Shown here: piece by piece, positions 1 through 64,000 of the stretch | Position numbering within the stretch: the first letter of the stretch is position 1 | Layout: each line of letters starts with the position of its first letter | Assembly (NCBI GenBank): GCA_963849735.1 | Contig: CAWKJE010000003.1 | Span: 67,595 to 131,594 of the forward strand | Length of the DNA stretch: 64,000 bases | Source of the DNA: an uncultured delta proteobacterium | GTDB lineage: Bacteria; Myxococcota_A; Polyangia; Fen-1088 | Direction of reading: 5' to 3' | Notes under the pieces: model-generated | Databases searched by the model: none | What the model saw: only the letters and a program-made list of their open reading frames with translations | Told to the model about the DNA's origin: nothing | Made by a program: the position numbers and the translations under genes

Positions 1-633
1 CGATGGGGTCGTTATGGCGAACCTGACCTTCTGCTCGTGCTCCAAGACGAGCACGATGTTGCTGCGCGCGCGATCCTGATCGAGGCAAAGCTGTATTCCC
101 CCAAGAGTGGGTCGGCAGGGGAGGACGACTCCAGCGTAGCCAACCCTGAAGTACCGGATCCGGACCAACTCGTCCGCTACTGGCAGGGACTTAGCACTCG
201 CTACGCTGGCGTCGAGCGCACCATCATCTACCTGACCTCTCACGGGGTGCCGCCTGCCGCCGAGTTGGTCGAGTCACTACGGCGGGAACCGTCGATGAGG
301 CTCGCGTGGCTCTCATGGCGAGACATCTGGAGGATCGCAGACCAGGCGGCGAAGAACAGCCTGGCCGCTCAAGATCTCGCAACCCTGCTGCGCCACAAGG
401 GTCTCTACTCCTTTTCCGGATTCTCGGATTTGAATGCTTTGATGCCAGTCCGAGCCAGTGCCCGCTACTGGCTCGGTCGTCATTGGTTCGCACAACTAGG
501 ACTGTCGATGTCACTGCCGTCCGGGGTGTTCCGTGGTAATACGTGGTTCAGGAGTTCGGTGCCCGATGTCGGCTCCGGACGTTTTCTAACCGGGGCGGCC
601 ACGGCATCCGACAAGGGGTTGAGGGGAAGATGA
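1..633 (+). CDS. PD-(D/E)xK-type nuclease family protein, C-terminal part (5' end outside window)
   Basis: Frame 1 is open from base 1. Motif 'GEPDLLLVLQDEHD...AILIEAKLY' fits the PD...(D/E)xK nuclease signature. Stop TGA 631-633 overlaps the ATG of the next gene (ATGA). Confidence 0.4.
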   Translation, partial: RWGRYGEPDLLLVLQDEHDVAARAILIEAKLYSPKSGSAGEDDSSVANPEVPDPDQLVRYWQGLSTRYAGVERTIIYLTSHGVPPAAELVESLRREPSMRLAWLSWRDIWRIADQAAKNSLAAQDLATLLRHKGLYSFSGFSDLNALMPVRASARYWLGRHWFAQLGLSMSLPSGVFRGNTWFRSSVPDVGSGRFLTGAATASDKGLRGR

Positions 634-1193
634 CCCAAGAAACTGTAGGCCAGTCCGCCAAACACGTTGTCAGGTTCCTTCGGGAGCTTCACTCGGACGT
701 CGCTGCAATGGTGCGCAGCCTCGATGGTCTGTTCGAAAAGCGTGGGTGGATTCCGCCACCCAGATACCAAAACAAGATCGCAGAGGAGCTTTCGAATGGT
801 CTCTCGGGAAGCGATGGCTGGGTACTTTCCTCGCTCTACCGCATGTATGTGCCCGCAACCGAGGTCGAGACCATTCGGCAGGCAGTGCTCCTCCAGGTGG
901 ACTTTGCGCCTGCGGCGTTCGACCACGCGGTTGTATTCGTAGGCGTGGCAAGGTTCGATGCGCCCGTAACCGCCGACATCATTTGGAATGGGTGGCGATC
1001 CTCAGAAGCCGTCGAAGCCTATTTGGCGGGTGTCCAAGATGCCACCGGATCGCTGCCACGCGAGACATGGCGCGAAGACGTCGCTCCACGAGCCGCCGAG
1101 ATGATCGGCTTCGTGTTGCCGTTGGATGGGCTCACGGACGAGAGACTGCTGGGTTCCTCGGTGGTGGATCCGGCGCTTCGCGCGCTCGAGTAG
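630..1193 (+). CDS. hypothetical protein (187 aa), translationally coupled to upstream nuclease gene
   Basis: ATG at 630 preceded by GGGGAAG RBS. ATGA overlap with the upstream stop. No recognisable motif. Confidence 0.5.
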   Translation: MTQETVGQSAKHVVRFLRELHSDVAAMVRSLDGLFEKRGWIPPPRYQNKIAEELSNGLSGSDGWVLSSLYRMYVPATEVETIRQAVLLQVDFAPAAFDHAVVFVGVARFDAPVTADIIWNGWRSSEAVEAYLAGVQDATGSLPRETWREDVAPRAAEMIGFVLPLDGLTDERLLGSSVVDPALRALE

Positions 1194-2183
1194 AAGTCCG
1201 CTGGAGCCATTCGGTCCCCATGCCGATTCCGGTTCTCCTGTTTGATTGCCTCGGCAAGTCACTGTACTGGAGATAGATGTACGGGCATCCTTGATGCGGA
1301 TCTCTTCGCGACGCATGACGACCTCGGAATCGAGGCGATGGCGCTCCGCCAAGGAGATGACGTAGAGCGCGCCCGTATTGGCATGCTTGGGCCAGGACGG
1401 AGGCAAGGGGACGGAGAAGTGGGATGCGGGCATGGTGGTATTGGCAGATTGGATCTGCTCGAAGGGCAGCCGGGTAGCCGGGGGGGGTGTCGCTTAGCCG
1501 GTCGGCCACAACGGTGCTCGAAAGTCCCGCCGGAAGGGAGCGGGGAAGCGGAGATGCAACTGATGCAAAGCCGTGATTTGATGGCAAAATCTCGGTGCCA
1601 TGCTGGCTGGGTCAGAGCGGGGGATGACATGGAGAAATTCGGTGCCCGGCTCACCAGATTTGTCTTGGTCGAGGAGGACGGCTTCAGTGCCGGTGGCCCG
1701 GAAATTTTTTGTCGGTGGCTGAAAATCACGGCCGCCCTGCTAATCAAGTGACAAAGCTCGCTTTGCTCGGCGCTTTTGGCGCCCCTGGATTCCCAGTGCT
1801 TGCCCGTGATGAAGGCTCCCTATGGGCTGCAAGGCACCCCTGCCCGGCATTTTTTGGCCACGACCGACACGGGGATTTTTGGGCCACCCGTCAACGTGGA
1901 CGGTGAGGTACGAACCCCATCGCAGGGTAGCGCGGCAGCGTTCGCGTCCGACCATCGAGCCAGAGGGCCGCTTCGGCGGATCGGGATTCTCGTGCAGGTG
2001 GGCGAGCACTGGTCGAAGAGCAGGTCGCCGGCAGACGGATGATCCGCTCTGGGCCGTTCGGTCCCGAGGCGTCCTCGCAGGTCCCGGCGTCGAGGGTCAG
2101 CTCGTCGTTGACGCGTACTTGAAGGCGGCTGGCAGTGCAGGATGGAGAAGGTGTCTGCATCTCGAGGCCACCAGCATTTGCCG

Positions 2184-4316
2184 TCACGCCCAGCGTGAAG
2201 GCCGAAGATCAAGTGCAAGTCTTCTGGCTTCCTCTTGGTCCAGAATCCGGGCGTCGACGCGTCCTCGCTGGTCGCGGGCGAGGCGAGCGCCCGGTCTCCC
2301 AAGCAAGATCGAGTGCCATCGCTGGCGCGCCACGAGCTGGTGCAGCATCCTCTCGTCGTAAGTTCCTCGCACAAGGGTGAAGTACACGTTGACTGGCTCT
2401 TTCAAGATACGCCCGAGCCTGTCGGAGCGGCCCTCGCGCTGCTCCATCCGAGCCGGATTCCACTCGATGTCAAAGTGTACCAGGTGAGCGCTGAAGCTGT
2501 GGAGGTCGATGCCCTCTGAACCGACGTTGCTGGCCACGAGCGCCCACGGTGCAAGTGGACTACGGAACGCCTCGCCAGCAGCATCTCGGTCGCGGCGATC
2601 GTCGTGACCGGTGTAGGTTCGCACGACCCCGAAGTTGCCTATCGCCGCAATGGTTGCCTGGACGCCACGCCTCTCCTCTCGCCGGAGACGCGCCCACCAG
2701 CCCCCATCTCGGTCGGCGCTGAGCACTGCCGCGAGCCCTGCCAGGCGACGCTCCAGGTCAACCAGCACGAGGGCTTGAAACTTCCGATGACCGAACAAGT
2801 CACGCGCGAGGCCGGCGTCGGGCCTGTCAGCCATGCTCTGTAGAGCCTCGACAATGGCGCCGGCGTCGGAGCTGGCTGCAAGGTGTTCATCGTTTTCGAT
2901 CAACCGCTCCACGGCTCGACGGACGCGAATGACACCGCTCGGTGCAGCCCTGGCCATAACGCGCCAGGCGCGTCGACCACGGACCACCTGCCATGCCTCG
3001 TCGATTGCCGCCGACAGCGACTCCTGAAGCTCGCGCGCGGCCCTTCCCACGAAGCTGGTGAAGATGAGCATCTTGCGGGGAAACCCGTCTTCAGCGGCTC
3101 GGACGAGATCTATCTCGGCTTGGGCTCGCGCCCATCTCTCAAGCGCAGCGAGGCGGGCAGACTGGGGCGGGCCGCTGTTTCGAGTCCCAGCGCTCCCGGC
3201 TTGCGCTGGCGTTGACAGGGCCTGCCTGAGCTTGTTCGGCACGAAGGTGCGTGGCCCATCCGCGAGAGCAAGCCGCCGTCGGAGGTACCAGGTCTCAAAT
3301 TTCTCGGTCGGCCCGATCAGGGAAGGGAGTAGCTCCTTCAGCTCTTGCTCCCGCATTTGATCGGGGGCTTTGATGCACGACGCAACTCCGTCCTCGGCGA
3401 TGAGGTGATAGCGCCTTCCGGCAGTCCGGACATTGCTGCGGACGAGGGCTTGACCAAGCGTTCGCTCCGCTCCGCGCTTGAGGGCTCGATAAGGTTCATC
3501 TCCTCCGCGGAAGAACTCAGCCAACGCCGCCACGAAATCTCGCACTGGTGGGCGGGAAAGCACGCGATGCGCCCCATGGCTCCCGTCGATAATCGCTCCG
3601 AAGATCTGGTGGAGCTCGCGAGGTTCGAGCTGGAACGGTGTCGCGGTCAGCAGCAACGCTGCTCGCACCCGTCTCGACCAGTTGGCGATGGTCTCCATCG
3701 CCTCGCGCGCCTCGCGATGGTGTGCTTCGTCCACGATGAGCACATCCCATGGCTGGGACCTCAACGCGGCAAGCCGGCTGCGGCCTGAACCCACCTTCTT
3801 CCGGAGCACGTTCCAGTTGCAGATGTACGTGCCAGCGGGCACCTCGACTCGAGCCCGCCGAATGGTTCCGGACGGAAGGTCGTCGAGATCGCCGCGCCGC
3901 CGGATCTCGTAGGGCTCCGTTAGGGTGTCGGCGACGAAGGCGCGCCGAGCGCGGCGAGCAGCCCAACGTTGCAGGTGTGCGGAGAACCCTTCTGGATCCC
4001 GGACCTCGCGAGACCATTTGGAGACGAGGCCCGGTGGGCAAAGAACGAGGACGCGTGCGGCCTGCTTCCGGATGTTCTGGCGGCGCCCGCCCTCCGATCG
4101 CTCCTTGCTCCGCTCCACGAGGATGAGGGCGCTCGCCGCTAACGCCTCCCACGTCTTGCCGAGCCCGACGCCGTCTGCCAACACCGCCCCGTACTGTTCG
4201 ACCCAGGTCCGACCGGTGTCAAACCGTCGCCCACGCGCATCGGCGAGCCTGCGTCTCACCCAGATCGCAACCTCTTCCTGATGGGCGAGCCCTGTTGAGA
4301 TCGTGTTGCGGCTCAT
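2184..4316 (-). CDS. SNF2-family (SF2) helicase, compact 710 aa
   Basis: Motif I 'DGVGLGKT', motif II 'LIVDEAHH', motif III 'LLLTATP'. C-terminal helicase motifs 'GSEGIDLH' and 'HFDIEWNPARMEQREGRSDRLGR' (SNF2 motif VI). ATG at 4316 overlaps upstream stop (ATGA). Confidence 0.85.
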   Translation of the reverse strand: MSRNTISTGLAHQEEVAIWVRRRLADARGRRFDTGRTWVEQYGAVLADGVGLGKTWEALAASALILVERSKERSEGGRRQNIRKQAARVLVLCPPGLVSKWSREVRDPEGFSAHLQRWAARRARRAFVADTLTEPYEIRRRGDLDDLPSGTIRRARVEVPAGTYICNWNVLRKKVGSGRSRLAALRSQPWDVLIVDEAHHREAREAMETIANWSRRVRAALLLTATPFQLEPRELHQIFGAIIDGSHGAHRVLSRPPVRDFVAALAEFFRGGDEPYRALKRGAERTLGQALVRSNVRTAGRRYHLIAEDGVASCIKAPDQMREQELKELLPSLIGPTEKFETWYLRRRLALADGPRTFVPNKLRQALSTPAQAGSAGTRNSGPPQSARLAALERWARAQAEIDLVRAAEDGFPRKMLIFTSFVGRAARELQESLSAAIDEAWQVVRGRRAWRVMARAAPSGVIRVRRAVERLIENDEHLAASSDAGAIVEALQSMADRPDAGLARDLFGHRKFQALVLVDLERRLAGLAAVLSADRDGGWWARLRREERRGVQATIAAIGNFGVVRTYTGHDDRRDRDAAGEAFRSPLAPWALVASNVGSEGIDLHSFSAHLVHFDIEWNPARMEQREGRSDRLGRILKEPVNVYFTLVRGTYDERMLHQLVARQRWHSILLGRPGARLARDQRGRVDARILDQEEARRLALDLRPSRWA

Positions 4317-5383
4317 TTCGCCCTCGAAGCGCGGTTGGGTGAGTTGAGATACTCGACGAGCGCGCGCCGTACGTGTGTCGGGATGCCCAGTTTCGCAACC
4401 TGCGCGCAGAGGAGGTCGAGTCGCGCCTTCGCGTAGGCCGAGCCAGCGGCGGCCGCAGCGATTCTCTTGCGAAGAACCGCCACCGCGACCGCCAGCCGAT
4501 CCAGCTGGCCTTCGTGCTTGGCCTCGGTCAGCGCCTGCACGTCGCCATCGTCCTCATCGAATGTGTCGTCGCTCTGCTCATCGCCAGGCTTGACTTTCTC
4601 GCCGGCTCTCCGAGCGGGCCAGAGTCCCAGCTCCTCCCAGACAAGATCGAGGAGCGCGCCATCCGGGGTTCCGTGATCGCGGGCGGCCAGAGGGACAACT
4701 ACCGGGAATGGGGAGAACGCCTTGCCAACGCGCTCCCACAAGATTCCGCCCCAGGAGTCGCTGCTTCTCGACGACGCGGACTTTCCGAACAGCGAATGCA
4801 TCTGCCTTCGGTCTTCGATCCATCCGACCCTTCGAGTGACGCGGACTTGCACGAGTTTGCTCTTCGGTGCCGCTGCAATCTCCACGGTTCCCTGACGAAG
4901 CATGGGGACTTCTATTCGCAAGCTCGGTCCCGCGCTGCCTTCGGAAATCTCACCCGCCAGGACCACGCCGGCCGGCTGAACGGGGGCGTGCGCAGCGGTG
5001 ACCGCAAAGGTCTTGTCCGCGGGCTCGAAAAGGTCGGCTAGGTCACTGCGCAGAGCTGCAACCTCGGCCGTCCCGAGCTTCGACGCCACCAGTAGCTCGA
5101 CGTTGCCACCGCCAGCGACGGCCCGTGTCAGCGCCGGGTGCGTGCAGTTCGCGCTCCCGAAGAACAACCTACTGCCCGCAGCTGAGTCTTCGATCAGGTA
5201 TGCCTTCGCGTGGACGCGAGTCGGTCGTCTCTCGAGATTCTGCCTCTCCCTCGTCTGCCGACTGCTCGCTCTTGCCTCGGGGGGAGGGCTTCTCCACGCG
5301 GATGTGAACCCGGTTGCCATCGCCCAAGTTTGGGCCGCGTCCGTTCCGTCCTTCCGTGAAGACGGCGATGCGTGAGGCGCCAA
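4313..5383 (-). CDS. PLD-family nuclease, C-terminal HKD half; N-terminus is in another frame, probably one frameshifted gene with 5169-6128
   Basis: HKD motif 'HAKAYLIEDSAAGSRLFFGSANCT' at codons 58-81, about nt 5212-5141, inside the region overlapped by the upstream ORF tail. Stop overlaps helicase start. No credible in-frame start downstream of the overlap. Confidence 0.55.
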   Translation of the reverse strand: MAPHASPSSRKDGTDAAQTWAMATGFTSAWRSPPPEARASSRQTRERQNLERRPTRVHAKAYLIEDSAAGSRLFFGSANCTHPALTRAVAGGGNVELLVASKLGTAEVAALRSDLADLFEPADKTFAVTAAHAPVQPAGVVLAGEISEGSAGPSLRIEVPMLRQGTVEIAAAPKSKLVQVRVTRRVGWIEDRRQMHSLFGKSASSRSSDSWGGILWERVGKAFSPFPVVVPLAARDHGTPDGALLDLVWEELGLWPARRAGEKVKPGDEQSDDTFDEDDGDVQALTEAKHEGQLDRLAVAVAVLRKRIAAAAAGSAYAKARLDLLCAQVAKLGIPTHVRRALVEYLNSPNRASRAK

Positions 5384-6128
5384 GCGCGCGCTTCAGCTTG
5401 CGCAGCACACTTGGATCGACGCCCTCTGGTGATGCGGCTGCGGAGTGCCAAGGCGAGAGGACTGTAAGCTCTGGTGCATTCGCAACACGGCCTTGGCCGC
5501 TCCGCGTCGCCGCCATTTGGTCGACGAGAGCGACGTTGAGCGAATCGAGAAGCCCGCTTGGGTCTTGGCGAATTCCCGCCAGTGCCACGGCGACAAACTC
5601 GCGTGCGGACTCCGGCAGCAGAAGATGCTTGTGCCTCACCAGCCGGTCCAGGAAGTGCGCCGCGCCGCCGAGCAGCCGCCGCCCAGTCTCCGTGTCGTTG
5701 TCGGCAAACAGCATCATCTCAAGGTTGCCCCCGAGTCCACCGGACGTCAGGTTCGCGGAGCCAACGCCCACGAGATAGCGGCTGCCTGCGGTCAGCAGCA
5801 CGAGCTTCGGGTGAAAGACGCCGCCTCGAGGGCATCTGACGGGCGAGACCTGATAGCGGCCAAACCGTCGTGGGCCGATCTGCCGGAGATGAGCCTGCAG
5901 CGCGCCTGCGTCGGCGGCGACGAGCGTGCGGAACTGGCGTCCGCGGCGCGTAAGCTCTGGGAAGAGGACGGCCTCGAACCGCTCGACATCGAAGTCGTAC
6001 GTACAAAGGATCGCTCGCCTAGGAGCGGCAGATCCGTATCGGGAAATAAACGCTCGGAGAACGTCGGCTGTCCGCTGCCATCTGAGGCTGCTTGCCGTGC
6101 GCGCCACCTCAGAGCCCTCGCAGGTCAT
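5169..6128 (-). CDS. PLD-family nuclease, N-terminal HKD half (likely 5' part of a frameshifted two-HKD gene)
   Basis: ATG at 6128 ('MTCEGSEV...'); the ORF's first ~112 codons upstream look like noncoding low complexity. HKD-like motif 'HPKLVLLTAGSRYLVGVGSANLTSGG' around nt 5813. The C-terminal ~45 codons (5304-5169) are low-complexity and overlap the second HKD frame. Confidence 0.55.
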   Translation of the reverse strand: MTCEGSEVARTASSLRWQRTADVLRAFISRYGSAAPRRAILCTYDFDVERFEAVLFPELTRRGRQFRTLVAADAGALQAHLRQIGPRRFGRYQVSPVRCPRGGVFHPKLVLLTAGSRYLVGVGSANLTSGGLGGNLEMMLFADNDTETGRRLLGGAAHFLDRLVRHKHLLLPESAREFVAVALAGIRQDPSGLLDSLNVALVDQMAATRSGQGRVANAPELTVLSPWHSAAASPEGVDPSVLRKLKRALGASRIAVFTEGRNGRGPNLGDGNRVHIRVEKPSPRGKSEQSADEGEAESRETTDSRPREGIPDRRLSCGQ

Positions 6129-7395
6129 TCGCGACCCTGCTGAACGCAGCCATCCGGTACGCATGCGGGCGAACGAGCGTCGGGATCGACCACCCTTCGC
6201 CCGCATCGCGGGCGATCTCGAACTGCCCCGAGCCGACTTCTCGCACCCACGCGTCATCGCCCTTGGCAGACCGATGCCGTGCCAGCAGCATCGCCAGCCC
6301 ATCGGCGACCCGTGAGCTCGGGCCTTTGCTCTTACTGATGAAGATCCGAGCGAGCTCGAATGCACTGGGATCTGGTAGCTGTGTCCCGCTGTCGCGCAAT
6401 CGATCGTTGAGCCGAAGCGCAAGGCGGAGCGATGCGATTCCCAGGGCGAGTGAGGCTGTCTCATCCGTCAACGCAATTGCGCCAAGAGGAGGGACCGGGT
6501 GTTCTCGGGACAAGAGGTGTGCGAGGTCGCGTTCAACATGACGCTGGCGTCCGGCATCGATGGAGCGCACCCAAACAGTGAATAGTGTGTTCAGGCCCAC
6601 GGACAGCCGCTCCCACACCGCAGCCGCTCTCAGCGTCTGGAGGGGTTCGGGCAGCGTTGGCGGCCGGCGACCCTCGTAGCGCGGCAAGACCGTCTCGGGG
6701 CTGAGTCCTTCACGCGAGAAGACGGGACGAATCTCGCGGGCAAATGCCGCTCTCCGCGTTCGTACATCTGAGGATTCGAGGTCGAGGCGGCCACGGATTG
6801 AGAGCCCGAGGACGTCCCGAATCTGGCGGCGCTCGTTCGATGAGATCGCCGAGAGGCAAGCTCGACCAGGAAGTTGGCTGCTAGGGCCCTTGCGATGACG
6901 GACGTCCTTGCGGAATAACTTCGCTGCGTCGACGCCTGCGTCCGTGAGCGAAAAACGCGGGGCCCCCTCGATAAGTCCCAGAGCGACCATCGAAGCCCGG
7001 TAGGCACGCCAGGCAGGCACCTTGTACACGTGACGAGGATCTGCCGGTATCCGGTCACGAGGAAGCGTGCGGATGTTGCGGGAGCCAACGAACTGGCAGG
7101 ACTCGGCGTGGCTCGCGTCTTCGTCGGACAGGAGCGCCTCGGCGAACACGAGCGCGACCTCGTAGCGATGGATTCGGTGTTCATCGTAATCATGGCCGCT
7201 CTCGTCACGGGCCCACGCTAGGAACGTGAAGTAGCGCGCGCGTGTGGTCAGGACCGAAAGCCCAGGGAGCAAACGGTCGGCGAGCCTGTCTGCGACCGCC
7301 TGAAGCGCGAGGGCGTCGGTCGCCCTGGAGCGAAGTGGATCGGGCTCAACCCATGCTGGCAAGACGCCGGAGAGCACCCCCCCATCATAAACCAC
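6109..7395 (-). CDS. hypothetical protein (428 aa), first gene of helicase/PLD operon
   Basis: Long ORF with GTG start at 7395. Stop at 6109 overlaps the start of the PLD gene (6128). No recognisable motif. Confidence 0.55.
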   Translation of the reverse strand: MVYDGGVLSGVLPAWVEPDPLRSRATDALALQAVADRLADRLLPGLSVLTTRARYFTFLAWARDESGHDYDEHRIHRYEVALVFAEALLSDEDASHAESCQFVGSRNIRTLPRDRIPADPRHVYKVPAWRAYRASMVALGLIEGAPRFSLTDAGVDAAKLFRKDVRHRKGPSSQLPGRACLSAISSNERRQIRDVLGLSIRGRLDLESSDVRTRRAAFAREIRPVFSREGLSPETVLPRYEGRRPPTLPEPLQTLRAAAVWERLSVGLNTLFTVWVRSIDAGRQRHVERDLAHLLSREHPVPPLGAIALTDETASLALGIASLRLALRLNDRLRDSGTQLPDPSAFELARIFISKSKGPSSRVADGLAMLLARHRSAKGDDAWVREVGSGQFEIARDAGEGWSIPTLVRPHAYRMAAFSRVANDLRGL

Positions 7396-7416
7396 AAGAG
7401 ACGACCGCCAACCGAG

Positions 7417-8263
7417 ATGTTTCGCACTCGGTTTGGCTTGTGCGTTGGGCGTGCGCCCTGGAGGCTGGCAGCGTTGCGCGGTCTTCGGGGAGCCGCACTA
7501 CCTGGCCACACCCTGGTGGTCTACGATCCGGACACTCTCCTGGTGGTTGACTTGGTGCCGTGCGAAGACGGCCACGCCCAGGAACGGACCCTCGTTCCCG
7601 CGGTCATGGGTACCGTGAAGAAAGGTCAGCTCTGGATAGCGGACAGGAATTTCTCGACCAGGGCCATCATGGCCGACATCGACCGGGCTGGCGGCGCCTT
7701 TGTCATTCGGGAACATGCCGCTTCACCGAACCCGACCGAGCTCGGCTCGGCGCATAGGAAAGGGCAGACTGACTCCGGGGACTTCTACGAGCAGGCAGTT
7801 GAGATTGGTCTCGAGGACGGCACGACCATGGCTTTGCGCCGCATCGAGGTGCGACTGAAAACCCCGACGGAAGACGGCGAGACGGTCATCTGGATCCTGA
7901 CCAACCTGCCCAAGAGGCTCGGGGCTGAAGTCGTAGCGGAGGCGTATCGGCATCGATGGAAAATCGAGAACAGGTTCCAGTGGCTGGAATCGGTCCTGGA
8001 GAGCGAGATACGCACCCTGGGATATCCCCGGGGCTGCGCTGTTCGCGTTCTCGGTGGCGGTACTTGCCTACAATGTCTTGAGCATCATCCAAAGCGCGAT
8101 CGAAACTGCTCACGACATCCAACCCGGGAAAAGTGAACAGATCTCGCTCTATTACGTCGTCAACGAGATCAAGACCACATACGAAGGAATGGTCATTGCC
8201 GTGCCGGAGGAAGAATGGGATGGGTGCCGGTCAATCTCCCCCAAGCAGGTCGCCCAAGGGTGA
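7417..8263 (+). mobile_element. IS4-family DDE transposase remnant (5'-truncated and frameshifted pseudogene)
   Basis: 'WIADRNF' (second D region) and 'YRHRWKIENRFQWLE' (YxxRxxxE signature). The N-terminal ~150 aa including the first D are missing. Reading frame shifts near 8030-8054 (CCCCGGGG run); the expected continuation 'AALFAFSVAVLAYNVLSII...' lies in the 8054-8263 frame. Confidence 0.65.
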
Positions 8264-8369
8264 TGCCCACAGCGCTGTTGAACTTTAAGGGGTAGCGGCG
8301 GCTCCCTGACCGGCCCGAAGATAGGGCTTGTTCAGGACCAACAGTCCCCGAGGGGACAAGGAGCCGCCG

Positions 8370-9669
8370 ATGAAAAGGAAAGCAGAGAACACGACGAACG
8401 GGAAGGCCGAAGGCATGAATTTGAGGGGCCTGGCCACGATGGTGCGGCAAGTAATGCTGCCGATGGTCGCAGGTATCGTAACCACGAAGAAGGCATTGCA
8501 CGAGTGGGTGGCCGAGATGGGGATGGCCGCACTGGTTGGCGTGATGGAGGCCGACGCTGAGCGGGTGGTCGGATGTCGCAAGGGCGGGCACCAGCAGGGA
8601 CGCCGGCTGAGCCACTGGGGCTACACGGACACGCCCTTCCCGTACGACGGACGGCAGGTGGTGCCGCCGCGCCTGCGCGTTCGCACTGTCGACAAGAATC
8701 AGGAGGTGGCGCTGCCTACGGTGGCGAACTTCCAGTCGCTGGACCCGATGAGCATGCGCGTGGTGGACCAGATTCTACTTGGTGTATCAACGCGGGGCTA
8801 CGAGGCAAGCCTGGGCGCAGGACCTGCGGGACTGCGGACCAAGGGAGGGAAGAAGAGTCGCGTGAGCGAGGTGTTCGTCCAGGAGACCAGGCGGCGGATG
8901 AAGGACCGTCTGGCGGAAAGGCTGTATGGCCTGGACTTGGTGGCGATGCTGCTCGACGGTGTGCATGTTGCCGAACACGCAATCGTCGTTGGCCTGGGCA
9001 TAGCTCGAGACGGGGGCAAACACATTCTTGGGCTACGTCAGGGCTCAACGGAGAACGCCATGCTGTGCACGGAGCTGCTCCAGGACTTCGTGGCGCGTGG
9101 GCTGAAGAATATCGAGGGCTTGCTCTACGTGGTGGACGGCGGTAAGGGCCTGCGCACCGCCATACGCGACGTGGCCGGCAACAGCGCAGTGGTACAACGC
9201 TGCCAACAGCACAAGCGCCGGGACGTGGTCGGTCACCTGCCCCAGTCGCGCCAGAAGACCGTCGACCGGATGCTGGTCGATGCGTACAAGAGCGAGAGCC
9301 TGAAGACAGCGCGCAAGCGGCTCGGCCAGATCGTCTCGTGGCTGGAGCGGAACGGTGAAGAAGACGCAGCGGCGAGCCTACGCGAGGGACTGGAAGAAAC
9401 TCTGACCGTCTGGAAGCTCGATCTGCCCGAGCCGCTCCGGCGGTTCTTCGGGACGACCAACGCCATCGAGAACGTCCTCGGAGTCGTGCGCCGGGTGAGC
9501 CGCAACGTGAAGAACTGGCGTCACGGCGCGATGGCGAAGCGGTGGACCGGCATCGGCCTCATAGCTGCTGAGAAGAACTTCCACCGAATCAAGGGTCATC
9601 GCCACATGCCCGCACTTGTCGAGGCCCTCAGGCGACTCCGTCGCCGACAACGTCCGCCGCAAGGAATCC
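8370..9669 (+). CDS. IS256-family (Mutator-type) transposase lacking its own stop codon; ORF runs into the CRISPR array
   Basis: 'QRCQQHKRRDVVGHL' (IS256 QRCxVHKxRN signature). 'LYVVDGGKGLRTAI' and 'TTNAIENVLGVVRRVSRNVKNWR'. ATG at 8370 with AAGGAGCC RBS. No stop until 9866, which is inside translated repeats. Confidence 0.75.
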
Positions 9670-12600
9670 GTTTCAATCCACGCCCGGCCCCGAGGGGCCA
9701 GGCGACACTCGTACCGCTTTCACTGCATCTTCGTGGTCGAGTTTCAATCCACGCCCGGCCCCGAGGGGCCAGGCGACCCGTTGGGCCCGCGCAGCACGTC
9801 CGCCCGGCACAGGTTTCAATCCACGCCCGGCCCCGAGGGGCCAGGCGACGTCCTTCGGCCCCGTGATCATGAGAGCGCAGCTCGGTTTCAATCCACGCCC
9901 GGCCCCGAGGGGCCAGGCGACATCATTCGCGAGCTGCGGGTGGAGGGGTGGCTCGGTTTCAATCCACGCCCGGCCCCGAGGGGCCAGGCGACTCCGAGCA
10001 CGCCGAGCTGCTGCGGGCCGAGCCGGTTTCAATCCACGCCCGGCCCCGAGGGGCCAGGCGACATGTGCCAGTCGCCATGTGGCCGGAGGGCACGGTTTCA
10101 ATCCACGCCCGGCCCCGAGGGGCCAGGCGACACAGCTCCGAGGTGCCAGCCACGCCCACGGAGGTGTTTCAATCCACGCCCGGCCCCGAGGGGCCAGGCG
10201 ACGGTCACGGAAAGTACGCTGTAGCGTCTTGTCCTGTTTCAATCCACGCCCGGCCCCGAGGGGCCAGGCGACCCTGGGCTTGATACTCGCTACTGGGTTT
10301 CACGTGGTTTCAATCCACGCCCGGCCCCGAGGGGCCAGGCGACGCGAAGCTGCCCGACATCTTCTACGTGCGTGCGGTGTTTCAATCCACGCCCGGCCCC
10401 GAGGGGCCAGGCGACACTGCATCGCGCTCTGCTACCCGCCTGCGATTCTGTTTCAATCCACGCCCGGCCCCGAGGGGCCAGGCGACTCACGCAGAATGCC
10501 CAGCAGGTCCAAACCCAGAAGTTTCAATCCACGCCCGGCCCCGAGGGGCCAGGCGACCTGAGCGACCTGGAGCTAGGCAAGCGCGCGTCGGTGTTTCAAT
10601 CCACGCCCGGCCCCGAGGGGCCAGGCGACATGCAAGGCCAATGGCCAGATCTACGGGCTCGACGTGTTTCAATCCACGCCCGGCCCCGAGGGGCCAGGCG
10701 ACATGTTCCCGCCATCGTCCAGCGGGGCAAGGAGGCGTTTCAATCCACGCCCGGCCCCGAGGGGCCAGGCGACCCCGGTGGAACGCCTTGAGCGCCACGA
10801 AGATCCGAGTTTCAATCCACGCCCGGCCCCGAGGGGCCAGGCGACCATCTTCGCCACCGCACCCGTTGCCGGCGAGCCGTTTCAATCCACGCCCGGCCCC
10901 GAGGGGCCAGGCGACGCTGGCTGTGACCGTGAGTCGGCAACCGGACCTTGTTTCAATCCACGCCCGGCCCCGAGGGGCCAGGCGACGATGACGAGCGCCC
11001 AGACGGTGGTAATCCCCTCGTTTCAATCCACGCCCGGCCCCGAGGGGCCAGGCGACCCAGGTTGGATTGGGGCTTGTTGCCCGACAGGGTGTTTCAATCC
11101 ACGCCCGGCCCCGAGGGGCCAGGCGACTTGTCCGTCTTGCTACAAAGCCAAGATGTCGCAGGTTTCAATCCACGCCCGGCCCCGAGGGGCCAGGCGACAC
11201 CCCAGCGCCGTCGTGACGCCAGCCCCGGTTATGTTTCAATCCACGCCCGGCCCCGAGGGGCCAGGCGACAAGGCGCCTCCAATAACCCGGGGCTGGTAGC
11301 CAAGTTTCAATCCACGCCCGGCCCCGAGGGGCCAGGCGACAAGCAGGTGGCTTGGGCGGCCAAGCTGCGCATTGTTTCAATCCACGCCCGGCCCCGAGGG
11401 GCCAGGCGACGAGAGCGCCGTCAGGTCGTACGTCCCGATTAGCCGGTTTCAATCCACGCCCGGCCCCGAGGGGCCAGGCGACTATCGAACGCAGGGACGA
11501 TGGCGCGCAGGATGTGTTTCAATCCACGCCCGGCCCCGAGGGGCCAGGCGACATGGCCGTCGTGGTGCCGGTGCCCGTGCCCGACTGGTTTCAATCCACG
11601 CCCGGCCCCGAGGGGCCAGGCGACTCACCGCGAGCCCGCCAGGCGCAACCGAAGCCGTGGGTTTCAATCCACGCCCGGCCCCGAGGGGCCAGGCGACGTG
11701 CTGAAATGATCGACACCGACGCCGTGTGGATAGTTTCAATCCACGCCCGGCCCCGAGGGGCCAGGCGACACGTCCCGCCGTAAGTCGTCCCCTGCATGAT
11801 CTCGTTTCAATCCACGCCCGGCCCCGAGGGGCCAGGCGACAGCGTCAGTCGGTCTACCAGCTCTACAAGGCTCGGTTTCAATCCACGCCCGGCCCCGAGG
11901 GGCCAGGCGACCCTGCTGCGCGGGTAGGTCCACGGCCCAGGACACGACGTTTCAATCCACGCCCGGCCCCGAGGGGCCAGGCGACACCATGCGGATCTGC
12001 TGCATCACGTCCAGGGAGGGGTTTCAATCCACGCCCGGCCCCGAGGGGCCAGGCGACGCCATGACAGGCCCAACCACCCGCCCAATGTGCTTTGGTTTCA
12101 ATCCACGCCCGGCCCCGAGGGGCCAGGCGACCGGGCAGCCACAGCGGGAGTCCGACGGCAAGTAGGGTTTCAATCCACGCCCGGCCCCGAGGGGCCAGGC
12201 GACAGTGACACCAACGAGATCACGGCCGATGATCTGAAGTTTCAATCCACGCCCGGCCCCGAGGGGCCAGGCGACTCATCGTGCCGTTCGAGATCAGCGA
12301 CACCTTCCGGGTTTCAATCCACGCCCGGCCCCGAGGGGCCAGGCGACGTCCCCGAACACAGCGTCCGTGTCCGTGGCGAACTGTTTCAATCCACGCCCGG
12401 CCCCGAGGGGCCAGGCGACCACTGGAGGTCTGCGCCGACACGCTCAGGGTGATGTTTCAATCCACGCCCGGCCCCGAGGGGCCAGGCGACGTGCTGCGCA
12501 GCGGGCATCCGTCGGGCTCTATGAAGTTTCAATCCACGCCCGGCCCCGAGGGGCCAGGCGACTCTCCGTCGAGCAGCACTTGTAAGTCAGGCTTCGGGTT

Positions 12601-15600
12601 TCAATCCACGCCCGGCCCCGAGGGGCCAGGCGACGGCGCCGGCGCAGACCGAGGCGCCTGCTCCCAAGTTTCAATCCACGCCCGGCCCCGAGGGGCCAGG
12701 CGACGTCGTGGAACCCGAGCCACTTGTCGACCAGGTGATCGTTTCAATCCACGCCCGGCCCCGAGGGGCCAGGCGACCTCACCGATCCGTCTCTTGGCCA
12801 TCACAATATGTTTCAATCCACGCCCGGCCCCGAGGGGCCAGGCGACAGGCGCGCGAGGGACAGGCGCTGGCGGTTATCGAGTTTCAATCCACGCCCGGCC
12901 CCGAGGGGCCAGGCGACACGGGCCACATGACATATCGCTCTGGCAACAATACGTTTCAATCCACGCCCGGCCCCGAGGGGCCAGGCGACACCGAAGGCTT
13001 TGCGCTGCACCGCCAGATGCCGGGTTTCAATCCACGCCCGGCCCCGAGGGGCCAGGCGACCTGCGCCTGGGTCCATTCGTCCGGTTCGGCACGTAGTTTC
13101 AATCCACGCCCGGCCCCGAGGGGCCAGGCGACCTGCGCCTGGGTCCATTCGTCCGGTTCGGCACGTAGTTTCAATCCACGCCCGGCCCCGAGGGGCCAGG
13201 CGACAGAGACGAGCATCGCAGGCATTGCAGCTCTTAGTTTCAATCCACGCCCGGCCCCGAGGGGCCAGGCGACACGCCGCGTGGGCTGAAGTTCTTGCGG
13301 GAGCTGGTTTCAATCCACGCCCGGCCCCGAGGGGCCAGGCGACGGGCGAAGGCCACACCATTACGTACGCGAAAGGAGTTTCAATCCACGCCCGGCCCCG
13401 AGGGGCCAGGCGACGTATCTGCCAGGAGAGTGCACCGAGGATTGCTTCTAGTTTCAATCCACGCCCGGCCCCGAGGGGCCAGGCGACTGGCTCCGATGCC
13501 AATACGGGAGTCAACTATTTGTTTCAATCCACGCCCGGCCCCGAGGGGCCAGGCGACTCAAGTCGCGCAACCCGGCGCGCGCCGAGCTTGAGTTTCAATC
13601 CACGCCCGGCCCCGAGGGGCCAGGCGACGCGGACAATCGGCCATGACCCGCCGCAAGCGCCAGTTTCAATCCACGCCCGGCCCCGAGGGGCCAGGCGACG
13701 GTAATGGGCCGCCACGTCGTTCCCGTCTGCTGGGTTTCAATCCACGCCCGGCCCCGAGGGGCCAGGCGACCCGGTCACCAGTTGACTGCCAATGCCCCAG
13801 CGGCGGTTTCAATCCACGCCCGGCCCCGAGGGGCCAGGCGACCCGCGGCCCAGCCTCCTCTCCGCAGCGGAGCCAGGTGTTTCAATCCACGCCCGGCCCC
13901 GAGGGGCCAGGCGACCTTTCAATGGCGGCGGATTCGGTAGCGCCGAGAGGTTTCAATCCACGCCCGGCCCCGAGGGGCCAGGCGACACCATTAGGTCGTC
14001 GCCCTTGAAGCCGCAGAAGCGTTTCAATCCACGCCCGGCCCCGAGGGGCCAGGCGACCTTGTGCCGCCCGTCTCCCCTACGTCGGGCAAGTCGTTTCAAT
14101 CCACGCCCGGCCCCGAGGGGCCAGGCGACTTTGCGCGCCCGGTTCACGATCATCATCCATTGCTGTTTCAATCCACGCCCGGCCCCGAGGGGCCAGGCGA
14201 CCGGGCGCATCTTGGTGGGGCGCCCAGTACACGTAGTTTCAATCCACGCCCGGCCCCGAGGGGCCAGGCGACTGTACTTGTACGTCACGGCGGGCGCGTG
14301 CCGAGTGTTTCAATCCACGCCCGGCCCCGAGGGGCCAGGCGACGTGCGCCCGTCGGCAAACTTGGGCTGGCTCACGCCGTTTCAATCCACGCCCGGCCCC
14401 GAGGGGCCAGGCGACCCTGGCCGGCGATCTGCTCCGCCGTGCTGCCATCGGAGTTTCAATCCACGCCCGGCCCCGAGGGGCCAGGCGACGTGGGCAAGCT
14501 GGGCGGTGTGTCAGTACACGGACGGGTTTCAATCCACGCCCGGCCCCGAGGGGCCAGGCGACCGCCGGGGACGGTGCCCTACTGGCCGCCGCAAGCGTTT
14601 CAATCCACGCCCGGCCCCGAGGGGCCAGGCGACTTGAGCGGCACGAGGCCCCCCGACCAGAGCGCCGCGTTTCAATCCACGCCCGGCCCCGAGGGGCCAG
14701 GCGACCGGCGAAGAATGCGTCGCGGCGGTTGAGGCACAAGTTTCAATCCACGCCCGGCCCCGAGGGGCCAGGCGACCGTGAGCGAGCTTGGGCCGGCGCA
14801 GCCCATCGAGTTTCAATCCACGCCCGGCCCCGAGGGGCCAGGCGACGCGCGAACGCCCTCGTCATGGCAGACGATGGCGTGTTTCAATCCACGCCCGGCC
14901 CCGAGGGGCCAGGCGACCGTAGCCTGTCGCCGGGTTGCGCAGCTTCGCGCGGTTTCAATCCACGCCCGGCCCCGAGGGGCCAGGCGACGGCGAAGGGAGT
15001 TCTAGGCATCTGGATTTCTTTGTTTCAATCCACGCCCGGCCCCGAGGGGCCAGGCGACGTCTCCCGAGGCATTGAGGCCGCTAGGCTGATTGTCGTTTCA
15101 ATCCACGCCCGGCCCCGAGGGGCCAGGCGACTGCGGCGGGCGTCATGTGGGTATTCACTGCGATGTTTCAATCCACGCCCGGCCCCGAGGGGCCAGGCGA
15201 CAAGAAAGGGCTTGTCAATAGGTCATTTTGCCCCAGTTTCAATCCACGCCCGGCCCCGAGGGGCCAGGCGACACCCTGACCGTGGGGACCGCGCCGCAGA
15301 CCATCTCGTTTCAATCCACGCCCGGCCCCGAGGGGCCAGGCGACATCGACCAGTAGCGAGGCGGCAGCAGGCGCTTACGTTTCAATCCACGCCCGGCCCC
15401 GAGGGGCCAGGCGACGAGCACGGCGAAGCCTTGCGGCTATGGCACAACAAGTTTCAATCCACGCCCGGCCCCGAGGGGCCAGGCGACTCTCAAGCGTTTC
15501 ACGGACTGGACTGGCAACGAGTTTCAATCCACGCCCGGCCCCGAGGGGCCAGGCGACAGACGGCCGAGCATGCTGATTGGCCAGTCAACGAGTTTCAATC

Positions 15601-18600
15601 CACGCCCGGCCCCGAGGGGCCAGGCGACACCGCGCGCTGGGGGCGAAGCTGTGACCCGCCGTGTTTCAATCCACGCCCGGCCCCGAGGGGCCAGGCGACA
15701 AGACTGTGCCCTGCTTCCCCTTGGCGATCTTATTGTTTCAATCCACGCCCGGCCCCGAGGGGCCAGGCGACTGGGTCCTTGCCGAACACGATAGGGCCGA
15801 GGGTGTTTCAATCCACGCCCGGCCCCGAGGGGCCAGGCGACTCGGCGACAGGTTGAACCAAGCGGTCAACGACCTGTTTCAATCCACGCCCGGCCCCGAG
15901 GGGCCAGGCGACCAGCGCAGCCCATGTTCATCCTCGAACGGCAGATGTTTCAATCCACGCCCGGCCCCGAGGGGCCAGGCGACGAATGGACCGCGACGGG
16001 GCTCGCCTTGGTGACGGGTTTCAATCCACGCCCGGCCCCGAGGGGCCAGGCGACAAGATCGCGGCGGCCGTCTTGCCGTCGATCACCAGGTTTCAATCCA
16101 CGCCCGGCCCCGAGGGGCCAGGCGACACCCGCGGGTGCCTGCTGCCCGGACACACCCGAGGCGTTTCAATCCACGCCCGGCCCCGAGGGGCCAGGCGACT
16201 CAGCTGCGTCGACTTGGAGCCCGTGAAGCTGGCGTTTCAATCCACGCCCGGCCCCGAGGGGCCAGGCGACCAAGCAGGTGGCTTGGGCAGCCAAGCTGCG
16301 CATTGGTTTCAATCCACGCCCGGCCCCGAGGGGCCAGGCGACAGAGACGGCCTGGACTGGTACGTAGAGGTAGGCGGGTTTCAATCCACGCCCGGCCCCG
16401 AGGGGCCAGGCGACCTACAGGGGAGGTTAGGCGTGCTCTGTCGCAGCTGTTTCAATCCACGCCCGGCCCCGAGGGGCCAGGCGACCAGACGACCAGATCA
16501 TTTTTCTTGACAAAGAACGTTTCAATCCACGCCCGGCCCCGAGGGGCCAGGCGACGATCACTTGACTGGCCTACCGGACTTGGTGGAGGAGTTTCAATCC
16601 ACGCCCGGCCCCGAGGGGCCAGGCGACCGGCAGCATGCGCACGTTTGAGTACAAGATGCTGTTTCAATCCACGCCCGGCCCCGAGGGGCCAGGCGACATG
16701 GAATCCGCTTGAGCAGGAAACCAAGCTTGAGTTTCAATCCACGCCCGGCCCCGAGGGGCCAGGCGACAAAAACAGCTTGAGGTTGATCGCGCACTGGTCG
16801 GTTTCAATCCACGCCCGGCCCCGAGGGGCCAGGCGACCCCGCACATCGCCAAGCTAGCCCGCGTGCCCGAGATGTTTCAATCCACGCCCGGCCCCGAGGG
16901 GCCAGGCGACCCAAGTGCCGAGGTTTGAGGCTGCATGATGACCATGTTTCAATCCACGCCCGGCCCCGAGGGGCCAGGCGACCAGGTATGCGGCACAGCT
17001 ACGCTCTATGTAGACAGGTTTCAATCCACGCCCGGCCCCGAGGGGCCAGGCGACCTACCGCTGGATGTGTGCTACTCGTGGCAGTGACGTTTCAATCCAC
17101 GCCCGGCCCCGAGGGGCCAGGCGACAGCTCTGCACGCGATTGTCCGCCGCGTACCAGGAGTTTCAATCCACGCCCGGCCCCGAGGGGCCAGGCGACCTCA
17201 CGCGCGCTAGCGCTACCCTGTAGGCATGTGGTTTCAATCCACGCCCGGCCCCGAGGGGCCAGGCGACCTTTGTGCCGGAGGAGGTGTAACATGAGTACCG
17301 CTGTTTCAATCCACGCCCGGCCCCGAGGGGCCAGGCGACCTGCAGGTTCGTGTCAGGCGCCGCCAGGTGCTTGGCGTTTCAATCCACGCCCGGCCCCGAG
17401 GGGCCAGGCGACAAGTGCGACGAGCAGGTTCAGCGCATCGCCGAGATGTTTCAATCCACGCCCGGCCCCGAGGGGCCAGGCGACCGGCTGACGGACGAGC
17501 AGCTGACCGCCATAGCGGAGTTTCAATCCACGCCCGGCCCCGAGGGGCCAGGCGACCGCAACGATCGCGCTCTCCTGGCCGCGCAGCATGCTGTTTCAAT
17601 CCACGCCCGGCCCCGAGGGGCCAGGCGACCCGCTACCCGGTCGAGGTCTTGTGCGGGGCATGGTTTCAATCCACGCCCGGCCCCGAGGGGCCAGGCGACC
17701 CGCGGGGCAGGGAGGCAAGCCTTGATCAAGCACCTGTTTCAATCCACGCCCGGCCCCGAGGGGCCAGGCGACCATGGTTGAGCGATTCCAGGGCCACGCT
17801 GTCCTGTTTCAATCCACGCCCGGCCCCGAGGGGCCAGGCGACTCAGCTCGCGTCGCCAGTCGCCACGATGACTCTTGTTTCAATCCACGCCCGGCCCCGA
17901 GGGGCCAGGCGACCTCCAGCCGTTCCAGGCGCGTGCGCACGGCCGAGTTTCAATCCACGCCCGGCCCCGAGGGGCCAGGCGACACGAAGAAGGGTCGAGG
18001 GCATGGAAAAGACGATGTTTCAATCCACGCCCGGCCCCGAGGGGCCAGGCGACGCGTCGGCCAGGGGTACGAGTTGCCGCCAAAGTAGTTTCAATCCACG
18101 CCCGGCCCCGAGGGGCCAGGCGACCGCGTCCGGGTGGACGGCGGTCACCAAGGTGATGTTTCAATCCACGCCCGGCCCCGAGGGGCCAGGCGACCGGGCT
18201 GAGCACATGGGACTGCAGGTCGGCCAGGTTTCAATCCACGCCCGGCCCCGAGGGGCCAGGCGACGTTTCTCACCACGAGCGACGGTCAACGCATCGAGTT
18301 TCAATCCACGCCCGGCCCCGAGGGGCCAGGCGACTGGCGCGCAGAACAGCGCCAGATGAGCCAGAACGTTTCAATCCACGCCCGGCCCCGAGGGGCCAGG
18401 CGACAAGGCCCCCTCCGAAGAGCGGCACAACTCATCAAGTTTCAATCCACGCCCGGCCCCGAGGGGCCAGGCGACGGCCTGGTGGATTCAATGCTCGCCC
18501 GCCGACATGTTTCAATCCACGCCCGGCCCCGAGGGGCCAGGCGACAAGAGTCGGCCGAGCACGAGGGCAAGGACGCCGAGTTTCAATCCACGCCCGGCCC

Positions 18601-18901
18601 CGAGGGGCCAGGCGACCTGCAAGGGCGGCAGGATGTCCTCGGCGACGTCCTGTTTCAATCCACGCCCGGCCCCGAGGGGCCAGGCGACCAAGACGCGCAT
18701 CTCGGTAACGTTGGCCACGGTGTTTCAATCCACGCCCGGCCCCGAGGGGCCAGGCGACCTGAGGATCTCCTCCCAAAGCAGCGATGAGCTGAGTTTCAAT
18801 CCACGCCCGGCCCCGAGGGGCCAGGCGACAAGCCGCGCCCGAGCATTGCAACGGCGCCGAGAAGGTTTCAATCCACGCCCGGCCCCGAGGGGCCAGGCGA
18901 C
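9670..18901 (-). CRISPR. Type I-C CRISPR array, 130 repeats and 129 spacers; repeat (plus strand) GTTTCAATCCACGCCCGGCCCCGAGGGGCCAGGCGAC
   Basis: 130 copies of a 37-bp repeat with 71-72 bp period and spacers of 32-37 bp. Minus-strand repeat GTCGCCTGGCCCCTCGGGGCCGGGCGTGGATTGAAAC ends in the type I-C 'ATTGAAAC' signature. Same strand as the adjacent cas genes. Confidence 0.98.
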
Positions 18902-19084
18902 GCACCCGCTAAGAATATGGCAGATTTCGCCCACCTACTGGGGCTTCGGCGCGAAGGGTGCAAGTCTCGCGCAGTTGCGCCGCTGTGGCTGGCGGCGCCA
19001 TGGTCGTACTCTTCGAATTTCAGAGAGCAAGTAGCAAGGCGCGAACGGTCACGGACTTTCATGTCCAATCCACCTTCGCGCTGC
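18902..19084 (-). promoter_or_regulatory. CRISPR leader (between cas2 stop and first repeat)
   Basis: 183-bp non-coding, lower-GC segment lying between cas2 and the repeat at 18865-18901, on the transcribed (minus) strand upstream of the array. Confidence 0.6.
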
Positions 19085-19375
19085 CTAGATGATAAGGGGG
19101 GTATCGAAATCGACGCTCGGCTTGGTTCCGTGATGCTCGGCGCGGCCCAGGTCGTCGGACCCCAGAAAATAGAAACGAAGGCTGTCTTCATCCGGGTCGA
19201 AAAGGCGAAGCAGCTTGCCGCGGAGCTCCACCCAAAGGGCATCCGGCAGGCTGCATTCGAAAACCGAGAATTGCACCCGCTGTCCGCAGCTTTCGCATGC
19301 CTTGGCAATACGCCGCAAGCGACGTCGACCCTCTTTGCTTTCCGTCGAGACGTCATAGGTGACCAGGACGACCAT
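19085..19375 (-). CDS. cas2: CRISPR-associated endoribonuclease Cas2
   Basis: 96 aa beginning 'MVVLVTYDVSTE...', the canonical Cas2 N-terminus. Located immediately next to the array. Confidence 0.9.
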   Translation of the reverse strand: MVVLVTYDVSTESKEGRRRLRRIAKACESCGQRVQFSVFECSLPDALWVELRGKLLRLFDPDEDSLRFYFLGSDDLGRAEHHGTKPSVDFDTPLII

Positions 19376-19384
19376 GAAGATACC

Positions 19385-20410
19385 TCAGCCGGCCGGATGA
19401 AAGGGTGGAAAACTCTCAAGATCACGGCGAAGGGTTCGCGCAAGCAGCCTCGCTTCGACATGCGGGACCAGGCCCCAGGTGATTTCGTCCCCAAGCAACG
19501 GGTGCACGATGGTTGTGGCCTTCCTCTCCTGATGGGCCTTGATGACCAGCTTCCGGGCGTCGTCGGTCAGCTCGACGGCGCCGCTCTCGGTCTTTCGGAA
19601 GTCACCGGGGCGAAGCTGCTGGTTGTTTATCAAGGTGAGCACCAGGCGATCGGCCACCAAGGGCCGCAGGTGTTCCATCAGATCGAGAGCCAACGCTGGT
19701 CGTCCAGCCCGGAACGCGTGCAGAAAGCCAAAAGCCGGATCGAGTCCGTTTCCCTGCAGTGCCGACAGGCAGTCGTTCATCAGCAGCGCGTAGGCAAAAG
19801 ACAGCAGACAGTTTATCGGGTCGCGCGGCGGCCGGCGCTGGCGCGATGTCCATCGGAAGTCATCCCCCTGCTGTCGGACCATATCGCCAAATACCTCGAA
19901 GTACCGAGCCGCGGCTTCGCCTTCGCAGCCTCGCACCTGATCGTGCGTTTCCATTCGAATAAGGTCGCCCATGCGCAGCGAACGGGCGGCGTCGCTCAGG
20001 CGAACGGCCGTATCCCCTTCCGACTCCCTAGCAGCCCGCTGCAGGATGTGGCGTTGGTTTGCAATCTTGCCCTGGACGATGCACTTCGCGATGGCCAGGC
20101 TGCGGCCGGCATCGAGGTGGCATTGCATCTGGTTCAGCCGCAAGAGGGCGCCGTTCTCGCTTGTTCCCTCAACTCGCCCGCGGAACCGTCCCTGCTCCGA
20201 AAGGAAGGCGATGCCGACACCGCGCTCCAGGCACAGGGACATCAGCTCGGGGCTCACGTAGGTGTGCCCCATGCATACGATGGACTCCAGGTGGTGCAGG
20301 GGAACTCGTAGCTTCTGTTCGCGATTGACCCGTACGGAAACTGTCTCACCCTCCTTGAAAAGCGCGGCCTCGGCCGCAGTCACGTATAACGTATTCTGGA
20401 GAACCGCCAT
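19385..20410 (-). CDS. cas1: CRISPR-associated integrase Cas1
   Basis: 342 aa from ATG at 20410 ('MAVLQNTLYV...'). The longer ORF to 20677 has an implausible Arg/Gly-rich N-terminus. Lies between cas4 and cas2. Confidence 0.85.
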   Translation of the reverse strand: MAVLQNTLYVTAAEAALFKEGETVSVRVNREQKLRVPLHHLESIVCMGHTYVSPELMSLCLERGVGIAFLSEQGRFRGRVEGTSENGALLRLNQMQCHLDAGRSLAIAKCIVQGKIANQRHILQRAARESEGDTAVRLSDAARSLRMGDLIRMETHDQVRGCEGEAAARYFEVFGDMVRQQGDDFRWTSRQRRPPRDPINCLLSFAYALLMNDCLSALQGNGLDPAFGFLHAFRAGRPALALDLMEHLRPLVADRLVLTLINNQQLRPGDFRKTESGAVELTDDARKLVIKAHQERKATTIVHPLLGDEITWGLVPHVEARLLARTLRRDLESFPPFHPAG

Positions 20411-20412
20411 GA

Positions 20413-21036
20413 TCAGAGCTCCCGCATGTAGGCCGCCAAGTGCCCGCGCGACGGCAGCGAAGGCATACACTGGCCTCGCAAGCTGCACCGCCCACACTTT
20501 GGGCCAGGCTCGGGCTCGGGTGTTCGGCCAGATTGCAGCATGGAAGCGATCGCCGCCACTACTGCCTCTGTGTCCTTGCGAAGTGGCTCGTCGAACGTGA
20601 CTTCCCGCCTGCGGCGGGAAGCCCCGAAATACAGCGCCCCGATCGGAACGGGAACCGCTAGCATCTCCTCCAGACACAGACCTTGGGCGCAGAGCTGCAG
20701 CTCTGCATGCCTGAAGGTGTTGCGCACGCTCCGTTTGTATTCGACGGGGAATGGTTTGCCAGGCGGCGGGTACGCCGGATCGGAATAGAAGACAACCATG
20801 TCCGCCCGCCCGGACAGAGCCAGGTGATCACTCTTCAGCGCAAGCGCCCGCGCCTTCTTCATGCCTGGTCGCTGTTCCAGCCCGGGGAGGTCCACCTGCT
20901 CGTGCATCACCTTGCCCTGAGCGGTGAGCACGTTCTCCGCCCAGAGCCCCTCAAGATGGATCAGCCCACACTGGCGCCTACAAAAGCTCCAGTGCTCGAT
21001 CGCCGAGATCGCGACGAGGCGTTCGTCGTCGTCCAC
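20413..21036 (-). CDS. cas4: CRISPR-associated exonuclease Cas4 (RecB-like, Fe-S cysteines)
   Basis: 207 aa with N-terminal Cys plus C-terminal 'CGRCSLRGQC' cluster. Stop overlaps cas1 start. Confidence 0.8.
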   Translation of the reverse strand: MDDDERLVAISAIEHWSFCRRQCGLIHLEGLWAENVLTAQGKVMHEQVDLPGLEQRPGMKKARALALKSDHLALSGRADMVVFYSDPAYPPPGKPFPVEYKRSVRNTFRHAELQLCAQGLCLEEMLAVPVPIGALYFGASRRRREVTFDEPLRKDTEAVVAAIASMLQSGRTPEPEPGPKCGRCSLRGQCMPSLPSRGHLAAYMREL

Positions 21037-21074
21037 GAAAGGGGTTCTTCTTGAAACCTAGGCGAGGGTCCAGC

Positions 21075-21944
21075 TTAGAAGCCGTTGATCTCTTCCGGTT
21101 TGAGCCTGTCCAGTGGCGTTAGATCATAGCTGCCATCAGCCTTCACTGTCAGCGAGCGGTGGACCTTTGCCGACGAGTACTGCCCTGACTTGCAGTTGTG
21201 TTCCCACCAGAAGACCTTTGCCACTTCCATGCTGCCTTCTGGCCGAGCAGAGGAAGCGTCATTCTCGAATAGCTTGGGGAGGATAGATTTGATAGTGGCC
21301 GCATCGGCGTCAGAGAAGCCGGTGCGTTCAGCGAGTTGCGGGTTCATCGAGCCAAACGTGACATACACGCCGTTGTCCACCCGATGCTTCATCCCCATGG
21401 TGTCGGAGGATCGCTTGCCGCCATCACCCTCTCCACTCACGCTCTTCGTAATCTGCGTGCTGGTCACACTAACTGGCTCGATGCTGAAGGCCGATTGGAT
21501 CGACACAGGTCCGCGAATGCCGATCGAGACGCTGCCGTCGCCCTCGTCGCTCCCCTTTCCCTTCTTTTCACCCGCATATGGGAAGAGCTGGCCAAAGGCG
21601 CGGACGTCAAACCATGTGCTGCATGCAATCTCGACGATCCTGGCTTTCGCCTTTTCCTGACCCATCGTGGCCTCGTACCGCTTTCTCAAGCTTGGGGCAT
21701 CGTCTAGCTTGCGATCATCCGACTGGACGAAGACCGCCTGCCCATTTTGCGGGTCGCCAGATAGGGATGCATAGCGTTCCACGAGCCTGTCGCGGATCTT
21801 GCGTTTCAGGCAAACGTCGGTGATTTCTCCTAGGCCGGAATAGTCGGTCCGCGGACGATTCCCGTTCAGTGGGTCGCCGTTGGGGTTGGCGTTGCGGACG
21901 CGCAGGATCAGGGCAAAATCGACTTTCTTGGTAAGGCTCGGCAT
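21075..21944 (-). CDS. cas7: Cas7c/Csd2 (type I-C Cascade backbone)
   Basis: 'ALILRVRNANPNGDP' Csd2 signature. ATG at 21944 with AGGAGA RBS. Confidence 0.88.
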   Translation of the reverse strand: MPSLTKKVDFALILRVRNANPNGDPLNGNRPRTDYSGLGEITDVCLKRKIRDRLVERYASLSGDPQNGQAVFVQSDDRKLDDAPSLRKRYEATMGQEKAKARIVEIACSTWFDVRAFGQLFPYAGEKKGKGSDEGDGSVSIGIRGPVSIQSAFSIEPVSVTSTQITKSVSGEGDGGKRSSDTMGMKHRVDNGVYVTFGSMNPQLAERTGFSDADAATIKSILPKLFENDASSARPEGSMEVAKVFWWEHNCKSGQYSSAKVHRSLTVKADGSYDLTPLDRLKPEEINGF

Positions 21945-21961
21945 GGTGGATCTCCTTGATA

Positions 21962-23941
21962 TCAATCAGCAGTGGCAGTGGCGCTCGAATCTGCGTCGTC
22001 TGTTTCGACGTGCCGTAGGGCTTGGCGCTGACAGTGATACGCCAGCAGAAACTCGCCCGAGAGTGGATGGTCGTTGCTAAAGGCGTCCTTCTCGTTGGCT
22101 GACGAGAAGTGGCCGAGTACCTCGTCCAGCAGCTCTTCCATGGTCCACAGGAAGGGACTCCGTGACACCCGGAGGCGGCTTTTGTACGGTCCCAGCGAGA
22201 GTTCGATAGTTCGCCAGGTGGTGTACGGGTGATCGGCAAATCGTTGAAATAGGCGCGCCGCGGTTGTGTCCCGGCTTTCCCGGGCAACATAGAGTGCGCG
22301 GCTTTCCAGGTGTTCGGCGATCGCCAGAAGGCGGCCATAAAGGTAATCACGGGTCTTTCGGTCTTCTTCGAGAGCCATCGAGTATCCCCTTTCCTTGTGA
22401 AATCCTTTGAACAGCGCGCAGGCGATGCCTAAGCACTTCTCCCATTCCCATTCTTCACCCTTGGGTCTTGAACGGGCGAAGGTTCGATGTGTGCAACTTG
22501 TCACCAAGTCATAGGGAATGGCGCACTCATCGATGAGGCAAGGAAGAAGCCTCTCAAGCGTGGCCTTACGAAGCTTCTCGTTCTCTTCAGCTCGCGGACC
22601 GTAGGCGGCGTGCACGATGTCGCGAAGTGAAGGCGCACCGACAAATCTGCGATCCCGTCCCATGTCTTGGTGCCACGCCAAGTCGACGTGCCAGGCCTGT
22701 ATGCGTGCCAGAAAATCCGAGGCGCGCAGTTCCCGGTAGTAGACGATGGCGATACCGCCCTTCTTGGGTAACGCCGAGTCAAGGCCGAGCACCATAACGC
22801 CATCACCGTCATCCAAGTTCGCCTGATAGCCAGCAAGCGTGCGCCGCAGACGTTGGGCGAACTCGTACCCCACGTCTCCTGCCTGGCTTGTCGAATCTAT
22901 GCTGTCCAGCTGGTGAGCGGACAAGTCGCTTTCGCCGGTGAGCAATTTCAAGGTGTCTGCCCATGGATCGGGAATCTTGTGCCCGGCGGGCGACCAAGCG
23001 ACGAATACTTGATCTCCTTCCCGAACGAATGCCTGCCTGCGCTCGATCAACCAGCGGAGAGCATAGTGCGCCTTCTGGGAGACATCGTAGGCTACGCCAA
23101 ACGCTTGTGCCGCGTCCTGGAATCTGCCTCGATAGGTAAATCCAGCCTTGTCATTGGCTGAGATGAGCTTGGCGTTGTCGCCCGCGTGACGGATTTTCTT
23201 GGGATGTTGCTTGGCCAGGGGAGCTGTACGCCCGGTGACTTGGCAAACGTCGCCGGTGGCCTGTCGGCTTGCATAGAACTTCTGCCAGGCGAGGATGAGC
23301 GCCGGATCTTCCCAAGTACCGGTACACAATTCCCTTCGGGACTCAATGCGCCAACGGATGAATGCATCGGTCGGCGATTGGCCGTTGCCGAGGGCCTGGA
23401 AGATCGCGGGGGCGGTTCCGCGATCACGCGGCCACTCCTTGACGACCTCCGGGACACCGCTAGGAGCCCCGTCGGTTACGGGCAGAACTCCAGACGTAAC
23501 TAGGTCCGCTACGACCTTGCCGCGTTGGACATATGCCAGCACTGCATCGAGCTTGACCAGACCCGTTGAGAACCTGGCCCATTTCTGCAGGAGGCCCAAA
23601 TAGTCGTCATGAGGCGCGCCAGGGGTATTGGCGAATCCGGACGTAACTTCACCGCCGTAGTCCCGGAAGTCCTTGGCAACATACTGGAGATTGTCGCAGA
23701 GAGGATGACTCGACGGCATCGTGCCCGAGCGCCCGCCAGATTCCTCAGTGCATGGGACCAGTGTTTGTTGTTGGTCTTTCGGTATGAGCAACGCTCGGCG
23801 GAATTCCCCCTTCTCATCGATGACTATTTCGATATGCGCCTGTTGGGTCGTATGCGCGATGGGCAGCAGGGCCTTTGCATCGGGAAGGTCGGAACCGGCA
23901 CAGCGCTCGTAGGTATCATAGAGCTTTTGCATCCAGGACAT
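21962..23941 (-). CDS. cas8c: Cas8c/Csd1 (type I-C large subunit)
   Basis: ~659 aa between cas5 and cas7. ATG at 23941 ('MSWMQKLYDTYERCAG...'). Confidence 0.8.
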   Translation of the reverse strand: MSWMQKLYDTYERCAGSDLPDAKALLPIAHTTQQAHIEIVIDEKGEFRRALLIPKDQQQTLVPCTEESGGRSGTMPSSHPLCDNLQYVAKDFRDYGGEVTSGFANTPGAPHDDYLGLLQKWARFSTGLVKLDAVLAYVQRGKVVADLVTSGVLPVTDGAPSGVPEVVKEWPRDRGTAPAIFQALGNGQSPTDAFIRWRIESRRELCTGTWEDPALILAWQKFYASRQATGDVCQVTGRTAPLAKQHPKKIRHAGDNAKLISANDKAGFTYRGRFQDAAQAFGVAYDVSQKAHYALRWLIERRQAFVREGDQVFVAWSPAGHKIPDPWADTLKLLTGESDLSAHQLDSIDSTSQAGDVGYEFAQRLRRTLAGYQANLDDGDGVMVLGLDSALPKKGGIAIVYYRELRASDFLARIQAWHVDLAWHQDMGRDRRFVGAPSLRDIVHAAYGPRAEENEKLRKATLERLLPCLIDECAIPYDLVTSCTHRTFARSRPKGEEWEWEKCLGIACALFKGFHKERGYSMALEEDRKTRDYLYGRLLAIAEHLESRALYVARESRDTTAARLFQRFADHPYTTWRTIELSLGPYKSRLRVSRSPFLWTMEELLDEVLGHFSSANEKDAFSNDHPLSGEFLLAYHCQRQALRHVETDDADSSATATAD

Positions 23942-23942
23942 G

Positions 23943-24665
23943 TTAGGCCCCCCATTCGTTGGCTTCGGTCTCCACGGGCCTGACGTTCTTGCCGAGGCCA
24001 AAGCGCTTGGCCGTCATATCGCGGACGACTTTTCGGATGGCGCACTCCTCGGGGCGAGGGAATCGCAGGACGCCGTCGACCAGCTTCGGCATCCAGAAGC
24101 GGGCTTGTAGTCTGTTGTCACCAGTCTCGTCTGGATAGTCGAAACCATGGAACATCAACCCGAAGCCAAGCTCGCCAGCATCGTCAAGCTCCCCTGTGCC
24201 TGAGCCGAATTCGCTGGGTTCGACGTATCCCTGGCAATCGCGCGTGCCTAGGAAGATGTCCTGTCTGCCGCCGCGTTCGAGCATGCGTTGGGCGATCGCG
24301 AAATGCTTCCCGTCGACTCGGTCCTTGGCCAGATCCGGCTGGGCTTTGTTCCAGACGAAATGAGCCTGGACCTGATACTCGACGTTGGCGAGGAACGTGT
24401 AGATCGCCAGGGCGTTGCCGCCACCATATTTGAGAGGCTTTGTTCCCTTCGTCTGCGTACGAACCCGCTTCATCACCCGCACTTGGTCGATCACCCAGAT
24501 GAGCGTAGGCTTCCAGTAGATCGACTTGGCGATGCCCTTCAACGCCTCGTAGGTTGGAATGTGGTACGAGCACTTCTCGCCACCGATCTTGGTCAATGGA
24601 TCGGTGAAGAGCGCGTAGCGTCCCCAGGTCTTGAATTCAAGCGTGTTTTTGGATTTGCTCGACAT
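23943..24665 (-). CDS. cas5: Cas5c/Cas5d (type I-C, pre-crRNA processing subunit)
   Basis: 240 aa beginning 'MSSKSKNTLEFKTWGRYALFTDP'. Position in the operon is cas3-cas5-cas8c-cas7. Confidence 0.85.
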   Translation of the reverse strand: MSSKSKNTLEFKTWGRYALFTDPLTKIGGEKCSYHIPTYEALKGIAKSIYWKPTLIWVIDQVRVMKRVRTQTKGTKPLKYGGGNALAIYTFLANVEYQVQAHFVWNKAQPDLAKDRVDGKHFAIAQRMLERGGRQDIFLGTRDCQGYVEPSEFGSGTGELDDAGELGFGLMFHGFDYPDETGDNRLQARFWMPKLVDGVLRFPRPEECAIRKVVRDMTAKRFGLGKNVRPVETEANEWGA

Positions 24666-27129
24666 AGAGAAATTCCCCCGGTGACACGGGCTCGGTGGAG
24701 AGCCCGAAGTCCCTGCTGTAGTAGCTTTCGTTTAGGTGGAAGATTTCTGTCCCTGGCTGGACCTCGAAAATCGCCTGTGCGTCTCTGAGCCTGTCAAACT
24801 CGTGGCTAAAGATGTTTACCGTGAATTGCTGTGCTGCACGCAGCAACCGGAATTCCTTGTCGACATCCGTCGCGGCGCACAGCTCCCCGATGAGCCGCCT
24901 ACCCTCCCCATAAGGTACGACAACGCCTTTCGTTGGCGCATCAATGGCTTGGAAGGTGTCGTTCGCGGTCTTGAAGGATTGCCGAAAGTAGTTGACCTTG
25001 CCTTGCCTGAATCCGGTTATGAGCGAGTTTGTAGACAACATGTCCAACAGGTCGTCGCCGCGACCTGCCTTGCCGGGGTTGATCGGATATCCCATCTCGT
25101 CCTTGCGGGCGAAGAAGTAGTTCTCGTAGAACCACGCCATGGCCTTGGGAGAAAGCAGGTCGTTGTCAAAGCGCTCCGGATCGTCCCGGAAGTCGTCGAG
25201 CACTCGCGCTGCCTTCTCGCGAGCGATGTCGATGTCCCGGATTGACGACAGCGATTCCTCGGTCGGGTTGACCACGTGCACGATTCCCGTTGGATTCCTT
25301 CCACTTCGGTTGCAGCGGCCCGCGGCTTGAGCGATCGAGTCCAACCCCGCGGCAAACCGAATCACGCACCCGAAATCGAGGTCAACGCCGGCCTCGATAA
25401 GCTGGGTGCTGATGCAGAGAATGGGTTCGTGATCGAGGAGCTGTTGCCGAATTTGCGTGAGGGACGACTTGCGATGGGCGGGACACATGCATGTGCTGAG
25501 GTGATGGACCGGTAGGCCATGCCCCGAGGCTGTCTTGAACAAGGCCTTTGCCGCCTTCCTAGTGTTCACGACGACCAGACAGCTTCCGCTGCGAGCGACT
25601 TCGGCCCTGGCCAAGTCCGCGATGTCGCCGTCATGCCAGCCGCCGGGCCGGCGAGCATCCTTCACCTCAACCCGCCGAAGTCTCGAGAAGGTGTTCTGGA
25701 CATCTGGGACGATTTCGCTTCCGGAGGCAATTTTCGCTGCCCCCTTCTTGGCGTCTACCTGGCCCAGCAGCGGTTGGGTCGCGGTGCAAAGGACGACAGT
25801 GCTCCCACCTTGCGCCGCAAGAAGGTTGATGGCGTTGTTGAAAAGGTGAATGCACTTGACTGGGAGGCCCTGGATTTCGTCGAAGACGATCAGCGCCCGA
25901 GCAAGTTGATGCATTCGTCGGACTCCTCGGGTCCCCCCGCCAAGAATGGCTTCGAGAAACTGCACGCTGGTTGTGTAGACCACGGGCGCATCCCAGTTCT
26001 CCGACAGGAGCTTGTTCTTCCAGCCTTGCTGCGGCGGTCCCAGGTTCGAGTGATGTTCTAGCACGACCTTGCCGTGGTCTTCGGGACAAGAAGCAGGTTC
26101 AAGAATGCGACGGGCAACATCGGCGTTTTGGTCGATGATGGTGGTGAATGGCACCACGTAGATCACGCGATGCAAGCCATGGGCACGGGCGTGGTGAAGG
26201 GCGAAACGAAGGCTGGCGAGGGTCTTTCCGCCGCCAGTGGGGACGGTAAGGGTGAAGATGCCGCGTGGTCGGGACGCGGCTTGTCGGCAGTGCTCGGAAA
26301 TGTCCCGACGAACTGCGTCGATGGGATGCTGGGGCTCGAGTTTGGTAAGATGGTCTTCGAGTCGGTTTGCGAGGACATCCCAGGACGTGAACTCTCCATG
26401 CTGACGTTCTTGCGCAGCATGGCGACGCTCAAAGTCGGCGGTGTCTTCTCGATCGGCGTCGATCAAGCAGCTGAATAGCATACGAACCAGCAATCCAAGT
26501 TGGAACTGAGCAACCTGGTTCCTGTCTGACCTGTCCGGGGATCCCAGGGCGATGTCATGGAGGTGTTTCGTGAAAGACGTGACGAGCGATTCGTCCTGCA
26601 ACAGTGCTGCTGCCCTTGCCCGAATTTTCGGGTCGAGTTTGCCGAGGGCTTCATCAAGGTGAGTTCGTGCTTCGCCCTTGAGCATCCTCCGGCTGAAGTC
26701 ATCGCGTGGTCCCTCGACCGGATCCGCCACCAAGCAGTCAATGAGCCCCGAATGATGGGATGCGATGCAAAGGGCCAATGCTTGGCCAACGATGGGCCCC
26801 AAAGGACCGGCCTTGCTTAGCGCGTTCCATACGAACTTGGCACCTGCTGTCGAATGGTCGACCTTACCTCTCTGCGCGGCTGGCAGATCGTCATCAGCGT
26901 CAGGATCCTCCTTGCCTGTCCTGCTTCGCAGGTAGTTCTGAAATGCATCGCTGTGTTTTCCGAGGTCATGGAAGAGCCCGATCAGCTCGCCGGCTGGGCC
27001 AAGGCCTATCTTTCCGGCAGACTGAGCGCATCGCCTGGCCGTTCCCTCAAGGTGATCAGACAGGAGCTGTTCCGCGTCGTCAGAATCGCGAACGTGGGCG
27101 ATTGGAAGGCCCATGGCCGTTTTGCTCAT
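24637..27129 (-). CDS. cas3: Cas3 HD-nuclease/helicase
   Basis: HD motif 'LFHDLGKHSDAFQ'. SF2 helicase motifs ('TVPTGGGKT', 'VFDEIQ'). ATG at 27129. Confidence 0.88.
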   Translation of the reverse strand: MSKTAMGLPIAHVRDSDDAEQLLSDHLEGTARRCAQSAGKIGLGPAGELIGLFHDLGKHSDAFQNYLRSRTGKEDPDADDDLPAAQRGKVDHSTAGAKFVWNALSKAGPLGPIVGQALALCIASHHSGLIDCLVADPVEGPRDDFSRRMLKGEARTHLDEALGKLDPKIRARAAALLQDESLVTSFTKHLHDIALGSPDRSDRNQVAQFQLGLLVRMLFSCLIDADREDTADFERRHAAQERQHGEFTSWDVLANRLEDHLTKLEPQHPIDAVRRDISEHCRQAASRPRGIFTLTVPTGGGKTLASLRFALHHARAHGLHRVIYVVPFTTIIDQNADVARRILEPASCPEDHGKVVLEHHSNLGPPQQGWKNKLLSENWDAPVVYTTSVQFLEAILGGGTRGVRRMHQLARALIVFDEIQGLPVKCIHLFNNAINLLAAQGGSTVVLCTATQPLLGQVDAKKGAAKIASGSEIVPDVQNTFSRLRRVEVKDARRPGGWHDGDIADLARAEVARSGSCLVVVNTRKAAKALFKTASGHGLPVHHLSTCMCPAHRKSSLTQIRQQLLDHEPILCISTQLIEAGVDLDFGCVIRFAAGLDSIAQAAGRCNRSGRNPTGIVHVVNPTEESLSSIRDIDIAREKAARVLDDFRDDPERFDNDLLSPKAMAWFYENYFFARKDEMGYPINPGKAGRGDDLLDMLSTNSLITGFRQGKVNYFRQSFKTANDTFQAIDAPTKGVVVPYGEGRRLIGELCAATDVDKEFRLLRAAQQFTVNIFSHEFDRLRDAQAIFEVQPGTEIFHLNESYYSRDFGLSTEPVSPGEFLYVEQIQKHA

Positions 27130-27139
27130 CGCGCTCACC

Positions 27140-28153
27140 CTACGCCAGCCCTTTGTCACTACTGGTCCAAGATTCCTCGCTGCGGTCTCGGTAGCGCTCG
27201 GCGGCATCGCGCAACTTGCGTGCCACGCTCTGGACTAGCGCATTGGGCGCCAGCACTTTCGCGGCCGGACCATAGCCGAGTATCCACCGCTCCACTTCGG
27301 CCAATCCTGCTACCTCGCCGCTCACCACCACGCCGCCGCTGCTCTTTTCGAGCTGCTGGCCCGCAAGCCATGTGCGCTCGCCAATCTCCTCGGCCACCTC
27401 AGGCGAGAACCAGATGCGGATCTTCTCCAGGTGCTCGCTTCGCCACACGCGAAAGGCGTTGCGCAGGGCAGAGCGCGAGCGGGTTTCGGGGCGTGGCGCG
27501 CAGTGTTCGTCGGTCACGACCGCGGCTACGAATCGGTGGGCGGCGAAGACGCGTACGTCTGCGCGCAGGCGGCACCAACCAATGAGGTAAAGGGTTTCGA
27601 GGCCCGGATCCCAGTACAGCTCGCCGGGTTCGATGATCCGGCTTGACACCTGGCCGCTGGAGATGGCGCGGTAGCGGGCGTTGACGGCCAGCCTGGCGCG
27701 GGTGGCGCGCTCCAGGGTGGTGATTATGGAACGGCGCGCGGCGTGGTCGATTCCAGTCAGATCACGGGTGGTGATCCAGGGCGCCGATTCGATCGGGACC
27801 AGGGCGGTTTGACCATCGCCGGTGGAGCTTACCCGGTGCCAAAGTCGGTCGAGGGCTTTGCCCAGCGAGGTTTCCTTCCAACCACGTGAATTCTGCCTGG
27901 CAAGGAACAATGCTAGGCGCTCGTCGGCATCGGGCAGGCCGGCGCTCGTGCGGGGATTACCCAATATGCGATAGCGTTGGTTGGCGTGTTCAACGATATA
28001 GCCGGCATCCGTTAGGGCCTTGATGTCCCTATATAGCCCGCGCAAGTTCCAGTCGTGCCGCTCAGCCAAGGTCTTGAGAGCAACGCCTGCGCGCGAAGCG
28101 CAAAGAGCCTGCTTAAGAGCCTCCACCCGAACTATCCTATCGTTGCGTGGCAT
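27140..28153 (-). CDS. WYL-domain transcriptional regulator (HTH-WYL-WCX), first gene of the cas operon
   Basis: N-terminal HTH ('IVRVEALKQALCASRAGVALKTLAERHDWNLRGLYRDIKAL'). Central 'LYLIGWC' WYL-type region. ATG at 28153. Stop lies 10 nt from the cas3 start. Confidence 0.7.
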   Translation of the reverse strand: MPRNDRIVRVEALKQALCASRAGVALKTLAERHDWNLRGLYRDIKALTDAGYIVEHANQRYRILGNPRTSAGLPDADERLALFLARQNSRGWKETSLGKALDRLWHRVSSTGDGQTALVPIESAPWITTRDLTGIDHAARRSIITTLERATRARLAVNARYRAISSGQVSSRIIEPGELYWDPGLETLYLIGWCRLRADVRVFAAHRFVAAVVTDEHCAPRPETRSRSALRNAFRVWRSEHLEKIRIWFSPEVAEEIGERTWLAGQQLEKSSGGVVVSGEVAGLAEVERWILGYGPAAKVLAPNALVQSVARKLRDAAERYRDRSEESWTSSDKGLA

Positions 28154-28671
28154 CTCCAGATTCGTCGGCCTGCCGCCAGCAAGGCACGAGGATACACCCG
28201 CGGGCGGTGTTCTGCGTTGCGATCTGTGGCAGTTGCCCCAGAAGAGCATCTTGCGCGTCGCTTGGGCCGACTGGAGCCGCTACTCAAGTTGCAATGACCA
28301 CCGCCGGGACCGCGCTTTAGGAAGAGGGCAGATGGTCGTTGCGAGTGAGATATTTTACCACCTCCCACGCGCGCTGAGCGCAGGGATAAGGTAAATGGTG
28401 ACATCGCACCCGTTGTGGCGGCGCAGCGGCTGGTGCAGGCGACTTGGCTCTTTGGTGATGGCGTGTGCGGGGTATGCGCACCGAGAGCGAAGGCCGCGCT
28501 GCGCCCGCGGGATCCTCCGGCTCCACTGTTCCGAGGCCCAAGGCATGCGATGTAAGTCTGCGATCTTGCTAACTCGATCTGGTACCGACCGAGTGGTTCC
28601 CATGGCCAGGGGGTGGCATCTCCCATGGAGACTCCAACGGATTCGGCGCGGCATTACTCACGGCCCACGCA

Positions 28672-29187
28672 GTGCGCAGATGCCCGCCCGGGCGGCAACG
28701 CCTCCGCGCACGTCGCCCGAGGGGGCCTTCGCGCTTGCGGCCAGCCCATCGCGGATATATTGCCCTGGCGGGTGACCGGGAGAGGGCGGACGAGCCGCTC
28801 GATCGGGCGGGGGACACCAGGAAGAATACGGCTGCGCAGGTCACAACGTTTTCGCAGACTGCGGGCGAGCAGTTGAACCTGCAGCCAACGCACCGGTTCA
28901 ATCGCTCCCACGCTATCGCTGTAGCGGTCGGAGTGATTCTGATTGGGGGTGGCGTGCTCGTTCTCAGGCCTCATGGTGTACAGCAGCCGGTGACGTCCCG
29001 GGCGGCAACGGCAGCTAGTGTAACGGCAATCGCGCCGTTATCGCCTTCGCCTATGGGGGTGGCTCAGCCGGCGCCGCCCCGGAGCGTCAAATCGGCGGCG
29101 AAGCCAACTGAGCCGGCCGCGGAGGCTGCCGCCAAGCGAAAGGCACCCAAGAAGCACCCTAAACGCTTTCTAATCCAGGAGCTGTGA
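28672..29187 (+). CDS. small membrane protein; start uncertain (possibly TTG at 28873)
   Basis: Transmembrane segment 'AIAVAVGVILIGGGVLVL' followed by an Ala/Pro-rich tail. Stop overlaps the GTG of the next gene (GTGA). Confidence 0.3.
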   Translation: MRRCPPGRQRLRARRPRGPSRLRPAHRGYIALAGDRERADEPLDRAGDTRKNTAAQVTTFSQTAGEQLNLQPTHRFNRSHAIAVAVGVILIGGGVLVLRPHGVQQPVTSRAATAASVTAIAPLSPSPMGVAQPAPPRSVKSAAKPTEPAAEAAAKRKAPKKHPKRFLIQEL

Positions 29188-30158
29188 GCATGACAAATCT
29201 AGCGTCAATCGCTGTCGCGGTATTGCTGGCTCAGGCTGCCCCGACGCCGGCAAGCCCGGAGGCAAAGGCCAGGGCACAGGCTCTACTCAGGGAAGGGGCT
29301 GCTTTCTACGAAAAGGGTAACGCGGCCGAGGCGCTCGACAAGTTCAACGAGGCCTATGCGGTTTACCCAAGCCCTAAGCTGTGGTTCAACATCGGCCAGG
29401 CCGACCGCGATATCGGTAGGCCCGCGGAGGCGATGAACGCCTTCCAGCGGTTTCTCGCCGAGGCCAGGGATGCCTCCGCCATCAGCATCAACGAGGCTGA
29501 CAGGTCGGTGGCCGAGCTTCGCACAAAGCTCGGCAGGTTGGCCATCGACTGCTCGACGGAGGGAACCGAGGTCGAGGTCGACGGCAAACCCGTGGGCAAC
29601 GCGCCGATCCCAGGGTCGTTCTGGGTAGTCCCAGGGAGGCACCAGGTCGTCGCAAGGCAGACCAACGCCGCTCCTACAATCGAGTATGTTGAGGTTGCCG
29701 CGGGAACGATACGGACCGTCGTCTTGCGCCCGGGTTCGCCTCCTGAGGCACCGCGGGTATCTCTCGCCCAGCCATCGACGGCTGAGCTTCAGGGGACATC
29801 TCTCCCAGCGCCAGCAGGCGAAGATCAAGGCTGGTGGCTCGGGCGGAAGTGGACCTGGGTGGCCGCGGGATCGACCGTAGTCTTCGTGGGGATGGCGGCC
29901 ATCTTCGGCGCATCGATGGAGTCCAAGTTCGACAGCCTGAACAGCTCCTGCGGAAGCGCGAGCAAGAGCACCGTGGCGTGCAGCGAGAGCCAGATCGGCG
30001 AGGTAACGACGCTCAAGAACAGCGCCAACGCCTTCTGGGGCCTGGCCGCCGCGGCCGCCGTTGCCACGGGCATCCTGTTCTTCATCGAGGGCCGTCCAGT
30101 GACCGTGACCCCCATGGCCGGCGATACCACCGGGTTCCTCGCGAGCGTGAGGTATTGA
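29184..30158 (+). CDS. TPR-like/PEGA-domain protein with signal peptide and C-terminal TM
   Basis: Signal peptide 'MTNLASIAVAVLLAQA'. PEGA-like 'EGTEVEVDGKPVGNAPIPGSFWVVPGRHQVVAR'. Confidence 0.75.
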   Translation: MSMTNLASIAVAVLLAQAAPTPASPEAKARAQALLREGAAFYEKGNAAEALDKFNEAYAVYPSPKLWFNIGQADRDIGRPAEAMNAFQRFLAEARDASAISINEADRSVAELRTKLGRLAIDCSTEGTEVEVDGKPVGNAPIPGSFWVVPGRHQVVARQTNAAPTIEYVEVAAGTIRTVVLRPGSPPEAPRVSLAQPSTAELQGTSLPAPAGEDQGWWLGRKWTWVAAGSTVVFVGMAAIFGASMESKFDSLNSSCGSASKSTVACSESQIGEVTTLKNSANAFWGLAAAAAVATGILFFIEGRPVTVTPMAGDTTGFLASVRY

Positions 30159-30160
30159 CC

Positions 30161-31114
30161 GTGAGAACGTCGCTCATCGGATTGGCGCTATGTCTTATGG
30201 CAGGGGTGGGCGCCTGTACCTTCGATGCCCAAGAGCTCAGGACGCCAGGCCTACAGTCGGATGGGGCCATCGACTCCGCCGGTGGTGGTGGCCAACTACA
30301 GGGCCATGATGGCGGCGGTACCGACTCCTCCATCCTGAAAACCGAGGTCCCGGTCTTCAGACCAGACGCTCCACCATCCGGGGAGGTTAGCGTCGCGGGC
30401 GATTCCGCTGTGCTTGACCTTCCCTACGCTGGAAACGATGGGGCGCATCCGGGGCTAGACACCCTATCTTGCGGTAGCACAGACGCTCCGGCCGGCGCGA
30501 CCTCGAGCACAGTAACCTTCCTGAATAGTGTCGCCACGGGACCTCTCCATGGCCATACTTTTGTCACGTGGGGCGAGGACGAGGTTGTGACCGATCCCGT
30601 CTGTCTGCCAGGAACCTATGTTCCCTCGACCCACGGTCGTGACTGCTCGGGCGGTGTCACCTGGCAAGAGGGATCGCAGCTTTGCCTCTCTGGCAGCGAC
30701 CCAGTCGATACGGGCGACCTGTCTTATAGCTGGGGCATCGCCATGGGCGTCAACGTCGACAGCTGTGGGGATGCCCTGGGGAGGTCGTACACCTCCGTCA
30801 GTGTTGCCTCATCCGGTGTGCCAGCGTCGGCCATTGATAACGGCTTGTGGTGGCTCGGGGTTGCGGTGCTCGACCCTGGCACCGGGGCTACCACCATTTA
30901 CTACGGGTCCGAGGGCAAGGCCGTGAGCGACCTGGGAAGAGAGGTGCCGTTCACCGAGTTCAACACCGACTTCTGGGATCCGTCCAGCGGCACTTATATG
31001 ACGCTCGACCAAGTGCCCAATATCGTGAGCTTCGAGGTCCTTATTGTCACGTCCCCGACGTATTCCACCGGACCATTCACTGACCTTTGCGTTTCGTCGA
31101 TCACATTGCTATAG
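30161..31114 (+). CDS. secreted lipoprotein, hypothetical
   Basis: GTG at 30161 with GAGG RBS. Lipobox-like 'LALCLMAGVGAC'. Gly/Ser/Thr-rich mature part. Confidence 0.6.
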   Translation: MRTSLIGLALCLMAGVGACTFDAQELRTPGLQSDGAIDSAGGGGQLQGHDGGGTDSSILKTEVPVFRPDAPPSGEVSVAGDSAVLDLPYAGNDGAHPGLDTLSCGSTDAPAGATSSTVTFLNSVATGPLHGHTFVTWGEDEVVTDPVCLPGTYVPSTHGRDCSGGVTWQEGSQLCLSGSDPVDTGDLSYSWGIAMGVNVDSCGDALGRSYTSVSVASSGVPASAIDNGLWWLGVAVLDPGTGATTIYYGSEGKAVSDLGREVPFTEFNTDFWDPSSGTYMTLDQVPNIVSFEVLIVTSPTYSTGPFTDLCVSSITLL

Positions 31115-31478
31115 GGCCAACTTCCCGACGGTGGCGCTCTGGGCAGTACGAAGCTGGATCTGGGCCGTGACGTTCATGATGTTCAGACCGCTCTGCCGCT
31201 TGGAACTCCCTGCACCTCGTCCAGCCAGTGCGGTAGCAACAGCTGGGGGCCCGAAGCGGCTGCCACGTTCTTGCACGGCGCCAAGCGGCCCGCCTTGGCA
31301 GCAATGCCATTGCCCTGGCCATGGTGGCGGCCGTGAGGTCTCGCTGGGTGCCGTTGTCGAACACCTGCAGGTCTTCGCCGGCCCGAAGCAGCTCAGCCAC
31401 TTTTGTCAGGGTGAGATAGTGCGAGTCCTGCGTGTCGTAGAGCTTCCGGTTCGCCTAGCGCTTGACGATTCGGGCCAT
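31101..31478 (-). pseudogene. phaR-like (PHA synthesis repressor family) gene remnant with premature TAG
   Basis: Minus-strand translation 'MARIVKR*ANRKLYDTQDSHYLTLTKVAELLRAGEDLQVFDNGTQRDLT' matches the PhaR N-terminus ('ERLIKKYPNRRLYDTQTSTYITLADVKALVMEGEEFKVVDAKSGDELT'). TAG at 31455-31457 sits where Tyr is expected. Similarity is lost after ~45 codons. Confidence 0.4.
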
Positions 31479-31555
31479 GCTGCCGAGATCATGGGACATG
31501 GCCGCATGGAGTCAATAGGCGTTTGATTGCGCACGCGCGCGCTGGTTTCGAATGG

Positions 31556-31726
31556 CTAGCGCTTGGGCACGATGCGCGCGAGCCCGTCGGCGAGGAGCTC
31601 CGTAGCGAGCTCGGAGATGCCTTTATCCTGCATGGCCGCCGCAATGCGCAATTCGTGCGTCACCTCCTTGGGCAGGAGGAGCCCGATCTTCTCCAGATTT
31701 TCGGGTTTGCCGGCTTTCTTGGCCAT
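31556..31726 (-). CDS. small DNA-binding-like protein (56 aa, possibly ribbon-helix-helix); below the ORF-track length cutoff
   Basis: ATG at 31726 to TAG at 31556-31558: 'MAKKAGKPENLEKIGLLLPKEVTHELRIAAAMQDKGISELATELLADGLARIVPKR'. Divergent from the promoter at 31796-31824. Confidence 0.4.
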   Translation of the reverse strand: MAKKAGKPENLEKIGLLLPKEVTHELRIAAAMQDKGISELATELLADGLARIVPKR

Positions 31727-31795
31727 GAGTAAAGGGTACCACTACGCCAATTTTCGAGCAAAGCCTAGCAGTGACTCTCTCTAGTTTATATACCT

Positions 31796-31824
31796 TAGAC
31801 AAGAAGTTAGAAAAATGCCATAAT
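31796..31824 (+). promoter_or_regulatory. sigma70-like promoter (TAGACA-17bp-CATAAT) for a probably leaderless transcript
   Basis: AT-rich island in high-GC DNA: TAGACA at 31796-31801, 17-bp spacer, CATAAT at 31819-31824. The ATG at 31831 lies about 7 nt downstream of the -10 box. Confidence 0.4.
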
Positions 31825-31830
31825 ACGACC

Positions 31831-31989
31831 ATGACAAACAAAGCGCCTCTGGGATCGATCATGCTGTTCCCGCTCACGTTCTCGACCTGGTCGAGCGCTG
31901 AGCTCGCGATCCTCCCGGCCATCGCTCACGAACCATCGCCGAGCACGCGCTCCCACTACGCGGTCCTGCAAGCCGAGGCGAAGTCATGA
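31831..31989 (+). CDS. small ORF (52 aa), hypothetical phage-like early gene
   Basis: ATG at 31831 directly after the -10 box. Stop overlaps the next ATG (ATGA at 31986). Confidence 0.35.
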   Translation: MTNKAPLGSIMLFPLTFSTWSSAELAILPAIAHEPSPSTRSHYAVLQAEAKS

Positions 31990-32192
31990 TTGCCGTTGTT
32001 CTGGCCAGCGAGGCCAATCTGGTGAGGACGCTCATCACTTTCGCTCGCTGGCGACACTGCTCGTCCTGTGGCGAGCTCGTGCTCTACATCGACGAGCAGC
32101 TCGCAACCGAGGGCGACTTCGCCTGCGGCTCCTGCCACCACCGAGCCGCCTCTGCCCAGGCTGCGAACGATAACGGGGACGGTGACCTGTGA
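31986..32192 (+). CDS. small zinc-ribbon protein (68 aa)
   Basis: 'CSSCGELV...CGSCHH' (two CxxC pairs). ATGA coupling to the previous ORF. Confidence 0.4.
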   Translation: MIAVVLASEANLVRTLITFARWRHCSSCGELVLYIDEQLATEGDFACGSCHHRAASAQAANDNGDGDL

Positions 32193-32336
32193 CTACGACC
32201 TTCGACGCCACTTACGACGCTTCCGACGACAAGCTCCGCCTCCGTGCGAGCTCTCGCCTGAAGGGAAGATCTCCCGGATGGCACCTTCGCTGGTGAAGGC
32301 ACCAACGTTCGAACAGGCATTGATGACGGTGAAACT

Positions 32337-32693
32337 ATGATCATAATCTTCGACAACGGTAAACCCTACTCGGACCACGCGCTCTACTTTGTCGATGCAC
32401 CAGCCGACTTCGAGCAGTGGTGGAACGGCGTCTATCGACCTTGGGTCGACGGGGCGGAAATGTACGCGCTCATGATCGTGGGCGTTGCCGACACGATCGA
32501 ATTGCGCGAGCCTCCGCCTCACACCCTTAGTCCGCTTTCCAAGTCGAATTGGGGAGACCTGCGTGCGCACGAAGATCCGCCGCTGCACGGGATCTCGACG
32601 ATGCCCGCGGTCGACTTCCTCCAGATCGAGGACGTCGAGCAGAAACGCGATGGCAAGCCCCGCCCTCGCTACCGACTTGAGAAACAGCCATGA
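32337..32693 (+). CDS. hypothetical protein (118 aa)
   Basis: ORF in a lower-GC segment, 'MIIIFDNGKPYSDHALYFVDAPADFEQWWNG...'. ATGA overlap with the following ORF. Confidence 0.4.
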   Translation: MIIIFDNGKPYSDHALYFVDAPADFEQWWNGVYRPWVDGAEMYALMIVGVADTIELREPPPHTLSPLSKSNWGDLRAHEDPPLHGISTMPAVDFLQIEDVEQKRDGKPRPRYRLEKQP

Positions 32694-32841
32694 CGACCAA
32701 GAAGACAGCTCGCGCGGCATCTCGTAGGCATCGCATCGACACCGAAACGACGAAGGAGGTCGAGGCCCTGGCCAGGATTGTCGGGGCAGACGAGTCTTCT
32801 ATTCACGGCCGACGATTTCGACCGACAAAAGGACTCCGAAG

Positions 32842-33459
32842 TCATTTCTGCTTCGGCGAGATTGTCGATGGGTCGGCTCTGCCTGGCTGTACCTCTTGGG
32901 CTGGGGCAGGGATGTCGTCGGGCCTAAGCGCCCTCTTTTGGCCGGTCTTCGGGTCGACGATCTCACCGCAGTCCGTTGCGTCGGCGAGTCCATCATCGTA
33001 GCCTCTTTGGTACTCCCGCTGAGCCAGCTCGGAGAGGGCAGTGGCTATCTCAACCAGGTGGGCCGCGTCCCGCGGCCGATTGCGCAACACCTTGGCTAGC
33101 GTCTCCAGCGATGATCCGTCGATGGTCAGACACGCCACCATGGCGTCGTACTCGGCACGTAGGCCGCGAACGACCGCCGGAGCTTGCTTGAGGCTTATCA
33201 CCGTGTCTGCGAGCGACTTCCCGTCGTGGAAGCTTTCAAAGGCCGCCGCGGCGACCGCACCGTTCGGCTCTACGCCGGGCTCGCCGCCGGACACTCCGCG
33301 TAGGACGGCGGCGACCTCCTCCGGCTGGTAGCGCCACGAGCCGTCGGGTGCCTTCGTTGGGTGGAAGGTGACGTTGTCGCGCGCCCTCACCTCGGTCTCG
33401 GTCACGCCGAGAAGTGCGGCGACTTGCCGTCGGGTTAGCAGGGTTGCATTGGTTCCCAT
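32842..33459 (-). CDS. excisionase/MerR-type HTH DNA-binding protein
   Basis: N-terminus 'LLTRRQVAALLGVTETEVRARDNVTFHP' is an excisionase-family HTH. Divergent from the 33691 gene. Confidence 0.6.
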   Translation of the reverse strand: MGTNATLLTRRQVAALLGVTETEVRARDNVTFHPTKAPDGSWRYQPEEVAAVLRGVSGGEPGVEPNGAVAAAAFESFHDGKSLADTVISLKQAPAVVRGLRAEYDAMVACLTIDGSSLETLAKVLRNRPRDAAHLVEIATALSELAQREYQRGYDDGLADATDCGEIVDPKTGQKRALRPDDIPAPAQEVQPGRADPSTISPKQK

Positions 33460-33690
33460 GGGTTTCTCCGGTGTGTTGTTCCAGGGGTTGATGCGTGTGC
33501 CTCAACACTGCGATTTCTCACGAACCAGCCCGTGCCAGACATGGGTTCCATTGGCCACGGGATGGATTTTCCACGGGAGCTTCCCAGGGATTCGGAAACA
33601 ACCCAGGACCTACTGTCGCGCTCAAATGTCCTGGGTACACCCGAATCCAGGGCCACCCTTCTTGTCGTAACCCTGAACCAGGAGGACAAG

Positions 33691-35046
33691 ATGATTGGAC
33701 AAGGTATTAACACGCAACGTATTCAACGATGGGCTACTGCCGTGGTGCGTGGTCCAAACGCACCAGCCGGTAGTCTCAGGCTCACGCTTCATCATGCATC
33801 GATTGATGATGCGGTGCGACTGCTGCGAACGTGGGAGCTGGATGGCATTCCACCGAGAGAAGATCTCGATGATGTCATCGGGGAAATCGACCGGGAAGCA
33901 GCCGAGGACGCGTCGCAGCTGGGATGGGGCGTTCAGCGCTATGTTCTGCGCGCTGCAACCGGCGAAGGCCGCGAGCTTGGCAGCCTGACGCTCAGGTACT
34001 CTGCGAGTGCCGTGGCGCCGGGAGACGCTGGGATGTTCGCCGACTCGGAACCAGCGAATGCCCGCGGGCAGGTCGCGCTAGCGATGCGCCACACGGACGG
34101 CGCCTACAGACTATTGGCCACTGGCTTCGGCAACATTCTCGATTCCATGAACCGGCGTTTGGGGCAGCAGGATGCACTCATAGAGAAGCTCATGAGCACG
34201 TATGTGCGCCAGTGCGAGTTGACCGGCGAAATGATGGACAAGCGGATCGAGCGCGAGGTCTGGGCCGAGACCAAGAAGAAGGAAGCGGAGATCGATCTTC
34301 ATCGACAGATCGCCGAACTGGACCGCCACGAAATGTGGACCAAGATGGGCTTTGAGCGGCTGGCGCCCCTGATCCCGGTCTTGCTGACCAAGCTCGGTGG
34401 TAAGGGCGCCGCCCCGACGCAGGCGACTGCTCGGGATGAGGTTCTCGCCGGCATCATCGAAACTCTGACTCCCGAGCAGGTCGCCGGCCTGCAAGGTATG
34501 TTGACCGAGTCGCAGATGGCGGCGCTGATGTCGCTGGTTGCCGATCTCCAGGAGGTCCGTTCGCCCGGGATGACACCCCCGCCTGCCCAGGGGATGTCGT
34601 CACCCAACTGCAAGCCGTCAGACCAAACGGGCGTTCTCGCCATTGTGCGCATCAAGAAGGACCTGTTGCCGTGGGCCATCGAACGGTTGCGGTCGGCTCA
34701 GCCGCTCGACCCACCGACGGATATGGTGAAGATCATCAAGATCTTCACTCTCCTGGTCAAAGCGCTTTCTCGCGACCAATACGACCGACTTATCACGACA
34801 GACGATCCTCTCACGCCCGCCGAGCGGACAGCCTTCGGCAGGCTCGCAGAGCACCTCAACCTGGCACCCAAAGGAGCTGTTGCGGCGCCGCCGATGGTGG
34901 ATAGCAAGTCGCCCGCGAAAACGGCGTCTATCCTGGGAACGGCCACCCTGGCTGACGCTGTCGCGAAGGGCATACCGATAATTCCCAAAGGGTTCGCGTT
35001 TGGGCCGCACGTTCCTGGCGCTCCGGAGCCAAAGAAAGACAAGTAG
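33691..35046 (+). CDS. hypothetical protein (451 aa), coiled-coil rich, phage-like
   Basis: ATG at 33691 with AGGAGG RBS. No known motif. Confidence 0.55.
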   Translation: MIGQGINTQRIQRWATAVVRGPNAPAGSLRLTLHHASIDDAVRLLRTWELDGIPPREDLDDVIGEIDREAAEDASQLGWGVQRYVLRAATGEGRELGSLTLRYSASAVAPGDAGMFADSEPANARGQVALAMRHTDGAYRLLATGFGNILDSMNRRLGQQDALIEKLMSTYVRQCELTGEMMDKRIEREVWAETKKKEAEIDLHRQIAELDRHEMWTKMGFERLAPLIPVLLTKLGGKGAAPTQATARDEVLAGIIETLTPEQVAGLQGMLTESQMAALMSLVADLQEVRSPGMTPPPAQGMSSPNCKPSDQTGVLAIVRIKKDLLPWAIERLRSAQPLDPPTDMVKIIKIFTLLVKALSRDQYDRLITTDDPLTPAERTAFGRLAEHLNLAPKGAVAAPPMVDSKSPAKTASILGTATLADAVAKGIPIIPKGFAFGPHVPGAPEPKKDK

Positions 35047-35147
35047 GACCGGGTGCTCGCGCACGGGGTCTCTGGCCCTTTGACCGATCGGGGCTGGGTG
35101 TCCGCGCCAAGAGCGCGTTCGCCCCGTGCACGAGCTATAATGTACTG

Positions 35148-36074
35148 ATGAACAGGGCTAAGAAGGGTGGAAAGCGGGGTCCCGCGCGAAAAGAGCCGAC
35201 ACCGGAACAAATCGCTCGACTGCCAGAATTGTTGAAACGGGCGCGCCGTATTCATCAGTTCAACCAGGGATTCGATCTTCTGAGGGAGGCTGCGGCCCTG
35301 GCACGCAGCAGCGACGAGAAGATTGTCGCCGCTGAGAAAATGTGGCTGCAGATGCTCCTGGACCGCGAACCAAGGGCCCAACGGGTATCAAACGAAACCG
35401 AAGCATCGCCACCGCCTGCTTGTCTGTCTCCATCAACGAAGGTGACCAACCTGGCAGCGGAAGGTCGTGTGTCGCCTGGCCTCCCAACCGACGGGACCGA
35501 TGGGGTGCGGGCCGAGGCGCCATTGGATCAAGAACTAGGTGCGTTGCGCCAAGGCTCACCGCCTGCCGGCCAGCTACCATCCGAGAAGGCCACCGTAACC
35601 GACGTGGGAATCGGCGGAACGCCCGGCGTTCTTATGGCTGTCGCTCGAAGTCTATTGCGTCGCGTAGACGGCATCCTCAGGGAGGCGCTCCACGAAGCTG
35701 TTGACGGTGAGGATGTTGCCGAACCCGGTGAGGGGGTGGATCACGTCTATTATCGGCTGATCGAGAGCGAATTGGGGCTGGGTAGGACGGCAGCCGCGAG
35801 GCTATTGGTCAGGAAGAAGTTAGATAGCATGACGGATTACGAGCAGGACCGCCGGAGACAGCTGGTGAATCGGCGGCGGGGCGCGTCGAAGAAAGTGCTC
35901 GATCAGGCAAAGGCGCATTTTCTACCAGGGTTCAAAGCGTCGCTTGAGAAGCGAGGGATCCAGTTTGATCCAAAGGACGAACCATTGCTCGATCAATACG
36001 TCCGCCAAGCGCTCCTCGAAGCCACAGCCGATCCGACTCTTGACGCGCAGGTTCCTCTCGTCAAGCTCGGGTAA
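35148..36074 (+). CDS. hypothetical protein (308 aa)
   Basis: Long ORF beginning 'MNRAKKGGKRGPARKEPTPEQIARL...'. No known motif. Confidence 0.5.
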   Translation: MNRAKKGGKRGPARKEPTPEQIARLPELLKRARRIHQFNQGFDLLREAAALARSSDEKIVAAEKMWLQMLLDREPRAQRVSNETEASPPPACLSPSTKVTNLAAEGRVSPGLPTDGTDGVRAEAPLDQELGALRQGSPPAGQLPSEKATVTDVGIGGTPGVLMAVARSLLRRVDGILREALHEAVDGEDVAEPGEGVDHVYYRLIESELGLGRTAAARLLVRKKLDSMTDYEQDRRRQLVNRRRGASKKVLDQAKAHFLPGFKASLEKRGIQFDPKDEPLLDQYVRQALLEATADPTLDAQVPLVKLG

Positions 36075-36316
36075 TTCTGGACGCCAGCTTCGCTCATAAC
36101 GTCCAGCACTGAGCACCCGGAGGGTGGGAGGCTCTAGCTCGCGACCATGCCGAGTGTGCCTCGCACCAGGAACGCCCACCTGCTCATCGACGGTGAACCG
36201 ATCGGCCTCGACCGATTCGCCGACGTGGTGGCGATCAAGGTCATCGAGCAGCTCGGGCGGCGTGGTATCATTGCCCCCTCTGGCATTCGGTCGCACCGCC
36301 GAAAGGAGGACACCCA

Positions 36317-37495
36317 ATGGTGCGACAAGACGAACCCCGGGGACGGGTCCATGGACCGTACCCCTATCGGCGACAGTGGCGAGTCGTCGTGGTCCATGAG
36401 GATGGCCAACGAGATCATCGCTACTTCGCGACGCAAGAGGACGCAAAACAGGTAGCTCGATCATTGCGGCGGATGTTGGGAAAAGCTGCCGCCAAACTAC
36501 TCACGAAGGCGTTGGAGGAATACGAAGTGTTCGCGCGCGATGACCTCGGCAACAAGCCGACGTCGACGAAAACGACGGCGGCTCGGTTGACCCAGTTCTT
36601 CCTGGGCTACGACGGTAGCCTGGAAGATCTGGACGAGGCCGAGTGTGCCCGAAGGTACGAGACGCTCCGCAACCACACCACGGTTCATGGCAAACGCATC
36701 GCGGACACCACGCAACTGAACACCTTGGCCCAGGTAAAGACGTTCCTTGACTGGTGCGTGAAGAAGGGCTGGGCGAAATCCAACCCGGCGGCGAGCGTGG
36801 AAGGCAAGGGGAGGTATCGACACGGTAAGCCACAGCTTCGTGTCAATGAGGCTAGGCGGTGGCTGGCGACAGCGGCGAAGATCGCTCGAGAGGCGGAAAC
36901 GACAGGGAAGAAGGAGGGTGCTCTAAAGGCGATCCTCACGTTGTTGTTGGGCCTGCGGGAGTCAGAGGTCTTGAACCGACAGGTTCGGGACGTTGACGAT
37001 GGCGGGCGTTTGCTGTGGATCCCCGACACGAAGACGGAGGCTGGGAGGCGGACGCTGGAGGTGCCCGAGGAGATCGTTCCTCTTCTGCTTCGGCAAGCCG
37101 GGAACCGGCCCGGGATGGAACCGCTCTTTGCTCATCGAACGCGTGGCATCGCTCGCAAGTGGGTCCAGCGAATCTGCCGGCGTGCGGGCGTCATGGTGGT
37201 GGGGGCGCAATCGATGCGGGGCCTGCACGCCACGCTTGCCGTGAAGGCTGGCATCACCAGCCACGCGGTGGCGTCGGCGCTGGGCCACACGTCGTTCTCC
37301 ACGACAGCGAGGAGCTACGCCAAGCCGGAGGCGGTGGAGGGGGCCAAGCAGCAACGGGCGATGGCGGTGCTCAGCTCGCCAGCGCCCGCGAACGAGAACG
37401 CCGCCGAGCACCCAGACGACGAGAAGTTGCACAACTTTCTGCACAACTTTTCGCCATTTTCAGCGAACGCGTCAAAGGGTCGATCGGACAACTAG
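36317..37495 (+). CDS. int: tyrosine-type site-specific recombinase/phage integrase
   Basis: AP2-like arm-binding N-terminus ('GPYPYRRQWRVVVVHEDGQRDHRYFATQEDAKQ'). Catalytic region 'GLRESEV', 'HATLAVKAGITSHAVASALGHTSFSTTARSYAKPE' (R..HxxR..Y). AAGGAGG RBS. Ends 21 nt from the tRNA 3' end. Confidence 0.85.
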   Translation: MVRQDEPRGRVHGPYPYRRQWRVVVVHEDGQRDHRYFATQEDAKQVARSLRRMLGKAAAKLLTKALEEYEVFARDDLGNKPTSTKTTAARLTQFFLGYDGSLEDLDEAECARRYETLRNHTTVHGKRIADTTQLNTLAQVKTFLDWCVKKGWAKSNPAASVEGKGRYRHGKPQLRVNEARRWLATAAKIAREAETTGKKEGALKAILTLLLGLRESEVLNRQVRDVDDGGRLLWIPDTKTEAGRRTLEVPEEIVPLLLRQAGNRPGMEPLFAHRTRGIARKWVQRICRRAGVMVVGAQSMRGLHATLAVKAGITSHAVASALGHTSFSTTARSYAKPEAVEGAKQQRAMAVLSSPAPANENAAEHPDDEKLHNFLHNFSPFSANASKGRSDN

Positions 37496-37516
37496 CGAGA
37501 ATTATTAGCTTATTTG

Positions 37517-37590
<74 letters not shown>

Positions 37591-37674
37591 TGACCCGGCG
37601 AGCCGGATGGGAGGCATATTACTTGGCGTGATCGGGTTTGCAACCATGAAGTCGAGTCGGTCTATTCTTGGGCC

Positions 37675-38535
37675 GTGGGACACATGGGCGAGAAAGCTCT
37701 TGGAAGGTCAGATGGCGCCAGCCCGGGTTCGGGGACAGGACGGTCAGCTAACGACGGCCAGTCGCACGAGCTCGGGGCGGAGCGTAGGCCTAAAGTCCGC
37801 TCGGGCAGGCTGCGCGCAGATGTGGCGGTGGTGGAGCAGGGGTTGGCTCCGTCAAGGGAACGGGCCCGCGCGTTGATTTTGGCTGGGCAGATCCTTTGTG
37901 CCGACCGTCCGGTGGAAAAGGCGGGTGAGCTGTTGCCGGAAGGCGCGCTGCTGCGTATGCGCGGGGAGCCGTTGCCATACGTGTCACGTGGGGGGCTGAA
38001 GCTGGCGCATGCGCTGCGGACCTTCGAGGTGGAGGTGGCCGATGCGGTGGCGGTAGATGTCGGGGCATCGACTGGCGGCTTTACCGATTGCTTGCTGCAG
38101 AGCGGCGCCGCGCGTGTTTATTGTATCGATGTGGGGCATGGTCAGCTCGACTGGAAGCTAGCGTCGGACCCGCGCGTGGTCGTTATCGACCGCACCAACA
38201 TTCGGCATATGCCGGCCGACCGGATCCCCGAGCGCTGTACCTTGGCCGTGGTCGACGTCTCCTTTATTTCGCTGCGCTTGGTGCTGCCGATGCTGCCCGC
38301 TCTCCTCGTGCCGGCTGCCCCAGTGCTGGCCCTGGTCAAGCCGCAGTTCGAGGTCGGCCGCGCCAAGGTCGGCAAGGGCGGCATCGTGCGTGACGATGCC
38401 CATCGCAGGCAGGCGCTGGCCGACGTGGCGGCGGCGGCGCGTGCGCTCGGCTTTGCCGTGCTCGGGGAAACCACGTCGCCGATTACCGGCGGCAAGGGAA
38501 ATGTGGAGTTTCTCCTGCATCTGCGTTTACCATAG
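37675..38535 (+). CDS. tlyA: TlyA-family rRNA 2'-O-methyltransferase (hemolysin A-like); start uncertain
   Basis: S4-like 'RLRADVAVVEQGLAPSRERARALILAGQI'. FtsJ-like 'VDVGASTGGFTDCLLQSGAARVYCIDVGHGQL'. Confidence 0.75.
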   Translation: MGHMGEKALGRSDGASPGSGTGRSANDGQSHELGAERRPKVRSGRLRADVAVVEQGLAPSRERARALILAGQILCADRPVEKAGELLPEGALLRMRGEPLPYVSRGGLKLAHALRTFEVEVADAVAVDVGASTGGFTDCLLQSGAARVYCIDVGHGQLDWKLASDPRVVVIDRTNIRHMPADRIPERCTLAVVDVSFISLRLVLPMLPALLVPAAPVLALVKPQFEVGRAKVGKGGIVRDDAHRRQALADVAAAARALGFAVLGETTSPITGGKGNVEFLLHLRLP

Positions 38536-38539
38536 TGCG

Positions 38540-39511
38540 ATGCACGTTCTGCTCACCGGAGCGGCAGGGTTCATTGGCTCCCACCTAGCCGAGCGACTAT
38601 GCGCGCGCGGAGATCGGGTGACGGCCTTCGACAATTTCGACCCCTTCTATGCGCGCGAGGTGAAGGAGCGTAACTTGGCCGGCCTGCGCCGACATGGCGC
38701 GTTTGAGCTGGTCGAGGGTGATTTGACCGATCCACGCGACGTGAAGCATGTCTTCGATGTGGCGGTGGGCGTTGACCTGGTGGTGCATCTGGCCGCTCTC
38801 GCGGGTGTGCGTCCTTCGATCGCCGACCCGGCTGCGTTCTGGAAGGTCAATGTCAGTGGATCGCTCAACCTCTTCCAGGCCTGCTACGCGCGTGGGATAA
38901 AACGCATGGTCTTTGCCTCCTCCTCTTCCGTCTACGGGGAGGGCAGCCAGCGCCCGTTTTCCGAGCAGGAGGCCTGTGATCACCCGCTTTCTCCTTACGC
39001 GGCCAGCAAGCGCGCCGGAGAGCTGATGGCCTTCAATCACCACCACCTTCATGGCGCATGGGTTACCTGTTTGCGCTTCTTTACCGTGTATGGCCCCCGC
39101 CAGCGCCCCGATCTGGCCATCCACAAGTTCACCCGGCTCATCGACGCCGAGAGGCCCGTTCCGATCTATGGCGATGGTACGTCATCGCGCGACTACACCT
39201 GGATCGACGACATTATCGACGGGGTTTGTGCCGCCATCGACCAGCAGACTCGGGCCGACCAGCCCGGTTTTCGCGTCTACAATTTGGGCGGCTCGCAACC
39301 CACCCGGCTGCGGGAGTTGGTGGACAGAATTGCGGACGCGCTCGGCAAGCCCGCCATCATCGACTGGCGACCCGAGCAGCCGGGTGATATGGCGCACACG
39401 CTGGCTGACATACGTCGCGCTGGCGCCGAGCTTGGCTATGCACCCCAGGTGTCCGTCGAGATCGGCATTCCCCGCTTCGTGAAGTGGTGGCGCCTCGTTC
39501 AGCAGGGGTAG
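38540..39511 (+). CDS. NAD-dependent epimerase/dehydratase (UDP-sugar 4-epimerase family)
   Basis: 'MHVLLTGAAGFIGSHL' Rossmann motif. 'YAASK' catalytic YxxxK. Confidence 0.85.
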   Translation: MHVLLTGAAGFIGSHLAERLCARGDRVTAFDNFDPFYAREVKERNLAGLRRHGAFELVEGDLTDPRDVKHVFDVAVGVDLVVHLAALAGVRPSIADPAAFWKVNVSGSLNLFQACYARGIKRMVFASSSSVYGEGSQRPFSEQEACDHPLSPYAASKRAGELMAFNHHHLHGAWVTCLRFFTVYGPRQRPDLAIHKFTRLIDAERPVPIYGDGTSSRDYTWIDDIIDGVCAAIDQQTRADQPGFRVYNLGGSQPTRLRELVDRIADALGKPAIIDWRPEQPGDMAHTLADIRRAGAELGYAPQVSVEIGIPRFVKWWRLVQQG

Positions 39512-39623
39512 GCTGTCTCGGCCAGCCGCCAAGGTGTCGTGGGGATCTGTAGCCTGCTGTGTGACTAGCGCGCGGCGCTACGGAGGAGGCTTGGACGACG
39601 GACGTCTGGGGTATCGCGGGCAA

Positions 39624-40901
39624 TCAATCGCCGACCGCGTGGTCGAGGTTCACTAGCGCCAGGGCGTACTCGTAGCGGGCGCGGGCAAAATTGAGGCGGG
39701 CCTGGGTGAGGGCGGCCTGGGCATCGAGCAGGTCGGTGGTATTTGCGCTACCCGCTGCCAGCAGCACGGCAGTAACGCGGTACGCTTCCTCGGCACTCCC
39801 GATAGTCGCTCGTCCGGTTTCGAGCGCGCTCGCGGAAGCTTGCACATCCGCCAGCTTGGCCGCGACTTCCGTCTCCACCTGGCGGCGGGAATCTTCGATC
39901 TGCAAGCGGGCGGCGCGGGCCCGCGCCTTCGCCGCTCTGTGCTGATACCAATCAGCGCCCCAATCCCAGACCTGCCAGCTAGCCTTCACGCCTATGAAGG
40001 CGGAGTTGGTCTTGACGAAGGTCTGGCCGGTCATGCGCAGATATCCGGCCTCGAAGTCCAGGTCCGGCAGCAGGCGATAGCCATGCGAGCTCGAGTCCGC
40101 GTCGGCAGCTTTGGCCAAGAGGCTGGCGCTGTATAGCTCAGCTCGCTGCGCGACTGCCTTGCCCACCAGCGTCCCCAAGGCGTCGTTCTTTCCTGCCTGG
40201 TCGGGCGTAGCTGGCTCGACAAAGACGACCGCGGGGTCTTGCGGCTCGCGGCCAATTGCGACGAGGAGGCTGGCGCGGGCGGTTTGCTCTGCCGCCGTCG
40301 CTTGAATCTCCTGCTGGCGAGCGTTGGCTGCCGCCACTTCGAGACGCAGGATGTCCGCCGGGGTCAGCACGCCGGCCGCCAGGCGTTCCTTGGCCACCGT
40401 CAGTTGCTCACGCAGCTGCTCTTGCGAGGCGCGTGCGATTCCCGCCAGCGCTCGCGCCTCGAACATGCGCAGGAACTGCGCGCGCACGGCAGTGCGCAGG
40501 TTGGCCTCCAGGGCACGTGTATCCACCTCGGCTGCCTGGGCCGAGGTGGTGAGCGCCTTTTCCTCGGAGGTCAGGTGCAGAAGGCCGAGCAGAGGCTGGT
40601 CCAGTGCGGCCGCGAAGGTGTTGGTGCTGGCATCGCGGACCTGCAAGGTTCCCAGGACCGGGAAGCCGACGTCGAACGGCGAATTCCAGCGCTGCCACTC
40701 GTCCGCGAGGCTAATCGACGGTAGCAACCGACCGCGGGCGCTCATGGCCTGGTCCGCGCTCCCGCGCGCGCGAGCGTGGGCTGCCTCGAGCGCGCTCGAC
40801 GACTGGATGGCGAGCGTGACGGTCTCTTCCATGGTCAGGCTTTGCGAGGCACCGGTATCGGCGGATGCCAGCAGAGCAACAAGCGTGAGCACCAACATCA
40901 T
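39624..40901 (-). CDS. TolC-family outer membrane efflux protein
   Basis: Signal peptide and duplicated coiled-coil repeats typical of an outer membrane factor. Last gene of the efflux operon. Confidence 0.75.
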   Translation of the reverse strand: MMLVLTLVALLASADTGASQSLTMEETVTLAIQSSSALEAAHARARGSADQAMSARGRLLPSISLADEWQRWNSPFDVGFPVLGTLQVRDASTNTFAAALDQPLLGLLHLTSEEKALTTSAQAAEVDTRALEANLRTAVRAQFLRMFEARALAGIARASQEQLREQLTVAKERLAAGVLTPADILRLEVAAANARQQEIQATAAEQTARASLLVAIGREPQDPAVVFVEPATPDQAGKNDALGTLVGKAVAQRAELYSASLLAKAADADSSSHGYRLLPDLDFEAGYLRMTGQTFVKTNSAFIGVKASWQVWDWGADWYQHRAAKARARAARLQIEDSRRQVETEVAAKLADVQASASALETGRATIGSAEEAYRVTAVLLAAGSANTTDLLDAQAALTQARLNFARARYEYALALVNLDHAVGD

Positions 40902-40988
40902 CTTGACCCTTTCATAACTCCGTTGGCAACTAGCCGCGTATGGTCGGCCGTCGTCGCCTCCGTGCCTCGACCATACTGCGCGAGCTCC

Positions 40989-42197
40989 CTAGTGCAGGTA
41001 CACCGTGACCTCGGTCGAGAGTCCGGCTTGTAGCGGGACCCCTGGGTCACCCGCCCACGCGATTCGGACTGGCACCCGCTGTACGACCTTCACGAAGTTA
41101 CCCGAGGCATTGTCGGGAGGTAAGAGAGAAAAGCGCGCGCCGGTTCCCCCACTCAAGCTTTCTACCTTGGCTTCGAATTCCCGACCGGGAAACGCATCGA
41201 TGCGGACCACGGCTCTTTGTCCGGGCCTCATGCGGCCAACCTGGGTTTCCTTGAAATTGGCTACCACATAGGTCCGGTCCGGCACCAACTCCGCCACCGG
41301 CTGGCCTACCTGGATCATCTGACCCGGCTGTGCCGAGACCCTGGTCACCAGCCCGTCCTCGGCCGCAGTCACCTTGGTGTAGCTGAGCTGCAGCTTGGCC
41401 AGCTCGAGCGCGGCTTCGGAGACCTTGATACGGGCGTGGGCCAGATCGGCATTTGCCCTGGCCGCGCCGATCTGCGCGGCGATGGGCGAGGTTTGGTCGA
41501 GCCGACCTCTTGCCTCTTGCACGCGCGTGCCGGCCACGCCTTGCATCTCTTGGGCAGCTGCCACTTGCGCTCGCGCCTGCGCCAGGGCGGCCTGCGACGC
41601 GTCGTACGCTACCTGGTCGTTGTCCAGGCGCTCGCGCGGCAAGGCATTGGCCGCCACCAGTCGCTTGGTGCGCTCCAGATCGATTTCCCCCTTGCGTGCT
41701 TCCGCTTTGGCCCGCTCTAGGCCCGCGCGGGCCACGGCCAGTTGCGCTGTCGCGTTGGCTACCCCTAGCGAGGAGCCGGAGTAGCTGGCGCGCGCGCTTT
41801 GAAAGCCGCCCTTGGCGCTGGCCTCCACCACCTGTACCTGGGCATCGGCGGCGGCGGCCTGAGCGCGGGCGGTCTCGAGCTCGGCCGCGGCCTCCTCCGC
41901 GCGCGCTGCGAAGTCGGCGTCGTCGATCAGGATGATGATGTCACCCTTCTTCACTCGATGGTTCTCGTCGACCAGGCGCTGGCGCACCTGCCCGCTCACC
42001 CGTGCCGCAACGGGGACCACGTCGGCTTCCACCTCGCCGTCGTCGGTGTTCTCCTGGTTGGCCGTGGCCAGGAGGTAGATGCCGACCGCGGCTCCGAATG
42101 CCAGAACGACGACACCCAAGATGAGGAATGGCTTCTTGTCGCGCCGGGGCGCGGCGGTAGGGTGGGGCTCGGGCTGGGGGGCTTGGTTGGGTGTCAT
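40989..42197 (-). CDS. HlyD/EmrA-family membrane fusion protein (efflux adaptor)
   Basis: N-terminal TM, 'SGQVRQRLVDENHRVKKGDIIILID' biotinyl/lipoyl-like hairpin, long coiled coil. Confidence 0.8.
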   Translation of the reverse strand: MTPNQAPQPEPHPTAAPRRDKKPFLILGVVVLAFGAAVGIYLLATANQENTDDGEVEADVVPVAARVSGQVRQRLVDENHRVKKGDIIILIDDADFAARAEEAAAELETARAQAAAADAQVQVVEASAKGGFQSARASYSGSSLGVANATAQLAVARAGLERAKAEARKGEIDLERTKRLVAANALPRERLDNDQVAYDASQAALAQARAQVAAAQEMQGVAGTRVQEARGRLDQTSPIAAQIGAARANADLAHARIKVSEAALELAKLQLSYTKVTAAEDGLVTRVSAQPGQMIQVGQPVAELVPDRTYVVANFKETQVGRMRPGQRAVVRIDAFPGREFEAKVESLSGGTGARFSLLPPDNASGNFVKVVQRVPVRIAWAGDPGVPLQAGLSTEVTVYLH

Positions 42198-42200
42198 CGG

Positions 42201-43901
42201 CTACTCCAGGTGAACGAGCGCGGAAGGCTCCGCGTGGGCAGCCGGCGCTTCCGCCGGCGAGCCGCCGTGGCGAGCTTGCTCAGAGCTCCCACCGCGACGG
42301 GTTATGCGCAGGAAATACAGGAGCGGGAGAACGACGAGGAAAACGACGCCGGCCAAGAAGAAGGTTCGCTCGAACGCTATGGTCATGCTTTGCCCGAACA
42401 CCAGGCCAGCAAGTGCCTTGTAGGCGCCTGACTGAGCAGAAGCGTGATCCAGCCCTCGCGCACCGAGGCCGGCCGTTATCTGCGCCAGACGCCAGGCGAC
42501 GACGCCGCGCACGTCGGTGACGTGGGCGATGAGGCCGTTGCGTGCGATGGTGCCAGCCCGTGTGAGCAAGGTGGCGAAAACGGCCAGGCCGATGGACCCG
42601 CCCAACTGACGAAACAGGGAATTCAGACCAGCCGCGTCGGCCAGGCGGTGCTTCGGTATGTAGGTCAAGGCAGCGGCGGCGAGCGGAATGAACAGGCAGG
42701 AAAAGCCGATGCCCTGTATCAGGGTGGCCACGACGATTTGCCCAAGCGAGGTCTGCAGGGTGAAAGCGCTCATGATGAAGGAACCGAGCGATACCAAGAC
42801 CACCCCGGTTCCCACCGGCCACCGGACGGAGATTTTTCCGTAGAGCTTGCCGACGATGGGGTTGACCACGAACATGATCGCGGCGCGGGGCAAGAGCGCC
42901 AGGCCGGTATCCATCGCGGTGTAGCCGAGCATCTCTTGCATGAAGATGGGCAAGAGAAAGATGTTAGCCATGAGAATCGCGAACTGCACCCCGCCGATCA
43001 GGGTGGCCGAAAGGAATGTGCGCTCCTTGAACAGGCGCAAGTCCACCGCCGGGGTGGCCGCGGTCAGCTCGCGGATTACGAAGGCTACGAGGGCGATGCT
43101 GCCCAGCGCGAAGCAGCTCGAGATGACCCGCGATTCGAACCAGTCGTTGCGCTGTCCTTCTTCCAGCGCGTATTGGATCAAGGCCAGCCCGAGCGCGAGC
43201 AGAGCAATGCCGAGCCAGTCCACATTTTTCTTTTCGCGCTCGGCTTGGGCGTGGTTGGCTCTTCTGATCTCTTCGTCTTCGTGGACGAAAGTGGTCACCA
43301 TCAGGAAACCGAGCGCCCCGACGGGCAAGTTGATGAAGAAGATCCATGGCCAGCTGTAATGGTCGACGATGAAGCCGCCCAGGGTAGGACCCGCGGCGGG
43401 GCCGAGGACTACGGCCATGCCGAACACCGCCATGGCCATGCCCTGCTCATGGGGGGGGAAGGTTCGACGCAAGATGGCCTGCTCGGTGGGCTGTAGGGCG
43501 CCGGCGCCCAGACCCTGCAGGACGCGGAAAGCCGTCAGGGTAGTCAGGGAATGCGCGGTGCCGCACAGAACTGAACCGATCAGGAAGACGACCAATGAGG
43601 TCAGGTAGACGCGCTTCTGACCGAACATGCGCGAGAGGAATCCGGTGAGCGGCATGACGATGACATTGGCCACCACGAACCCGGTCGTGATCCAGGTGAT
43701 CTCCTCGAGAGTGGCCCCCACCGCTCCGCGGATGTGGGGCAGGGCCACGTTGACGATGGACGCGTCTATGGTGCCCATCAGGGTGCCGAAGGTTACCGAT
43801 AGTGTGACCAGCCACTTGTTGACCGGCGGTCTGGGGCTGCTCACGCGGGGATCCTCTTGTTGCGCTTCCGCGTCCTGCGCTCGGGCGCGATGCCTCGCCA
43901 C
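42201..43901 (-). CDS. MFS transporter, DHA2/EmrB family (14-TMS drug:H+ antiporter)
   Basis: 'GTIDASIVNVALPHIRGAVGATLEEITWITTGFVVANVIVMPLTGFLSRMFGQKRVY' is the typical EmrB N-terminus. Start may be slightly downstream of 43901; it overlaps the tetR stop by 60 nt. Confidence 0.8.
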   Translation of the reverse strand: MARHRARAQDAEAQQEDPRVSSPRPPVNKWLVTLSVTFGTLMGTIDASIVNVALPHIRGAVGATLEEITWITTGFVVANVIVMPLTGFLSRMFGQKRVYLTSLVVFLIGSVLCGTAHSLTTLTAFRVLQGLGAGALQPTEQAILRRTFPPHEQGMAMAVFGMAVVLGPAAGPTLGGFIVDHYSWPWIFFINLPVGALGFLMVTTFVHEDEEIRRANHAQAEREKKNVDWLGIALLALGLALIQYALEEGQRNDWFESRVISSCFALGSIALVAFVIRELTAATPAVDLRLFKERTFLSATLIGGVQFAILMANIFLLPIFMQEMLGYTAMDTGLALLPRAAIMFVVNPIVGKLYGKISVRWPVGTGVVLVSLGSFIMSAFTLQTSLGQIVVATLIQGIGFSCLFIPLAAAALTYIPKHRLADAAGLNSLFRQLGGSIGLAVFATLLTRAGTIARNGLIAHVTDVRGVVAWRLAQITAGLGARGLDHASAQSGAYKALAGLVFGQSMTIAFERTFFLAGVVFLVVLPLLYFLRITRRGGSSEQARHGGSPAEAPAAHAEPSALVHLE

Positions 43902-44446
43902 AGCTCGTCCACCAGGCCACGCGCGAAGGTGCGGGCTGACATCGAGCGATCACCCGCAACGGTTTGGAGGAAGCTATAGTTCCACACCGCGCCCATGAAG
44001 ATGCGGGCGGCGATGCGTGGGTCGCCGCTCACTCGACCGAGGGCCGCCTCCTGGGTGAAGAAGTTGGTGAACCCGCGCAGGATCTCGGTAGGGCGCCCAC
44101 AACAGACCGAGCGGTCCGCTCGCTCTCTTTCCGACCAACGCAGCATGAGGCTGGGCAGCAGCTCGGTGAGAAATGCGATGCTCTGGACCGTGATGCGGAC
44201 CAGGTTGAGCTTTAGGTTGCCCTTGCCCGTGTATTGGAGAAGCGTGAGAGCAGGTGGCACCGTCTCATCCATCGCGGCCTCGAACAGGCCCTCCTTGGTG
44301 GCGAAACGGTGGAAAATACTGCCCTCCGATATTCCAGCGCGTCGCGCAATCTCGACCGTGCTGGCGTTGGCAAAGCCATGGGCGAGGAAAACCGAGCGGG
44401 CGGCATCGAGTATCCTGCCGTTGGTAATGCTAGTCGGGCGAGCCAT
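43841..44446 (-). CDS. TetR/AcrR-family transcriptional regulator
   Basis: 'ILDAARSVFLAHGFANASTVEIARRAGISEGSIFHRFATKEGLFEA' TetR HTH. ATG at 44446. Confidence 0.85.
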   Translation of the reverse strand: MARPTSITNGRILDAARSVFLAHGFANASTVEIARRAGISEGSIFHRFATKEGLFEAAMDETVPPALTLLQYTGKGNLKLNLVRITVQSIAFLTELLPSLMLRWSERERADRSVCCGRPTEILRGFTNFFTQEAALGRVSGDPRIAARIFMGAVWNYSFLQTVAGDRSMSARTFARGLVDELWRGIAPERRTRKRNKRIPA

Positions 44447-44528
44447 TCTTGAGTGCTGACTCAACCATGGCCCAGGCCCATGCGGGGAGCAAGAGGAATC
44501 GCGCGGGTGCGGTCAGCTCCCGAGTAGC

Positions 44529-45056
44529 TCAGTCCGGATCTGGATATGCGATGGCGGTAATCGTGAGCTCGCGCTGCCCCTTTTCCCACCGGACCAGGAT
44601 CGTGTCGCCCACCAGTCGGCCGAGCAGGGCACGGCCGACGGGGGACCGCCAAGAAATGGCGCCAGTTGTGCTGTCGATCTCGTCAGAGCCGACGATGTGG
44701 AAGGTGCGTGGCTCGCCCTCCTCGTCTGCCACCGTGACGGTGGCACCGAAGAACACGCGGTCCCGGCGTCTTTGCTCGCGGGGATCGGTGACCACCGCGA
44801 TGTCGAGGCGTTTGCCGAGGAAGCGTATCCGCCCGTCGATCTGCCTTAGCTGGCGCTTGCGATAGATGTACTCGGCGTTCTCCGAGCGGTCGCCCTCGGC
44901 AGCGGCGTCGGAAAGCGCGCTTACCACCTCGGGCCGCTTCTTGCTGTGCAAGAAGTCTAGCTCTTGGGCGAGCTTGCGATGGCCGGCCGGGGTGATGTAG
45001 TTCTTTTCGCCCTTGGTCGACGTTTCCGCGGGTGGGTCAAGAGTCTTGCGCGGCAT
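44529..45056 (-). CDS. greA: GreA/GreB-family transcription elongation factor
   Basis: 'NYITPAGHRKLAQELDFL...' and C-terminal 'GSDEIDSTTGAISWRSPVGRALLGRLVGD'. ATG at 45056. Confidence 0.8.
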   Translation of the reverse strand: MPRKTLDPPAETSTKGEKNYITPAGHRKLAQELDFLHSKKRPEVVSALSDAAAEGDRSENAEYIYRKRQLRQIDGRIRFLGKRLDIAVVTDPREQRRRDRVFFGATVTVADEEGEPRTFHIVGSDEIDSTTGAISWRSPVGRALLGRLVGDTILVRWEKGQRELTITAIAYPDPD

Positions 45057-45134
45057 GACGGGAGTTGGCCTCTTCTGTGGCCTTCTTCTAGAATGCCGGT
45101 CGCTTTTGCGCAAAACTGATGTAGACGAAGGGTC

Positions 45135-45518
45135 ATGCTAGGCAACGCGGATACCTTGATAGGGGCCGTGAAATTCGACGCAAATGGCCTGGTCCCGGTG
45201 ATCGCCCAGGACCGAGCTACCGGCGTGGTGCGCATGCTGGCCTGGGCCAACGCGCAGGCGCTGCGCGCGACGGTCGAGAACGAACGAGCCACCTTCTGGA
45301 GCCGATCACGGAACGAATTGTGGGAAAAGGGAGCGACGAGCGGGAACTCCATGAAGGTGCACGAGGTGCGTCTCGACTGCGACGGCGACGCTATCCTCTA
45401 CGTGGTGGATGCTAGAGGCCCTTCCTGCCACACGGGGGCGACTTCGTGCTTCTTCCGCAGCCTCGGCAGAGACGGCCTGGTTGCCGGAGATGGTCCGTCG
45501 CGCTCGGGACCGCCTTAA
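45135..45518 (+). CDS. hisI: phosphoribosyl-AMP cyclohydrolase
   Basis: 'LVPVIAQD...GVVRMLAWAN...FWSRSRNELWEKGATSGN...DCDGDAILYVVDARGPSCHTGATSCF'. Confidence 0.85.
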   Translation: MLGNADTLIGAVKFDANGLVPVIAQDRATGVVRMLAWANAQALRATVENERATFWSRSRNELWEKGATSGNSMKVHEVRLDCDGDAILYVVDARGPSCHTGATSCFFRSLGRDGLVAGDGPSRSGPP

Positions 45519-45521
45519 GCC

Positions 45522-47531
45522 TTGCTGCTCGAGGATTCCGTCGCCGACTTGCTGCGGGAAGGTGGCCTGCTCGCCGGCGCTTTGCCTGGCTTCGAAGCGC
45601 GCCCAGGCCAGCTAGCCATGGCTCGGCGAGTGGCTCGCGCCATTGACGGTGACGAGCGACTGCTGGTCGAGGCGGGGACGGGCACGGGCAAGACCATGGC
45701 CTACCTGCTGCCGGCTATTCTATCGGGCCGTCGGGTGGTGGTGTCGACCGGGACGCGGACCCTGCAAGACCAGATCGCGGCGGTGGATCTTCCGCGCTTG
45801 GCCCGGATTTTGCCGCAACCGTTCTCCTTTGCGCTCATGAAGGGGCTGGGCAACTATGTGTGCCGGCGCCGGCTGGCCGAACATGAGCGGCAGCTCACGT
45901 TTGCGGCCACGGTGGCGCCGGAGACGGAGCGGGTGCTGGCCTGGGTCAGGCGCAGCGCGCACGGCGAGCGGTCTGAGCTCGACGGCGTGGCAGAAGAGGC
46001 GCCCATCTGGCGGGAGATCTCCGCGAGCCCGGAGACCCGGCTGGGCAAGCGCTGCCCCTTCGTGGAGGAATGTTTCGTGACTAGCATGCGCCGGCGCGCC
46101 CAGGAGGTGCAGATGGTGATAGTCAACCATCACCTTTACTTTGCCGACCTGGCGCTGCGCGCGCGTTTTCCGGAGGCACAGATCCTGCCAGCACACGAGG
46201 TGGTGATTTTCGACGAGGCTCACCAACTCGAAGACGTGGCCACCGAGATATTCGGATTACAGGTTTCTTCTCTCCGCCTGTTCGCGCTTGCCCGTGATGC
46301 CGAGCGGGCGCCAGCGGCGCGGGGTGGGGCCGCGCTCGCCTCGTCGGTGGCGCGACGTCTGGAGGCGGTGACCAATCTCTTGTTGCGCGCATTGCGCGCG
46401 CGGCTTCCGCGCAGAGCGGGTGATGCCGAAGACGCGCGCGTGCCGATGCCCGATGACCTATGGCAGGGCGAAACTCTGGCGCACTACTACGAGCTGGACA
46501 CGGTTCTGGAGGAGGCCGTGGCGCTGTTCGGTCGCTTGGCTGAAGACGAGGGCGAAGCCGAACGCAAGACCCCGCCGTCCCCGGAAAAGGCGGCGGTGCT
46601 GTCAGGGCTCGCCGGCCGGGCGGCGGCGGCGCGCCACGACTTGGGTGAAATCGTGGGCGGCGGCAGTAGCCGGGAGGCTGTGCGCTGGATCGTGACTTCC
46701 GCGCGGCAGGTGACCTTGCGCGCTTCTCCCATCCAGGTGGCGCCGCTCTTGCGCGCGAGCTTCGACGGCCATGAGGGAGCCCTGGTCTTCACCTCGGCCA
46801 CATTGACCACGGCAGGCTCGTTTGCCTACATGCGCACGCGGCTTGGTCTCGAAGACACGGCTGCGGAAGCTGCCTTCTCCTCCCCGTTCTGTTACCAGCG
46901 GCAGGCCCTGCTGTACCTGGCGGACGATCTTCCCGATCCGGTGCAGGAAGGGTTTGCTCCCTTGGCAGCGCAGCGCATGCTGGCGCTGTGTCGCATGTCG
47001 GCTGGGCGGGCGCTGCTGCTGTTCACCAGCTTTCGCAATCTGCGCGTCGCCGAAGAGTGCTTCCGCGCCGATGGCACTTTCCCGCTCCTGGTACAGGGGG
47101 AGCGGCCCCGGCTAGCCCTGCTCGAGGCGCTCCGTGCCCACGTGGGCTCGGTCCTCTTGGCCACTCAGAGCTTCTGGGAAGGGGTCGACGTGCCGGGCGA
47201 AGCGCTGTCTTTGGTGGCCATCGACCGCTTGCCTTTTGCGGTGCCCGACGATCCACTGACCGCGGCCCGGGTCGAAGGAATTCGCGAGGATGGCGGGGAC
47301 CCGTTTGCGAGCTACCAGGTGCCGCGCGCTGCCCTTGCTCTCAAGCAAGGCTTTGGCCGCCTGATACGCAGCCGTCGCGATCGTGGGGTAGTGGCAATCC
47401 TTGATGGGCGCATCGTGCGCAAGCACTACGGAGCCACCCTGCTCGCCAGTTTGCCTCCGGCGTGTCCGCGCTCCTATTCTCTCGATGATGTGCGGCTCTT
47501 CTTCGAGCTCGAAGAGAGACCGCGCGGATGA
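45522..47531 (+). CDS. dinG: DinG/Rad3(XPD)-family ATP-dependent DNA helicase
   Basis: 'EAGTGTGKTMAYLLPA' Walker A. 'VIFDEAHQLED' DEAH. Fe-S Cys cluster 'CRRR...CPFVEEC'. TTG start at 45522. Confidence 0.8.
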   Translation: MLLEDSVADLLREGGLLAGALPGFEARPGQLAMARRVARAIDGDERLLVEAGTGTGKTMAYLLPAILSGRRVVVSTGTRTLQDQIAAVDLPRLARILPQPFSFALMKGLGNYVCRRRLAEHERQLTFAATVAPETERVLAWVRRSAHGERSELDGVAEEAPIWREISASPETRLGKRCPFVEECFVTSMRRRAQEVQMVIVNHHLYFADLALRARFPEAQILPAHEVVIFDEAHQLEDVATEIFGLQVSSLRLFALARDAERAPAARGGAALASSVARRLEAVTNLLLRALRARLPRRAGDAEDARVPMPDDLWQGETLAHYYELDTVLEEAVALFGRLAEDEGEAERKTPPSPEKAAVLSGLAGRAAAARHDLGEIVGGGSSREAVRWIVTSARQVTLRASPIQVAPLLRASFDGHEGALVFTSATLTTAGSFAYMRTRLGLEDTAAEAAFSSPFCYQRQALLYLADDLPDPVQEGFAPLAAQRMLALCRMSAGRALLLFTSFRNLRVAEECFRADGTFPLLVQGERPRLALLEALRAHVGSVLLATQSFWEGVDVPGEALSLVAIDRLPFAVPDDPLTAARVEGIREDGGDPFASYQVPRAALALKQGFGRLIRSRRDRGVVAILDGRIVRKHYGATLLASLPPACPRSYSLDDVRLFFELEERPRG

Positions 47532-47604
47532 GCTTGGCGCGTGGGTGCTCCATGCCCCCCACTCCCCATAACACTCCGCGGCTCGAGGCCAAGGCCTCGC
47601 AGTG

Positions 47605-48105
47605 CTAGGTAGCTCGTCCGCTGCGCACGCGCAGGCGAGCGAGCGTTGCCAGCTCGGAAGCCGCCTCTTCCGCACGACGTGTGATGGTGCGCACGCGCGC
47701 TAGGCGGGCCGTACTCTCGACGGCGTTCAGGGCTGCGCGATCACGAGCCGCTTTTGCTAGCTCGGCCATTGCCCGCTGTTGCGCGGCGTGGGCGACCGCG
47801 AGAACGCTGCCGCGGTGCTCATCGGCGGAAGCCTTCAGGAAACATGCCTCGTCACGCAGACGACCAAGGTAGAGCTCACGTGCCGAACCCTGCGAGGCCG
47901 ACGAGGGAGCGGGTGACGAGGCCAGGCGTCGCGCCTCGGCGGCGAAAAGTGTGCGCGCTCTCTCCCAGGCGCGCACCAGCCGCGCCTGTTCCTCTTGTGC
48001 CCGTTCCAGCACGGCGGATGCCTCCGCGAGCTCGCGCTGGGCGATGCCTTCGGCGTCGCGGCGCAGATCGCGCAACTCCTGCCATTGCGAAATAGTCTGG
48101 GTCAT
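47605..48105 (-). CDS. coiled-coil hypothetical protein (FliJ/YscO-like heptad pattern)
   Basis: ATG at 48105. Ala/Arg/Glu-rich coiled coil. Divergent from the kinase gene. Confidence 0.45.
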   Translation of the reverse strand: MTQTISQWQELRDLRRDAEGIAQRELAEASAVLERAQEEQARLVRAWERARTLFAAEARRLASSPAPSSASQGSARELYLGRLRDEACFLKASADEHRGSVLAVAHAAQQRAMAELAKAARDRAALNAVESTARLARVRTITRRAEEAASELATLARLRVRSGRAT

Positions 48106-48155
48106 AGAGGTACAGGGCGTTGCCTCTTCGCCCGGCCAAGCATACTCTTCTGCCA

Positions 48156-49736
48156 ATGCCACCTCAAGCGCCATCGCGAAAATACCGCATCGAGCGGTAT
48201 CTCGCCGAGGGCGGCATGGGAGCGATCTACGTTGGCAAGAAGCTCGGTCCGGGGGGCTTCGAGAAGGAGGTGGTGCTCAAGCAGCTCTTGCCCGAATTCA
48301 CGAGTCGGCCGGAATTTCGCGACCTCTTTTTCCGAGAAGCCAAGATATCCGCCACTCTCGATCACCAGAACGTGGTGCGTACCTTCGACCTCGTGAGCTC
48401 GAACGATCGTCTATTCATCGTCATGGAGTACGTGCGGGGCGCGGATCTGCGCACCATTGCCTGGCGCGCTCGCCGGCGCAGACCGCTATCGCCCAATGCC
48501 ATCGTGTATGTCGGACTCGAGATTCTGGCCGGTCTGGCGTACGCGCACGGCCGTCGCTCGCCGGCGGGCGAGCTACTCGGTATCGTCCACCGCGACCTCT
48601 CGCCGTCGAACATTCTCTGTTCCGGGGAAGGGGAGGTGAAGCTGTCCGACTTCGGCATCGCCAAGGCCGTGACCTATTCGTCTGTCTTTTACCGGGTGCG
48701 CGGCAAGGTCGGCTACATGTCGCCCGAGATGGCGCACAATCAGCCTATCGACGCGCGCAGCGATCTCTTCTCGCTCGGGGTCAGCCTCTACGAGACTCTC
48801 ATCGGCGAGCGCATCTACAGCGGCGATCTGAACACGCCGCCCGATCAGATTTACGCCCAGCCGGTGCCACCGCTCGCGAGTAAGTGTCCGGGCCTGCCCC
48901 GCGACCTGCAGGTCGTGCTCGATCGGGCGCTGGCCATTCACCCCGACGACCGCTTTCGCGACGCGGACTCGTTCGCCGTCGCGCTGCGCCAGATGGCGGC
49001 GGCCCATGGACTGCTCTATTCAGCGCCCGAGCTCGCGGCCGAGCTGCGCGAGATCATGGGGCCAAATTCGGAAAGCTGGGTTGCAGAGCCGCGCGATCAT
49101 CCCCGTAACACCCGGCTCGAGCAAGCTCAGGGATTGCTGGCAGACAAGTCGGACTCGTTGGTCGAGCCCAGCTCGTCCGTTGCGAGCACGGGCGCTAACA
49201 CGGGCGATACCGCTGAGCCTGCCCGCAACCCGACCCCGCCGGGGGCATGGCCTCCTGGATCTTCTGGCTGGGGTGGCGCTCCTCCGGCGTCGCCGGTAGC
49301 GAGCCGGCCCGCCAGCGTCGCCCCGACGGCGCGCAACCGAACTTTCGAGGTGAATGTACCCGCTGCCATGGTCTCCGGCACTGATGGCGCCGTGGATTCC
49401 GGTGTACACCCTGGCAATGGTCTGGACCGGGTCTTTGGCGCGGACTACCAGCATCCACATCGGGCTGCCGGCGAAGCGATGTCATCCGCGTCGGAGCGCC
49501 CCGCGGTAGCAGGCCCGGCGGCCACCGCAACCCGACGCTCGCGACGCGGGCTCTGGCTCATCGTCTTGATCGCGCTTGCGGCGTTGCTCGGGTTCGGCTT
49601 TGTGCGTCTGTGCCTGTCTTCGGCGGCAAGTAGCGGCGATAGCCGCTTCCGGTCGAGGCTGTCAGCTCTTGTGTGCTTCGAAGGGGATGCGAATGGCAAC
49701 GGTAGTGCCCTGGCCGGGGTGCCCCTCTATCTCTAG
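48156..49736 (+). CDS. Ser/Thr protein kinase with C-terminal TM segment
   Basis: 'GGMGAIYVGKK', 'IVHRDLSPSNIL', 'LSDFGIAK'. ATG at 48156 (the ORF opens with TTG at 48120). Confidence 0.85.
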   Translation: MPPQAPSRKYRIERYLAEGGMGAIYVGKKLGPGGFEKEVVLKQLLPEFTSRPEFRDLFFREAKISATLDHQNVVRTFDLVSSNDRLFIVMEYVRGADLRTIAWRARRRRPLSPNAIVYVGLEILAGLAYAHGRRSPAGELLGIVHRDLSPSNILCSGEGEVKLSDFGIAKAVTYSSVFYRVRGKVGYMSPEMAHNQPIDARSDLFSLGVSLYETLIGERIYSGDLNTPPDQIYAQPVPPLASKCPGLPRDLQVVLDRALAIHPDDRFRDADSFAVALRQMAAAHGLLYSAPELAAELREIMGPNSESWVAEPRDHPRNTRLEQAQGLLADKSDSLVEPSSSVASTGANTGDTAEPARNPTPPGAWPPGSSGWGGAPPASPVASRPASVAPTARNRTFEVNVPAAMVSGTDGAVDSGVHPGNGLDRVFGADYQHPHRAAGEAMSSASERPAVAGPAATATRRSRRGLWLIVLIALAALLGFGFVRLCLSSAASSGDSRFRSRLSALVCFEGDANGNGSALAGVPLYL

Positions 49737-51116
49737 GGTGCCACCCAACATGCCGACCCGCTCCTTCATCCCGAGCAGCCCGAGCGAGCCGCTGCGTCTG
49801 ATCTCCTCGCCAGTGATACCCCGTCCGTTGTCCCTCACTACCAGGGAAATGCGCGTGGGCGAGCGGTCGAGTGTGACGGTCATACGCGTCGCCTGAGCGT
49901 GACGGGTGACGTTGGTCAGGGCTTCCTGACACACCCGAAAGAGCGGGGTGGCTAGCTCGGGAGAGAGCTCGAGGCCCTCGGGCACCTCGACCGTGCACTC
50001 GATGCCGGTACGCGCCTGCAGATCGTGCGCCAGCCACTCCACGGCTGCGCCCAGGCCCAGGTCGTCGAGGATGCTTGGGCGTAGCTCGGAGGAGATGCGG
50101 CGCACACATTGGATGGTATCCTTCACCAATTCCACCAAGGCCGAGACTCGGGCGAGGGCTTCTTTATTATGCGGGTCGATATGCTTGTCGAGAAATGCCA
50201 GGTCCATGCCCATGCAGGTCAGCGACTGGCCGAGCTCGTCATGGATTTCCCGTGCGATGCGCACGCGCTCCTCTTCCCGTACCGACTCGACGTGCGCGGC
50301 CAGGGCGCGCAGCTGTGCCCGTGAGCAGCGCTGTTCCTCTTGCCACAAGCGCTGCTGTGTAACGTCGCGCGCCAGGCCGGTGGTGCCTATTACACGGCCT
50401 GATGCGTCGAACACGGGCGACTTCCACGTCTCGAACCAATGGCTCTTGCCATTGACACGAATCTCTTCTTGGACCAGTTTCTTCTCCCGCTTCCCCATGA
50501 CCTCCTGGTCGTCGCGGACATAGCTTTGGGCCAGCTCGTGGGGCCAGGTGGCGAAGTCGTCGAGACCTATCAGCTCAGCGGGGCTGGCTCGGCCGGCCGC
50601 TTCCGCGAACGTCCGATTCACGATCTGGAATTTCCCCTCCGTGTCCTTGAACCAAACCAGGTAGGGGAAATTGTCGAGCATCCCCGACAGGTAGGCCTCG
50701 CGCAGAGCAAGCGTGTCCAGTGCCGCTCGCCGTTCGCTGACGTCGCGGACGATACCGACCACCGCGACCACTTCACCGCTGGGGTCGCGCAAGGGAACCA
50801 GCCTGGTGTCGACCCAGACCGGGCGCCGATGCAGGTCTTGCTGATCTTCGGTCACCACCGTCTCACCGGTGCGGAATACCCTCTGGATGGCAGAGCTATG
50901 GCGCGCAGCTGACGGCGAGGCGAAGAGATCGCCTTGTCTCTGGCCCACCAACTCCTCGCTCTTGTGGCCGAGCGCGGCCGCGGCGATTTGGTTGACGAAC
51001 AGGATACGCTCCTCCCGGTCGACCACGAACACCATGTCGGGCAGTATTTCGAATACCGACGTCAGGAGCGGCCCGCTCCGGGTGAGAAGCTGCTCGAGCT
51101 GGGCGATATCCGTCAT
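49662..51116 (-). CDS. PAS-domain sensor histidine kinase (HisKA_3/NarX-type)
   Basis: 'REIHDELGQSLT' H-box. HATPase 'VVRDNGRGI...GLLGMKERVGMLGG'. Two PAS-like segments. Convergent 75-nt overlap with the kinase gene. Confidence 0.8.
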   Translation of the reverse strand: MTDIAQLEQLLTRSGPLLTSVFEILPDMVFVVDREERILFVNQIAAAALGHKSEELVGQRQGDLFASPSAARHSSAIQRVFRTGETVVTEDQQDLHRRPVWVDTRLVPLRDPSGEVVAVVGIVRDVSERRAALDTLALREAYLSGMLDNFPYLVWFKDTEGKFQIVNRTFAEAAGRASPAELIGLDDFATWPHELAQSYVRDDQEVMGKREKKLVQEEIRVNGKSHWFETWKSPVFDASGRVIGTTGLARDVTQQRLWQEEQRCSRAQLRALAAHVESVREEERVRIAREIHDELGQSLTCMGMDLAFLDKHIDPHNKEALARVSALVELVKDTIQCVRRISSELRPSILDDLGLGAAVEWLAHDLQARTGIECTVEVPEGLELSPELATPLFRVCQEALTNVTRHAQATRMTVTLDRSPTRISLVVRDNGRGITGEEIRRSGSLGLLGMKERVGMLGGTLEIEGHPGQGTTVAIRIPFEAHKS

Positions 51117-51205
51117 GGCCGCGTAAGGGGCTATCTTACTCGTTTGCCGCCTCGCCAGCAGGTTCTCTTACCAGCCGCGCTTACACGTGCTAGCTTTTCC
51201 CCAAG

Positions 51206-52519
51206 ATGAAAATAGCCGTCATAGGCTCGGGCTACGTCGGGTTGGTGGCGAGCGCGGGCTTCGCCGACATGGGGAACGATGTGGTATCGGCCGATATCGA
51301 TCCGGCAAAAATCGCCATGCTGGCCCGGGGCGAGGTTCCTATCTACGAGCCCGGCCTGGACAAGATGATCGCGCACAACGTGAAAGAGGGTCGGCTTTCC
51401 TTCACCACCGATGTGGCCTCCGCTGCGGCTGGTGCCGAGGTGATCTTTCTTGCCGTGGGCACCCCGCCCTTGCCCGATGGCTCGGCCGATTTGAGCTACA
51501 CCTTCAAGGCGGTGGAGACGGTGGCCCGCGCTCTCACGGGCTTCACCGTAATCGTGACCAAGTCTACCGTGCCGGTGGGGACTGGCGACAAGATTGAAGA
51601 GATTCTCCGCCGCCACACCCGACATGGTTATGCGGTGGCCTCCAATCCCGAGTTCCTCAAAGAGGGCGACGCGGTGAATGATTTCATGAAGCCTGATCGG
51701 ATCATCGTGGGAGCCACCGACCCGCGCGCCATCGCAGCTTTGCAGGCTCTCTATGCGCCGTTTACCCGTTCGAGTGATCGCATGCTGATCATGGACCGCC
51801 GTTCAGCCGAGCTGACCAAGTATGCCGCCAACGCCATGCTCGCCACCCGCATCTCGTTCATGAACGACCTCGCCAACCTGTGCGACGCCATCGGTGCGGA
51901 CATCGAGCTCGTGCGCAAAGGCATCGGCTCCGACGGCCGCATCGGTACCAAGTTCCTGTTTGCTGGCGTCGGCTTTGGCGGTAGCTGCTTCCCCAAGGAC
52001 TTGCGCGCGGCCATCGGCACGGGCAAAGAAGCCGGCGTCACGCTCGAGGTTCTGGAGGCGGTGATCGCGGTGAACGAGCGGCAGAAGCACCGCCTGAGCG
52101 CCGACATTACTCGCTTCTTTCACGGTGACCTGCGCGGTAAGCGTATTGCCGTGTGGGGCCTGGCATTCAAGCCCGGTACCGACGACATTCGCGAAGCCCC
52201 GGCGCTCGTCCTGGCCGAGGATCTGTTGGCTGCGGGAGCCGAGGTGGTCGCCACCGATCCGGTGGCCATTGCCGCCACCCAGAAGCTCCTCGCTGGCAGG
52301 GTGCGTTTCATAGCATCCAACTACGCCTGCGCCGAAGGGGCTGACGCCCTGGTCTTGGTCACGGAATGGCACGACTATCGCCGCCCCAATTTCGTCCGAC
52401 TCGCGGCCGCGATGCGGGGCAAGGCGATCTTCGATGGTCGTAACGTCTGGGAGCCCAGCGAAGTCGAGTCCGCTGGCCTGGTGTATCACGGTGTCGGGCG
52501 CGGTCGCCGGGTTGCTTGA
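51206..52519 (+). CDS. ugd: UDP-glucose 6-dehydrogenase
   Basis: 'MKIAVIGSGYVGLV' and 'GFGGSCFPKD' catalytic Cys motif. Confidence 0.9.
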   Translation: MKIAVIGSGYVGLVASAGFADMGNDVVSADIDPAKIAMLARGEVPIYEPGLDKMIAHNVKEGRLSFTTDVASAAAGAEVIFLAVGTPPLPDGSADLSYTFKAVETVARALTGFTVIVTKSTVPVGTGDKIEEILRRHTRHGYAVASNPEFLKEGDAVNDFMKPDRIIVGATDPRAIAALQALYAPFTRSSDRMLIMDRRSAELTKYAANAMLATRISFMNDLANLCDAIGADIELVRKGIGSDGRIGTKFLFAGVGFGGSCFPKDLRAAIGTGKEAGVTLEVLEAVIAVNERQKHRLSADITRFFHGDLRGKRIAVWGLAFKPGTDDIREAPALVLAEDLLAAGAEVVATDPVAIAATQKLLAGRVRFIASNYACAEGADALVLVTEWHDYRRPNFVRLAAAMRGKAIFDGRNVWEPSEVESAGLVYHGVGRGRRVA

Positions 52520-52522
52520 CCG

Positions 52523-53464
52523 TCAGGTTGGAGGGCGTGAACCTTCGGGGTGAGGGATGCGCCTGACGACGGTGCTCTCCGTGCAGCGCAGACCATCTGC
52601 GCGGAGGGTTGCTCCCTCGATCTGGACGAGGTCTCCACGCGCGAGGTTCGCCATCTCCTGATTGGCGGGGCTGCGCTGACGGTCGAGACGTGTCACCAGC
52701 AGTCTGCCTGCGGGACCGCAGGCGAAAAGGCCCAGCCGTCCTTTGCTCCTCAGCGGATCACTGACGATGCGAAAGCAGCCCTGCTCGCGGCAGGCCGTTC
52801 CCCGGCGGCGCAACACCAGGTAGCTGAAGTCGACGCGCGATCTGCCCGTCGCAATGGCTCCGGCGCTGGCATGGCAAAAATCGCGCTCGCGTAGCAAGGC
52901 TGGGCAGGGGCCCTGCCACAGACACGGCGCAACCACGAAGTACTGGGCGGCAACCAGTCGGTCGCGCAGGGCCAAAAGCTGGCGCGAGGTGGCGCGGAGC
53001 GCGGGCTCGATCAAGATGCAATGCCCGTCCTTCTCCATTAACTCGTCGCACCATCCAAGCACCAGGCGCGCACAACGGTCGGTGTCGAGCGCAAGCTCGC
53101 CGAGGAGATGAGCGGCGATGATCAGGTCGAAGCGGCCCTCGACCCCGGGGGGACGGCCGCTTCGCGTCAGGTCGGCTGCTATCGTGCCCGCACCCGCGAT
53201 CCGGTCTACCGACGAGATGATGCTGGCAGGCCAGCGTGCCTGAGCCGCCCGGCCCGCAGCACCAGTGCCAGCTCCCAGGTCCAGTACCCTGCGGGGCGAA
53301 GGCAAGGGCGTGTGCGCGAAGAGGTGGGTGAGCGCGGCGGTGCTGCGGGGTGCAATCTCGGTCTCGTACTGACGGCGTAGCTCGGGATCGGACAGATATG
53401 GCTTGCCCACCAGCAGGCGCGCCCCGGTGAGCCCGCGATGGATGGCACTAGGCGGCTTGCGCAA
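52523..53464 (-). CDS. class I SAM-dependent methyltransferase
   Basis: 'VLDLGAGTGAAG' motif I. Confidence 0.65.
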   Translation of the reverse strand: MRKPPSAIHRGLTGARLLVGKPYLSDPELRRQYETEIAPRSTAALTHLFAHTPLPSPRRVLDLGAGTGAAGRAAQARWPASIISSVDRIAGAGTIAADLTRSGRPPGVEGRFDLIIAAHLLGELALDTDRCARLVLGWCDELMEKDGHCILIEPALRATSRQLLALRDRLVAAQYFVVAPCLWQGPCPALLRERDFCHASAGAIATGRSRVDFSYLVLRRRGTACREQGCFRIVSDPLRSKGRLGLFACGPAGRLLVTRLDRQRSPANQEMANLARGDLVQIEGATLRADGLRCTESTVVRRIPHPEGSRPPT

Positions 53465-53493
53465 TCCTACCTGCTCGTCTCACGCGCCCCTCT

Positions 53494-54567
53494 TCAGCCG
53501 ATCTTGGTGAAGAAGATGCCTTTGATATCGTTGAAGGTCACCACCACGAGCACGAGCAAGAGGACCATGATCCCGACCATGTGGATCTTGGTCTCGACGG
53601 CCGGGCTCACTTCGCGGCGGCGTACGCTGCTGATCCCGACGAATAGGATCCGGCCACCGTCCAGGCCGGGTAGCGGCAGAAGGTTGAACACGCCGAGCGC
53701 GACCGAGATCAAGATCATGATTTCGAGGAATTTGAGCGTGCCTTGCTTGGCCGCGCCAGCCATCTCCCGCGCGATACCGAGCGGCCCGGTCAGGCCGCCT
53801 TCGATCCGGCGTGTGATCAGATCCCAGATATTCTTGAGCAGCACCGCGGAAAGCCCGATGGGCATGACGAAGGCTTCCTCGACCGCTGCGAGGAGAGGAC
53901 CGCGCGCGCGCACCTGGCCGAAGCGGACGCCTATCATGTAGATGCCGCTGCTGGTGTCCCTGCGCGGAGCGATGGCCAGCGTGACCGGGGCCCCTGCGCG
54001 CAACACTCTGATCTCGATGGCTTGTCCGCCCGAGGAGCGCACGGCTTGGGTCACATCGGCCGGCTTGGTCACCGGCCGACCCTTGACGGCGGCCACAATG
54101 TCGCCCGCGCGCAACCCGACCGCTTGGGCGGCACTGCCCGGTACGACTTCGTCCACGGTGGTAGTACCGGTGTACTGGCCGTAGGCGACCAGGACCACGA
54201 AGCCGATCAGAATGGCCGTGAGGTAGTTGGCGGCCGGGCCACCCAAGAGCACCAGAAAACGCATCCAGCGCGGGCGATTAGGGTAGACGTAGGGATCGGA
54301 ATGATCGAACTCCTCCTGCGGGTTCATGCCGGTCACTTGCACGAAACCGCCCAGCGGGATCGGTGCAATCTGGTATACGGTATGGCCGCGCTTGAACGAA
54401 AGCAGGGCGTTGCCAAAGCCGATGGAAAAACGCTCGACTCGCATCCCACATAGTCGAGCGGTCACGAAATGCCCGGCCTCATGCAGGACGATGAGGAGGG
54501 CGAGACCCACGATCGCGACCAGAATGGACATTGAGTCAACCTTAGCAGGATTTTGGCCGTCCCACAC
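53494..54567 (-). CDS. rseP: RseP-type site-2 zinc metalloprotease (RIP protease) with PDZ domain
   Basis: 'HEAGHFVTA' HExxH. PDZ region. 'LNLLPLPGLDGG' LDG motif. Confidence 0.85.
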   Translation of the reverse strand: MWDGQNPAKVDSMSILVAIVGLALLIVLHEAGHFVTARLCGMRVERFSIGFGNALLSFKRGHTVYQIAPIPLGGFVQVTGMNPQEEFDHSDPYVYPNRPRWMRFLVLLGGPAANYLTAILIGFVVLVAYGQYTGTTTVDEVVPGSAAQAVGLRAGDIVAAVKGRPVTKPADVTQAVRSSGGQAIEIRVLRAGAPVTLAIAPRRDTSSGIYMIGVRFGQVRARGPLLAAVEEAFVMPIGLSAVLLKNIWDLITRRIEGGLTGPLGIAREMAGAAKQGTLKFLEIMILISVALGVFNLLPLPGLDGGRILFVGISSVRRREVSPAVETKIHMVGIMVLLLVLVVVTFNDIKGIFFTKIG

Positions 54568-54754
54568 CGCCAGTGTGCGCGACTCATGGCGCGGGTTACG
54601 TCCGTGATCCCGGACGGCTGCAGGGTCCAGGTTGACGGCTTCGGGCTGCCGACCACGGGCGCCGGGCGGCTCACCGCGGGTATTTGGGCGATGGCTTCGG
54701 GCGACGGGCGGTAGAGCTGTGCGGCGGCGCGGCCGAGGCCCGCGGATTCCCGCG

Positions 54755-55864
54755 TCAGGCTAGCTTCCTCCGGACCAGCTCCGCTCCGATGGCAGCGCTC
54801 AATCCGGCTGCGTCGCCGTGCTCGAGGAGCAAGAGACCGGTCGAGCCCGCGAGCTCGCGCAGCCCACCGTTCGCGCATGCGATCACCGCGCTGCCGCAGG
54901 CGAGGGCTTCGCGGACTACCAGCGGCATGCCTTCGCTGCGGCCGTCGTCGAGCACGCGGCCGGGGTGTACGAAAAGGTCTGCGGCGATCATCGCTTCCGC
55001 CAGGGCTGACTGGCTGAGTGTGCCGGCGAAGCGTACTGCAACGCCGGTGCGCTGTGCCTGACGGACGAGCGACGGCAGCTCCGGCCCGTCGCCCGCGATC
55101 ATGAGGTCGGGGCGGGTGGGGGGAGCGAGGCAGGCCAGGGCGGTGATGAGCGTGTCGAAACCCTTGATGGGGACCAAGCGACCCGCGGCCAGCACGGTCG
55201 GGCGTGCGAAGCCCAACCGTGCGCGCAGGAGCGGGCGATCGAGCGGGCGGCGATGGAAAATCGTCGTGTCAAACGGGGCTGCTCGCACCCGGCAGCGCGC
55301 ACCCAGTGCTTCGGGCCGGCCGCCGATGAGGTCAGTGAAGCTTTCTTGCAGGTGCACGCTGGCAAAGACCAATTCCGGGCTCGAGCGGCACAGGCTGCGC
55401 GCCAAACTGGCACCTAATGGCAATCGGCGCAGCAGGAATAGGTCGCCGCCGTGGACATGGCTGCGGTGGGGGAGCTTGGGCAAGACGGCCGCGGTCAGGA
55501 GGCCGCAGGGCACCAGCCAATGACTCTCCACCGCTTGCCAGCTCCGCCCGCGACGGCAAAGTTGGCTGAGCATGGCCAGGGAAAAGCCCGCTCCTGCCGC
55601 CCAGGCCCACAGCCGGCGCAGGCGGCTCTTGCTCTCGAGGGCGTCGGGCGCTCCGCCGGTGTAGAAGAGGCCCCAGGCTTCAATCCGGGTGACGCGTTCC
55701 TCCCCGGTGGCGCAATCGGCGGCGGTGGTGCCCGCGGGATCGCGGGCTGCCAAGATCTCGATCTGCTCTCCTTGTTGCCTGAGCTCGCGGACGCGCTGGC
55801 GGACAAAGCCGCCCGCGCCGTCGCCCGTTGCGCGGGGGTAAGACGTTGTGACGACGCCGATCAC
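54755..55864 (-). CDS. glycosyltransferase family 4 (GT-B); start uncertain (GTG at 55864)
   Basis: 'SEGMPLVVREALACGSAVIA' E-x7-E-like motif. The N-terminal ~134 codons of the long ORF look spurious. GTGA overlap with the upstream GT2 stop. Confidence 0.6.
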   Translation of the reverse strand: MIGVVTTSYPRATGDGAGGFVRQRVRELRQQGEQIEILAARDPAGTTAADCATGEERVTRIEAWGLFYTGGAPDALESKSRLRRLWAWAAGAGFSLAMLSQLCRRGRSWQAVESHWLVPCGLLTAAVLPKLPHRSHVHGGDLFLLRRLPLGASLARSLCRSSPELVFASVHLQESFTDLIGGRPEALGARCRVRAAPFDTTIFHRRPLDRPLLRARLGFARPTVLAAGRLVPIKGFDTLITALACLAPPTRPDLMIAGDGPELPSLVRQAQRTGVAVRFAGTLSQSALAEAMIAADLFVHPGRVLDDGRSEGMPLVVREALACGSAVIACANGGLRELAGSTGLLLLEHGDAAGLSAAIGAELVRRKLA

Positions 55865-56631
55865 GGGGGCGGCTCGGGGACTGGTAGGCGCGAGCCGAGG
55901 ATTTTGCGCTGGAGCGAGGATAACCCACGGGACCACATCGCCCGTGTCAGAAGACCCATGAGGGGCAACACCACCCTCGAGATGCGAATGCCCGAGCGCC
56001 ACTCCGGGCCGTACACCGGTCTGACCGGGACGTCGACGACCCGAGCGCCCAGCCGCCCGAGCCGAGCTAGAATGTCGTTGGGATAGCCGTAGCGCGGGAA
56101 GACTTCGCCCGACAATATCATGGTCAAGGCGCGCCGGTTGGCCGCGGTATATCCACACTGCGAGTCGAAGATTTGCCCATAGCCCGAGGCTAGCCGGGTC
56201 AGCAAGGAAAGCGCAGCATTGCCTATGAGGCGCGAGGGCGGCATCGAGCGATACACGCCTGGCCACGCGAAACGGTTGCCCTTGGCATAGTCGGCGGAGC
56301 CGGCGACCACCGGGGAAATGAGCGACGCCAGATCGGCGGGGTCCATTTGCGAGTCACCCGCCATGACCGCGGTGATGTCCGCTCCAGCGCCGAGAGCCGC
56401 TGCATAGCCGGTTGCGATGGCGGCGCCCACTCCCTGGTTGTGCTCATGCTGGAGGACCTGGAGGCCCCGGCGTTGGCTACGGCGGGCGATGCGAGCGCTG
56501 CCATCGGTGCTGGCATCGTCCACGACGAGGACGTGGTCGACGAAGCCGGGCACCGAACGCAGGGTGCGCCCGATTTTCTCGGCCTCGTTGAAAGCCGGCA
56601 CGACCACGGCTATGCGATGTGCCTTGAACAT
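55861..56631 (-). CDS. glycosyltransferase family 2 (DPM1-like)
   Basis: 'IAVVVPAFNEAEKIGRTL...VLVVDDASTDGS' DXD region. Confidence 0.8.
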   Translation of the reverse strand: MFKAHRIAVVVPAFNEAEKIGRTLRSVPGFVDHVLVVDDASTDGSARIARRSQRRGLQVLQHEHNQGVGAAIATGYAAALGAGADITAVMAGDSQMDPADLASLISPVVAGSADYAKGNRFAWPGVYRSMPPSRLIGNAALSLLTRLASGYGQIFDSQCGYTAANRRALTMILSGEVFPRYGYPNDILARLGRLGARVVDVPVRPVYGPEWRSGIRISRVVLPLMGLLTRAMWSRGLSSLQRKILGSRLPVPEPPP

Positions 56632-56649
56632 GCGCTGGCGGTGGCGGAG

Positions 56650-58416
56650 CTACTCGAACGGCGAGGGCTTGTGCTCGTTGAGGGACGAGTCCTTCGGTTT
56701 CAGGGAATAGGCATCGGGCGCCGTCCCCTTGTGGGGGCGGGCACGGACTTTCTTCGGCTTGCTCTTCTCCGAAGTATCGCGCGGGGACGCAGCCACCGGC
56801 TCGGGCGCGCTCGGGGCGGGCGATGGCTCGGAGGGCGGCGGGGCTTGGGTGGGGGGCGGCGCAGGCGGTCGCTGCGGCTGGGGCTGGGACTGCGCCTGGG
56901 ACTGGGGTTGCGGCTGCGGCTGCAGGCTGACTTCGCCGGACCAGTCAGGGCGGATTTCTTTGGTGGTCTCCTGATAGCCGGGCAAGCGGAACACCACGAA
57001 GCTCGTGCGGTCGTCGCGATACTCGACCTTGCGCCGGAACGGCGTGTGTCCGAGGTATTCGTTGCTGCCGACCACGAAGACCTCGGCCCCAATGGGAGTC
57101 GATTGAAAGGCGAGGTCGAGGAAGATAATCTTGGGGATGGGGCTTTGGCTGGGGGAAAGCACGTGCGCTCCGCGCAAGGTCCAGATAGCCCCGGCGACGA
57201 AGGCAAAGCCGAGCAGGAGAAGACCGGAAATGAAGACCCATCCGGGTACGGCGCGCAGCACGGGAGGGCGGGGCGGGGAGGCGTCGGTCTGCGCCGGGGA
57301 CTGGGCTTGGGATTGGCTCGGCGCCACGCGGTGGGAGCCGGTCGGGGCTCCCTGAACCACGGCGGGGATAGTGGGAGATCGTGGTCGCCTGGATATACCC
57401 GAGCCGCTCGAGGCGTTGGAACGAGAGGGGCTGACCGATGACGTCTGCATGCGAGGGCGGGATTGGGAGTCGGCCCCTACGTCGACCGGGAAAAGGCTGC
57501 GCATGGCCGCGGCCAAATGGCCGGCTTGGAAGCGGGCCGCGTAAACCACGTCGTCGAGGGCATCGGCCATTTCCGACGCGGATTGGTAGCGCTGGTCGCG
57601 GTCTTTGGCCAGGGCCTGCAGTACCATCTGGTCGAGCTCGGGTGGACAGAGCGGGTTGTGGAGCGATGGCGGCAGGACCTCGCAGCGGCGTACTCGCTCG
57701 ATGGTCTGCATGTCATTTTCGCCCTTGAAGAGCCGCCGGCCGGTGAGCATCTCGTGGAGAACGATGCCGGTGGCAAAGATATCGATGCGACGATCGATCT
57801 CGTTCGAAGTCGTCTGCTCCGGCGCCATGTAAGCGAACTTGCCCTTGAGCGTGCCACTCTTGGTGCCCTCGTCGGCGTCCCCGCCCAGCGCTTTGGCGAT
57901 GCCGAAGTCGAGGAGCTTGACCGCGCCGTCGAACGACAACATGACGTTGGAGGGCGACACGTCACGATGGATCATGCCGAGCATCTGTCCCTCATCGGAC
58001 GTGAATTCGTGCGCGTATGCAAGGGCGCGGCACATCTCGCGCCCGATGTATGCGACCATTTCGGGATGGGGGGGGCCAACGCGTGCCCACAGCGTGCGCA
58101 TGGTCTCCGCCAGGTCATGCCCACGCACGTACTCCATCGACATGAAGTACTCGCCGTCCACGCTGCCCAGCTCGAAAACCTGAACGATGTTGGGATGGGT
58201 GAGCTTGGCCGCGATCTTGGCCTCGTCGATGAACATGTGCGTAAACGACTCGTCGTCCGAGAGGTGCGGCAATATGCGCTTGACCACGAAGGTGCGCTCG
58301 AAGCCGGCCGGTCCCTGGATGCGCGCCTTGAAGACGTCGGCCATGCCGCCACGCCCGATGCGTTCGAACAACGTGTACTTGCCGAATGGTATCGGCTGAG
58401 GGAGCACTACACCCAC
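56650..58416 (-). CDS. Ser/Thr protein kinase with Pro-rich linker and PEGA-like C-terminal domain
   Basis: 'GMIHRDVSPSNVML' and 'LLDFGIAK'. C-terminal 'FVVGSNEYLGHTPFRRKVEY'. Confidence 0.85.
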   Translation of the reverse strand: MGVVLPQPIPFGKYTLFERIGRGGMADVFKARIQGPAGFERTFVVKRILPHLSDDESFTHMFIDEAKIAAKLTHPNIVQVFELGSVDGEYFMSMEYVRGHDLAETMRTLWARVGPPHPEMVAYIGREMCRALAYAHEFTSDEGQMLGMIHRDVSPSNVMLSFDGAVKLLDFGIAKALGGDADEGTKSGTLKGKFAYMAPEQTTSNEIDRRIDIFATGIVLHEMLTGRRLFKGENDMQTIERVRRCEVLPPSLHNPLCPPELDQMVLQALAKDRDQRYQSASEMADALDDVVYAARFQAGHLAAAMRSLFPVDVGADSQSRPRMQTSSVSPSRSNASSGSGISRRPRSPTIPAVVQGAPTGSHRVAPSQSQAQSPAQTDASPPRPPVLRAVPGWVFISGLLLLGFAFVAGAIWTLRGAHVLSPSQSPIPKIIFLDLAFQSTPIGAEVFVVGSNEYLGHTPFRRKVEYRDDRTSFVVFRLPGYQETTKEIRPDWSGEVSLQPQPQPQSQAQSQPQPQRPPAPPPTQAPPPSEPSPAPSAPEPVAASPRDTSEKSKPKKVRARPHKGTAPDAYSLKPKDSSLNEHKPSPFE

Positions 58417-58571
58417 GGCTTTCCGGTAGATTGTATCCCGAAATGCTACCCGTCCGCCTGTTCCGCCTGGCGATTGTGTCGCGAGAGCACCTCAGGATAT
58501 TCCAAAGCTACCTGTGAGGGGTGTGGGCACGCAAGTTCCCTTCGGCGGATAACGCCTACATGTAAGGAGCC

Positions 58572-59339
58572 ATGATGCGCAACTCGGCCGAGCCACAAGT
58601 CGTCCTCGTGGGGGGGCTCGATCCGGGGACTGGCGCGGGGGTACTGCGTGACCTGCTCACCGCGGTAGAGCTCGGGGCACAGCCAAGAGTGGTGGTGACG
58701 GCCATCACCGAGCAGAACGCGACCAGGGTGGCCGGCATCGAGCCGCGCGATGGCGAACAGGTTGGGGGGGCGCTGCGGGCTGCGCTGGCGCAGACGCGCA
58801 GTCCAGGCGTCAAGGTCGGCATGGTCGCCACCGGAGGCGTGGCCCGTGCCCTGGCTATGACGCTCGATGCTTTTGCGGGGCCAGTGGTCTTCGATCCTGT
58901 GCTATGTGCGTCAAGCGGCGGTTCCCTCTACCGCGGCGGGCGCGCCGAGCTGTTCGAGCTGGCCGCAAGATCTACCCTGCTTACCCCGAACCTGAGCGAA
59001 GCGGCATGGCTGCTCGATCGCACGGTGGAGAGCCTGGCCGATGCCAAGCAGGCGGCCAGAGACCTCGTCGCCATGGGGCTGCCCGCGGTGCTGGTAAAGG
59101 GAGGGCATCTGCGCGGCGCGGCCTGTGACGTGTTGCTCGACCACGATCGGGAGCACATCTTTACCAGTGACCGGGTGGCCGGGGTGAGCCCGCGCGGAAC
59201 CGGCTGCGCCCTGGCGACGGCGATCGCGGTGGAGCTGGTGCGTGGCCATGACCTGGCGTCTGCCGTCGCCTCGGCCAAGCTCTGGCTTACCGCCAAGATT
59301 GCCGGAGCGCGCCAGGTGGGCGACGAGTGGCACTTGTAG
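58572..59339 (+). CDS. thiD: hydroxymethylpyrimidine/phosphomethylpyrimidine kinase
   Basis: 'VLVGGLDPGTGAGVLRDL', 'LTPNLSEAAWLL', 'VLVKGGHL'. Confidence 0.8.
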   Translation: MMRNSAEPQVVLVGGLDPGTGAGVLRDLLTAVELGAQPRVVVTAITEQNATRVAGIEPRDGEQVGGALRAALAQTRSPGVKVGMVATGGVARALAMTLDAFAGPVVFDPVLCASSGGSLYRGGRAELFELAARSTLLTPNLSEAAWLLDRTVESLADAKQAARDLVAMGLPAVLVKGGHLRGAACDVLLDHDREHIFTSDRVAGVSPRGTGCALATAIAVELVRGHDLASAVASAKLWLTAKIAGARQVGDEWHL

Positions 59340-59408
59340 AGCTCATTGCCACCCGATTGGACTAAAGTGATTTCCACTTTCGTGGACCTCAAACGTCTTG
59401 GAGGAGCA

Positions 59409-61415
59409 ATGGCAATCCACCCCGCTCGACGCTCGCCCTTCCCCATTCCTCTGCTCGTCCTCTTGATCACGGCCTGCGTGCGGTCGTCAAGTGGCGGCGC
59501 TGCGGATGCCAGCCCGCGTAGAGCGGAAGGGGGCTTTAGCGAGCCCGATGTGGGAGTGACGTGGTCCGCGCCAGGGGTCGACGGGGGCGGCGGCGTCACG
59601 GGGGCCGACGGCGGCGGCGCAGCCCCGGCGCTGGACGCTGGTCCCTGGTCGCCCTCTCCTGCCTGCCTGACCCAGGCGAGCACCCTGGCGGCCGCCCTCA
59701 CGCCGGCGCAGCGCTATGGTCAGATGACGCAAGTGGACAGCGACGGGCTTACGGTTAGCCAGGCCTCCTCGGGCTACCTGGGGGCCGTGCTCAGCGGCGG
59801 CAATTCCTTCCCACCGTCGGGCAACTCGGCCAGCGATTGGGTCAATTTCGTCTCGCCATACCTTGGGGTTGCCCAGTCGTTTAATCCCCACATCGGTATG
59901 CTCTACGGCTCCGACGCGGTCCACGGCAACAACCACACCCAGGGCGCCACCATTTTCCCGCACAACATCGGGCTGGGGGCGACACGCGACGCAGGGCTGG
60001 TCGAGCAGGTGGAGCGGACCACCGCGCTCGAGATCCTGGCCGTGGGCATCAACTGGGCCTTTGCCCCGACTCTGGCGGCGGCGCAGGATATCCGCTGGGG
60101 GCGCACCTACGAATCATTCAGTGAATCGCCGGATCTGGCCGGCGAGCTGGGGGCAGCGGCGGTGCTCGGCCTGCAAAATGGCCGGCTGGGCAGTAGCCAG
60201 AGCGTGCTCGCCTGTGCCAAGCACTATGCGGGTGACGGCGCGACCGATGGGGGCGTTAACGCCGGCAACGTCACCCTCGACGAAGCCACCTTCCGCCAGC
60301 TGGCTATTGCGCCCTACGTGCCCGCCATCGCGGCCGGGGTGGGCTCGATCATGGTCAGCTATAGTAGCTACCAGGGGCAGCAGATGGCGGGTTCACAAGA
60401 GTGGCTGACCGGGGTTCTCAAGGGCGAGCTCGGGTTCAACGGTTTCCTGGTCTCGGACTGGAATGCCGTCAATCTTCTTCCCGGTTCTTATAGCGACCAG
60501 GTCAAGACCGCCATCAACGCCGGGCTGGACATGGTCATGATCTCGCAAACCAATGGCGCCCCCTCCGCCGCCGATTTCGCCAGCACCCTCGGGACTTTGG
60601 TCAGCTCCGGCGCGGTCAGCAACGATCGTATCATGGACGCCGTGGGCCGCATCCTGAGCGTGAAGTGCGAGATGGGCCTTCTGGCCAGCGATACCACCAT
60701 CGATCCGGCTCTGACTGCCGCGCTCGGCTCCTCTGACCACCGGGCGATTGCTCGCCAGGCGGTACGCGAGTCGCTGGTGCTGCTCAAGAATGACGGGCTC
60801 TTGCCCCTGGCCAGCAAGCCGTCGCGCGTCCACGTGACGGGCAGCGGAGCCGATTCCTTGGCCAAGCAGTGCGGGGGCTGGACCGTGGCCTGGCAGGGAC
60901 TGGGCACTGACGGTTCGTCCACCGACACCACCACCGGGACCACGGTGCTAGGCGCCATCAAGAGTCGCTTTGCCGGCACCAGCACCTCCGTCACCTCGTC
61001 GAGCGATGGTAGTGGCGCGGCGGGAGCAGATTATGCCGTGGTCGTGGTGGGGGAGCCGCCGTACGCGGAGACCCAGGGCGACAGCACGAACCCGACCCTG
61101 AGCGATGACGATTTCGCGGCCATAGCCAAGGTCAAGGCGGCAGGCGTCCCCTTCGCCGTCGTGTTGTTCTCGGGGCGGCCGCTCATCTTGACCACGAGCG
61201 GCGGAGTGTCCGCGCTGGATGAGGCCAACGCCTTCGTGGCCGCCTGGCTGCCGGGAACGGAAGGGGAGGGTATCGTCGACGTGCTGTTCGGTGATGACAA
61301 GCCCACCGGCCAGCTCAGCTTCACCTGGCCAGCCACCCTGTCGCAGCTCCCAATCCATTACGGTGACGGCCAGACCCCGCTCTTCCCCTTCGGCTTCGGG
61401 CTCAGTTATCCCTAG
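59409..61415 (+). CDS. glycoside hydrolase family 3 (beta-glucosidase/beta-hexosaminidase-like), secreted
   Basis: ATG at 59409 with GGAGGAG RBS. Signal peptide. 'GFLVSDWNAV' GH3 catalytic Asp region. Confidence 0.8.
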   Translation: MAIHPARRSPFPIPLLVLLITACVRSSSGGAADASPRRAEGGFSEPDVGVTWSAPGVDGGGGVTGADGGGAAPALDAGPWSPSPACLTQASTLAAALTPAQRYGQMTQVDSDGLTVSQASSGYLGAVLSGGNSFPPSGNSASDWVNFVSPYLGVAQSFNPHIGMLYGSDAVHGNNHTQGATIFPHNIGLGATRDAGLVEQVERTTALEILAVGINWAFAPTLAAAQDIRWGRTYESFSESPDLAGELGAAAVLGLQNGRLGSSQSVLACAKHYAGDGATDGGVNAGNVTLDEATFRQLAIAPYVPAIAAGVGSIMVSYSSYQGQQMAGSQEWLTGVLKGELGFNGFLVSDWNAVNLLPGSYSDQVKTAINAGLDMVMISQTNGAPSAADFASTLGTLVSSGAVSNDRIMDAVGRILSVKCEMGLLASDTTIDPALTAALGSSDHRAIARQAVRESLVLLKNDGLLPLASKPSRVHVTGSGADSLAKQCGGWTVAWQGLGTDGSSTDTTTGTTVLGAIKSRFAGTSTSVTSSSDGSGAAGADYAVVVVGEPPYAETQGDSTNPTLSDDDFAAIAKVKAAGVPFAVVLFSGRPLILTTSGGVSALDEANAFVAAWLPGTEGEGIVDVLFGDDKPTGQLSFTWPATLSQLPIHYGDGQTPLFPFGFGLSYP

Positions 61416-62656
61416 GGCAGCTCGCTGGCCTTGGCTACCGCCGCGCCGCGACCGGGCTGGTCGGGTGCGGGTCTGCGGGCAGGGCGTAGCCCCAGCGGGC
61501 TGCGGGTCATCTCCTCGACCGCGGCACACAGGCAGGCCAGGCGCTCGCCGCCGCGTCCAGCACCCCAGGCCGGCAGCGGCGTCAGGCCGAGGCGTTGCAC
61601 GCATTCTTCGATGGTCCCGGTGCGGCGGCCGAGCAGCCCGCCGGCGATAGGCCGCAGGTCTTGGCAATCGTTGGCGAGGGTCAAGCCGTCGGCGGCCAGG
61701 GTGGCGAGGGGAAAGTGGCCCCAGCCGAGAAGCAGGTCGGTGGGGCGCAGGAAAGCGCTAAAGCGGGTGACGAAGCTGGCCCAGGCCTCCCCGTTCGTGA
61801 GCGCCTCTTGGGCGAGCCTGATGTGGCGGCAGGTCGAGGGGGCGAGGCGGCCGCGCGGGGCCAGCACGGCCTCGAAGGTCTCGCCGGTGGCGAGGCGCTG
61901 GGCCAGCCAGTGGACGGTCTCGGGTGGGGTGCGTTCGGGATGCAGGTGTGGCCATGCGTTGGCTTCGCCGTGCACGCAGACCAGGTCAGCGACGCGCAAT
62001 CGCAGCTCCGCCGGTATCGGGTCGCGCGGCGGCCGGGGAGCGCTGGGCCGGTGATGGCGGCCGGCCCTCACCACCCTGGCGAAGTGCAGCTGGCGCTCGA
62101 CCAGGCTGGCCAGGGGACGCACGAGCCCGCGCCACCGATCGTGGTCATTTTCCAGATAGCCGAGCACGTGGGCGATGGCCTCGATGGTGGCCACGCAGTG
62201 ATGGGCGGGTTCGCGGCGAATCTCCCCGTAGGGGCTGGGGCGGGGCGGGGTCAGGCGCAGGCGGGGCAGGGCGGCCAGCTCAGGATTGAGCTTGAGCAGC
62301 TTGCTCGCCTGCCACCAGGTGCCATCGAGGACGACCAGGGTGATGGGCGAGGCGAAGCTCGCGTTTTCGACATCGAGGGCATGCTCTCCGGGAAAGAGCA
62401 GCCATGCGTTGCCCGCGGCCAGACAAGCCCGTACCACGGGATCCCGGCTGAAATCGAGGTCGGTGCGCAAGATCGCATTTTGCAGGCCCAGGCGGGCCAA
62501 GCGCGCGGTTCCGAGGGGAACGTCCCGTTCGCGGGGGTGCTGGAGGATCAGCACCTTGGTCGAGCTTGGCAGCGGGGTCAGCCCGGCGCACAGGCACTGC
62601 GAGCTCGGACGGCGGCAGCTGGGGCAGACCGGCCGGGGCGCGCGCGGCGCGGCCAT
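61412..62656 (-). CDS. DTW-domain protein (tRNA-uridine aminocarboxypropyltransferase-like) with long C-terminal extension
   Basis: N-terminal 'CPSCRRPSSQCLC' Cys cluster. 'LVVLDGTWWQASKLL' DTW motif. ATG at 62656. Confidence 0.65.
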   Translation of the reverse strand: MAAPRAPRPVCPSCRRPSSQCLCAGLTPLPSSTKVLILQHPRERDVPLGTARLARLGLQNAILRTDLDFSRDPVVRACLAAGNAWLLFPGEHALDVENASFASPITLVVLDGTWWQASKLLKLNPELAALPRLRLTPPRPSPYGEIRREPAHHCVATIEAIAHVLGYLENDHDRWRGLVRPLASLVERQLHFARVVRAGRHHRPSAPRPPRDPIPAELRLRVADLVCVHGEANAWPHLHPERTPPETVHWLAQRLATGETFEAVLAPRGRLAPSTCRHIRLAQEALTNGEAWASFVTRFSAFLRPTDLLLGWGHFPLATLAADGLTLANDCQDLRPIAGGLLGRRTGTIEECVQRLGLTPLPAWGAGRGGERLACLCAAVEEMTRSPLGLRPARRPAPDQPGRGAAVAKASELP

Positions 62657-62682
62657 CACCCCAGCGTCGGCTTGCCCCCGGT

Positions 62683-63501
62683 TCAATCGCCCTGTTGCTC
62701 GTTGATGAGGTACTTGGCGACCACGGATTCGACGGACTGCGCTGTTTGGCCGCGCAGTATTTGGCCGAGCGCGCTCAGGTCCGACTGCCAGGCCACATCC
62801 CCCGGAGCGAGCACGCATAGGCGGCCACTGTCGTAGGTGTCGTGGAGCTTGCCCTCTTTGAAGTAGTAGTGCGACTCGCTGGTCGCGGTGGGGTAAGGGT
62901 GCATGGCGGGGGGGATGTCGCTAGGACGGAACCAGAGCTTGATCTCGCGCTCGGCGTCGGTCGGGTTGGCCGAGGCGTGGATGAGGTTGTCCATGCGCTC
63001 ACCCAGGACCTTGCCCTCCTTGTCCTTCACGATCTCCACCGTGCCCAGGGAACGGATGCAGCCCGGGCGCTCGTCGCGCGCCTTGTGCGGATTGGTCGGC
63101 CCGCACAGCTCGCGCACGCGGGCGACCGCGCCCGGCCCTTGATACACCAGGGCGATAACTCGGCGCTTTCCTGGCTCTTGCGGGTAGTGCAGGCGGCCTT
63201 GGATGTAGTCGAGCAGCGAGGGGAAGAAGAACTTGCCTCGGTGCTCGGCGTAGTGCTCGCCGGCCAGCATGGTGCTGACGTTGACGATCTTCGCCCCTGC
63301 AAAGCGCAACCCGGTGTGGAACTCGGAGAGCTGGGAGAGGACGTATCCGGTCAGGGAGTTCTTGAGGGCGTCTGGCTTGATCAAGACCAGGGTTTGCTCG
63401 ATGTCTTTCTGTTCCACGTAATCAGATCCCTTCTTGGCGACGGTGCTGGCTGGGCGAATGAGCGATCGGCCGTGGCTATCCCGCTTGGGCCGCCTGGTCA
63501 A
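62683..63501 (-). CDS. ndk: nucleoside-diphosphate kinase-like protein, unusually long (272 aa); start uncertain
   Basis: 'TLVLIKPDA', 'GTVEIVKDKEG', 'NLIHASANPTDAEREIKLWF' match NDK core motifs, with insertions and a ~100-aa C-terminal extension. Confidence 0.55.
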   Translation of the reverse strand: MTRRPKRDSHGRSLIRPASTVAKKGSDYVEQKDIEQTLVLIKPDALKNSLTGYVLSQLSEFHTGLRFAGAKIVNVSTMLAGEHYAEHRGKFFFPSLLDYIQGRLHYPQEPGKRRVIALVYQGPGAVARVRELCGPTNPHKARDERPGCIRSLGTVEIVKDKEGKVLGERMDNLIHASANPTDAEREIKLWFRPSDIPPAMHPYPTATSESHYYFKEGKLHDTYDSGRLCVLAPGDVAWQSDLSALGQILRGQTAQSVESVVAKYLINEQQGD

Positions 63502-64000
63502 CGATGGCCTTGGTCTTCTTTGCGATCATGAGCTCTTCGTTGGTGGGCACCACCCAGGCCGAGATGCGCGAACCATCGCGGGTGATGACCTTCTCCTTGG
63601 CCTCCGAGCCGTTGCGGTCAGGGTCGAGCTCGGCCCCCACGAAGGCCAGCGGCTCGAGGATGCGGGCCCGAATGGCCGTGGCGTTTTCCCCGATGCCGCC
63701 CGTGAACACGATGGCATCGGCGCCGCCCATGGCGGCGATATAAGAGCCGATGTACTTGACCACGCGGTAGACGAAGATGTCGAGCGCGAGCAGGGCGCGC
63801 GGGTTGCCCTCCGCGGCCTTCTCGGCTACCTGGCGCATGTCATTGCTGATGCCCGAGACACCCTTGACGCCGCTCTTGTTGTTGAGCAGCGTGTTCATTT
63901 CCGCCAGCGACAGCTTCTGCTTGTCCATTATGTAGAGGACAACCGCGGGATCCATGTCGCCGGCCCGCGTCCCCATGAGCACGCCTTCGAGGGGTGTGAG
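63476..64000 (-). CDS. ackA: acetate kinase, C-terminal part (5' end beyond window)
   Basis: 'IVFTGGIGENATAIRARILE' and 'VVPTNEELMIA' are characteristic AckA C-terminal motifs. Confidence 0.8.
   Translation of the reverse strand, partial: LTPLEGVLMGTRAGDMDPAVVLYIMDKQKLSLAEMNTLLNNKSGVKGVSGISNDMRQVAEKAAEGNPRALLALDIFVYRVVKYIGSYIAAMGGADAIVFTGGIGENATAIRARILEPLAFVGAELDPDRNGSEAKEKVITRDGSRISAWVVPTNEELMIAKKTKAIVDQAAQAG

What the first reader, a model, noticed from the sequence alone, without database searches (positions are those of the whole stretch)
2184..7395. Uncharacterised three-gene helicase/nuclease operon (unknown 428-aa protein, two-HKD PLD nuclease, compact SNF2 helicase): candidate novel anti-phage defense system
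Three co-directional genes with tight coupling: stop of 6109-7395 overlaps the PLD start at 6128, and the PLD stop overlaps the helicase ATG (ATGA at 4313-4316). They encode a protein with no recognisable motif, a phospholipase-D-family nuclease with two HKD motifs ('HPKLVLLT...GSANLT' and 'HAKAYLIED...GSANCT'), and a 710-aa SNF2-family helicase (GLGKT / DEAH / TATP / QREGRSDRLGR). The cassette sits in a defense island next to IS remnants, a 130-repeat type I-C CRISPR-Cas locus and a PD-(D/E)xK nuclease gene. SNF2 helicase plus PLD nuclease partly resembles DISARM (DrmD+DrmC), but no methyltransferase, DrmA or DrmB (DUF1998) is present. Mokosh-type systems use an SF1 helicase, not SNF2. It therefore fits no described system that I can assign with confidence.
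Basis: partly seen in the sequence, partly recalled or inferred. Interest (0 to 1): 0.85.

Follow-up and report, generated by a model that had tools for sequence, protein, structure and literature searches.

The report
Divergent Azaca-type phage defence operon
The three genes are real and always travel together, but they are a distant relative of the already named Azaca anti-phage system (ZacA, ZacB, ZacC) rather than a new kind of system, and the break in the nuclease gene here is most likely a sequencing error.

Summary
The operon exists on the minus strand: a 428-aa protein (6109-7395), a two-HKD PLD nuclease (4313-6107) and a 710-aa SNF2 helicase (2184-4316), with tight translational coupling. 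Two corrections to the finding. (1) The PLD gene is not one ORF in this window. An extra A at 5239 (GATC to GAATC) splits it. Three other assemblies of the same organism have an intact gene, and 9 of 10 differences between assemblies fall on GATC motifs, so the frameshift is very probably a basecalling artefact at a methylated site. (2) The '428-aa unknown' is not motif-free. It and all 42 aligned homologs hit only the ZacA profile (PADLOC), and 33 of 42 hit DUF6361 (Pfam). The intact PLD hits ZacB best and collinearly, and the helicase hits ZacC among other SNF2 profiles. DUF6361 protein + PLD + SF2 helicase is the published definition of Azaca (Millman 2022), whose Bacillus example cleaves T4 DNA only when all three proteins are present. 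The trio is strictly conserved: PLD follows A in 27/27 related loci and the helicase follows in 23/23, mostly Planctomycetota and Acidobacteriota MAGs. It is divergent: only the N-terminal ~90 residues of A match, and the helicase is ~300 positions shorter than the ZacC profile. Verdict: new, divergent member of a known kind; modest interest.

The parts
6109..7395 (-). zacA-like gene, 428 aa. The N-terminal DUF6361/ZacA module covers about residues 25-165, with the invariant TxRARY motif at 7228-7260. The rest is helical with no known fold. The start codon is uncertain (GTG 7395, GTG 7377 or TTG 7362).
   Evidence: ORF. PADLOC ZacA E 8.8e-11 over residues 25-116, and 42/42 homologs hit ZacA only. 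Pfam DUF6361 scores 22.7 bits (cut-off 25), with 33/42 homologs at E<=0.01. AF2 model pLDDT 90, pTM 0.87. No solved homolog.
4313..6107 (-). zacB-like two-HKD PLD nuclease gene. It encodes 597 aa from GTG 6107 (604 aa from ATG 6128) once the extra base at 5239 is removed. As written in the window it is split into two frames.
   Evidence: The intact form hits ZacB at 3.3e-18, residues 94-357 against profile 98-342/586. H/K/N of both motifs are invariant in 9 orthologs.
5238..5239 (-). One-base insertion (AA instead of A; minus strand GCAGAATCTC versus GCAGATCTC) that frameshifts the PLD gene in the linker between the two HKD halves. Probably a basecalling or assembly artefact at a GATC site.
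5745..5813 (-). HKD motif 1 (HPKLVLLTAGSRYLVGVGSANLT)
5141..5212 (-). HKD motif 2 (HAKAYLIEDSAAGSRLFFGSANCT), in the other reading frame in this window
2184..4316 (-). zacC-like SNF2-family ATPase/translocase, 710 aa. Walker A at 4152-4172, DEAH at 3717-3731, motif III TATP at 3630-3647, motif VI at 2409-2441. Its ATG overlaps the PLD stop codon (ATGA).
   Evidence: Pfam SNF2-rel_dom 4.3e-12 and Helicase_C 2.8e-9. PADLOC DrmD 1.4e-23 and ZacC 1e-15. Best solved relative is RapA at 7e-21. Motifs are invariant in 7 orthologs.
7417..8136 (+). IS fragment (DDE_Tnp_1 transposase remnant) lying 21 nt upstream of, and divergent from, zacA. It may have displaced the native promoter.

Best explanation
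This is a divergent member of the Azaca family of anti-phage systems: zacA-like (DUF6361 module protein), zacB-like (two-HKD phospholipase-D-fold nuclease) and zacC-like (SNF2-type SF2 ATPase), co-translated from one operon on a tRNA-linked defence island. Likely mechanism, by analogy with Bacillus Azaca and from the domains: the three proteins form a complex; the SNF2 subunit uses ATP to engage or translocate on double-stranded DNA; the PLD subunit, whose two HKD halves form one active site within a single chain, cuts the DNA through a covalent phosphohistidine intermediate; the ZacA-like subunit is an obligatory partner of the nuclease that probably helps recognise or hold foreign DNA. Shown here: homology, invariant catalytic motifs, strict gene linkage, translational coupling and island context. 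Shown elsewhere for BmAzaca: all three proteins, the PLD site and the ZacC Walker A are needed to cleave T4 DNA, with more than 1e6-fold protection against T4. Inferred: complex formation and DNA targeting in this clade, the role of ZacA, and how self is distinguished from non-self (possibly by DNA modification state). The frameshift in this window is most likely a sequencing artefact, so the organism probably has an intact system.
For: Profile hits are specific to Azaca for A (ZacA is the only PADLOC family hit, in 42/42 homologs) and for B (ZacB is the top hit and is collinear across both HKDs). DUF6361 is the only Pfam family hit by A homologs, in 33/42. C is an SF2/SNF2 ATPase with ZacC among its top hits. 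The gene order is A-B-C, and A and B are close to the profile lengths (428 vs 396; 597-604 vs 586). The trio is conserved in 27/27 (A-B) and 23/23 (A-B-C) related loci, with A identity from 82% down to 33% and unrelated flanks. Both HKD motifs and all helicase motifs are invariant. The context is defence-related: a type I-C CRISPR-Cas locus, WYL regulators, IS fragments, and an integrase next to tRNA-Ala. Published function and composition of Azaca: 10.1101/2025.07.10.664194, 10.1101/2024.10.26.620412, PMC10952713. Frameshift as artefact: the intact gene is present in 3 other assemblies, and 9 of 10 inter-assembly differences lie on GATC.
Against: Homology of A to ZacA/DUF6361 is detectable only over the N-terminal ~90 residues, and the window protein is just under Pfam's gathering score (22.7 vs 25 bits). 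The helicase scores better against DrmD than ZacC profiles, aligns to ZacC only from residue 423 onward, and is ~300 positions shorter than the ZacC profile. I could not obtain canonical Bm/Kp Azaca sequences for a direct comparison, and the AFDB library was unavailable. No experiment exists for this clade. As written in the window, the nuclease gene is broken, and an IS fragment sits 21 nt upstream of zacA, so expression is unproven.
Confidence: 0.75

Rival explanations
1. A new three-gene defence system unrelated to any named one.
For: Profile matches to Azaca are partial: about 22% of the ZacA profile and about 20% of the ZacC profile. NCBIfam has no model that hits A or B. There is no solved structure or global fold match for A.
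Against: A and B hit ZacA and ZacB specifically and reproducibly across the whole family. The domain composition and gene order equal the published Azaca definition.
Confidence: 0.07
2. A remnant or minimal form of DISARM (DrmD helicase plus DrmC PLD).
For: DrmD profiles give the best helicase E-values (1.4e-23 PADLOC; NCBIfam DISARM_DrmD 7.8e-29). DrmC profiles hit the HKD motifs weakly.
Against: The NCBIfam DrmD score of 100.6 bits is far below its 610-bit cut-off. DrmC hits are only 6e-4 to 9e-7 and cover a single HKD, whereas this PLD has two HKDs and matches ZacB far better. No DrmA, DrmB (DUF1998) or methyltransferase is seen next to the trio in the loci whose called genes I inspected. 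DISARM has no DUF6361 protein.
Confidence: 0.03
3. The copy in this genome is a dead, decaying cassette: the nuclease is frameshifted and the promoter was removed by an IS insertion.
For: The extra base at 5239 truncates the nuclease after HKD1 (312-319 aa product). The source record calls two fragments. An IS remnant lies 21 nt upstream of zacA. Only one weak promoter-like match was found, no more than expected by chance.
Against: Three other assemblies of the same sequence have the intact gene. Inter-assembly differences are confined to GATC motifs in both directions, which is typical of systematic basecalling error rather than mutation (P about 1e-7 to 1e-8 for 5 of 6 events in the first comparison). 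There are no other lesions in 5.2 kb.
Confidence: 0.1
4. A non-defence role, for example DNA repair or remodelling, or maintenance of a mobile element.
For: SNF2 ATPases such as RapA (the best solved relative) and PLD nucleases also act in housekeeping and plasmid biology. Some relatives lie next to conjugation or replication genes (L006: TraG/RepA).
Against: The location varies between genomes and is often beside defence-type or mobile-element genes: CRISPR-Cas, WYL, PIN, UvrD/PD-(D/E)xK, integrases and transposases. The only characterised relatives are anti-phage. No relatives were found on viral contigs.
Confidence: 0.05

Closest known systems
Azaca (ZacA/ZacB/ZacC; Millman et al. 2022; biochemistry in bioRxiv 10.1101/2025.07.10.664194)
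   Same: Three-gene operon in the same order: a DUF6361-module protein, a two-HKD PLD nuclease and an SF2 helicase. A and B hit the ZacA and ZacB profiles specifically. A and B have similar sizes to the profiles. Defence-island location.
   Different: A matches only in its N-terminal ~90 residues. The helicase is ~710 aa against a 1019-position ZacC profile, and generic SNF2/DrmD profiles score it higher. The hosts are Planctomycetota and Acidobacteriota MAGs rather than Bacilli or Gammaproteobacteria. No functional data exist for this clade, and target specificity (T4-type modified DNA for BmAzaca) is unknown here.
DISARM (DrmD SNF2 helicase + DrmC PLD, with DrmA, DrmB and a methyltransferase)
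   Same: It combines an SNF2 ATPase with a PLD-fold nuclease. DrmD profiles give the best helicase E-values.
   Different: There is no DrmA, DrmB or methyltransferase. DrmC is a small single-HKD protein, whereas this one is a ~600-aa two-HKD protein. DISARM has no DUF6361 partner. NCBIfam DrmD and DrmC scores are far below their cut-offs.
PADLOC candidate system PDC-M27 (untested candidate)
   Same: PDC-M27B hits the PLD (1e-7 to 1e-9) and PDC-M27C hits the helicase (5e-18), so it is probably another PLD + SNF2 cassette.
   Different: No PDC-M27 component hits the 428-aa protein. ZacB outscores PDC-M27B by about 10 orders of magnitude on the intact PLD.
Two-gene 'DUF6361-module protein + long PLD' pairs on plasmids (Polaromonas pPNAP03, Roseovarius sp. 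S88, Myroides pFM-G13, Undibacterium pUYM01); unnamed as far as I could find
   Same: The same N-terminal module (E about 1e-14) is paired with a homologous two-HKD PLD (E 1e-20 to 1e-24), with overlapping or adjacent genes.
   Different: There is no SNF2 helicase. The module protein is ~530-550 aa and the PLD ~830-845 aa. In Myroides the pair is embedded in a type I R-M operon.

Membership tests
Azaca | ZacA: a protein carrying DUF6361 (PF19888) | tested here: inconclusive
   The window protein scores 22.7 bits against a gathering score of 25, over residues 24-66 only. 33/42 homologs hit DUF6361 at E<=0.01 (best 5.2e-7) and hit nothing else. The PADLOC ZacA profile hits at 8.8e-11 and in 42/42 homologs, but only over profile positions ~30-115 of 396. 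Homology of the N-terminal module is secure. Full-length equivalence is not shown.
Azaca | ZacB: a PLD-fold nuclease with HKD catalytic motifs | tested here: met
   For the intact protein, ZacB is the top PADLOC hit at 3.3e-18, residues 94-357 against profile 98-342/586. Both HxK...GSxN motifs are invariant in 9 orthologs. In this window the gene carries a 1-nt insertion that is probably an artefact.
Azaca | ZacC: an SF2 helicase/NTPase with Walker A and B motifs | tested here: met
   SNF2-rel_dom and Helicase_C are found in Pfam. GxGKT, DEAH, TATP and motif VI are invariant. The ZacC profile hits at 1e-15 (window) and 1.5e-19 (L005). Specific orthology to ZacC is not established: DrmD scores higher, and the protein is ~300 positions shorter than the profile.
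Azaca | The three genes form one conserved operon (A-B-C) | tested here: met
   The stop of A is followed one base later by the PLD GTG, and the PLD stop overlaps the helicase start (ATGA). A-B is found in 27/27 loci and A-B-C in 23/23 loci with enough sequence.
Azaca | Confers phage resistance; all three proteins are required for DNA cleavage | not testable with these tools
   Shown for BmAzaca only (10.1101/2025.07.10.664194).
DISARM | Core DrmA (helicase) + DrmB (DUF1998) + DrmC, plus a methyltransferase (class 1 also has DrmD) | tested here: not met
   The called genes flanking the trio in the inspected loci include no DUF1998 protein, DrmA-like gene or methyltransferase. NCBIfam DrmD scores 100.6 bits against a 610-bit cut-off, and DrmC 13.8 against 133.
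Mokosh | SF1-type RNA helicase (MkoA/MkoC) with a PLD nuclease | tested here: not met
   The helicase is SNF2 (SF2), and no Mokosh profile appears among the PADLOC hits shown.

The most novel reading that the evidence does not exclude
The compact clade seen here (a ~420-aa ZacA-like protein, a ~600-aa PLD and a ~700-aa SNF2 ATPase, in Planctomycetota and Acidobacteriota) could be a functionally distinct subtype within a wider, undescribed superfamily. In that superfamily the DUF6361 N-terminal module would act as a dedicated adaptor for a two-HKD PLD nuclease, and the pair would be plugged into different sensors or motors: an SNF2 ATPase in the trio, EVE (modified-base reader) fusions in the long class, and type I R-M operons on plasmids. 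In that reading Azaca is only one branch, and the target cue of this branch may differ from the T4-type hypermodified DNA preferred by BmAzaca.
Probability: 0.3. Interest if true: 0.5.

Novelty: new member of a known kind. Interest (0 to 1): 0.3.

Why it matters
Azaca is a validated defence system that is still poorly understood mechanistically, and the role of ZacA is unknown. This divergent clade gives comparative leverage. It shows which ZacA residues are invariant over large distances, for example the TxRARY motif and a C-terminal Hx3K-x4-W motif. It shows that a ~700-aa SNF2 motor is the partner in every locus examined. It shows that the ZacA-module/PLD pair also exists without any helicase. 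Together these point to ZacA as the nuclease's partner rather than the motor's. It also extends Azaca-type systems to Planctomycetota and Acidobacteriota. On the practical side, it shows how a methylation-linked basecalling error can turn a defence gene into an apparent pseudogene.

Full report
OBSERVATION. The minus strand of window 2184-7395 carries three co-directional genes. The middle gene is not. The stated span 4313-6128 is 1816 nt, which is not a multiple of three. The first HKD motif lies in ORF 5169-6464 and the second in a different frame, ORF 4313-5383. All the quoted motifs exist. The PLD stop and helicase start overlap (ATGA at 4313-4316). The stop codon of the first gene (TGA at 6111-6109) is followed one base later by a GTG (6107) with a GAGGG upstream. 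This is the same TGA-n-GTG arrangement and 'MARTA...' N-terminus as in orthologs L003, L005 and L006, so GTG 6107 is a better start than ATG 6128.

THE FRAMESHIFT. A sister assembly (ENA ERZ25039486, locus L001) encodes the identical 428-aa protein and an intact 604-aa PLD. Across the 5.2-kb trio the window differs from it by one base, an extra A at 5238/5239 (GCAGAATCTC versus GCAGATCTC). The window's own 260-kb record calls the gene as 319-aa and 284-aa fragments. The intact form is also present in Logan assemblies ERR11523671 (L019) and one further contig with 603/604 identical residues. Over the 17.4 kb shared with L001 there are six difference events, and five lie on a GATC motif (GATC/GATT, GATC/GAATC, AGATC/GAATC). 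GATC covers 1.6% of bases there, so P is about 1e-8 to 2e-7. All four differences from L019 are also at GATC. Errors run in both directions between assemblies. From general knowledge, this is the signature of systematic long-read basecalling errors at a methylated motif. I therefore regard the frameshift as very probably an artefact: the true sequence would be GATC, giving an intact gene of 597 aa from GTG 6107. It lies in the variable linker between the two PLD halves.

WHAT THE GENES ARE. Against PADLOC-DB the 428-aa protein hits one family only, ZacA (E 8.8e-11). The PLD fragments hit ZacB, and the helicase hits a range of SNF2 profiles including ZacC (1e-15), with DrmD best (1.4e-23). The intact PLD hits ZacB first (3.3e-18), collinearly over residues 94-357 against profile 98-342 of 586. 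PDC-M27B (7.6e-9) and DrmC (6e-4) fall far behind. Pfam gives DUF6361 for protein A at 22.7 bits, just under the 25-bit gathering score. Of 42 aligned homologs, 42 hit ZacA and nothing else in PADLOC, and 33 hit DUF6361 and nothing else in Pfam. NCBIfam has no model for A or B, and its DrmD and DrmC models score far below their cut-offs. Published descriptions define Azaca as a helicase, a PLD nuclease and a DUF6361 protein (10.1101/2024.10.26.620412; PMC10952713). For Bacillus Azaca, all three proteins, the nuclease active site and the ZacC Walker A motif are required to cleave T4 DNA. The operon gives more than 1e6-fold protection against T4, with a preference for T4 (glucosyl-hmC) DNA. Mutating conserved ZacA residues had no effect in vitro (10.1101/2025.07.10.664194).

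CONSERVATION. Protein A has 67 homologs of ~420 aa in the 5.8-billion-protein set. A profile search of 1.84 billion representatives finds 629 relatives. Gene neighbourhoods were read for relatives from 82% down to 44% identity (L003, L005, L009, L006, L007, L008) and for a second clade of ~373-394-aa proteins (L014, L015, ERZ1426609). All show A, then a PLD of 552-604 aa, then an SNF2 ATPase of 673-727 aa, with unrelated flanks. After adding genome and metagenome scans, I scored six-frame ORFs with HMMs built from the PLD and helicase alignments. The PLD follows A directly on the same strand in 27 of 27 loci with room. The helicase follows the PLD in 23 of 23; some of these loci are near-duplicates of one another. 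One locus (L028) has a split helicase. Named hosts are MAGs of Solibacteraceae, Planctomycetia, Planctomycetaceae and Pirellulales. No relative was found in IMG/VR. Both HxK...GSxN motifs (H106, K108, N126; H306, K308, N327) are invariant across nine PLDs down to 29% identity. GxGKT, DEAH, TATP and QREGRxDRxGR are invariant across seven helicases.

MECHANISM (best supported). Shown here: homology to ZacA and ZacB, an SF2/SNF2 ATPase, intact catalytic motifs under purifying selection, obligate linkage, and translational coupling. Inferred from BmAzaca and family knowledge: a ZacABC-like complex in which the SNF2 subunit supplies ATP-dependent DNA engagement or translocation. The single-chain two-HKD PLD would cleave DNA through a phosphohistidine intermediate. 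The ZacA-like subunit would be an essential partner. Two side observations bear on ZacA's role. First, the same N-terminal module occurs in ~480-700-aa proteins, and one of them (P0146) has an N-terminal EVE domain, a reader of modified bases. Second, plasmids of Polaromonas, Roseovarius, Myroides and Undibacterium carry a two-gene pair: a module protein (~530-550 aa; E about 1e-14 to the module profile) plus a homologous two-HKD PLD (~830-845 aa; E 1e-20 to 1e-24), with no SNF2 gene. In Myroides the pair sits inside a type I R-M operon. This suggests that the module is the nuclease's partner and possibly a DNA-recognition adaptor, and that the motor is exchangeable. That is inference, not demonstration.

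CONTEXT. The trio lies beside IS fragments (7417-8136 DDE_Tnp_1, only 21 nt from the zacA start; 8328-9866 Transposase_mut), a ~130-repeat CRISPR array (9670-18902), type I-C cas genes (cas1, cas4, cas7, csd1/cas8c, cas5d and cas3 at 19385-27207) and a WYL/WCX regulator (27140-28249). Two more WYL proteins lie just beyond the window start in L001. A tyrosine integrase (36317-37495) abuts tRNA-Ala (37516-37589), after which housekeeping genes begin. This is consistent with a tRNA-linked island. The promoter of the operon is unresolved.

VERDICT. The interpretation as a system that fits nothing described is not supported. This is a divergent Azaca-type operon, best filed as a new member of a known kind, and possibly a compact subtype. 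Interest is modest (0.3). The main value is comparative information on the unexplained ZacA subunit and the extension of Azaca-like systems to new phyla.

Noticed in passing
window 16081, 13934-13935, 10651, 9329, 5239, 4099, 3890, 2600 (versus L001 and L019): Nine of ten differences between three assemblies of the same sequence lie on GATC motifs (GATC/GATT, GATC/GAATC, GATC/AATC). This points to GATC methylation in this organism and to systematic long-read basecalling errors. GATC is also over-represented in the window (332 observed versus about 209 expected). No methyltransferase was found among the window ORFs I scanned.
   Followed up: partly
L016 3325-7517 (Polaromonas pPNAP03), L017 3466-7529 (Roseovarius sp. 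S88 plasmid), L020 6926-11043 (Myroides pFM-G13), L021 6995-11180 (Undibacterium pUYM01): A helicase-less two-gene pair: a ~530-550-aa protein with the ZacA/DUF6361 N-terminal module followed by a ~830-845-aa two-HKD PLD homologous to ZacB. The profile matches were tested for L016 and L017; L020 and L021 rest on tblastn, gene sizes and annotation. In Myroides the pair sits between hsdS and hsdR of a type I R-M operon. RefSeq annotates these proteins as hypothetical or PLD-like, and I found no name for the pair.
   Followed up: partly
P0146 (673 aa), from the representative search: An EVE domain (PF01878, E 4.4e-7; a reader of modified bases) is fused N-terminally to the ZacA-type module. Many other proteins of 480-700 aa share only the first ~160 profile positions.
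   Followed up: partly
window 36317-37589: A tyrosine integrase gene lies directly next to tRNA-Ala(CGC), and housekeeping genes (efflux pump, DinG-like helicase, histidine kinase, UDP-glucose dehydrogenase, GH3) follow. This is the likely boundary of the island that holds the CRISPR-Cas locus and the trio. GC content is lower (0.59-0.61) across 20-36 kb.
   Followed up: partly
window 7417-8136 and 8328-9866: Two IS transposase fragments (DDE_Tnp_1; Transposase_mut) are wedged between the zacA start and the end of the CRISPR array. The first is 21 nt from zacA and divergent from it, so the operon's native promoter may have been replaced.
   Followed up: no
L008 5496-7004 and L014 12014-13558: A DUF2779 protein (PF11074) flanks the trio in two unrelated loci, upstream in one and downstream in the other. 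It may be an accessory gene or a coincidence.
   Followed up: no
L028 4435-6624: In one metagenomic relative the SNF2 gene is split into two ORFs at profile position ~430. This is either a real pseudogene or another assembly error.
   Followed up: no
window 37-1193 (+ strand): Two co-directional ORFs convergent with the helicase gene (called as 292 and 187 aa in L001) have no Pfam match. Two WYL/WCX regulators lie just beyond the window start in L001 (18090-20089).
   Followed up: no

What the first reader, a model, noticed from the sequence alone, without database searches (positions are those of the whole stretch)
4313..6128. Two-HKD PLD nuclease gene split by a frameshift (or two overlapping single-HKD genes)
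The upstream ORF (5169-6128) carries the first HKD motif and the downstream ORF (4313-5383) the second, but they overlap by ~214 nt in different frames. The second HKD motif (codons at ~5186-5212) lies inside the overlap, so that frame must be the real one there, while the tail of the first ORF (5304-5169) is low-complexity. This implies a +/-1 frame change somewhere around 5220-5390. It could be a sequencing indel, true pseudogenisation (a broken defense nuclease), or programmed frameshifting.
Basis: seen in the sequence. Interest (0 to 1): 0.55.

Follow-up and report, generated by a model that had tools for sequence, protein, structure and literature searches.

The report
Sequencing-error frameshift in PLD nuclease gene
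One extra base, sitting in a GATC site of the kind that nanopore sequencing often misreads, makes an intact anti-phage nuclease gene look split in two, so this is most likely an assembly error and not biology.

Summary
On the minus strand, ORF 6128-5169 carries the first HxK...GSxN motif and ORF 5383-4313 the second. They overlap by 215 nt in different frames.

The cause is one extra A at 5239/5238, where the window reads GCAGAATCTCG and relatives read GCAGATCTCG. Removing it gives a 604-aa ORF 100% identical to P0001. That protein is encoded intact on three other assemblies of the same strain (99.9-100% DNA identity). All 69 full-length homologues are single ORFs.

Across all comparisons with these near-identical assemblies, 10 of 15 differing sites lie on GATC motifs (GATC<->GAATC, GATT or AATC). 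In the 16-kb island holding this gene it is 9 of 10, against about 2.5% expected. Real strain variation in the same window shows 259 differences, 5% near GATC and no indels. This is the known signature of nanopore miscalls at methylated GATC.

The gene is ZacB of a distant Azaca-like (ZacA/DUF6361, ZacB/PLD, ZacC/SNF2) defence operon, next to IS elements and a ~130-repeat type I-C CRISPR array.

Verdict: assembly artefact about 0.87, real inactivating insertion about 0.10, programmed frameshift or functional split about 0.01. Low interest.

The parts
4313..6128 (-). ZacB-like two-HKD PLD-superfamily nuclease gene. It is 604 aa once one base is removed. The likely true start is GTG 6107.
   Evidence: Deleting base 5239 gives an ORF 100% identical to P0001. 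All 30 aligned homologues match PADLOC ZacB, best E 7e-22. The AF2 model (pLDDT 85) matches single-chain two-lobed PLD folds such as Tdp1, PPK1 and PssA.
5236..5240 (-). Frameshift site. The window reads GAATC where three other assemblies of the same strain read GATC. The extra A is at 5239/5238.
   Evidence: It falls at residue 296/297, in a predicted disordered linker (residues 284-298, pLDDT below 50).
5751..5813 (-). First catalytic motif, H106-x-K108 ... G123-S-A-N126. It lacks the Asp of the classical HxK(x)4D.
   Evidence: H106, K108, G123, S124 and N126 are invariant in the 30-sequence alignment A1. Coordinates were checked.
5147..5212 (-). Second catalytic motif, H306-A-K308(x)4D ... 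G324-S-A-N327.
   Evidence: H306, A307, K308 and G324-N327 are invariant in A1. Coordinates were checked.
5169..5237 (-). Out-of-frame tail of the upstream ORF (ESRETTDSRPREGIPDRRLSCGQ*), produced by the extra base.
   Evidence: It has no counterpart in P0001-P0006, which read DLERRPTRVHAK here.
6109..7395 (-). ZacA-like gene (428 aa, DUF6361-related). Its stop lies next to or overlaps the ZacB start.
   Evidence: PADLOC ZacA 8.8e-11. Pfam DUF6361 5.9e-05, below the cutoff. The same neighbour is present in L006 and L007.
2184..4316 (-). ZacC-like SNF2-family helicase gene (710 aa). Its ATG overlaps the ZacB stop (ATGA).
   Evidence: Pfam SNF2-rel_dom 4.3e-12 and Helicase_C 2.8e-09. PADLOC ZacC 1e-15 and DrmD 1.4e-23. 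GLGKT and DEAH are visible in the translation. The junction is shown.

Best explanation
The gene is one intact 604-aa ZacB-type PLD nuclease. The apparent split comes from a single spurious base, an extra A that turns GATC into GAATC at 5240-5236 on the minus strand. This base was most likely introduced by long-read (nanopore-type) consensus error at a methylated GATC site.

Shown here:
- The position of the extra base.
- Its absence from three other assemblies of the same strain.
- The single-ORF state of all homologues.
- The clustering of inter-assembly differences on GATC.

Inferred:
- The sequencing platform of the window's source.
- That GATC is methylated in this organism.

Functionally, the gene is the nuclease of an Azaca-like ZacA-ZacB-ZacC operon. 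In the studied Azaca system all three proteins are needed for DNA cleavage (bioRxiv 10.1101/2025.07.10.664194).
For: 1. Removing base 5239 gives an ORF 100% identical to P0001.

2. L001 (ENA ERZ25039486 contig_135113), L002 (Logan ERR11523671) and L005 (Logan ERR11523660) are 99.92-99.96% identical to the window. All three read GATC at this site.

3. Of 10 distinct differing sites between the window and these contigs, 9 lie on a GATC. They are GATC<->GAATC at 5239, 10651 and 13934/5, and GATC->GATT or AATC at 16081, 9329, 4678, 4099, 3890 and 2600. GATC plus or minus 1 covers only 2.5% of the bases. The binomial P is at most 1e-10.

4. The same error class occurs in the opposite direction. L001 has GAATC where the window has GATC, at 10651.

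5. Control for real variation: window 41-61 kb against contigs of other strains or samples shows 259 differences, 13 near GATC and 0 indels. Fisher P is 5e-09 for GATC and 6e-06 for indels.

6. 69 of 104 homologues are full length and single ORF. The residues after the shift (DLERRPTRVHAK) are conserved.

7. G-to-A and C-to-T errors at GATC are documented for R10.4.1 nanopore assemblies (PMC11610603; bioRxiv 10.64898/2026.01.14.699587).
Against: - No reads could be inspected.
- The platform of the window's source contig (260,413 bp, NCBI/ENA) is not known. A link of the ERR/ERZ accessions to the nanopore-only Microflora Danica project could not be verified.
- The published methylation-linked nanopore errors I read are substitutions. 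The GATC->GAATC insertion form is supported only by the recurrences seen here.
- The contigs from SRR28023769 that are 100% identical to the window (9.4 kb) do not cover position 5239.
- L001 and L002 may derive from the same reads, so they may not be independent.
- A scan of all 80 GAATC/GATTC sites found no second gene in the window broken this way.
Confidence: 0.87

Rival explanations
1. The extra A is a real, very recent 1-nt insertion in this strain or sub-population. It inactivates the ZacB nuclease, and with it the Azaca-like system, in a defence island that already carries IS insertions.
For: - The sequence as given contains the insertion.
- The public annotation of the source contig calls two CDS, P0103 and P0102.
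- The operon sits beside two transposase genes, a setting where defence genes often decay.
- No read data exclude it.
Against: - The window is otherwise identical to the intact-gene assemblies, apart from sites on short palindromic motifs.
- A real mutation has only about a 2.5% chance of landing in a GATC.
- The same GATC<->GAATC difference recurs at two other sites, in both directions.
- Real strain variation in this window shows no indels and no GATC bias.
Confidence: 0.1
2. The frameshift is real and is bypassed or tolerated. Either a programmed +1 ribosomal frameshift operates at GCA GAA UCU, or the two single-HKD halves are expressed separately and reassemble like the homodimeric single-HKD nucleases Nuc and BfiI.
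For: - The break falls in a predicted disordered linker between the two PLD lobes (residues 284-298, pLDDT below 50).
- Frame 2 has an in-frame ATG (the codon for the M of 'WAMATG') about 100 nt upstream of HKD2.
Against: - There is no shifty stop, slippery run or other obvious frameshift signal at the site (read by eye, not scanned).
- No homologue carries a frameshift or a split at this position.
- Same-strain assemblies encode the uninterrupted gene.
- An AA dinucleotide cannot support transcriptional slippage, by established knowledge.
Confidence: 0.01
3. These are two genuinely separate, overlapping single-HKD genes.
For: Only the mechanical ORF list and the split public annotation.
Against: - All 69 full-length homologues, at 30-86% identity, are single ORFs of 550-613 aa with both motifs.
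- The three-gene cassette with a roughly 570-600 aa PLD is conserved in L006, L007 and L008.
- The tail of ORF1 after 5237 has no homologue.
Confidence: 0.005

Closest known systems
Azaca anti-phage system (ZacA DUF6361 / ZacB PLD nuclease / ZacC helicase)
   Same: The gene order and content are the same: a DUF6361-like protein, a roughly 600-aa two-motif PLD protein, and an SNF2-type helicase with coupled starts and stops. All 30 homologues hit the PADLOC ZacB model colinearly (residues 94-357 against profile 98-342 of 586). ZacA and ZacC models are also hit.
   Different: The relationship is distant. E-values are 1e-10 to 1e-22. Pfam DUF6361 scores 22.7 bits, below its cutoff of 25. The helicase scores better against DrmD models than against ZacC. 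No function was tested here.
Nanopore consensus errors at methylated motifs (Dam GATC; G-to-A and C-to-T miscalls)
   Same: The differences between same-strain assemblies sit on GATC. They include the published GATC->AATC and GATT substitution type (PMC11610603; bioRxiv 10.64898/2026.01.14.699587).
   Different: The event that breaks this gene is a 1-nt insertion (GATC->GAATC), not a substitution. The platform and the methylation status could not be verified.
Single-chain two-lobed PLD-superfamily phosphodiesterases (Tdp1, PPK1 C-terminal domains, PssA)
   Same: The predicted fold aligns over about 430-460 columns with Tdp1 (E 1e-09). There are two HxK...N half-sites in one chain. The first motif lacks the Asp, as the motifs of Tdp1 do.
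   Different: Sequence identity is only 10-15% and TM is 0.35-0.5. There is an extra beta-rich and helical C-terminal region (about residues 370-604) with no match. The biological role is different.
DISARM DrmC / PDC-M27B PLD proteins
   Same: Weak PADLOC hits to the HKD core (DrmC 6e-08 at best, PDC-M27B 6e-13), and association with an SNF2 helicase.
   Different: There are no DrmA, DrmB or methylase partners in the operon. DrmC is a short single-HKD protein.

Membership tests
Azaca (ZacABC) defence system | Three-gene operon: DUF6361 protein, PLD nuclease, helicase | tested here: met
   The order 7395-6109, 6128-4313, 4316-2184 is all on the minus strand, with overlapping or adjacent stops and starts. 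PADLOC gives ZacA 8.8e-11, ZacB 3.3e-18 (full length) and ZacC 1e-15. The cassette is conserved in L006, L007 and L008.
Azaca (ZacABC) defence system | Scores at curated family level for each component | tested here: inconclusive
   Pfam DUF6361 scores 22.7 bits against a cutoff of 25. The helicase scores higher on DrmD than on ZacC. The ZacB match covers only the HKD core.
Azaca (ZacABC) defence system | Phage defence, and DNA cleavage that requires all three proteins and the helicase Walker A motif | not testable with these tools
   Known only from bioRxiv 10.1101/2025.07.10.664194 for the Azaca system studied there (BmAzaca).
PLD superfamily, two-HKD single-chain enzymes | Two HxK(x)4D(x)6GSxN motifs in one polypeptide forming one active site | tested here: met
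   H106/K108/GSxN 123-126 and H306/K308/D313/GSAN 324-327 are present, and the His, Lys and GSxN residues are invariant in 30 homologues (motif 1 has no Asp and D313 varies among distant homologues). A bilobed PLD fold is predicted.
Programmed ribosomal frameshift gene | The frameshift is conserved in homologues and sits at a recognisable shifty site | tested here: not met
   No homologue is frameshifted. Same-strain assemblies lack the extra base. No slippery or stop-codon context is evident by eye.
Methylation-motif-linked long-read consensus error | Differences between assemblies of one strain concentrate on a short palindromic motif and are absent from true strain variation | tested here: met
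   9 of 10 sites are on GATC against 2.5% expected. The control has 13 of 259 near GATC and 0 indels.
Methylation-motif-linked long-read consensus error | Strand-biased miscalls in raw reads, and GATC methylation detected in the signal | not testable with these tools
   No reads or signal data are available.

The most novel reading that the evidence does not exclude
The extra A is real in this strain and the nuclease still works. This would happen either by an unconventional +1 frameshift at GCA GAA UCU, or as two separately translated single-HKD halves that reassemble across the disordered inter-lobe linker.
Probability: 0.01. Interest if true: 0.5.

Novelty: not a real feature. Interest (0 to 1): 0.08.

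Why it matters
The main value is as a correction. The public record of this contig annotates an intact defence nuclease as two CDS (319 aa and 284 aa). Any pseudogene, 'decaying defence system' or programmed-frameshift claim built on that annotation would be wrong.

The GATC-linked difference pattern also gives a cheap, read-free test. Comparing same-strain assemblies and asking whether the differences fall on short palindromes can flag methylation-induced errors in long-read MAGs. It also suggests that this organism methylates GATC.

The underlying biology is ordinary: a distant Azaca-like ZacABC operon in a defence island beside a large type I-C CRISPR array.

Tried and rejected
- Exact-pattern scans for both variants (GACGAGGGAGAGGCAG[N0-1]ATCTCGAGAGACGACCGAC) in genome contigs and metagenome contigs found nothing.
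- I deleted one base at each of the 80 GAATC/GATTC sites in the window to look for further broken genes. Only 5236-5240 gave a genuine merge. 27171 is the boundary between the WYL regulator and cas3, and 6436 is the ZacA/ZacB boundary. Both are spurious long stop-free frames in GC-rich DNA.
- A GC3-based coding-frame scan was too insensitive for this island. Its one candidate (54755-56631) is two separate glycosyltransferase genes, GT2 then GT1.
- I tried to tie ERR11523671, ERR11523660 and ERZ25039486 to a named nanopore project through paper text and supplements, without success. The Flye-style contig names and accession neighbourhood only suggest Microflora Danica.
- Exact-protein look-ups of Cas8c and of P0103 returned nothing.
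- The SRR28023769 contigs (L004, L071) stop at 5789 and 4438, so they miss the site.
- The C6 homopolymer at 5284-5279 was considered as the indel site and rejected. The frame is conserved through it.
- A profile search of PDB sequences gave no significant hit.
Full report
**Observation**

The minus strand of window 2184-7395 carries three tightly packed ORFs.
- A 428-aa ORF at 7395-6109.
- A PLD-type gene that is split into ORF 6128-5169 and ORF 5383-4313.
- A 710-aa SNF2-type helicase at 4316-2184, whose ATG overlaps the PLD stop (ATGA).

The upstream PLD piece holds H106-P-K108 (5813-5805) and GSAN (5762-5751). The downstream piece holds H-A-K (5212-5204), D (5188-5186) and GSAN (5158-5147). 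Pfam PLDc_2 hits both pieces.

**Locating the frame change**

I searched with a conceptual fusion of the two pieces. It returned 101 relatives.
- The best, P0001, is 604 aa and 99% identical over 100% of the query.
- P0001 reads ...SADEGEADLERRPTRVHAKAYLIED.
- The window reads ...SADEGEA in frame 1 and LERRPTRVHAK in frame 2.
- At the DNA level the window has GCAGAATCTCG where the P0001 contigs have GCAGATCTCG.
- Deleting window base 5239, one of the two A's at 5239/5238, gives a 604-aa ORF identical to P0001 at every residue.

The indel is therefore a +1 nt insertion in a GATC. It is not in the nearby C6 run (5284-5279), which is read in frame.

**Homologues are single genes**

Of 104 related sequences, 69 align over essentially the whole length as single ORFs of about 550-613 aa.

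In a 30-sequence alignment (29-86% identity to P0001) the following are invariant: H106, K108, G123, S124, N126, H306, A307, K308 and G324-N327. The RRPxRVHAK stretch just after the frameshift is conserved.

The three-gene cassette recurs in unrelated surroundings in L006, L007 and L008. It consists of a DUF6361-like protein of about 370-430 aa, a PLD of about 570-600 aa and an SNF2 helicase of about 670-710 aa. This refutes the reading of two genuine overlapping single-HKD genes.

**Artefact or real mutation?**

Three other assemblies carry this locus.

| Locus | Source | Identity to window | Overlap |
|---|---|---|---|
| L001 | ENA ERZ25039486 contig_135113 | 99.957% | 16,127 nt |
| L002 | Logan ERR11523671 | 99.94% | 6.8 kb |
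| L005 | Logan ERR11523660 | 99.92% | 2.5 kb |

All three read GATC at 5239.

The striking result is where the few differences lie. Of 10 distinct differing sites, 9 are on a GATC.
- GATC<->GAATC at 5239, at 10651 (here L001 has the extra A and the window does not) and at 13934/5.
- GATC->GATT or AATC at 16081, 9329, 4678, 4099, 3890 and 2600.

GATC plus or minus 1 nt covers only 2.5% of the region. The binomial tail is at most 1e-10.

As a control I compared window 41-61 kb with contigs from other samples that carry 0.3-1% true divergence (L062, L063, L064, L066, L068, L069). There were 259 differing columns, only 13 within 4 nt of a GATC, and no indels. Fisher tests against the same-strain set give P = 5e-09 for GATC association and 6e-06 for indels. 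Real variation in this organism is therefore not GATC-linked and not indel-rich, whereas the differences among the near-identical assemblies are.

Contigs from a further run, SRR28023769 (L004, L071, L067; 9.4 kb), are 100% identical to the window. They confirm GATC at the three sites where L002 has AATC. They do not cover 5239.

G-to-A and C-to-T miscalls at GATC are a documented residual error of nanopore R10.4.1 assemblies (PMC11610603; bioRxiv 10.64898/2026.01.14.699587).

The Flye-style contig names and the accession neighbourhood suggest the nanopore-only, Medaka-polished Microflora Danica data set (PMC12313526). I could not verify that link.

A real insertion would have to land by chance in the 2.5% of sequence that is GATC. 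It would also have to take the same GATC->GAATC form that recurs elsewhere between these assemblies. I therefore put the artefact at about 0.87 and a real inactivating insertion at about 0.10.

**Programmed frameshifting**

Restoring the frame needs a +1 shift at GCA GAA UCU CGA. I see no in-frame stop, slippery run or other obvious shift signal there; this was read by eye and not scanned. Only an AA dinucleotide is present, which is too short for transcriptional slippage. No homologue is frameshifted, and the same strain elsewhere encodes the uninterrupted gene. I give this, together with a functional two-piece enzyme, about 0.01.

**What the gene is**

- PADLOC models ZacA, ZacB and ZacC hit the three ORFs. 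ZacA scores 8.8e-11. ZacB scores 3.3e-18 for the repaired protein, and all 30 homologues match with a best E of 7e-22. ZacC scores 1e-15.
- These are the components of the Azaca defence system. In the Azaca system studied there (BmAzaca), DNA cleavage in vitro needs all three proteins, the nuclease active site and the ZacC Walker A motif (bioRxiv 10.1101/2025.07.10.664194).
- An AlphaFold2 model built on the alignment is confident (pLDDT 85, pTM 0.89). The frameshift falls in the only long disordered loop between the two lobes, residues 284-298.
- Its best PDB matches are single-chain two-lobed PLD-superfamily enzymes: Tdp1 (E 1e-09), PPK1 and PssA.
- The match to Azaca is distant. Pfam DUF6361 is below its cutoff, and the helicase scores higher on DrmD. 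I therefore call it a distant Azaca-like member, not a proven one.
- The inferred mechanism, by analogy and not tested here, is that ZacC translocates on DNA and licenses ZacB's single composite HKD active site to cut foreign DNA. The role of ZacA is unknown.

**Context**

The operon lies in a defence island.
- A DDE transposase (7417-8136) and an IS256-family transposase (8328-9866) separate it from the CRISPR array.
- The array runs from 9670 to 18902, with a period of about 71 nt, a 37-nt repeat and about 130 repeats.
- Type I-C cas genes lie beyond the array.

**Verdict**

The split is most probably not a real feature of the genome. Interest is low.

Noticed in passing
window 9670-18902: A very large CRISPR array: about 130 copies of the 37-nt repeat GTTTCAATCCACGCCCGGCCCCGAGGGGCCAGGCGAC with a period of about 71 nt. 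On the minus strand the repeat ends ...ATTGAAAC. The long ORFs listed there on the plus strand are spurious.
   Followed up: partly
window 19400-28249: A type I-C cas operon on the minus strand: Cas3 HD-helicase (24637-27207), Csd1/Cas8c (21962-24001) and Cas7 (21075-21965). It is preceded by a WYL-WCX regulator (27140-28249).
   Followed up: partly
window 7417-9866: Two transposase genes, a DDE_Tnp_1 (7417-8136) and an IS256-family transposase (8328-9866), lie between the distal end of the CRISPR array and the Azaca-like operon.
   Followed up: partly
window 56791, 42817, 46212, 9374; L001 16788, 16895: The remaining differences between the near-identical assemblies also tend to fall on short palindromes: GGCC<->GGCT at 56791, 42817 and L001 16788, and TCGA<->TTGA/TCAA at 46212 and L001 16895. 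This hints at further methylated motifs. Site 9374 fits none of them.
   Followed up: no
L061 around 6160 (window 54976): The Logan ERR11523660 contig has an extra T in a T4 run. This truncates its GT1 glycosyltransferase call to 66 aa. The window and the contigs from other samples are intact at 369 aa. It is an example of an indel error in that run's assembly.
   Followed up: partly
L007 142-2924 and 10544-11788: Contig ERZ25039459:contig_26856, from a different organism, shows a UvrD-like helicase split as 584+343 aa and a umuC-like gene split as 136+290 aa. In each case the downstream frame clearly continues upstream of the called start. More frameshift artefacts in that assembly set are likely.
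   Followed up: partly
window 4313-6128 (public annotation of the 260,413-bp source contig): The collection holds the split gene as two proteins, P0103 (319 aa) and P0102 (284 aa). P0102 starts at MFFGSANCT, after the HxK of the second motif. The public record therefore mis-annotates this gene.
   Followed up: yes
window 1-7500 and 41470-61116: The same strain occurs at 100% identity in SRR28023769. Relatives at 99.0-99.9% identity occur in JGI metagenomes 3300018023, 3300041809 and 3300039412, in ENA ERZ27250170, and in SRR7028486 and SRR13201612. The organism is widespread. The closest genome-catalogue relatives of its PLD protein are Acidobacteriota (Solibacteraceae) MAGs.
   Followed up: partly

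What the first reader, a model, noticed from the sequence alone, without database searches (positions are those of the whole stretch)
7400..9706. Nested IS remnants; IS256-family transposase ORF lacks a stop codon and runs directly into the distal end of the CRISPR array, implying IS-mediated truncation of the array
An IS4-family transposase fragment (5'-truncated, frameshifted) is followed immediately by an IS256-family transposase gene. The latter is of normal length (~423 aa) up to ~9640, but there is no stop codon and no recognisable right inverted repeat before the first CRISPR repeat at 9670. Translation simply continues through repeats to 9866. The trailer-end repeat is a perfect copy rather than the degenerate terminal repeat usually found. 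This looks like a deletion joining the 3' end of the IS to an internal repeat, which would have removed the oldest spacers and the original trailer.
Basis: partly seen in the sequence, partly recalled or inferred. Interest (0 to 1): 0.55.

Follow-up and report, generated by a model that had tools for sequence, protein, structure and literature searches.

The report
Truncated IS fused to CRISPR repeat
A dead, 3'-truncated IS256-type insertion sequence, itself sitting inside a dead IS4-type element, is fused by a short-homology deletion to an 8-base stump of a CRISPR repeat at the old end of a 130-repeat type I-C array; this is an ordinary genomic scar, not a new mechanism.

Summary
An IS4-family transposase fragment (7462-8257; residues 143-407 of 462; +1 frameshift near 8030) is interrupted by an IS256-family element starting at 8259. 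That element keeps 1373 of about 1472 bp. It lacks the last 15 codons, the stop codon and the right inverted repeat, so its ORF runs into the array as far as 9866.

The type I-C cas operon and leader lie at the 18901 end, so 9670 is the trailer side.

Three corrections apply:
- The junction is at 9629-9636, not at 9670. CAGGCGAC there is the last 8 nt of a 131st repeat, followed by a 33-nt orphan spacer (9637-9669).
- Intact IS copies read CAGCCGAC at this point, a 7/8 microhomology. Because the IS's own end was destroyed, this was illegitimate recombination that hit the IS, not a transposase-mediated deletion.
- How many spacers were lost cannot be determined; it could be none. No relative showing the pre-deletion state was found.

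The same junction occurs in an independent short-read assembly, so it is not an assembly artefact. Interest is low: it is one more case of a known kind of scar.

The parts
7462..8257 (+). IS4-family transposase pseudogene fragment: residues 143-407 of a 462-aa protein. It is 5'-truncated, has a +1 frameshift (an extra G in the CCCCGGGG run, about 8027-8037), and is cut at its 3' side by the IS256 insertion.
   Evidence: PF01609 E 3.6e-14. It aligns at 95% identity to P0121 residues 143-407. tblastn places it in two frames, 7462-8037 and 8027-8257. NF033592 scores 86.5 bits for the fragment, below the 115 cutoff because it is truncated, and 136 bits for the intact relative.
8259..9631 (+). IS256-family element: the first 1373 nt of about 1472. 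It comprises the left inverted repeat (GGTGATGCCCACAGCGCTGTTGAAC..., about 8259-8290), a 5' UTR, and transposase codons 1-420 (8370-9629). The last 99 nt are missing: 15 codons, the TAG stop and the right inverted repeat.
   Evidence: It is 99% identical at the nucleotide level to the intact copy in L001, with 15 differences. The ends were defined from four independent intact copies of 1468-1472 bp; L018 carries an 8-bp direct repeat, AGCGGTGG. NF033543 scores 173 bits against a cutoff of 150.
9629..9636 (.). Deletion junction. CAGGCGAC equals the last 8 nt (+ strand) of a CRISPR repeat. CAG (9629-9631) is shared with the IS, which reads CAGCCGAC in L001.
   Evidence: Direct reading and the alignment to L001. 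No intact IS copy has G at the position of 9632. An 8-mer within one mismatch of CAGGCGAC occurs at about 0.001 of window positions.
9637..9669 (-). Orphan terminal spacer of 33 nt. Its trailer-side repeat is reduced to 8 nt, so a crRNA made from it would lack the 3' repeat hairpin.
   Evidence: Its length falls within the spacer range of 32-37 nt. It is non-IS sequence. It is identical in L003.
9670..18901 (-). CRISPR array of 130 perfect 37-nt repeats and 129 spacers. It is transcribed on the minus strand, where the repeat reads GTCGCCTGGCCCCTCGGGGCCGGGCGTGGATTGAAAC.
   Evidence: for the repeats and for the spacers. The repeat shares GTCGC... and ...GCGTGGATTGAAAC with the type I-C repeat of Xanthomonas oryzae (PMC8916207).
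18902..19084 (-). Leader, lying between the cas2 stop codon and the first (newest) repeat.
   Evidence: Contig L006, from another sample, has the same leader (one difference within the leader; 4 mismatches in the 874-nt aligned cas1-cas2-leader-repeat stretch) but a first spacer that is absent from this array.
19085..27129 (-). Type I-C cas operon: cas2 19085-19375, cas1 19385-about 20410, cas4 20413-21036, cas7 21075-about 21944, cas8c/csd1 21962-about 23941, cas5d 23943-24665, cas3 24637-about 27129.
   Evidence: Pfam hits and the precomputed Pfam annotation of the 99.99-100% identical contigs L003-L005 and the near-identical L002 (same gene order; about 99.9% over its unambiguous alignment).
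8370..9866 (+). Chimeric 498-aa ORF: transposase residues 1-420 followed by 78 residues read through the junction, the orphan spacer and three repeats. Gene callers list it as a protein, but it is an artefact of the fusion.
   Evidence: It is called as a 498-aa gene on ENA contig_135113.

Best explanation
The locus records three successive events in a defence island.

First, an IS4-family element sat beyond the trailer end of a type I-C CRISPR array.

Second, an IS256-family element of about 1472 bp transposed into the IS4 transposase gene at about codon 408. Its left end supplies the TGA that now ends the IS4 ORF.

Third, a single illegitimate, transposase-independent recombination joined nt 1373 of the IS256 element to the last 8 nt of a CRISPR repeat. 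The join used the near-identical octamers CAGCCGAC (IS) and CAGGCGAC (repeat), through replication slippage or microhomology-mediated end joining. This event deleted the last 99 nt of IS256 (15 codons, stop codon, right inverted repeat), the 3' part of IS4 (about 55 codons plus its end), whatever lay between IS4 and the array, and at least 29 nt of one repeat. An unknown number of older repeat-spacer units, possibly none, may also have been lost.

Consequences:
- The IS256 copy has only one end and cannot move.
- Its ORF has no stop codon and reads into the array as a meaningless 498-aa fusion.
- The last spacer (9637-9669) has no complete trailer-side repeat and probably cannot give a mature crRNA.

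What is shown: the nesting, the extent of what is missing, the junction sequence, the array polarity, and the reality of the junction in two read sets. What is inferred: the order of events, the repair mechanism, and that the event was a simple deletion rather than a larger rearrangement.
For: Intact homologues are 435 aa, and the window copy diverges after residue 420.

The DNA alignment to L001 (99% identical) ends at ...GAGGCCCTCAG. L001 then continues for 99 nt through TAG and an end sequence, CCCCAAGATCAACACGCTGGCGGGCAACACC, that is the inverted complement of the left end.

Four independent copies with different flanks fix the IS ends. One of them has an 8-bp target duplication.

The window reads CAGGCGAC at 9629-9636, identical to the repeat's last 8 nt. 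It is followed by 33 nt of non-IS sequence, a typical spacer length (range 32-37), and then by the first full repeat. G at 9632 is found in no intact IS copy. A 7/8 match is expected at about 0.001 of positions.

The IS4 fragment corresponds to residues 143-407 of 462 and stops exactly at the IS256 left end.

The identical junction is present in short-read contig L003 from run SRR28023769 (100% identity over 8146-9706) and in ENA contig_135113.

The cas operon, the leader position and the I-C repeat orientation place 9670 at the trailer end. A related strain differs in its leader-proximal spacer.
Against: No genome with the undeleted arrangement was found, so the deleted material is inferred rather than seen.

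Only one junction is visible. An inversion or translocation with its reciprocal junction outside the 64-kb window would look the same here.

The repeat origin of the octamer rests on one diagnostic base (G9632) together with the spacer-length spacing, because 7 of the 8 nt are also native to the IS.

The IS4 5' truncation at about 7460 is a separate event that remains unexplained.
Confidence: 0.85

Rival explanations
1. Transposase-mediated (truly IS-mediated) adjacent deletion. The IS256 transposase acted on its own end and a nearby target in the array, removing the DNA in between.
For: An IS lies directly against the truncated array. IS-driven deletions of CRISPR/DR loci are well known, for example IS6110 in the Mycobacterium tuberculosis DR locus (from established knowledge; topic of PMC7820667, listed).
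Against: Such deletions begin exactly at an intact IS end. Here the right inverted repeat and 99 nt of the element are themselves missing, and the break lies inside the transposase ORF on a microhomology.
Confidence: 0.03
2. The IS256 copy is complete and simply inserted into the array. Its transposase ORF naturally lacks a stop codon and reads out of the element.
For: No stop codon precedes 9866. Some IS families are known to place their stop codon in or beyond the terminal repeat (established knowledge).
Against: Every close homologue is 435-443 aa and ends ...DQEEAAG*. Four intact DNA copies carry TAG followed by a 53-nt tail ending in the right inverted repeat, and the window lacks this. 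The element's left flank is IS4 sequence, not CRISPR sequence.
Confidence: 0.02
3. The junction is an assembly chimera made at repeated sequence.
For: CRISPR arrays and IS elements are classic sites of misassembly. L003 shows the array collapsed to a single repeat.
Against: The IS-stump-spacer-repeat junction is unique sequence. It is 100% identical in an independent short-read assembly (SRR28023769) and matches the ENA contig (about 99.9% identical over the aligned stretch that spans the junction). An 8-nt overlap is far below assembler k-mer sizes.
Confidence: 0.03
4. The event was a larger rearrangement (inversion or translocation between the IS256 interior and a repeat) rather than a simple deletion. 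The lost IS tail and the older spacers would then survive elsewhere in the genome.
For: Only one of the two possible junctions can be examined in the window.
Against: The 99-nt IS tail and the missing IS4 N- and C-terminal parts are absent from the 64-kb window. The short-read assembly of SRR28023769 runs through the whole IS256 copy without a break, which suggests it is single-copy there (inference).
Confidence: 0.07

Closest known systems
IS256 family insertion sequences (Mutator-type DDE transposase, PF00872 / NF033543)
   Same: The transposase scores above the NCBIfam equivalog cutoff. The element is about 1.47 kb with imperfect terminal inverted repeats of about 30 bp. An intact relative (L018) has an 8-bp target duplication.
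   Different: The window copy is a one-ended remnant. It has no right inverted repeat, no stop codon, and the last 15 codons are replaced by array read-through.
IS4 family insertion sequences (DDE_Tnp_1, PF01609 / NF033592)
   Same: The fragment is 95% identical to a 462-aa IS4-family transposase that scores above the NF033592 cutoff.
   Different: Only residues 143-407 remain, and they are frameshifted. Both ends of the element are missing.
IS-associated erosion of CRISPR arrays, e.g. IS6110 in the Mycobacterium tuberculosis DR locus
   Same: A CRISPR array borders on insertion-sequence DNA and has lost repeat sequence at the junction.
   Different: In the classic cases an intact IS sits in the array, or recombination between IS copies removes spacers. 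Here the IS end is itself deleted and the join is a microhomology event, so the IS is collateral damage rather than the agent.
Type I-C (Dvulg) CRISPR-Cas loci
   Same: The gene set is cas3-cas5d-cas8c-cas7-cas4-cas1-cas2, followed by leader and array. The repeat starts GTCGC and ends GCGTGGATTGAAAC, like the Xanthomonas oryzae I-C repeat, and spacers are 32-37 nt.
   Different: The repeat is 37 nt rather than 31-32 nt. The array is very long (130 perfect repeats) and has a truncated terminal repeat.

Membership tests
IS256 family IS | Transposase of the Mutator/IS256 type scoring above curated thresholds | tested here: met
   PF00872 scores 94 bits against a cutoff of 21. NF033543 scores 173 bits against a cutoff of 150.
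IS256 family IS | Two terminal inverted repeats bounding the element | tested here: not met
   The left inverted repeat is present at 8259 onward. The right one is absent from the window copy but present in intact relatives L001, L009, L018 and L020. The window copy is a remnant of a member, not a functional member.
IS256 family IS | 8-9 bp target-site duplication | tested here: inconclusive
   It cannot be tested in the window because the right flank is deleted. One intact relative (L018) has AGCGGTGG on both sides; the other three show none.
IS4 family IS | DDE_Tnp_1 transposase scoring above curated thresholds | tested here: met
   PF01609 scores 53 bits against a cutoff of 23. The fragment scores 86.5, below the NF033592 cutoff of 115, because it is truncated. 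Its 95%-identical full-length relative P0121 scores 136.
IS4 family IS | Complete element with both ends | tested here: not met
   Residues 1-142 and 408-462, and both terminal repeats, are absent from the window.
Type I-C CRISPR-Cas | Signature genes cas8c/csd1 and cas5d together with cas3, cas7, cas4, cas1 and cas2 | tested here: met
   PF09709 E 6e-116, PF05107, PF01867 and Cas3 domains. PF09704 (Cas5d), PF01930 (Cas4) and PF09827 (Cas2) are annotated on the 99.99-100% identical contigs L003-L005.
Type I-C CRISPR-Cas | Repeat whose 3' end supplies the 11-nt 5' handle ...GGATTGAAAC | tested here: met
   The minus-strand repeat ends GCGTGGATTGAAAC, as in the Xanthomonas oryzae I-C repeat (PMC8916207). 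No Rfam CRISPR-DR model reached its threshold.
Transposase-mediated adjacent deletion | Deletion endpoint coincides with an intact IS terminus | tested here: not met
   The endpoint lies 99 nt inside the element, within the transposase ORF.
Microhomology-mediated (illegitimate) deletion | Short sequence identity shared by the two parental sequences at the junction | tested here: met
   The IS reads CAGCCGAC and the repeat reads CAGGCGAC, 7 of 8 identical, with CAG unambiguous at the crossover. Chance is about 0.001 per position. The parental IS sequence is taken from relatives, not from this genome.

The most novel reading that the evidence does not exclude
The deletion was provoked by the type I-C system itself. 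A spacer since lost from the trailer end, or a mis-primed event, directed Cascade-Cas3 against the neighbouring IS4/IS256 DNA. Processive Cas3 degradation was then repaired by microhomology-mediated end joining between the IS interior and a repeat. The scar would then be a natural example of the long-range, microhomology-repaired deletions that type I-C systems produce when made to self-target in the laboratory.
Probability: 0.05. Interest if true: 0.4.

Novelty: new member of a known kind. Interest (0 to 1): 0.15.

Why it matters
The main value is practical.

For annotation, the 498-aa 'transposase' that gene callers report here is a fusion artefact. The array has 130 full repeats plus an 8-nt stump, and 130 spacers, the last of which is orphaned.

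For CRISPR biology, it is a clean, base-resolved example of a trailer end being trimmed by ordinary illegitimate recombination at a microhomology with neighbouring mobile-element debris. That fits the accepted view that arrays lose old spacers by deletion.

It opens no new question and shows no new mechanism.

Tried and rejected
- An inverted-repeat search between 8200-8370 and 9600-9760 for a right IS end found nothing convincing.
- A search for other copies of either IS in the window found none.
- A search of the window for the missing 99-nt IS256 tail and for the missing IS4 N- and C-terminal parts found only chance matches of 10-15 nt or very weak protein hits.
- An exact search for the terminal spacer in JGI metagenome contigs gave 0 hits.
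- An exact search for the repeat in JGI metagenomes gave one unrelated array, L022. It has no homology to the window outside the repeats and no clear degenerate terminal repeat.
- Exact-protein look-ups of ZacA, Cas2, the fusion ORF and an in-array ORF, used to find strains with another trailer arrangement, returned only the same strain, or contigs that stop at the first repeat.
- Look-up of P0121, to obtain intact IS4 DNA, found it was not on record.
- Rfam at gathering thresholds over 7000-19400 gave no hit, so it offered no independent call on orientation.
- The promoter scan of the leader was not informative.
- Spacers were compared with the intact IS256 copies and with the rest of the window as a test for self-targeting. 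Only chance matches of 14-15 nt appeared.
- A test for pseudogene decay of the IS256 ORF was inconclusive. There are 4 window-specific replacements at otherwise invariant positions, within the range of 0-5 seen in close homologues.
- I considered whether the CRISPR repeat could act as a surrogate IS end, because of a TCAA..CACGC resemblance to the right inverted repeat. I rejected this because the junction is inside the ORF, not at an IS end.
Full report
**What is there**

The window holds a CRISPR array of 130 identical 37-nt repeats at 9670-18901, where none is expected by chance. It has 129 spacers of 32-37 nt.

To its right, on the minus strand, lies a complete type I-C operon:
- cas3 24637-
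- cas5d 23943-24665
- cas8c/csd1 21962-
- cas7 21075-
- cas4 20413-21036
- cas1 19385-
- cas2 19085-19375

This rests on the Pfam hits and the precomputed annotation of 99.99-100% identical contigs (L003-L005).

The 183 nt between cas2 and the repeat at 18865-18901 are therefore the leader.

Read on the minus strand, the repeat is GTCGCCTGGCCCCTCGGGGCCGGGCGTGGATTGAAAC. It shares its start (GTCGC) and its end (GCGTGGATTGAAAC) with the type I-C repeat of Xanthomonas oryzae, GTCGCGTCCTCACGGGCGCGTGGATTGAAAC. In that repeat the last 11 nt form the crRNA 5' handle (PMC8916207).

A contig from another sample (L006) has the same leader, with a single base difference in it. Its first spacer, however, is absent from this array, as expected at the acquiring end.

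**The two IS remnants**

ORFs 7417-8136 and 8054-8263 are an IS4-family transposase fragment (PF01609). The closest homologue, P0121 (462 aa, 95% identical), aligns by residues 143-407 only. The alignment uses two frames, 7462-8037 and 8027-8257. The frameshift is one extra G in the CCCCGGGG run.

The first 142 and last 55 codons, and both ends of that element, are absent from the window.

From 8259 an IS256-family element follows (PF00872; NF033543 at 173 bits against a cutoff of 150). The TGA that appears to end the IS4 ORF (8261-8263) lies inside this element's left end, GGTGATGCCC. IS256 therefore inserted into the IS4 transposase gene at about codon 408, and the nesting is real.

**How much of the IS256 copy is missing**

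Homologues are 435-443 aa. The best, P0001, is 98% identical and 435 aa long. The window protein is colinear to residue 420 and then diverges. All homologues end ...SR(Q/R)AAKG(V/I)DQEEAAG*.

I retrieved intact DNA copies from four independent contexts: L001, L009 (an Anaeromyxobacteraceae MAG), L018/L019 and L020/L021. Their flanks differ, which fixes the element at 1468-1472 bp, running from GG(T/C)GATGCCC... to ...CTGGCGGGCAAC(A/T)CC. L018 has an 8-bp direct repeat, AGCGGTGG, on both sides.

The window copy spans 8259-9631, which is 1373 nt with 15 differences from L001. It lacks the final 99 nt: 15 codons, TAG, and a 53-nt tail ending in the right inverted repeat.

**The junction**

The window reads ...GTCGAGGCCCTCAGGCGAC|TCCGTCGCCGACAACGTCCGCCGCAAGGAATCC|GTTTCAATCC....

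- CAGGCGAC (9629-9636) is exactly the last 8 nt of the CRISPR repeat on the + strand.
- The following 33 nt are not IS sequence and have a normal spacer length.
- The first full repeat then begins at 9670.

Intact IS copies read CAGCCGAC (L001), CAGCCGGC, CAGCCGCC or CAGTCGGC at this site. None has the G found at 9632.

The IS interior and the repeat end therefore share 7 of 8 nt, and the crossover lies in or next to CAG (9629-9631). An octamer within one mismatch of CAGGCGAC occurs at about 0.1% of window positions, so the coincidence of homology and breakpoint is unlikely to be chance.

The array therefore has a 131st repeat reduced to an 8-nt stump, and a 130th, orphaned spacer at 9637-9669.

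**Is it real?**

A short-read contig from a different run, L003 (SRR28023769), is 100% identical over 8146-9706. It then jumps from the single repeat to the leader, which is the usual collapse of an array. ENA contig_135113 carries the same arrangement at about 99.9% identity. The junction is unique sequence and is not an assembly artefact.

**Mechanism**

A transposase-driven adjacent deletion would begin precisely at an intact IS end. Here the end itself is gone and the break lies in the ORF at a microhomology.

The best explanation is a transposase-independent illegitimate recombination, by slippage or microhomology-mediated end joining. It deleted:
- the IS256 tail;
- the IS4 3' part;
- whatever lay between IS4 and the array;
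- at least 29 nt of one repeat.

The mechanism is inferred. The structure of the product is shown.

The number of older spacers lost cannot be determined, and the truncated repeat could even have been the original terminal one.

An unrelated array with the identical repeat (L022) also ends in a perfect copy next to unique DNA, with no convincing degenerate repeat.

**Consequences (inference)**

- The IS256 copy has one end and is immobile.
- Its ORF runs as a 498-aa fusion to a stop at 9864-9866, and public gene calls list it as a protein.
- The last spacer lacks the downstream repeat hairpin that Cas5d processing uses in type I-C, so it probably gives no mature crRNA.

**What could not be done**

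No relative with the undeleted state was found:
- The terminal spacer is absent from JGI metagenome contigs.
- The repeat scan gave only L022.
- Exact-protein look-ups returned only this strain.

The missing IS pieces are not elsewhere in the 64-kb window. A rearrangement with a distant reciprocal junction is therefore not excluded, though it is unlikely.

No spacer matches the intact IS256 copies or the rest of the window, so there is no support for a self-targeting origin.

**Verdict**

It needs three corrections: the junction position and the extra spacer, the absence of any transposase role, and the unknown spacer loss.

This is an ordinary scar of genome decay in a defence island. It is useful for annotation and is of low general interest.

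Noticed in passing
window 2184-7395, minus strand: A three-gene operon lies immediately left of the IS remnants and gives weak hits to the Azaca anti-phage system. The genes are 6109-7395 (ZacA, E 9e-11; DUF6361), a PLD-like protein at about 4313-6127 (ZacB, E 5e-11), and an SNF2 helicase at 2184-4316 (ZacC E 1e-15, though DrmD scores better). The IS debris and the CRISPR locus therefore sit in a defence island.
   Followed up: partly
window 7396-7461: The IS4 fragment starts abruptly at about 7460, only about 65 nt upstream of the zacA-like start codon (7395, minus strand). The event that removed the first 142 codons and the left end of IS4 is separate from the IS256-array deletion and remains unexplained.
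   Followed up: no
window 13061-13095 and 13133-13167: Two adjacent spacers are identical (CTGCGCCTGGGTCCATTCGTCCGGTTCGGCACGTA). This is a tandem duplication of one repeat-spacer unit inside the array, and the only duplicate among 129 spacers.
   Followed up: no
window 9670-18901: All 130 repeats of a 9.2-kb array are identical, without a single variant. That is notable for so long an array. It could reflect recent growth, homogenisation, or consensus polishing of a long-read assembly.
   Followed up: no
L008 (ends at window 7500) and L003 (starts at window 8146): The short-read assembly of SRR28023769 breaks inside the IS4 fragment but runs uninterrupted through the whole IS256 remnant. This suggests that IS4 is multi-copy and that this IS256-like element is single-copy (a relic) in that genome.
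   Followed up: partly
window 27140-28126, minus strand (L002 433-1419): A WYL/WCX-domain protein of 328 aa is encoded directly upstream of cas3. It is a likely transcriptional regulator of the type I-C operon. Two further WYL-domain genes lie beyond the Azaca-like operon on the same contig (L007 18090-20089).
   Followed up: no
L022 1-260 (JGI Ga0181535_10009377): An unrelated metagenomic contig carries the identical 37-nt repeat with different spacers. Its trailer end is a perfect repeat abutting unique DNA. So this repeat type occurs in other genomes, and a degenerate terminal repeat is not the rule for it.
   Followed up: partly

Follow-up and report, generated by a model that had tools for sequence, protein, structure and literature searches.

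Why should a single CRISPR array hold two almost identical spacers, separated by 69 acquisitions and differing internally at one base, and does that base record the escape of an invader from host immunity? The question arises from a CRISPR-cas locus in the window, by which we mean the whole 64-kb stretch of DNA that was analysed. A preliminary description of this DNA read the pair as one protospacer sampled twice, the later time from an escape mutant or related variant of the same invader through primed adaptation in a type I system, and hence as an arms-race event. We examined the locus and its polarity, the target of the two spacers, the natural variation at the differing base, and the remaining spacers directed against the same element.

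The type I-C locus and the polarity of its array

The cas genes constitute a complete type I-C set in the order cas3-cas5-cas8c-cas7-cas4-cas1-cas2, with the array downstream (Table 1), and the profile matches bear out the earlier assignment to a type I system. All of the hallmarks of type I-C were found, namely a Cas3 combining HD nuclease and helicase, Cas5d, Cas8c, and Cas7 with no cas6 (the gene order of the operon has no room for a separate one), Cas4-Cas1-Cas2 beside the array, and a TTC PAM.

The array begins 183 bp past cas2 and is transcribed from its high-coordinate end, the repeat in crRNA sense being GTCGCCTGGCCCCTCGGGGCCGGGCGTGGATTGAAAC. Its orientation was established from the TTC PAM and from leader-end additions in a sister contig (L006), which carries three extra repeat-spacer units at the leader/cas2 end, the two versions of the array being otherwise alike. 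Since these extra spacers sit beside cas2, the high coordinates are the newer end; both the leader and cas2 lie at that end, and spacer 93 is thus the younger of the pair, as the preliminary description had proposed. The repeat was not found in the GTDB representative genomes, which places the host species outside that collection.

Table 1. Coordinates within the window of the array, leader, and cas genes, and of the spacers matching the insertion sequence (IS) or its neighbourhood.
Feature	Position	Strand	Evidence and remarks
CRISPR array	9670..18901	-	130 identical 37-nt repeats, 129 spacers of 32-37 nt
Spacer 19	10987..11019	-	matches the opposite strand, 1 mismatch, TTC PAM; 182-aa ORF ~0.9 kb left of the IS in carrier L025
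Spacer 21	11128..11161	-	exact match to IS ORF1, TTC PAM, 48 bp from the 24/93 protospacer
Spacer 24 (older)	11341..11373	-	33 nt; G allele; protospacer directly after canonical TTC PAM, IS ORF1
Spacer 29	11698..11732	-	IS ORF2, 4 wobble mismatches, TTC PAM
Spacer 31	11841..11874	-	IS ORF1, 1 mismatch, TTC PAM; protospacer adjoins that of 24/93
Spacer 93 (newer)	16271..16305	-	35 nt; A allele; protospacer of spacer 24, starting 1 nt earlier
Spacer 107	17268..17302	-	IS ORF1/ORF2 junction, 3-4 mismatches; PAM CTT (non-canonical) in available alleles
Leader	18902..19084	-	between cas2 and first repeat; identical in L006
cas2	19085..19375	-	PF09827, 1.4e-22
cas1	19385..20410	-	profile match; 341 aa by the L006 gene call
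cas4	20413..21036	-	profile match
cas7 (csd2)	21075..21944	-	PF05107, 7e-70
cas8c (csd1)	21962..23941	-	PF09709, 6e-116
cas5d	23943..24665	-	PF09704, 2.3e-42
cas3 (HD nuclease + helicase)	24637..27129	-	Cas3_HD, DEAD, Helicase_C, Cas3-like_C_2 in 24637-27207(-)

The spacer pair and its target

Spacer 24 (AAGCAGGTGGCTTGGGCGGCCAAGCTGCGCATT) and spacer 93 (CAAGCAGGTGGCTTGGGCAGCCAAGCTGCGCATTG), each bordered on both sides by perfect 37-nt repeats, have 32 of 33 bases in common; the sole internal difference, G in the older and A in the newer, lies at position 18 of spacer 24 on the + strand, and spacer 93 is longer by 1 nt at either end, all of which agrees with the earlier reading of the sequences. 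Both spacers recur unchanged in L006, where this locus was assembled independently, and are therefore not sequencing errors. Nor does chance account for their similarity, as had been expected: a search of the window allowing up to three mismatches returned the sites of these two spacers only (0.00 expected, 100 shuffles), and when all 129 spacers were compared with one another the pair scored 30, against 6-8 for the best pairs of shuffled sets. The one other pair to rise clearly above noise in that comparison, spacers 48 and 49, is identical and adjacent.

The shared protospacer is located in ORF1 (at KQVAWAAKLRI) of a 1,904-bp IS recovered from metagenome contigs. The element has the features of the IS1595 family: a DDE transposase (DDE_Tnp_IS1595, PF12762, 1.5e-33) with an N-terminal zinc ribbon (PF12760, 6.8e-12), terminal inverted repeats of 24 bp (21/24 matching), 8-bp target duplications (GTTCAAGT in L004, CCTGATTC in L027, and GAAGGAAC in L033), and varied insertion sites, with at least ten different left flanks or genomic contexts in the metagenomes. 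Target-site duplications of 8 bp are typical of this family. Upstream of the transposase lie two extra ORFs, ORF1 and ORF2, the former encoding a zinc-ribbon/helical protein that also occurs as a stand-alone gene in phages such as RcapMu. ORF1 belongs to no Pfam family and its matching PHROG is of unknown function; its predicted model (pLDDT 88) yielded no significant fold match in the PDB and, in BFVD, matched only uncharacterised phage zinc-ribbon proteins. A structural match to AcrIF23 (E 1.3, TM 0.28) was not taken as evidence. Pfam and PHROG scans of the carrier genes for signs of a phage or plasmid nature returned almost no matches. Judging from the contigs, the IS appears to travel on phage- or plasmid-like elements of many kinds in peat and soil communities. 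No copy of it was found in the 64-kb window, and there is hence no sign of self-targeting.

The database searches that the preliminary description had suggested found the target in metagenome contigs, but recovered no sequence with either exact source allele. When sequenced phages and plasmids were searched by BLAST with the 35-mer, all matches were at chance level except for 29/35 in a hypothetical gene homologue on the P. mendocina plasmid pPME5, and none of the 129 spacers matched sequenced phages and plasmids at E<=1. Exact and wobble-degenerate searches with the protospacer returned nothing from IMG/VR viral contigs or GTDB representative genomes. The exact source alleles (ATT plus G or A) were absent from the databases searched, where even the closest contigs have 2-3 differing positions, and we therefore infer the true flanks of each source; among members of P0001, P0003, P0023, P0024, and P0025 checked for ATT with G or A, 27 of 27 close copies have C and ATC.

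The differing base is the wobble base of the Ala68 codon of ORF1, where a change between G and A is silent, and it lies 16 nt from the PAM, beyond the PAM-proximal seed. All three bases seen there occur in natural copies: G in spacer 24, L003, and L012; A in spacer 93 and the pPME5 homologue; and C, predominant in the metagenome contigs, in 26 contigs of the P0023, P0024, and P0025 groups as well as in L004 and L005. Mismatches between spacer and contig fall nearly without exception at positions 1, 4, 7, and so on from the PAM, that is, at wobble sites, and the TTC PAM of the spacer 24 protospacer is intact in all 30 alleles examined (GAA directly 3' on the + strand). A single mismatch outside the PAM-proximal seed would not be expected to put an end to type I interference.

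Inspection of the flanks, another of the checks proposed earlier, placed TTC immediately beside the protospacer of spacer 24; spacer 93 takes in the C of this motif, so that its own upstream triplet is TTT. The additional PAM-distal base of spacer 93, a C, is absent from every relative examined and corresponds to the wobble base of the GAA codon for Glu64, which is invariant in 17 proteins; this base counts against the explanation favoured below. Off-by-one integration copying a base of the leader or of a neighbouring spacer was considered as a source of the extra bases and rejected, as it predicts C on the trailer side and G on the leader side, the reverse of the observed arrangement.

Origin of the second spacer

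Spacers 24 and 93 are two of six (21, 24, 29, 31, 93, and 107) that match the ORF1-ORF2 half of the IS on the same strand within a span of 630 bp, and spacers 21, 29, and 31 all match within 550 bp of the protospacer of spacer 93. A seventh, spacer 19, matches ~1 kb off in one carrier (L025), on the PAM-distal side of the IS matches; no further spacer matches were found in the ~10 kb on either side of the IS region. The PAMs of the seven are TTC in five, TTT in one (spacer 93), and CTT in one (spacer 107), and five of the seven belong to a run of 13 consecutive old spacers (19-31). PAM sites number 14+8 (~22) in the ORF1-ORF2 half and 38 in the transposase half; from these counts, the strand bias of the six IS matches is weak ((14/22)^6, ~0.07), and the chance that some site recurs among 5-6 draws from the ORF1-ORF2 PAM sites is ~0.35-0.55. 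The clustering may be inflated by detection bias, since for invaders that are otherwise unsampled a match is possible only to their conserved mobile module.

We regard two independent acquisitions from one PAM site, on two allelic copies of a multi-copy IS and probably aided by priming, as the best explanation, with the base difference representing standing variation and no escape mutation (a probability of roughly 0.7). Under this scenario, Cas1-Cas2-Cas4 would have taken both spacers from one PAM site in ORF1, spacer 93 beginning either through a -1 slip or at an alternative TTT PAM (context ATTTC), its additional PAM-distal nucleotide being within the inexact 32-37 nt ruler of the array. 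The host would have met the two allelic copies at different times. Spacer 24, still complementary to the second copy at 32 of 33 positions with a mismatch at position 16, yet deep in a very long array, would together with spacers 21, 29, and 31 probably have given incomplete interference, which in turn would have primed a further acquisition within the same stretch of a few hundred bases; with only ~22 PAM sites there, the re-drawing of one of them is unsurprising. Priming of the acquisition of spacer 93, which the preliminary description had invoked, is plausible from the arrangement of matches described above, and a pre-existing matching spacer is present in spacer 24.

The earlier claim of separate acquisitions from related variants of one protospacer is upheld by the alleles and by the extra PAM-side base of spacer 93, which is the C of the target's TTC. 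The same base tells against the duplication of one repeat-spacer unit within the array followed by point mutation and changes at the junctions; one genuine duplication of a unit is present in the array, at spacers 48 and 49, but a duplication adds no templated target sequence, the spacers neighbouring 24 and 93 are unrelated, and the lengths of the two copies disagree at either end. The templated base effectively refutes this explanation, to which we attach a negligible probability. The preliminary description had also allowed that the two spacers might map to paralogous targets. This is partly so, as the IS is multi-copy in at least ten contexts, and the two alleles may therefore stem from separate copies, each on its own carrier, and not from a single lineage of invader; the protospacer site is the same in both.

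Escape, in which an invader evaded spacer 24 through a G-to-A change and the host then acquired the mutated protospacer, would fit a newer spacer that holds the changed base in a type I system, where mismatched targets prime adaptation, and it has precedent in overlapping type I-C pairs of Legionella in which mismatches at the PAM or seed affect the older spacer while the newer matches perfectly (PMC5071653). In the present pair the mismatch is at position 16, in neither the PAM nor the seed; the site is a silent wobble base with three natural alleles across diverged relatives; 69 acquisitions intervene; and with a target that is a multi-copy IS in many contexts, a single invader is not established. 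We consequently depart from the arms-race reading and judge escape to be quite improbable.

Two unprimed acquisitions at an intrinsic hotspot, during unrelated encounters with different IS carriers and with no role for the older spacers, are a somewhat better prospect, still unlikely in our estimation. Strong sequence-dependent hotspots occur in type I-C regardless of priming strand (PMC5602111), repeat encounters with a multi-copy and widespread IS are to be expected, and the ORF1-ORF2 half takes six of six matches despite having fewer PAM sites than the transposase half (22 vs 38). Against this, five of 13 consecutive old spacers match the IS or its neighbourhood, and the layout of strands, with the IS matches on one and spacer 19 on the other at the PAM-distal side, fits priming; naive acquisition from a whole phage- or plasmid-sized invader (L003 derives from a 51-kb contig) would rarely yield such a pattern. 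A small hairpin in the protospacer (GCTTGG-N4-CCAAGC) was weighed as a possible basis for a hotspot and rejected, since it folds no more stably than shuffled sequences (z ~ -1).

A broader interpretation, which we offer tentatively and hold to be possible though on balance doubtful, is that sustained CRISPR pressure, recorded in the array, has been directed at an active transposon moving among many phage- or plasmid-like carriers and not at one phage, with two accessory genes sampled repeatedly, cross-immunity to all carriers, an intrinsic hotspot at the ORF1 site, and an IS population bearing counter-changes. Some IS copies, for instance, read TGC rather than TTC at the spacer 21 PAM and are changed at seed position 4; they seem to belong to the host's own sample series.

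Significance and comparison with known systems

The pair is of value as a clean natural example of repeat sampling with verified array polarity, and as a caution for array-based inference of arms races: where an old and a new spacer differ by one base, the cause can be neutral wobble polymorphism from one copy of a multi-copy element to another. The target itself shows the CRISPR memory to be aimed at a hitch-hiking IS that is common to many otherwise unrecognisable mobile elements.

In type I-E and I-F systems, priming reportedly follows escape through the PAM or seed, as described by Datsenko in 2012 and Fineran in 2014 and cited in PMC5602111. The likeness to the present locus would lie in an older, imperfectly matching spacer that prompts the uptake of others close by, preferentially from one strand. 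Classically it is a mutation in the PAM or seed that sets this off, whereas a mismatch at position 16, as in the present pair, would not be expected to cause escape. As for the target, the IS shares with the IS1595 family the transposase with its zinc ribbon, short inverted repeats, 8-bp duplications, and many insertion contexts, but at 1,904 bp with two added ORFs it differs from typical members, which are ~1 kb and have one ORF (PMC11092175).

The closest natural parallel is Legionella pneumophila, whose type I-C arrays hold overlapping pairs of old and new spacers against LME-1 (Rao et al. 2016, PMC5071653). There, too, one or an overlapping protospacer of a recurrent mobile element was sampled at different times, several spacers per array match one element, and priming by the older spacer was proposed; the present pair differs in that the changed base is silent and mid-spacer, neither source allele was recovered in its exact form, and an IS takes the place of an episome as target. 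Deep sequencing of type I-C adaptation (Rao et al. 2017, PMC5602111) revealed ~90% TTC PAMs, 2-4% TTT as an alternative, and 6-8% slips and flips, together with an inexact PAM-distal ruler giving spacers of 33-37 nt. Hotspots depended on sequence, perfect matches also primed, and long arrays interfered more weakly. The present locus resembles that system in its TTC PAM, in the TTT PAM or 1-nt slip, and in variable spacer length; a weak strand bias and a local clustering of matches would also agree with it, as would priming by perfect or mismatched targets, favoured by long, weakly interfering arrays; that study used a laboratory plasmid system, whereas here a natural array was read and priming is deduced from it. 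For type I-C, earlier work already describes repeat sampling of a single protospacer, TTT PAMs or slips of 1 nt, and priming that starts from old spacers. The pair accordingly has little bearing on CRISPR mechanism and is a genuine but commonplace trace of encounters that recurred.

Array, cas locus and polarity

Spacers 24 and 93 of the array, numbered from its low-coordinate end, differ by a single G/A substitution, and spacer 93 is longer by one base at both ends, exactly as the preliminary description had stated. Searched with ≤3 mismatches, the sequence of the pair occurred at these two sites only in the window and at none in 100 shuffles. An all-against-all comparison of the spacers gave the pair a score of 30 (shuffled spacer sets reach 6-8), and the sole other clear pair was spacers 48 and 49, which are identical and adjacent. 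Both members were unchanged in L006, a metagenome contig in which this locus was assembled independently. One repeat-spacer unit has been duplicated in tandem to give the 48/49 pair, which L006 also contains. Spacers 15 and 113 overlap end to start, with 15 of 17 bases in common and a score slightly above the best of the shuffled sets, which may reflect overlapping protospacers in variant targets or chance.

Features of the CRISPR locus and its target
Feature	Location	Strand	Details
Mutator-family (IS256-like) transposase ORF	window 8328-9669		abuts oldest repeat
CRISPR array	window 9670-18901		130 identical 37-nt repeats, 129 spacers of 32-37 nt
Spacer 15	window 10703-10736
Spacer 21	window 11128-11161
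Spacer 24	window 11341-11373		AAGCAGGTGGCTTGGGCGGCCAAGCTGCGCATT
Spacer 48	window 13061-13095
Spacer 49	window 13133-13167
Spacer 93	window 16271-16305		CAAGCAGGTGGCTTGGGCAGCCAAGCTGCGCATTG
Spacer 113	window 17700-17735
WYL/WCX-domain regulator gene	window 27140-28126	-	immediately upstream of cas3; strong Pfam match; kept in all sister contigs
Three extra leader-proximal spacers	L006 9657-9900 (ENA ERZ25039486 contig_135113)		33, 25 and 40 nt
Target element	L013 6999-8902		1,904 bp
Spacer 21 protospacer	L033 ~1983-2020

On the minus strand the repeat terminates in ATTGAAAC, and the minus-strand genes to the right of the array are cas3, cas5d, cas8c (csd1), cas7 (csd2), cas4, cas1 and cas2, the last lying 183 bp from the array. 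Pfam matches were strong throughout; the locus is a complete type I-C system, which bears out the type I assignment made earlier. L006, whose cas2 and leader are identical, agrees in spacer content and order and has three more repeat-spacer units right after the leader. New spacers therefore enter at the high-coordinate end, so that spacer 93 is the newer of the two by 69 acquisitions, the polarity originally proposed. Two of the extra spacers in L006 (25 and 40 nt) fall beyond the length range of the 129 others, and its old spacers show a few single-base and indel differences from the window that may be long-read assembly errors. No degenerate terminal repeat was found in the array, the old end of which may have been cut by insertion of the Mutator-family transposase. 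In L007, a short-read contig of the host locus, one repeat only separates cas2 from this transposase, a collapse of the array that is probably an assembly artefact.

The target is an insertion sequence

Exact and wobble-degenerate searches for the protospacer returned nothing from viral contigs or representative genomes and one metagenome contig, L001. The 129 spacers had no matches at E ≤ 1 among sequenced phages (INPHARED) and plasmids (PLSDB), and the 37-nt repeat was absent from 185,579 GTDB representative genomes; both the host and its invaders belong to uncultured dark matter. Homologues of the protein encoded at the L001 site (ORF1) yielded 30-odd further contigs, onto which all 129 spacers were mapped. 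The L001 protospacer lies inside ORF1 (169 aa), encodes KQVAWAAKLRI and has GAA immediately after it on the plus strand, corresponding to a 5'-TTC PAM in crRNA sense.

Across contigs, similarity starts and stops at constant positions, which delimit a 1,904-bp unit bounded by imperfect 24-bp terminal inverted repeats (21/24 matching; CATGCTTATCCGGTTGACAACCAC versus the reverse complement of GTGGTCGTCAAACGGATAGGCATG), with at least 10 different left flanks and 8-bp target-site duplications in L004 (GTTCAAGT), L027 (CCTGATTC) and L033 (GAAGGAAC). The product of the third gene is a transposase (DDE_Tnp_IS1595) that has an N-terminal zinc ribbon. The target belongs to the IS1595 family and has two accessory ORFs ahead of its transposase gene. 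The PHROG that includes ORF1 has no assigned function; ORF1 has homologues that also stand alone in phages (e.g., RcapMu gp4) and is confidently modelled as a structure matching only uncharacterised phage zinc-ribbon proteins. Contigs carrying the element contain small genes in rows, phage- or plasmid-like in type, that could not be annotated; the 64-kb window has no copy. In L011, the right end, 8 bp and the left end follow one another, which could represent the junction of a circle, a second copy in tandem or a wrap-around introduced in assembly.

Spacers 21, 24, 29, 31, 93 and 107 all map to one strand of a 630-bp stretch spanning ORF1 and the following ORF2 (87 aa). Spacer 19 maps to the other strand, on the PAM-distal side, with a TTC PAM ~1 kb left of this stretch in one carrier (L025); no further spacer matches were found in ~10 kb upstream (L013, L014) or ~10 kb downstream (L015). 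The transposase half has none of the six element matches despite its 38 PAM sites, which could reflect a hotspot or a source copy of the kind in L020 and L023, which lack the transposase.

Origin of the spacer pair

The target sequence, in crRNA sense, is ...ATTTC/AATGCGCAG...CTGCTT/T..., the available alleles having G where both spacers have their first A. The 33-nt spacer 24 begins directly after TTC, the canonical PAM; spacer 93 begins one base earlier, having taken the PAM's C into the spacer, so that its own upstream triplet is TTT, and it ends one base later. Both shapes are ordinary, since in type I-C adaptation TTC accounts for ~90% and TTT for 2-4%, slips and flips make up 6-8%, and the PAM-distal ruler is inexact (PMC5602111). 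Because the extra PAM-side base of spacer 93 is templated by the target, duplication within the array is ruled out as the origin of the pair. Its extra PAM-distal base (G in crRNA sense) matches no relative and falls on the third base of the Glu64 codon GAA, invariant in 17 proteins.

The preliminary description had read the pair as re-acquisition from an escape mutant or related variant of the same invader. The escape reading is not supported by the G/A site itself, which is the silent third base of the Ala68 codon and occurs as G (spacer 24, L003, L012), A (spacer 93 and a distant homologue in pPME5) and C (26 close contigs, L004, L005). Where the seven mapped spacers and the contigs disagree, the mismatch is nearly always at position 1, 4, 7 and so on from the PAM; these are wobble sites, because the PAM's GAA is itself a codon. 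A wobble site with three alleles, at position 16 of spacer 24 and hence beyond the PAM-proximal seed, is therefore best read as neutral standing variation among element copies, and the comparison of alleles and positions gave no signs of selection as escape. A single mid-spacer mismatch is not expected to confer escape from type I interference. A related variant did supply the second spacer; with a multi-copy insertion sequence as the target, it is doubtful that this was the same invader.

In the IS copies of L033-L037, the protospacer of spacer 21 has TGC in place of the TTC PAM, which turns Glu into Ala, together with an alteration at seed position 4; in L011 only the PAM is changed, and further relatives show ATC or CTC. 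These changes look more like a CRISPR-escape signature than the 24/93 pair does. JGI Ga0455671 is the source of L033, and Ga0455670 that of L010, a contig of the host.

On the best-supported account, allelic copies of the element were met by the host at least twice, probably with a primed adaptation step. Priming, as previously suggested, is plausible from the geometry of strands and clustered old spacers: 5 of 13 consecutive old spacers (19, 21, 24, 29, 31) derive from the element or its neighbourhood, a clustering that may be inflated by the restriction of matching to a conserved mobile module. By itself the strand bias is weak (about 0.07). Spacer 24 and its neighbours would still have matched a later incoming copy, but from a position ~70 units into a very long array, where interference may be leaky and priming strong; type I-C systems under such conditions show both, even with perfect matches (PMC5602111). 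With only 14+8 TTC sites in the ORF1-ORF2 half, the chance that five or six acquisitions include the same site twice is roughly 0.35-0.55.

Comparison with published type I-C arrays

Natural type I-C arrays of Legionella pneumophila likewise contain older and newer spacers whose protospacers on a recurrent mobile element coincide or overlap, and in the laboratory the same study saw one protospacer acquired independently twice (PMC5071653); the 24/93 pattern is thus a further instance of a phenomenon already published for type I-C. For the older Legionella spacers the mismatches lay in the PAM or seed (PMC5071653), whereas the difference between spacers 24 and 93 is silent and mid-spacer.
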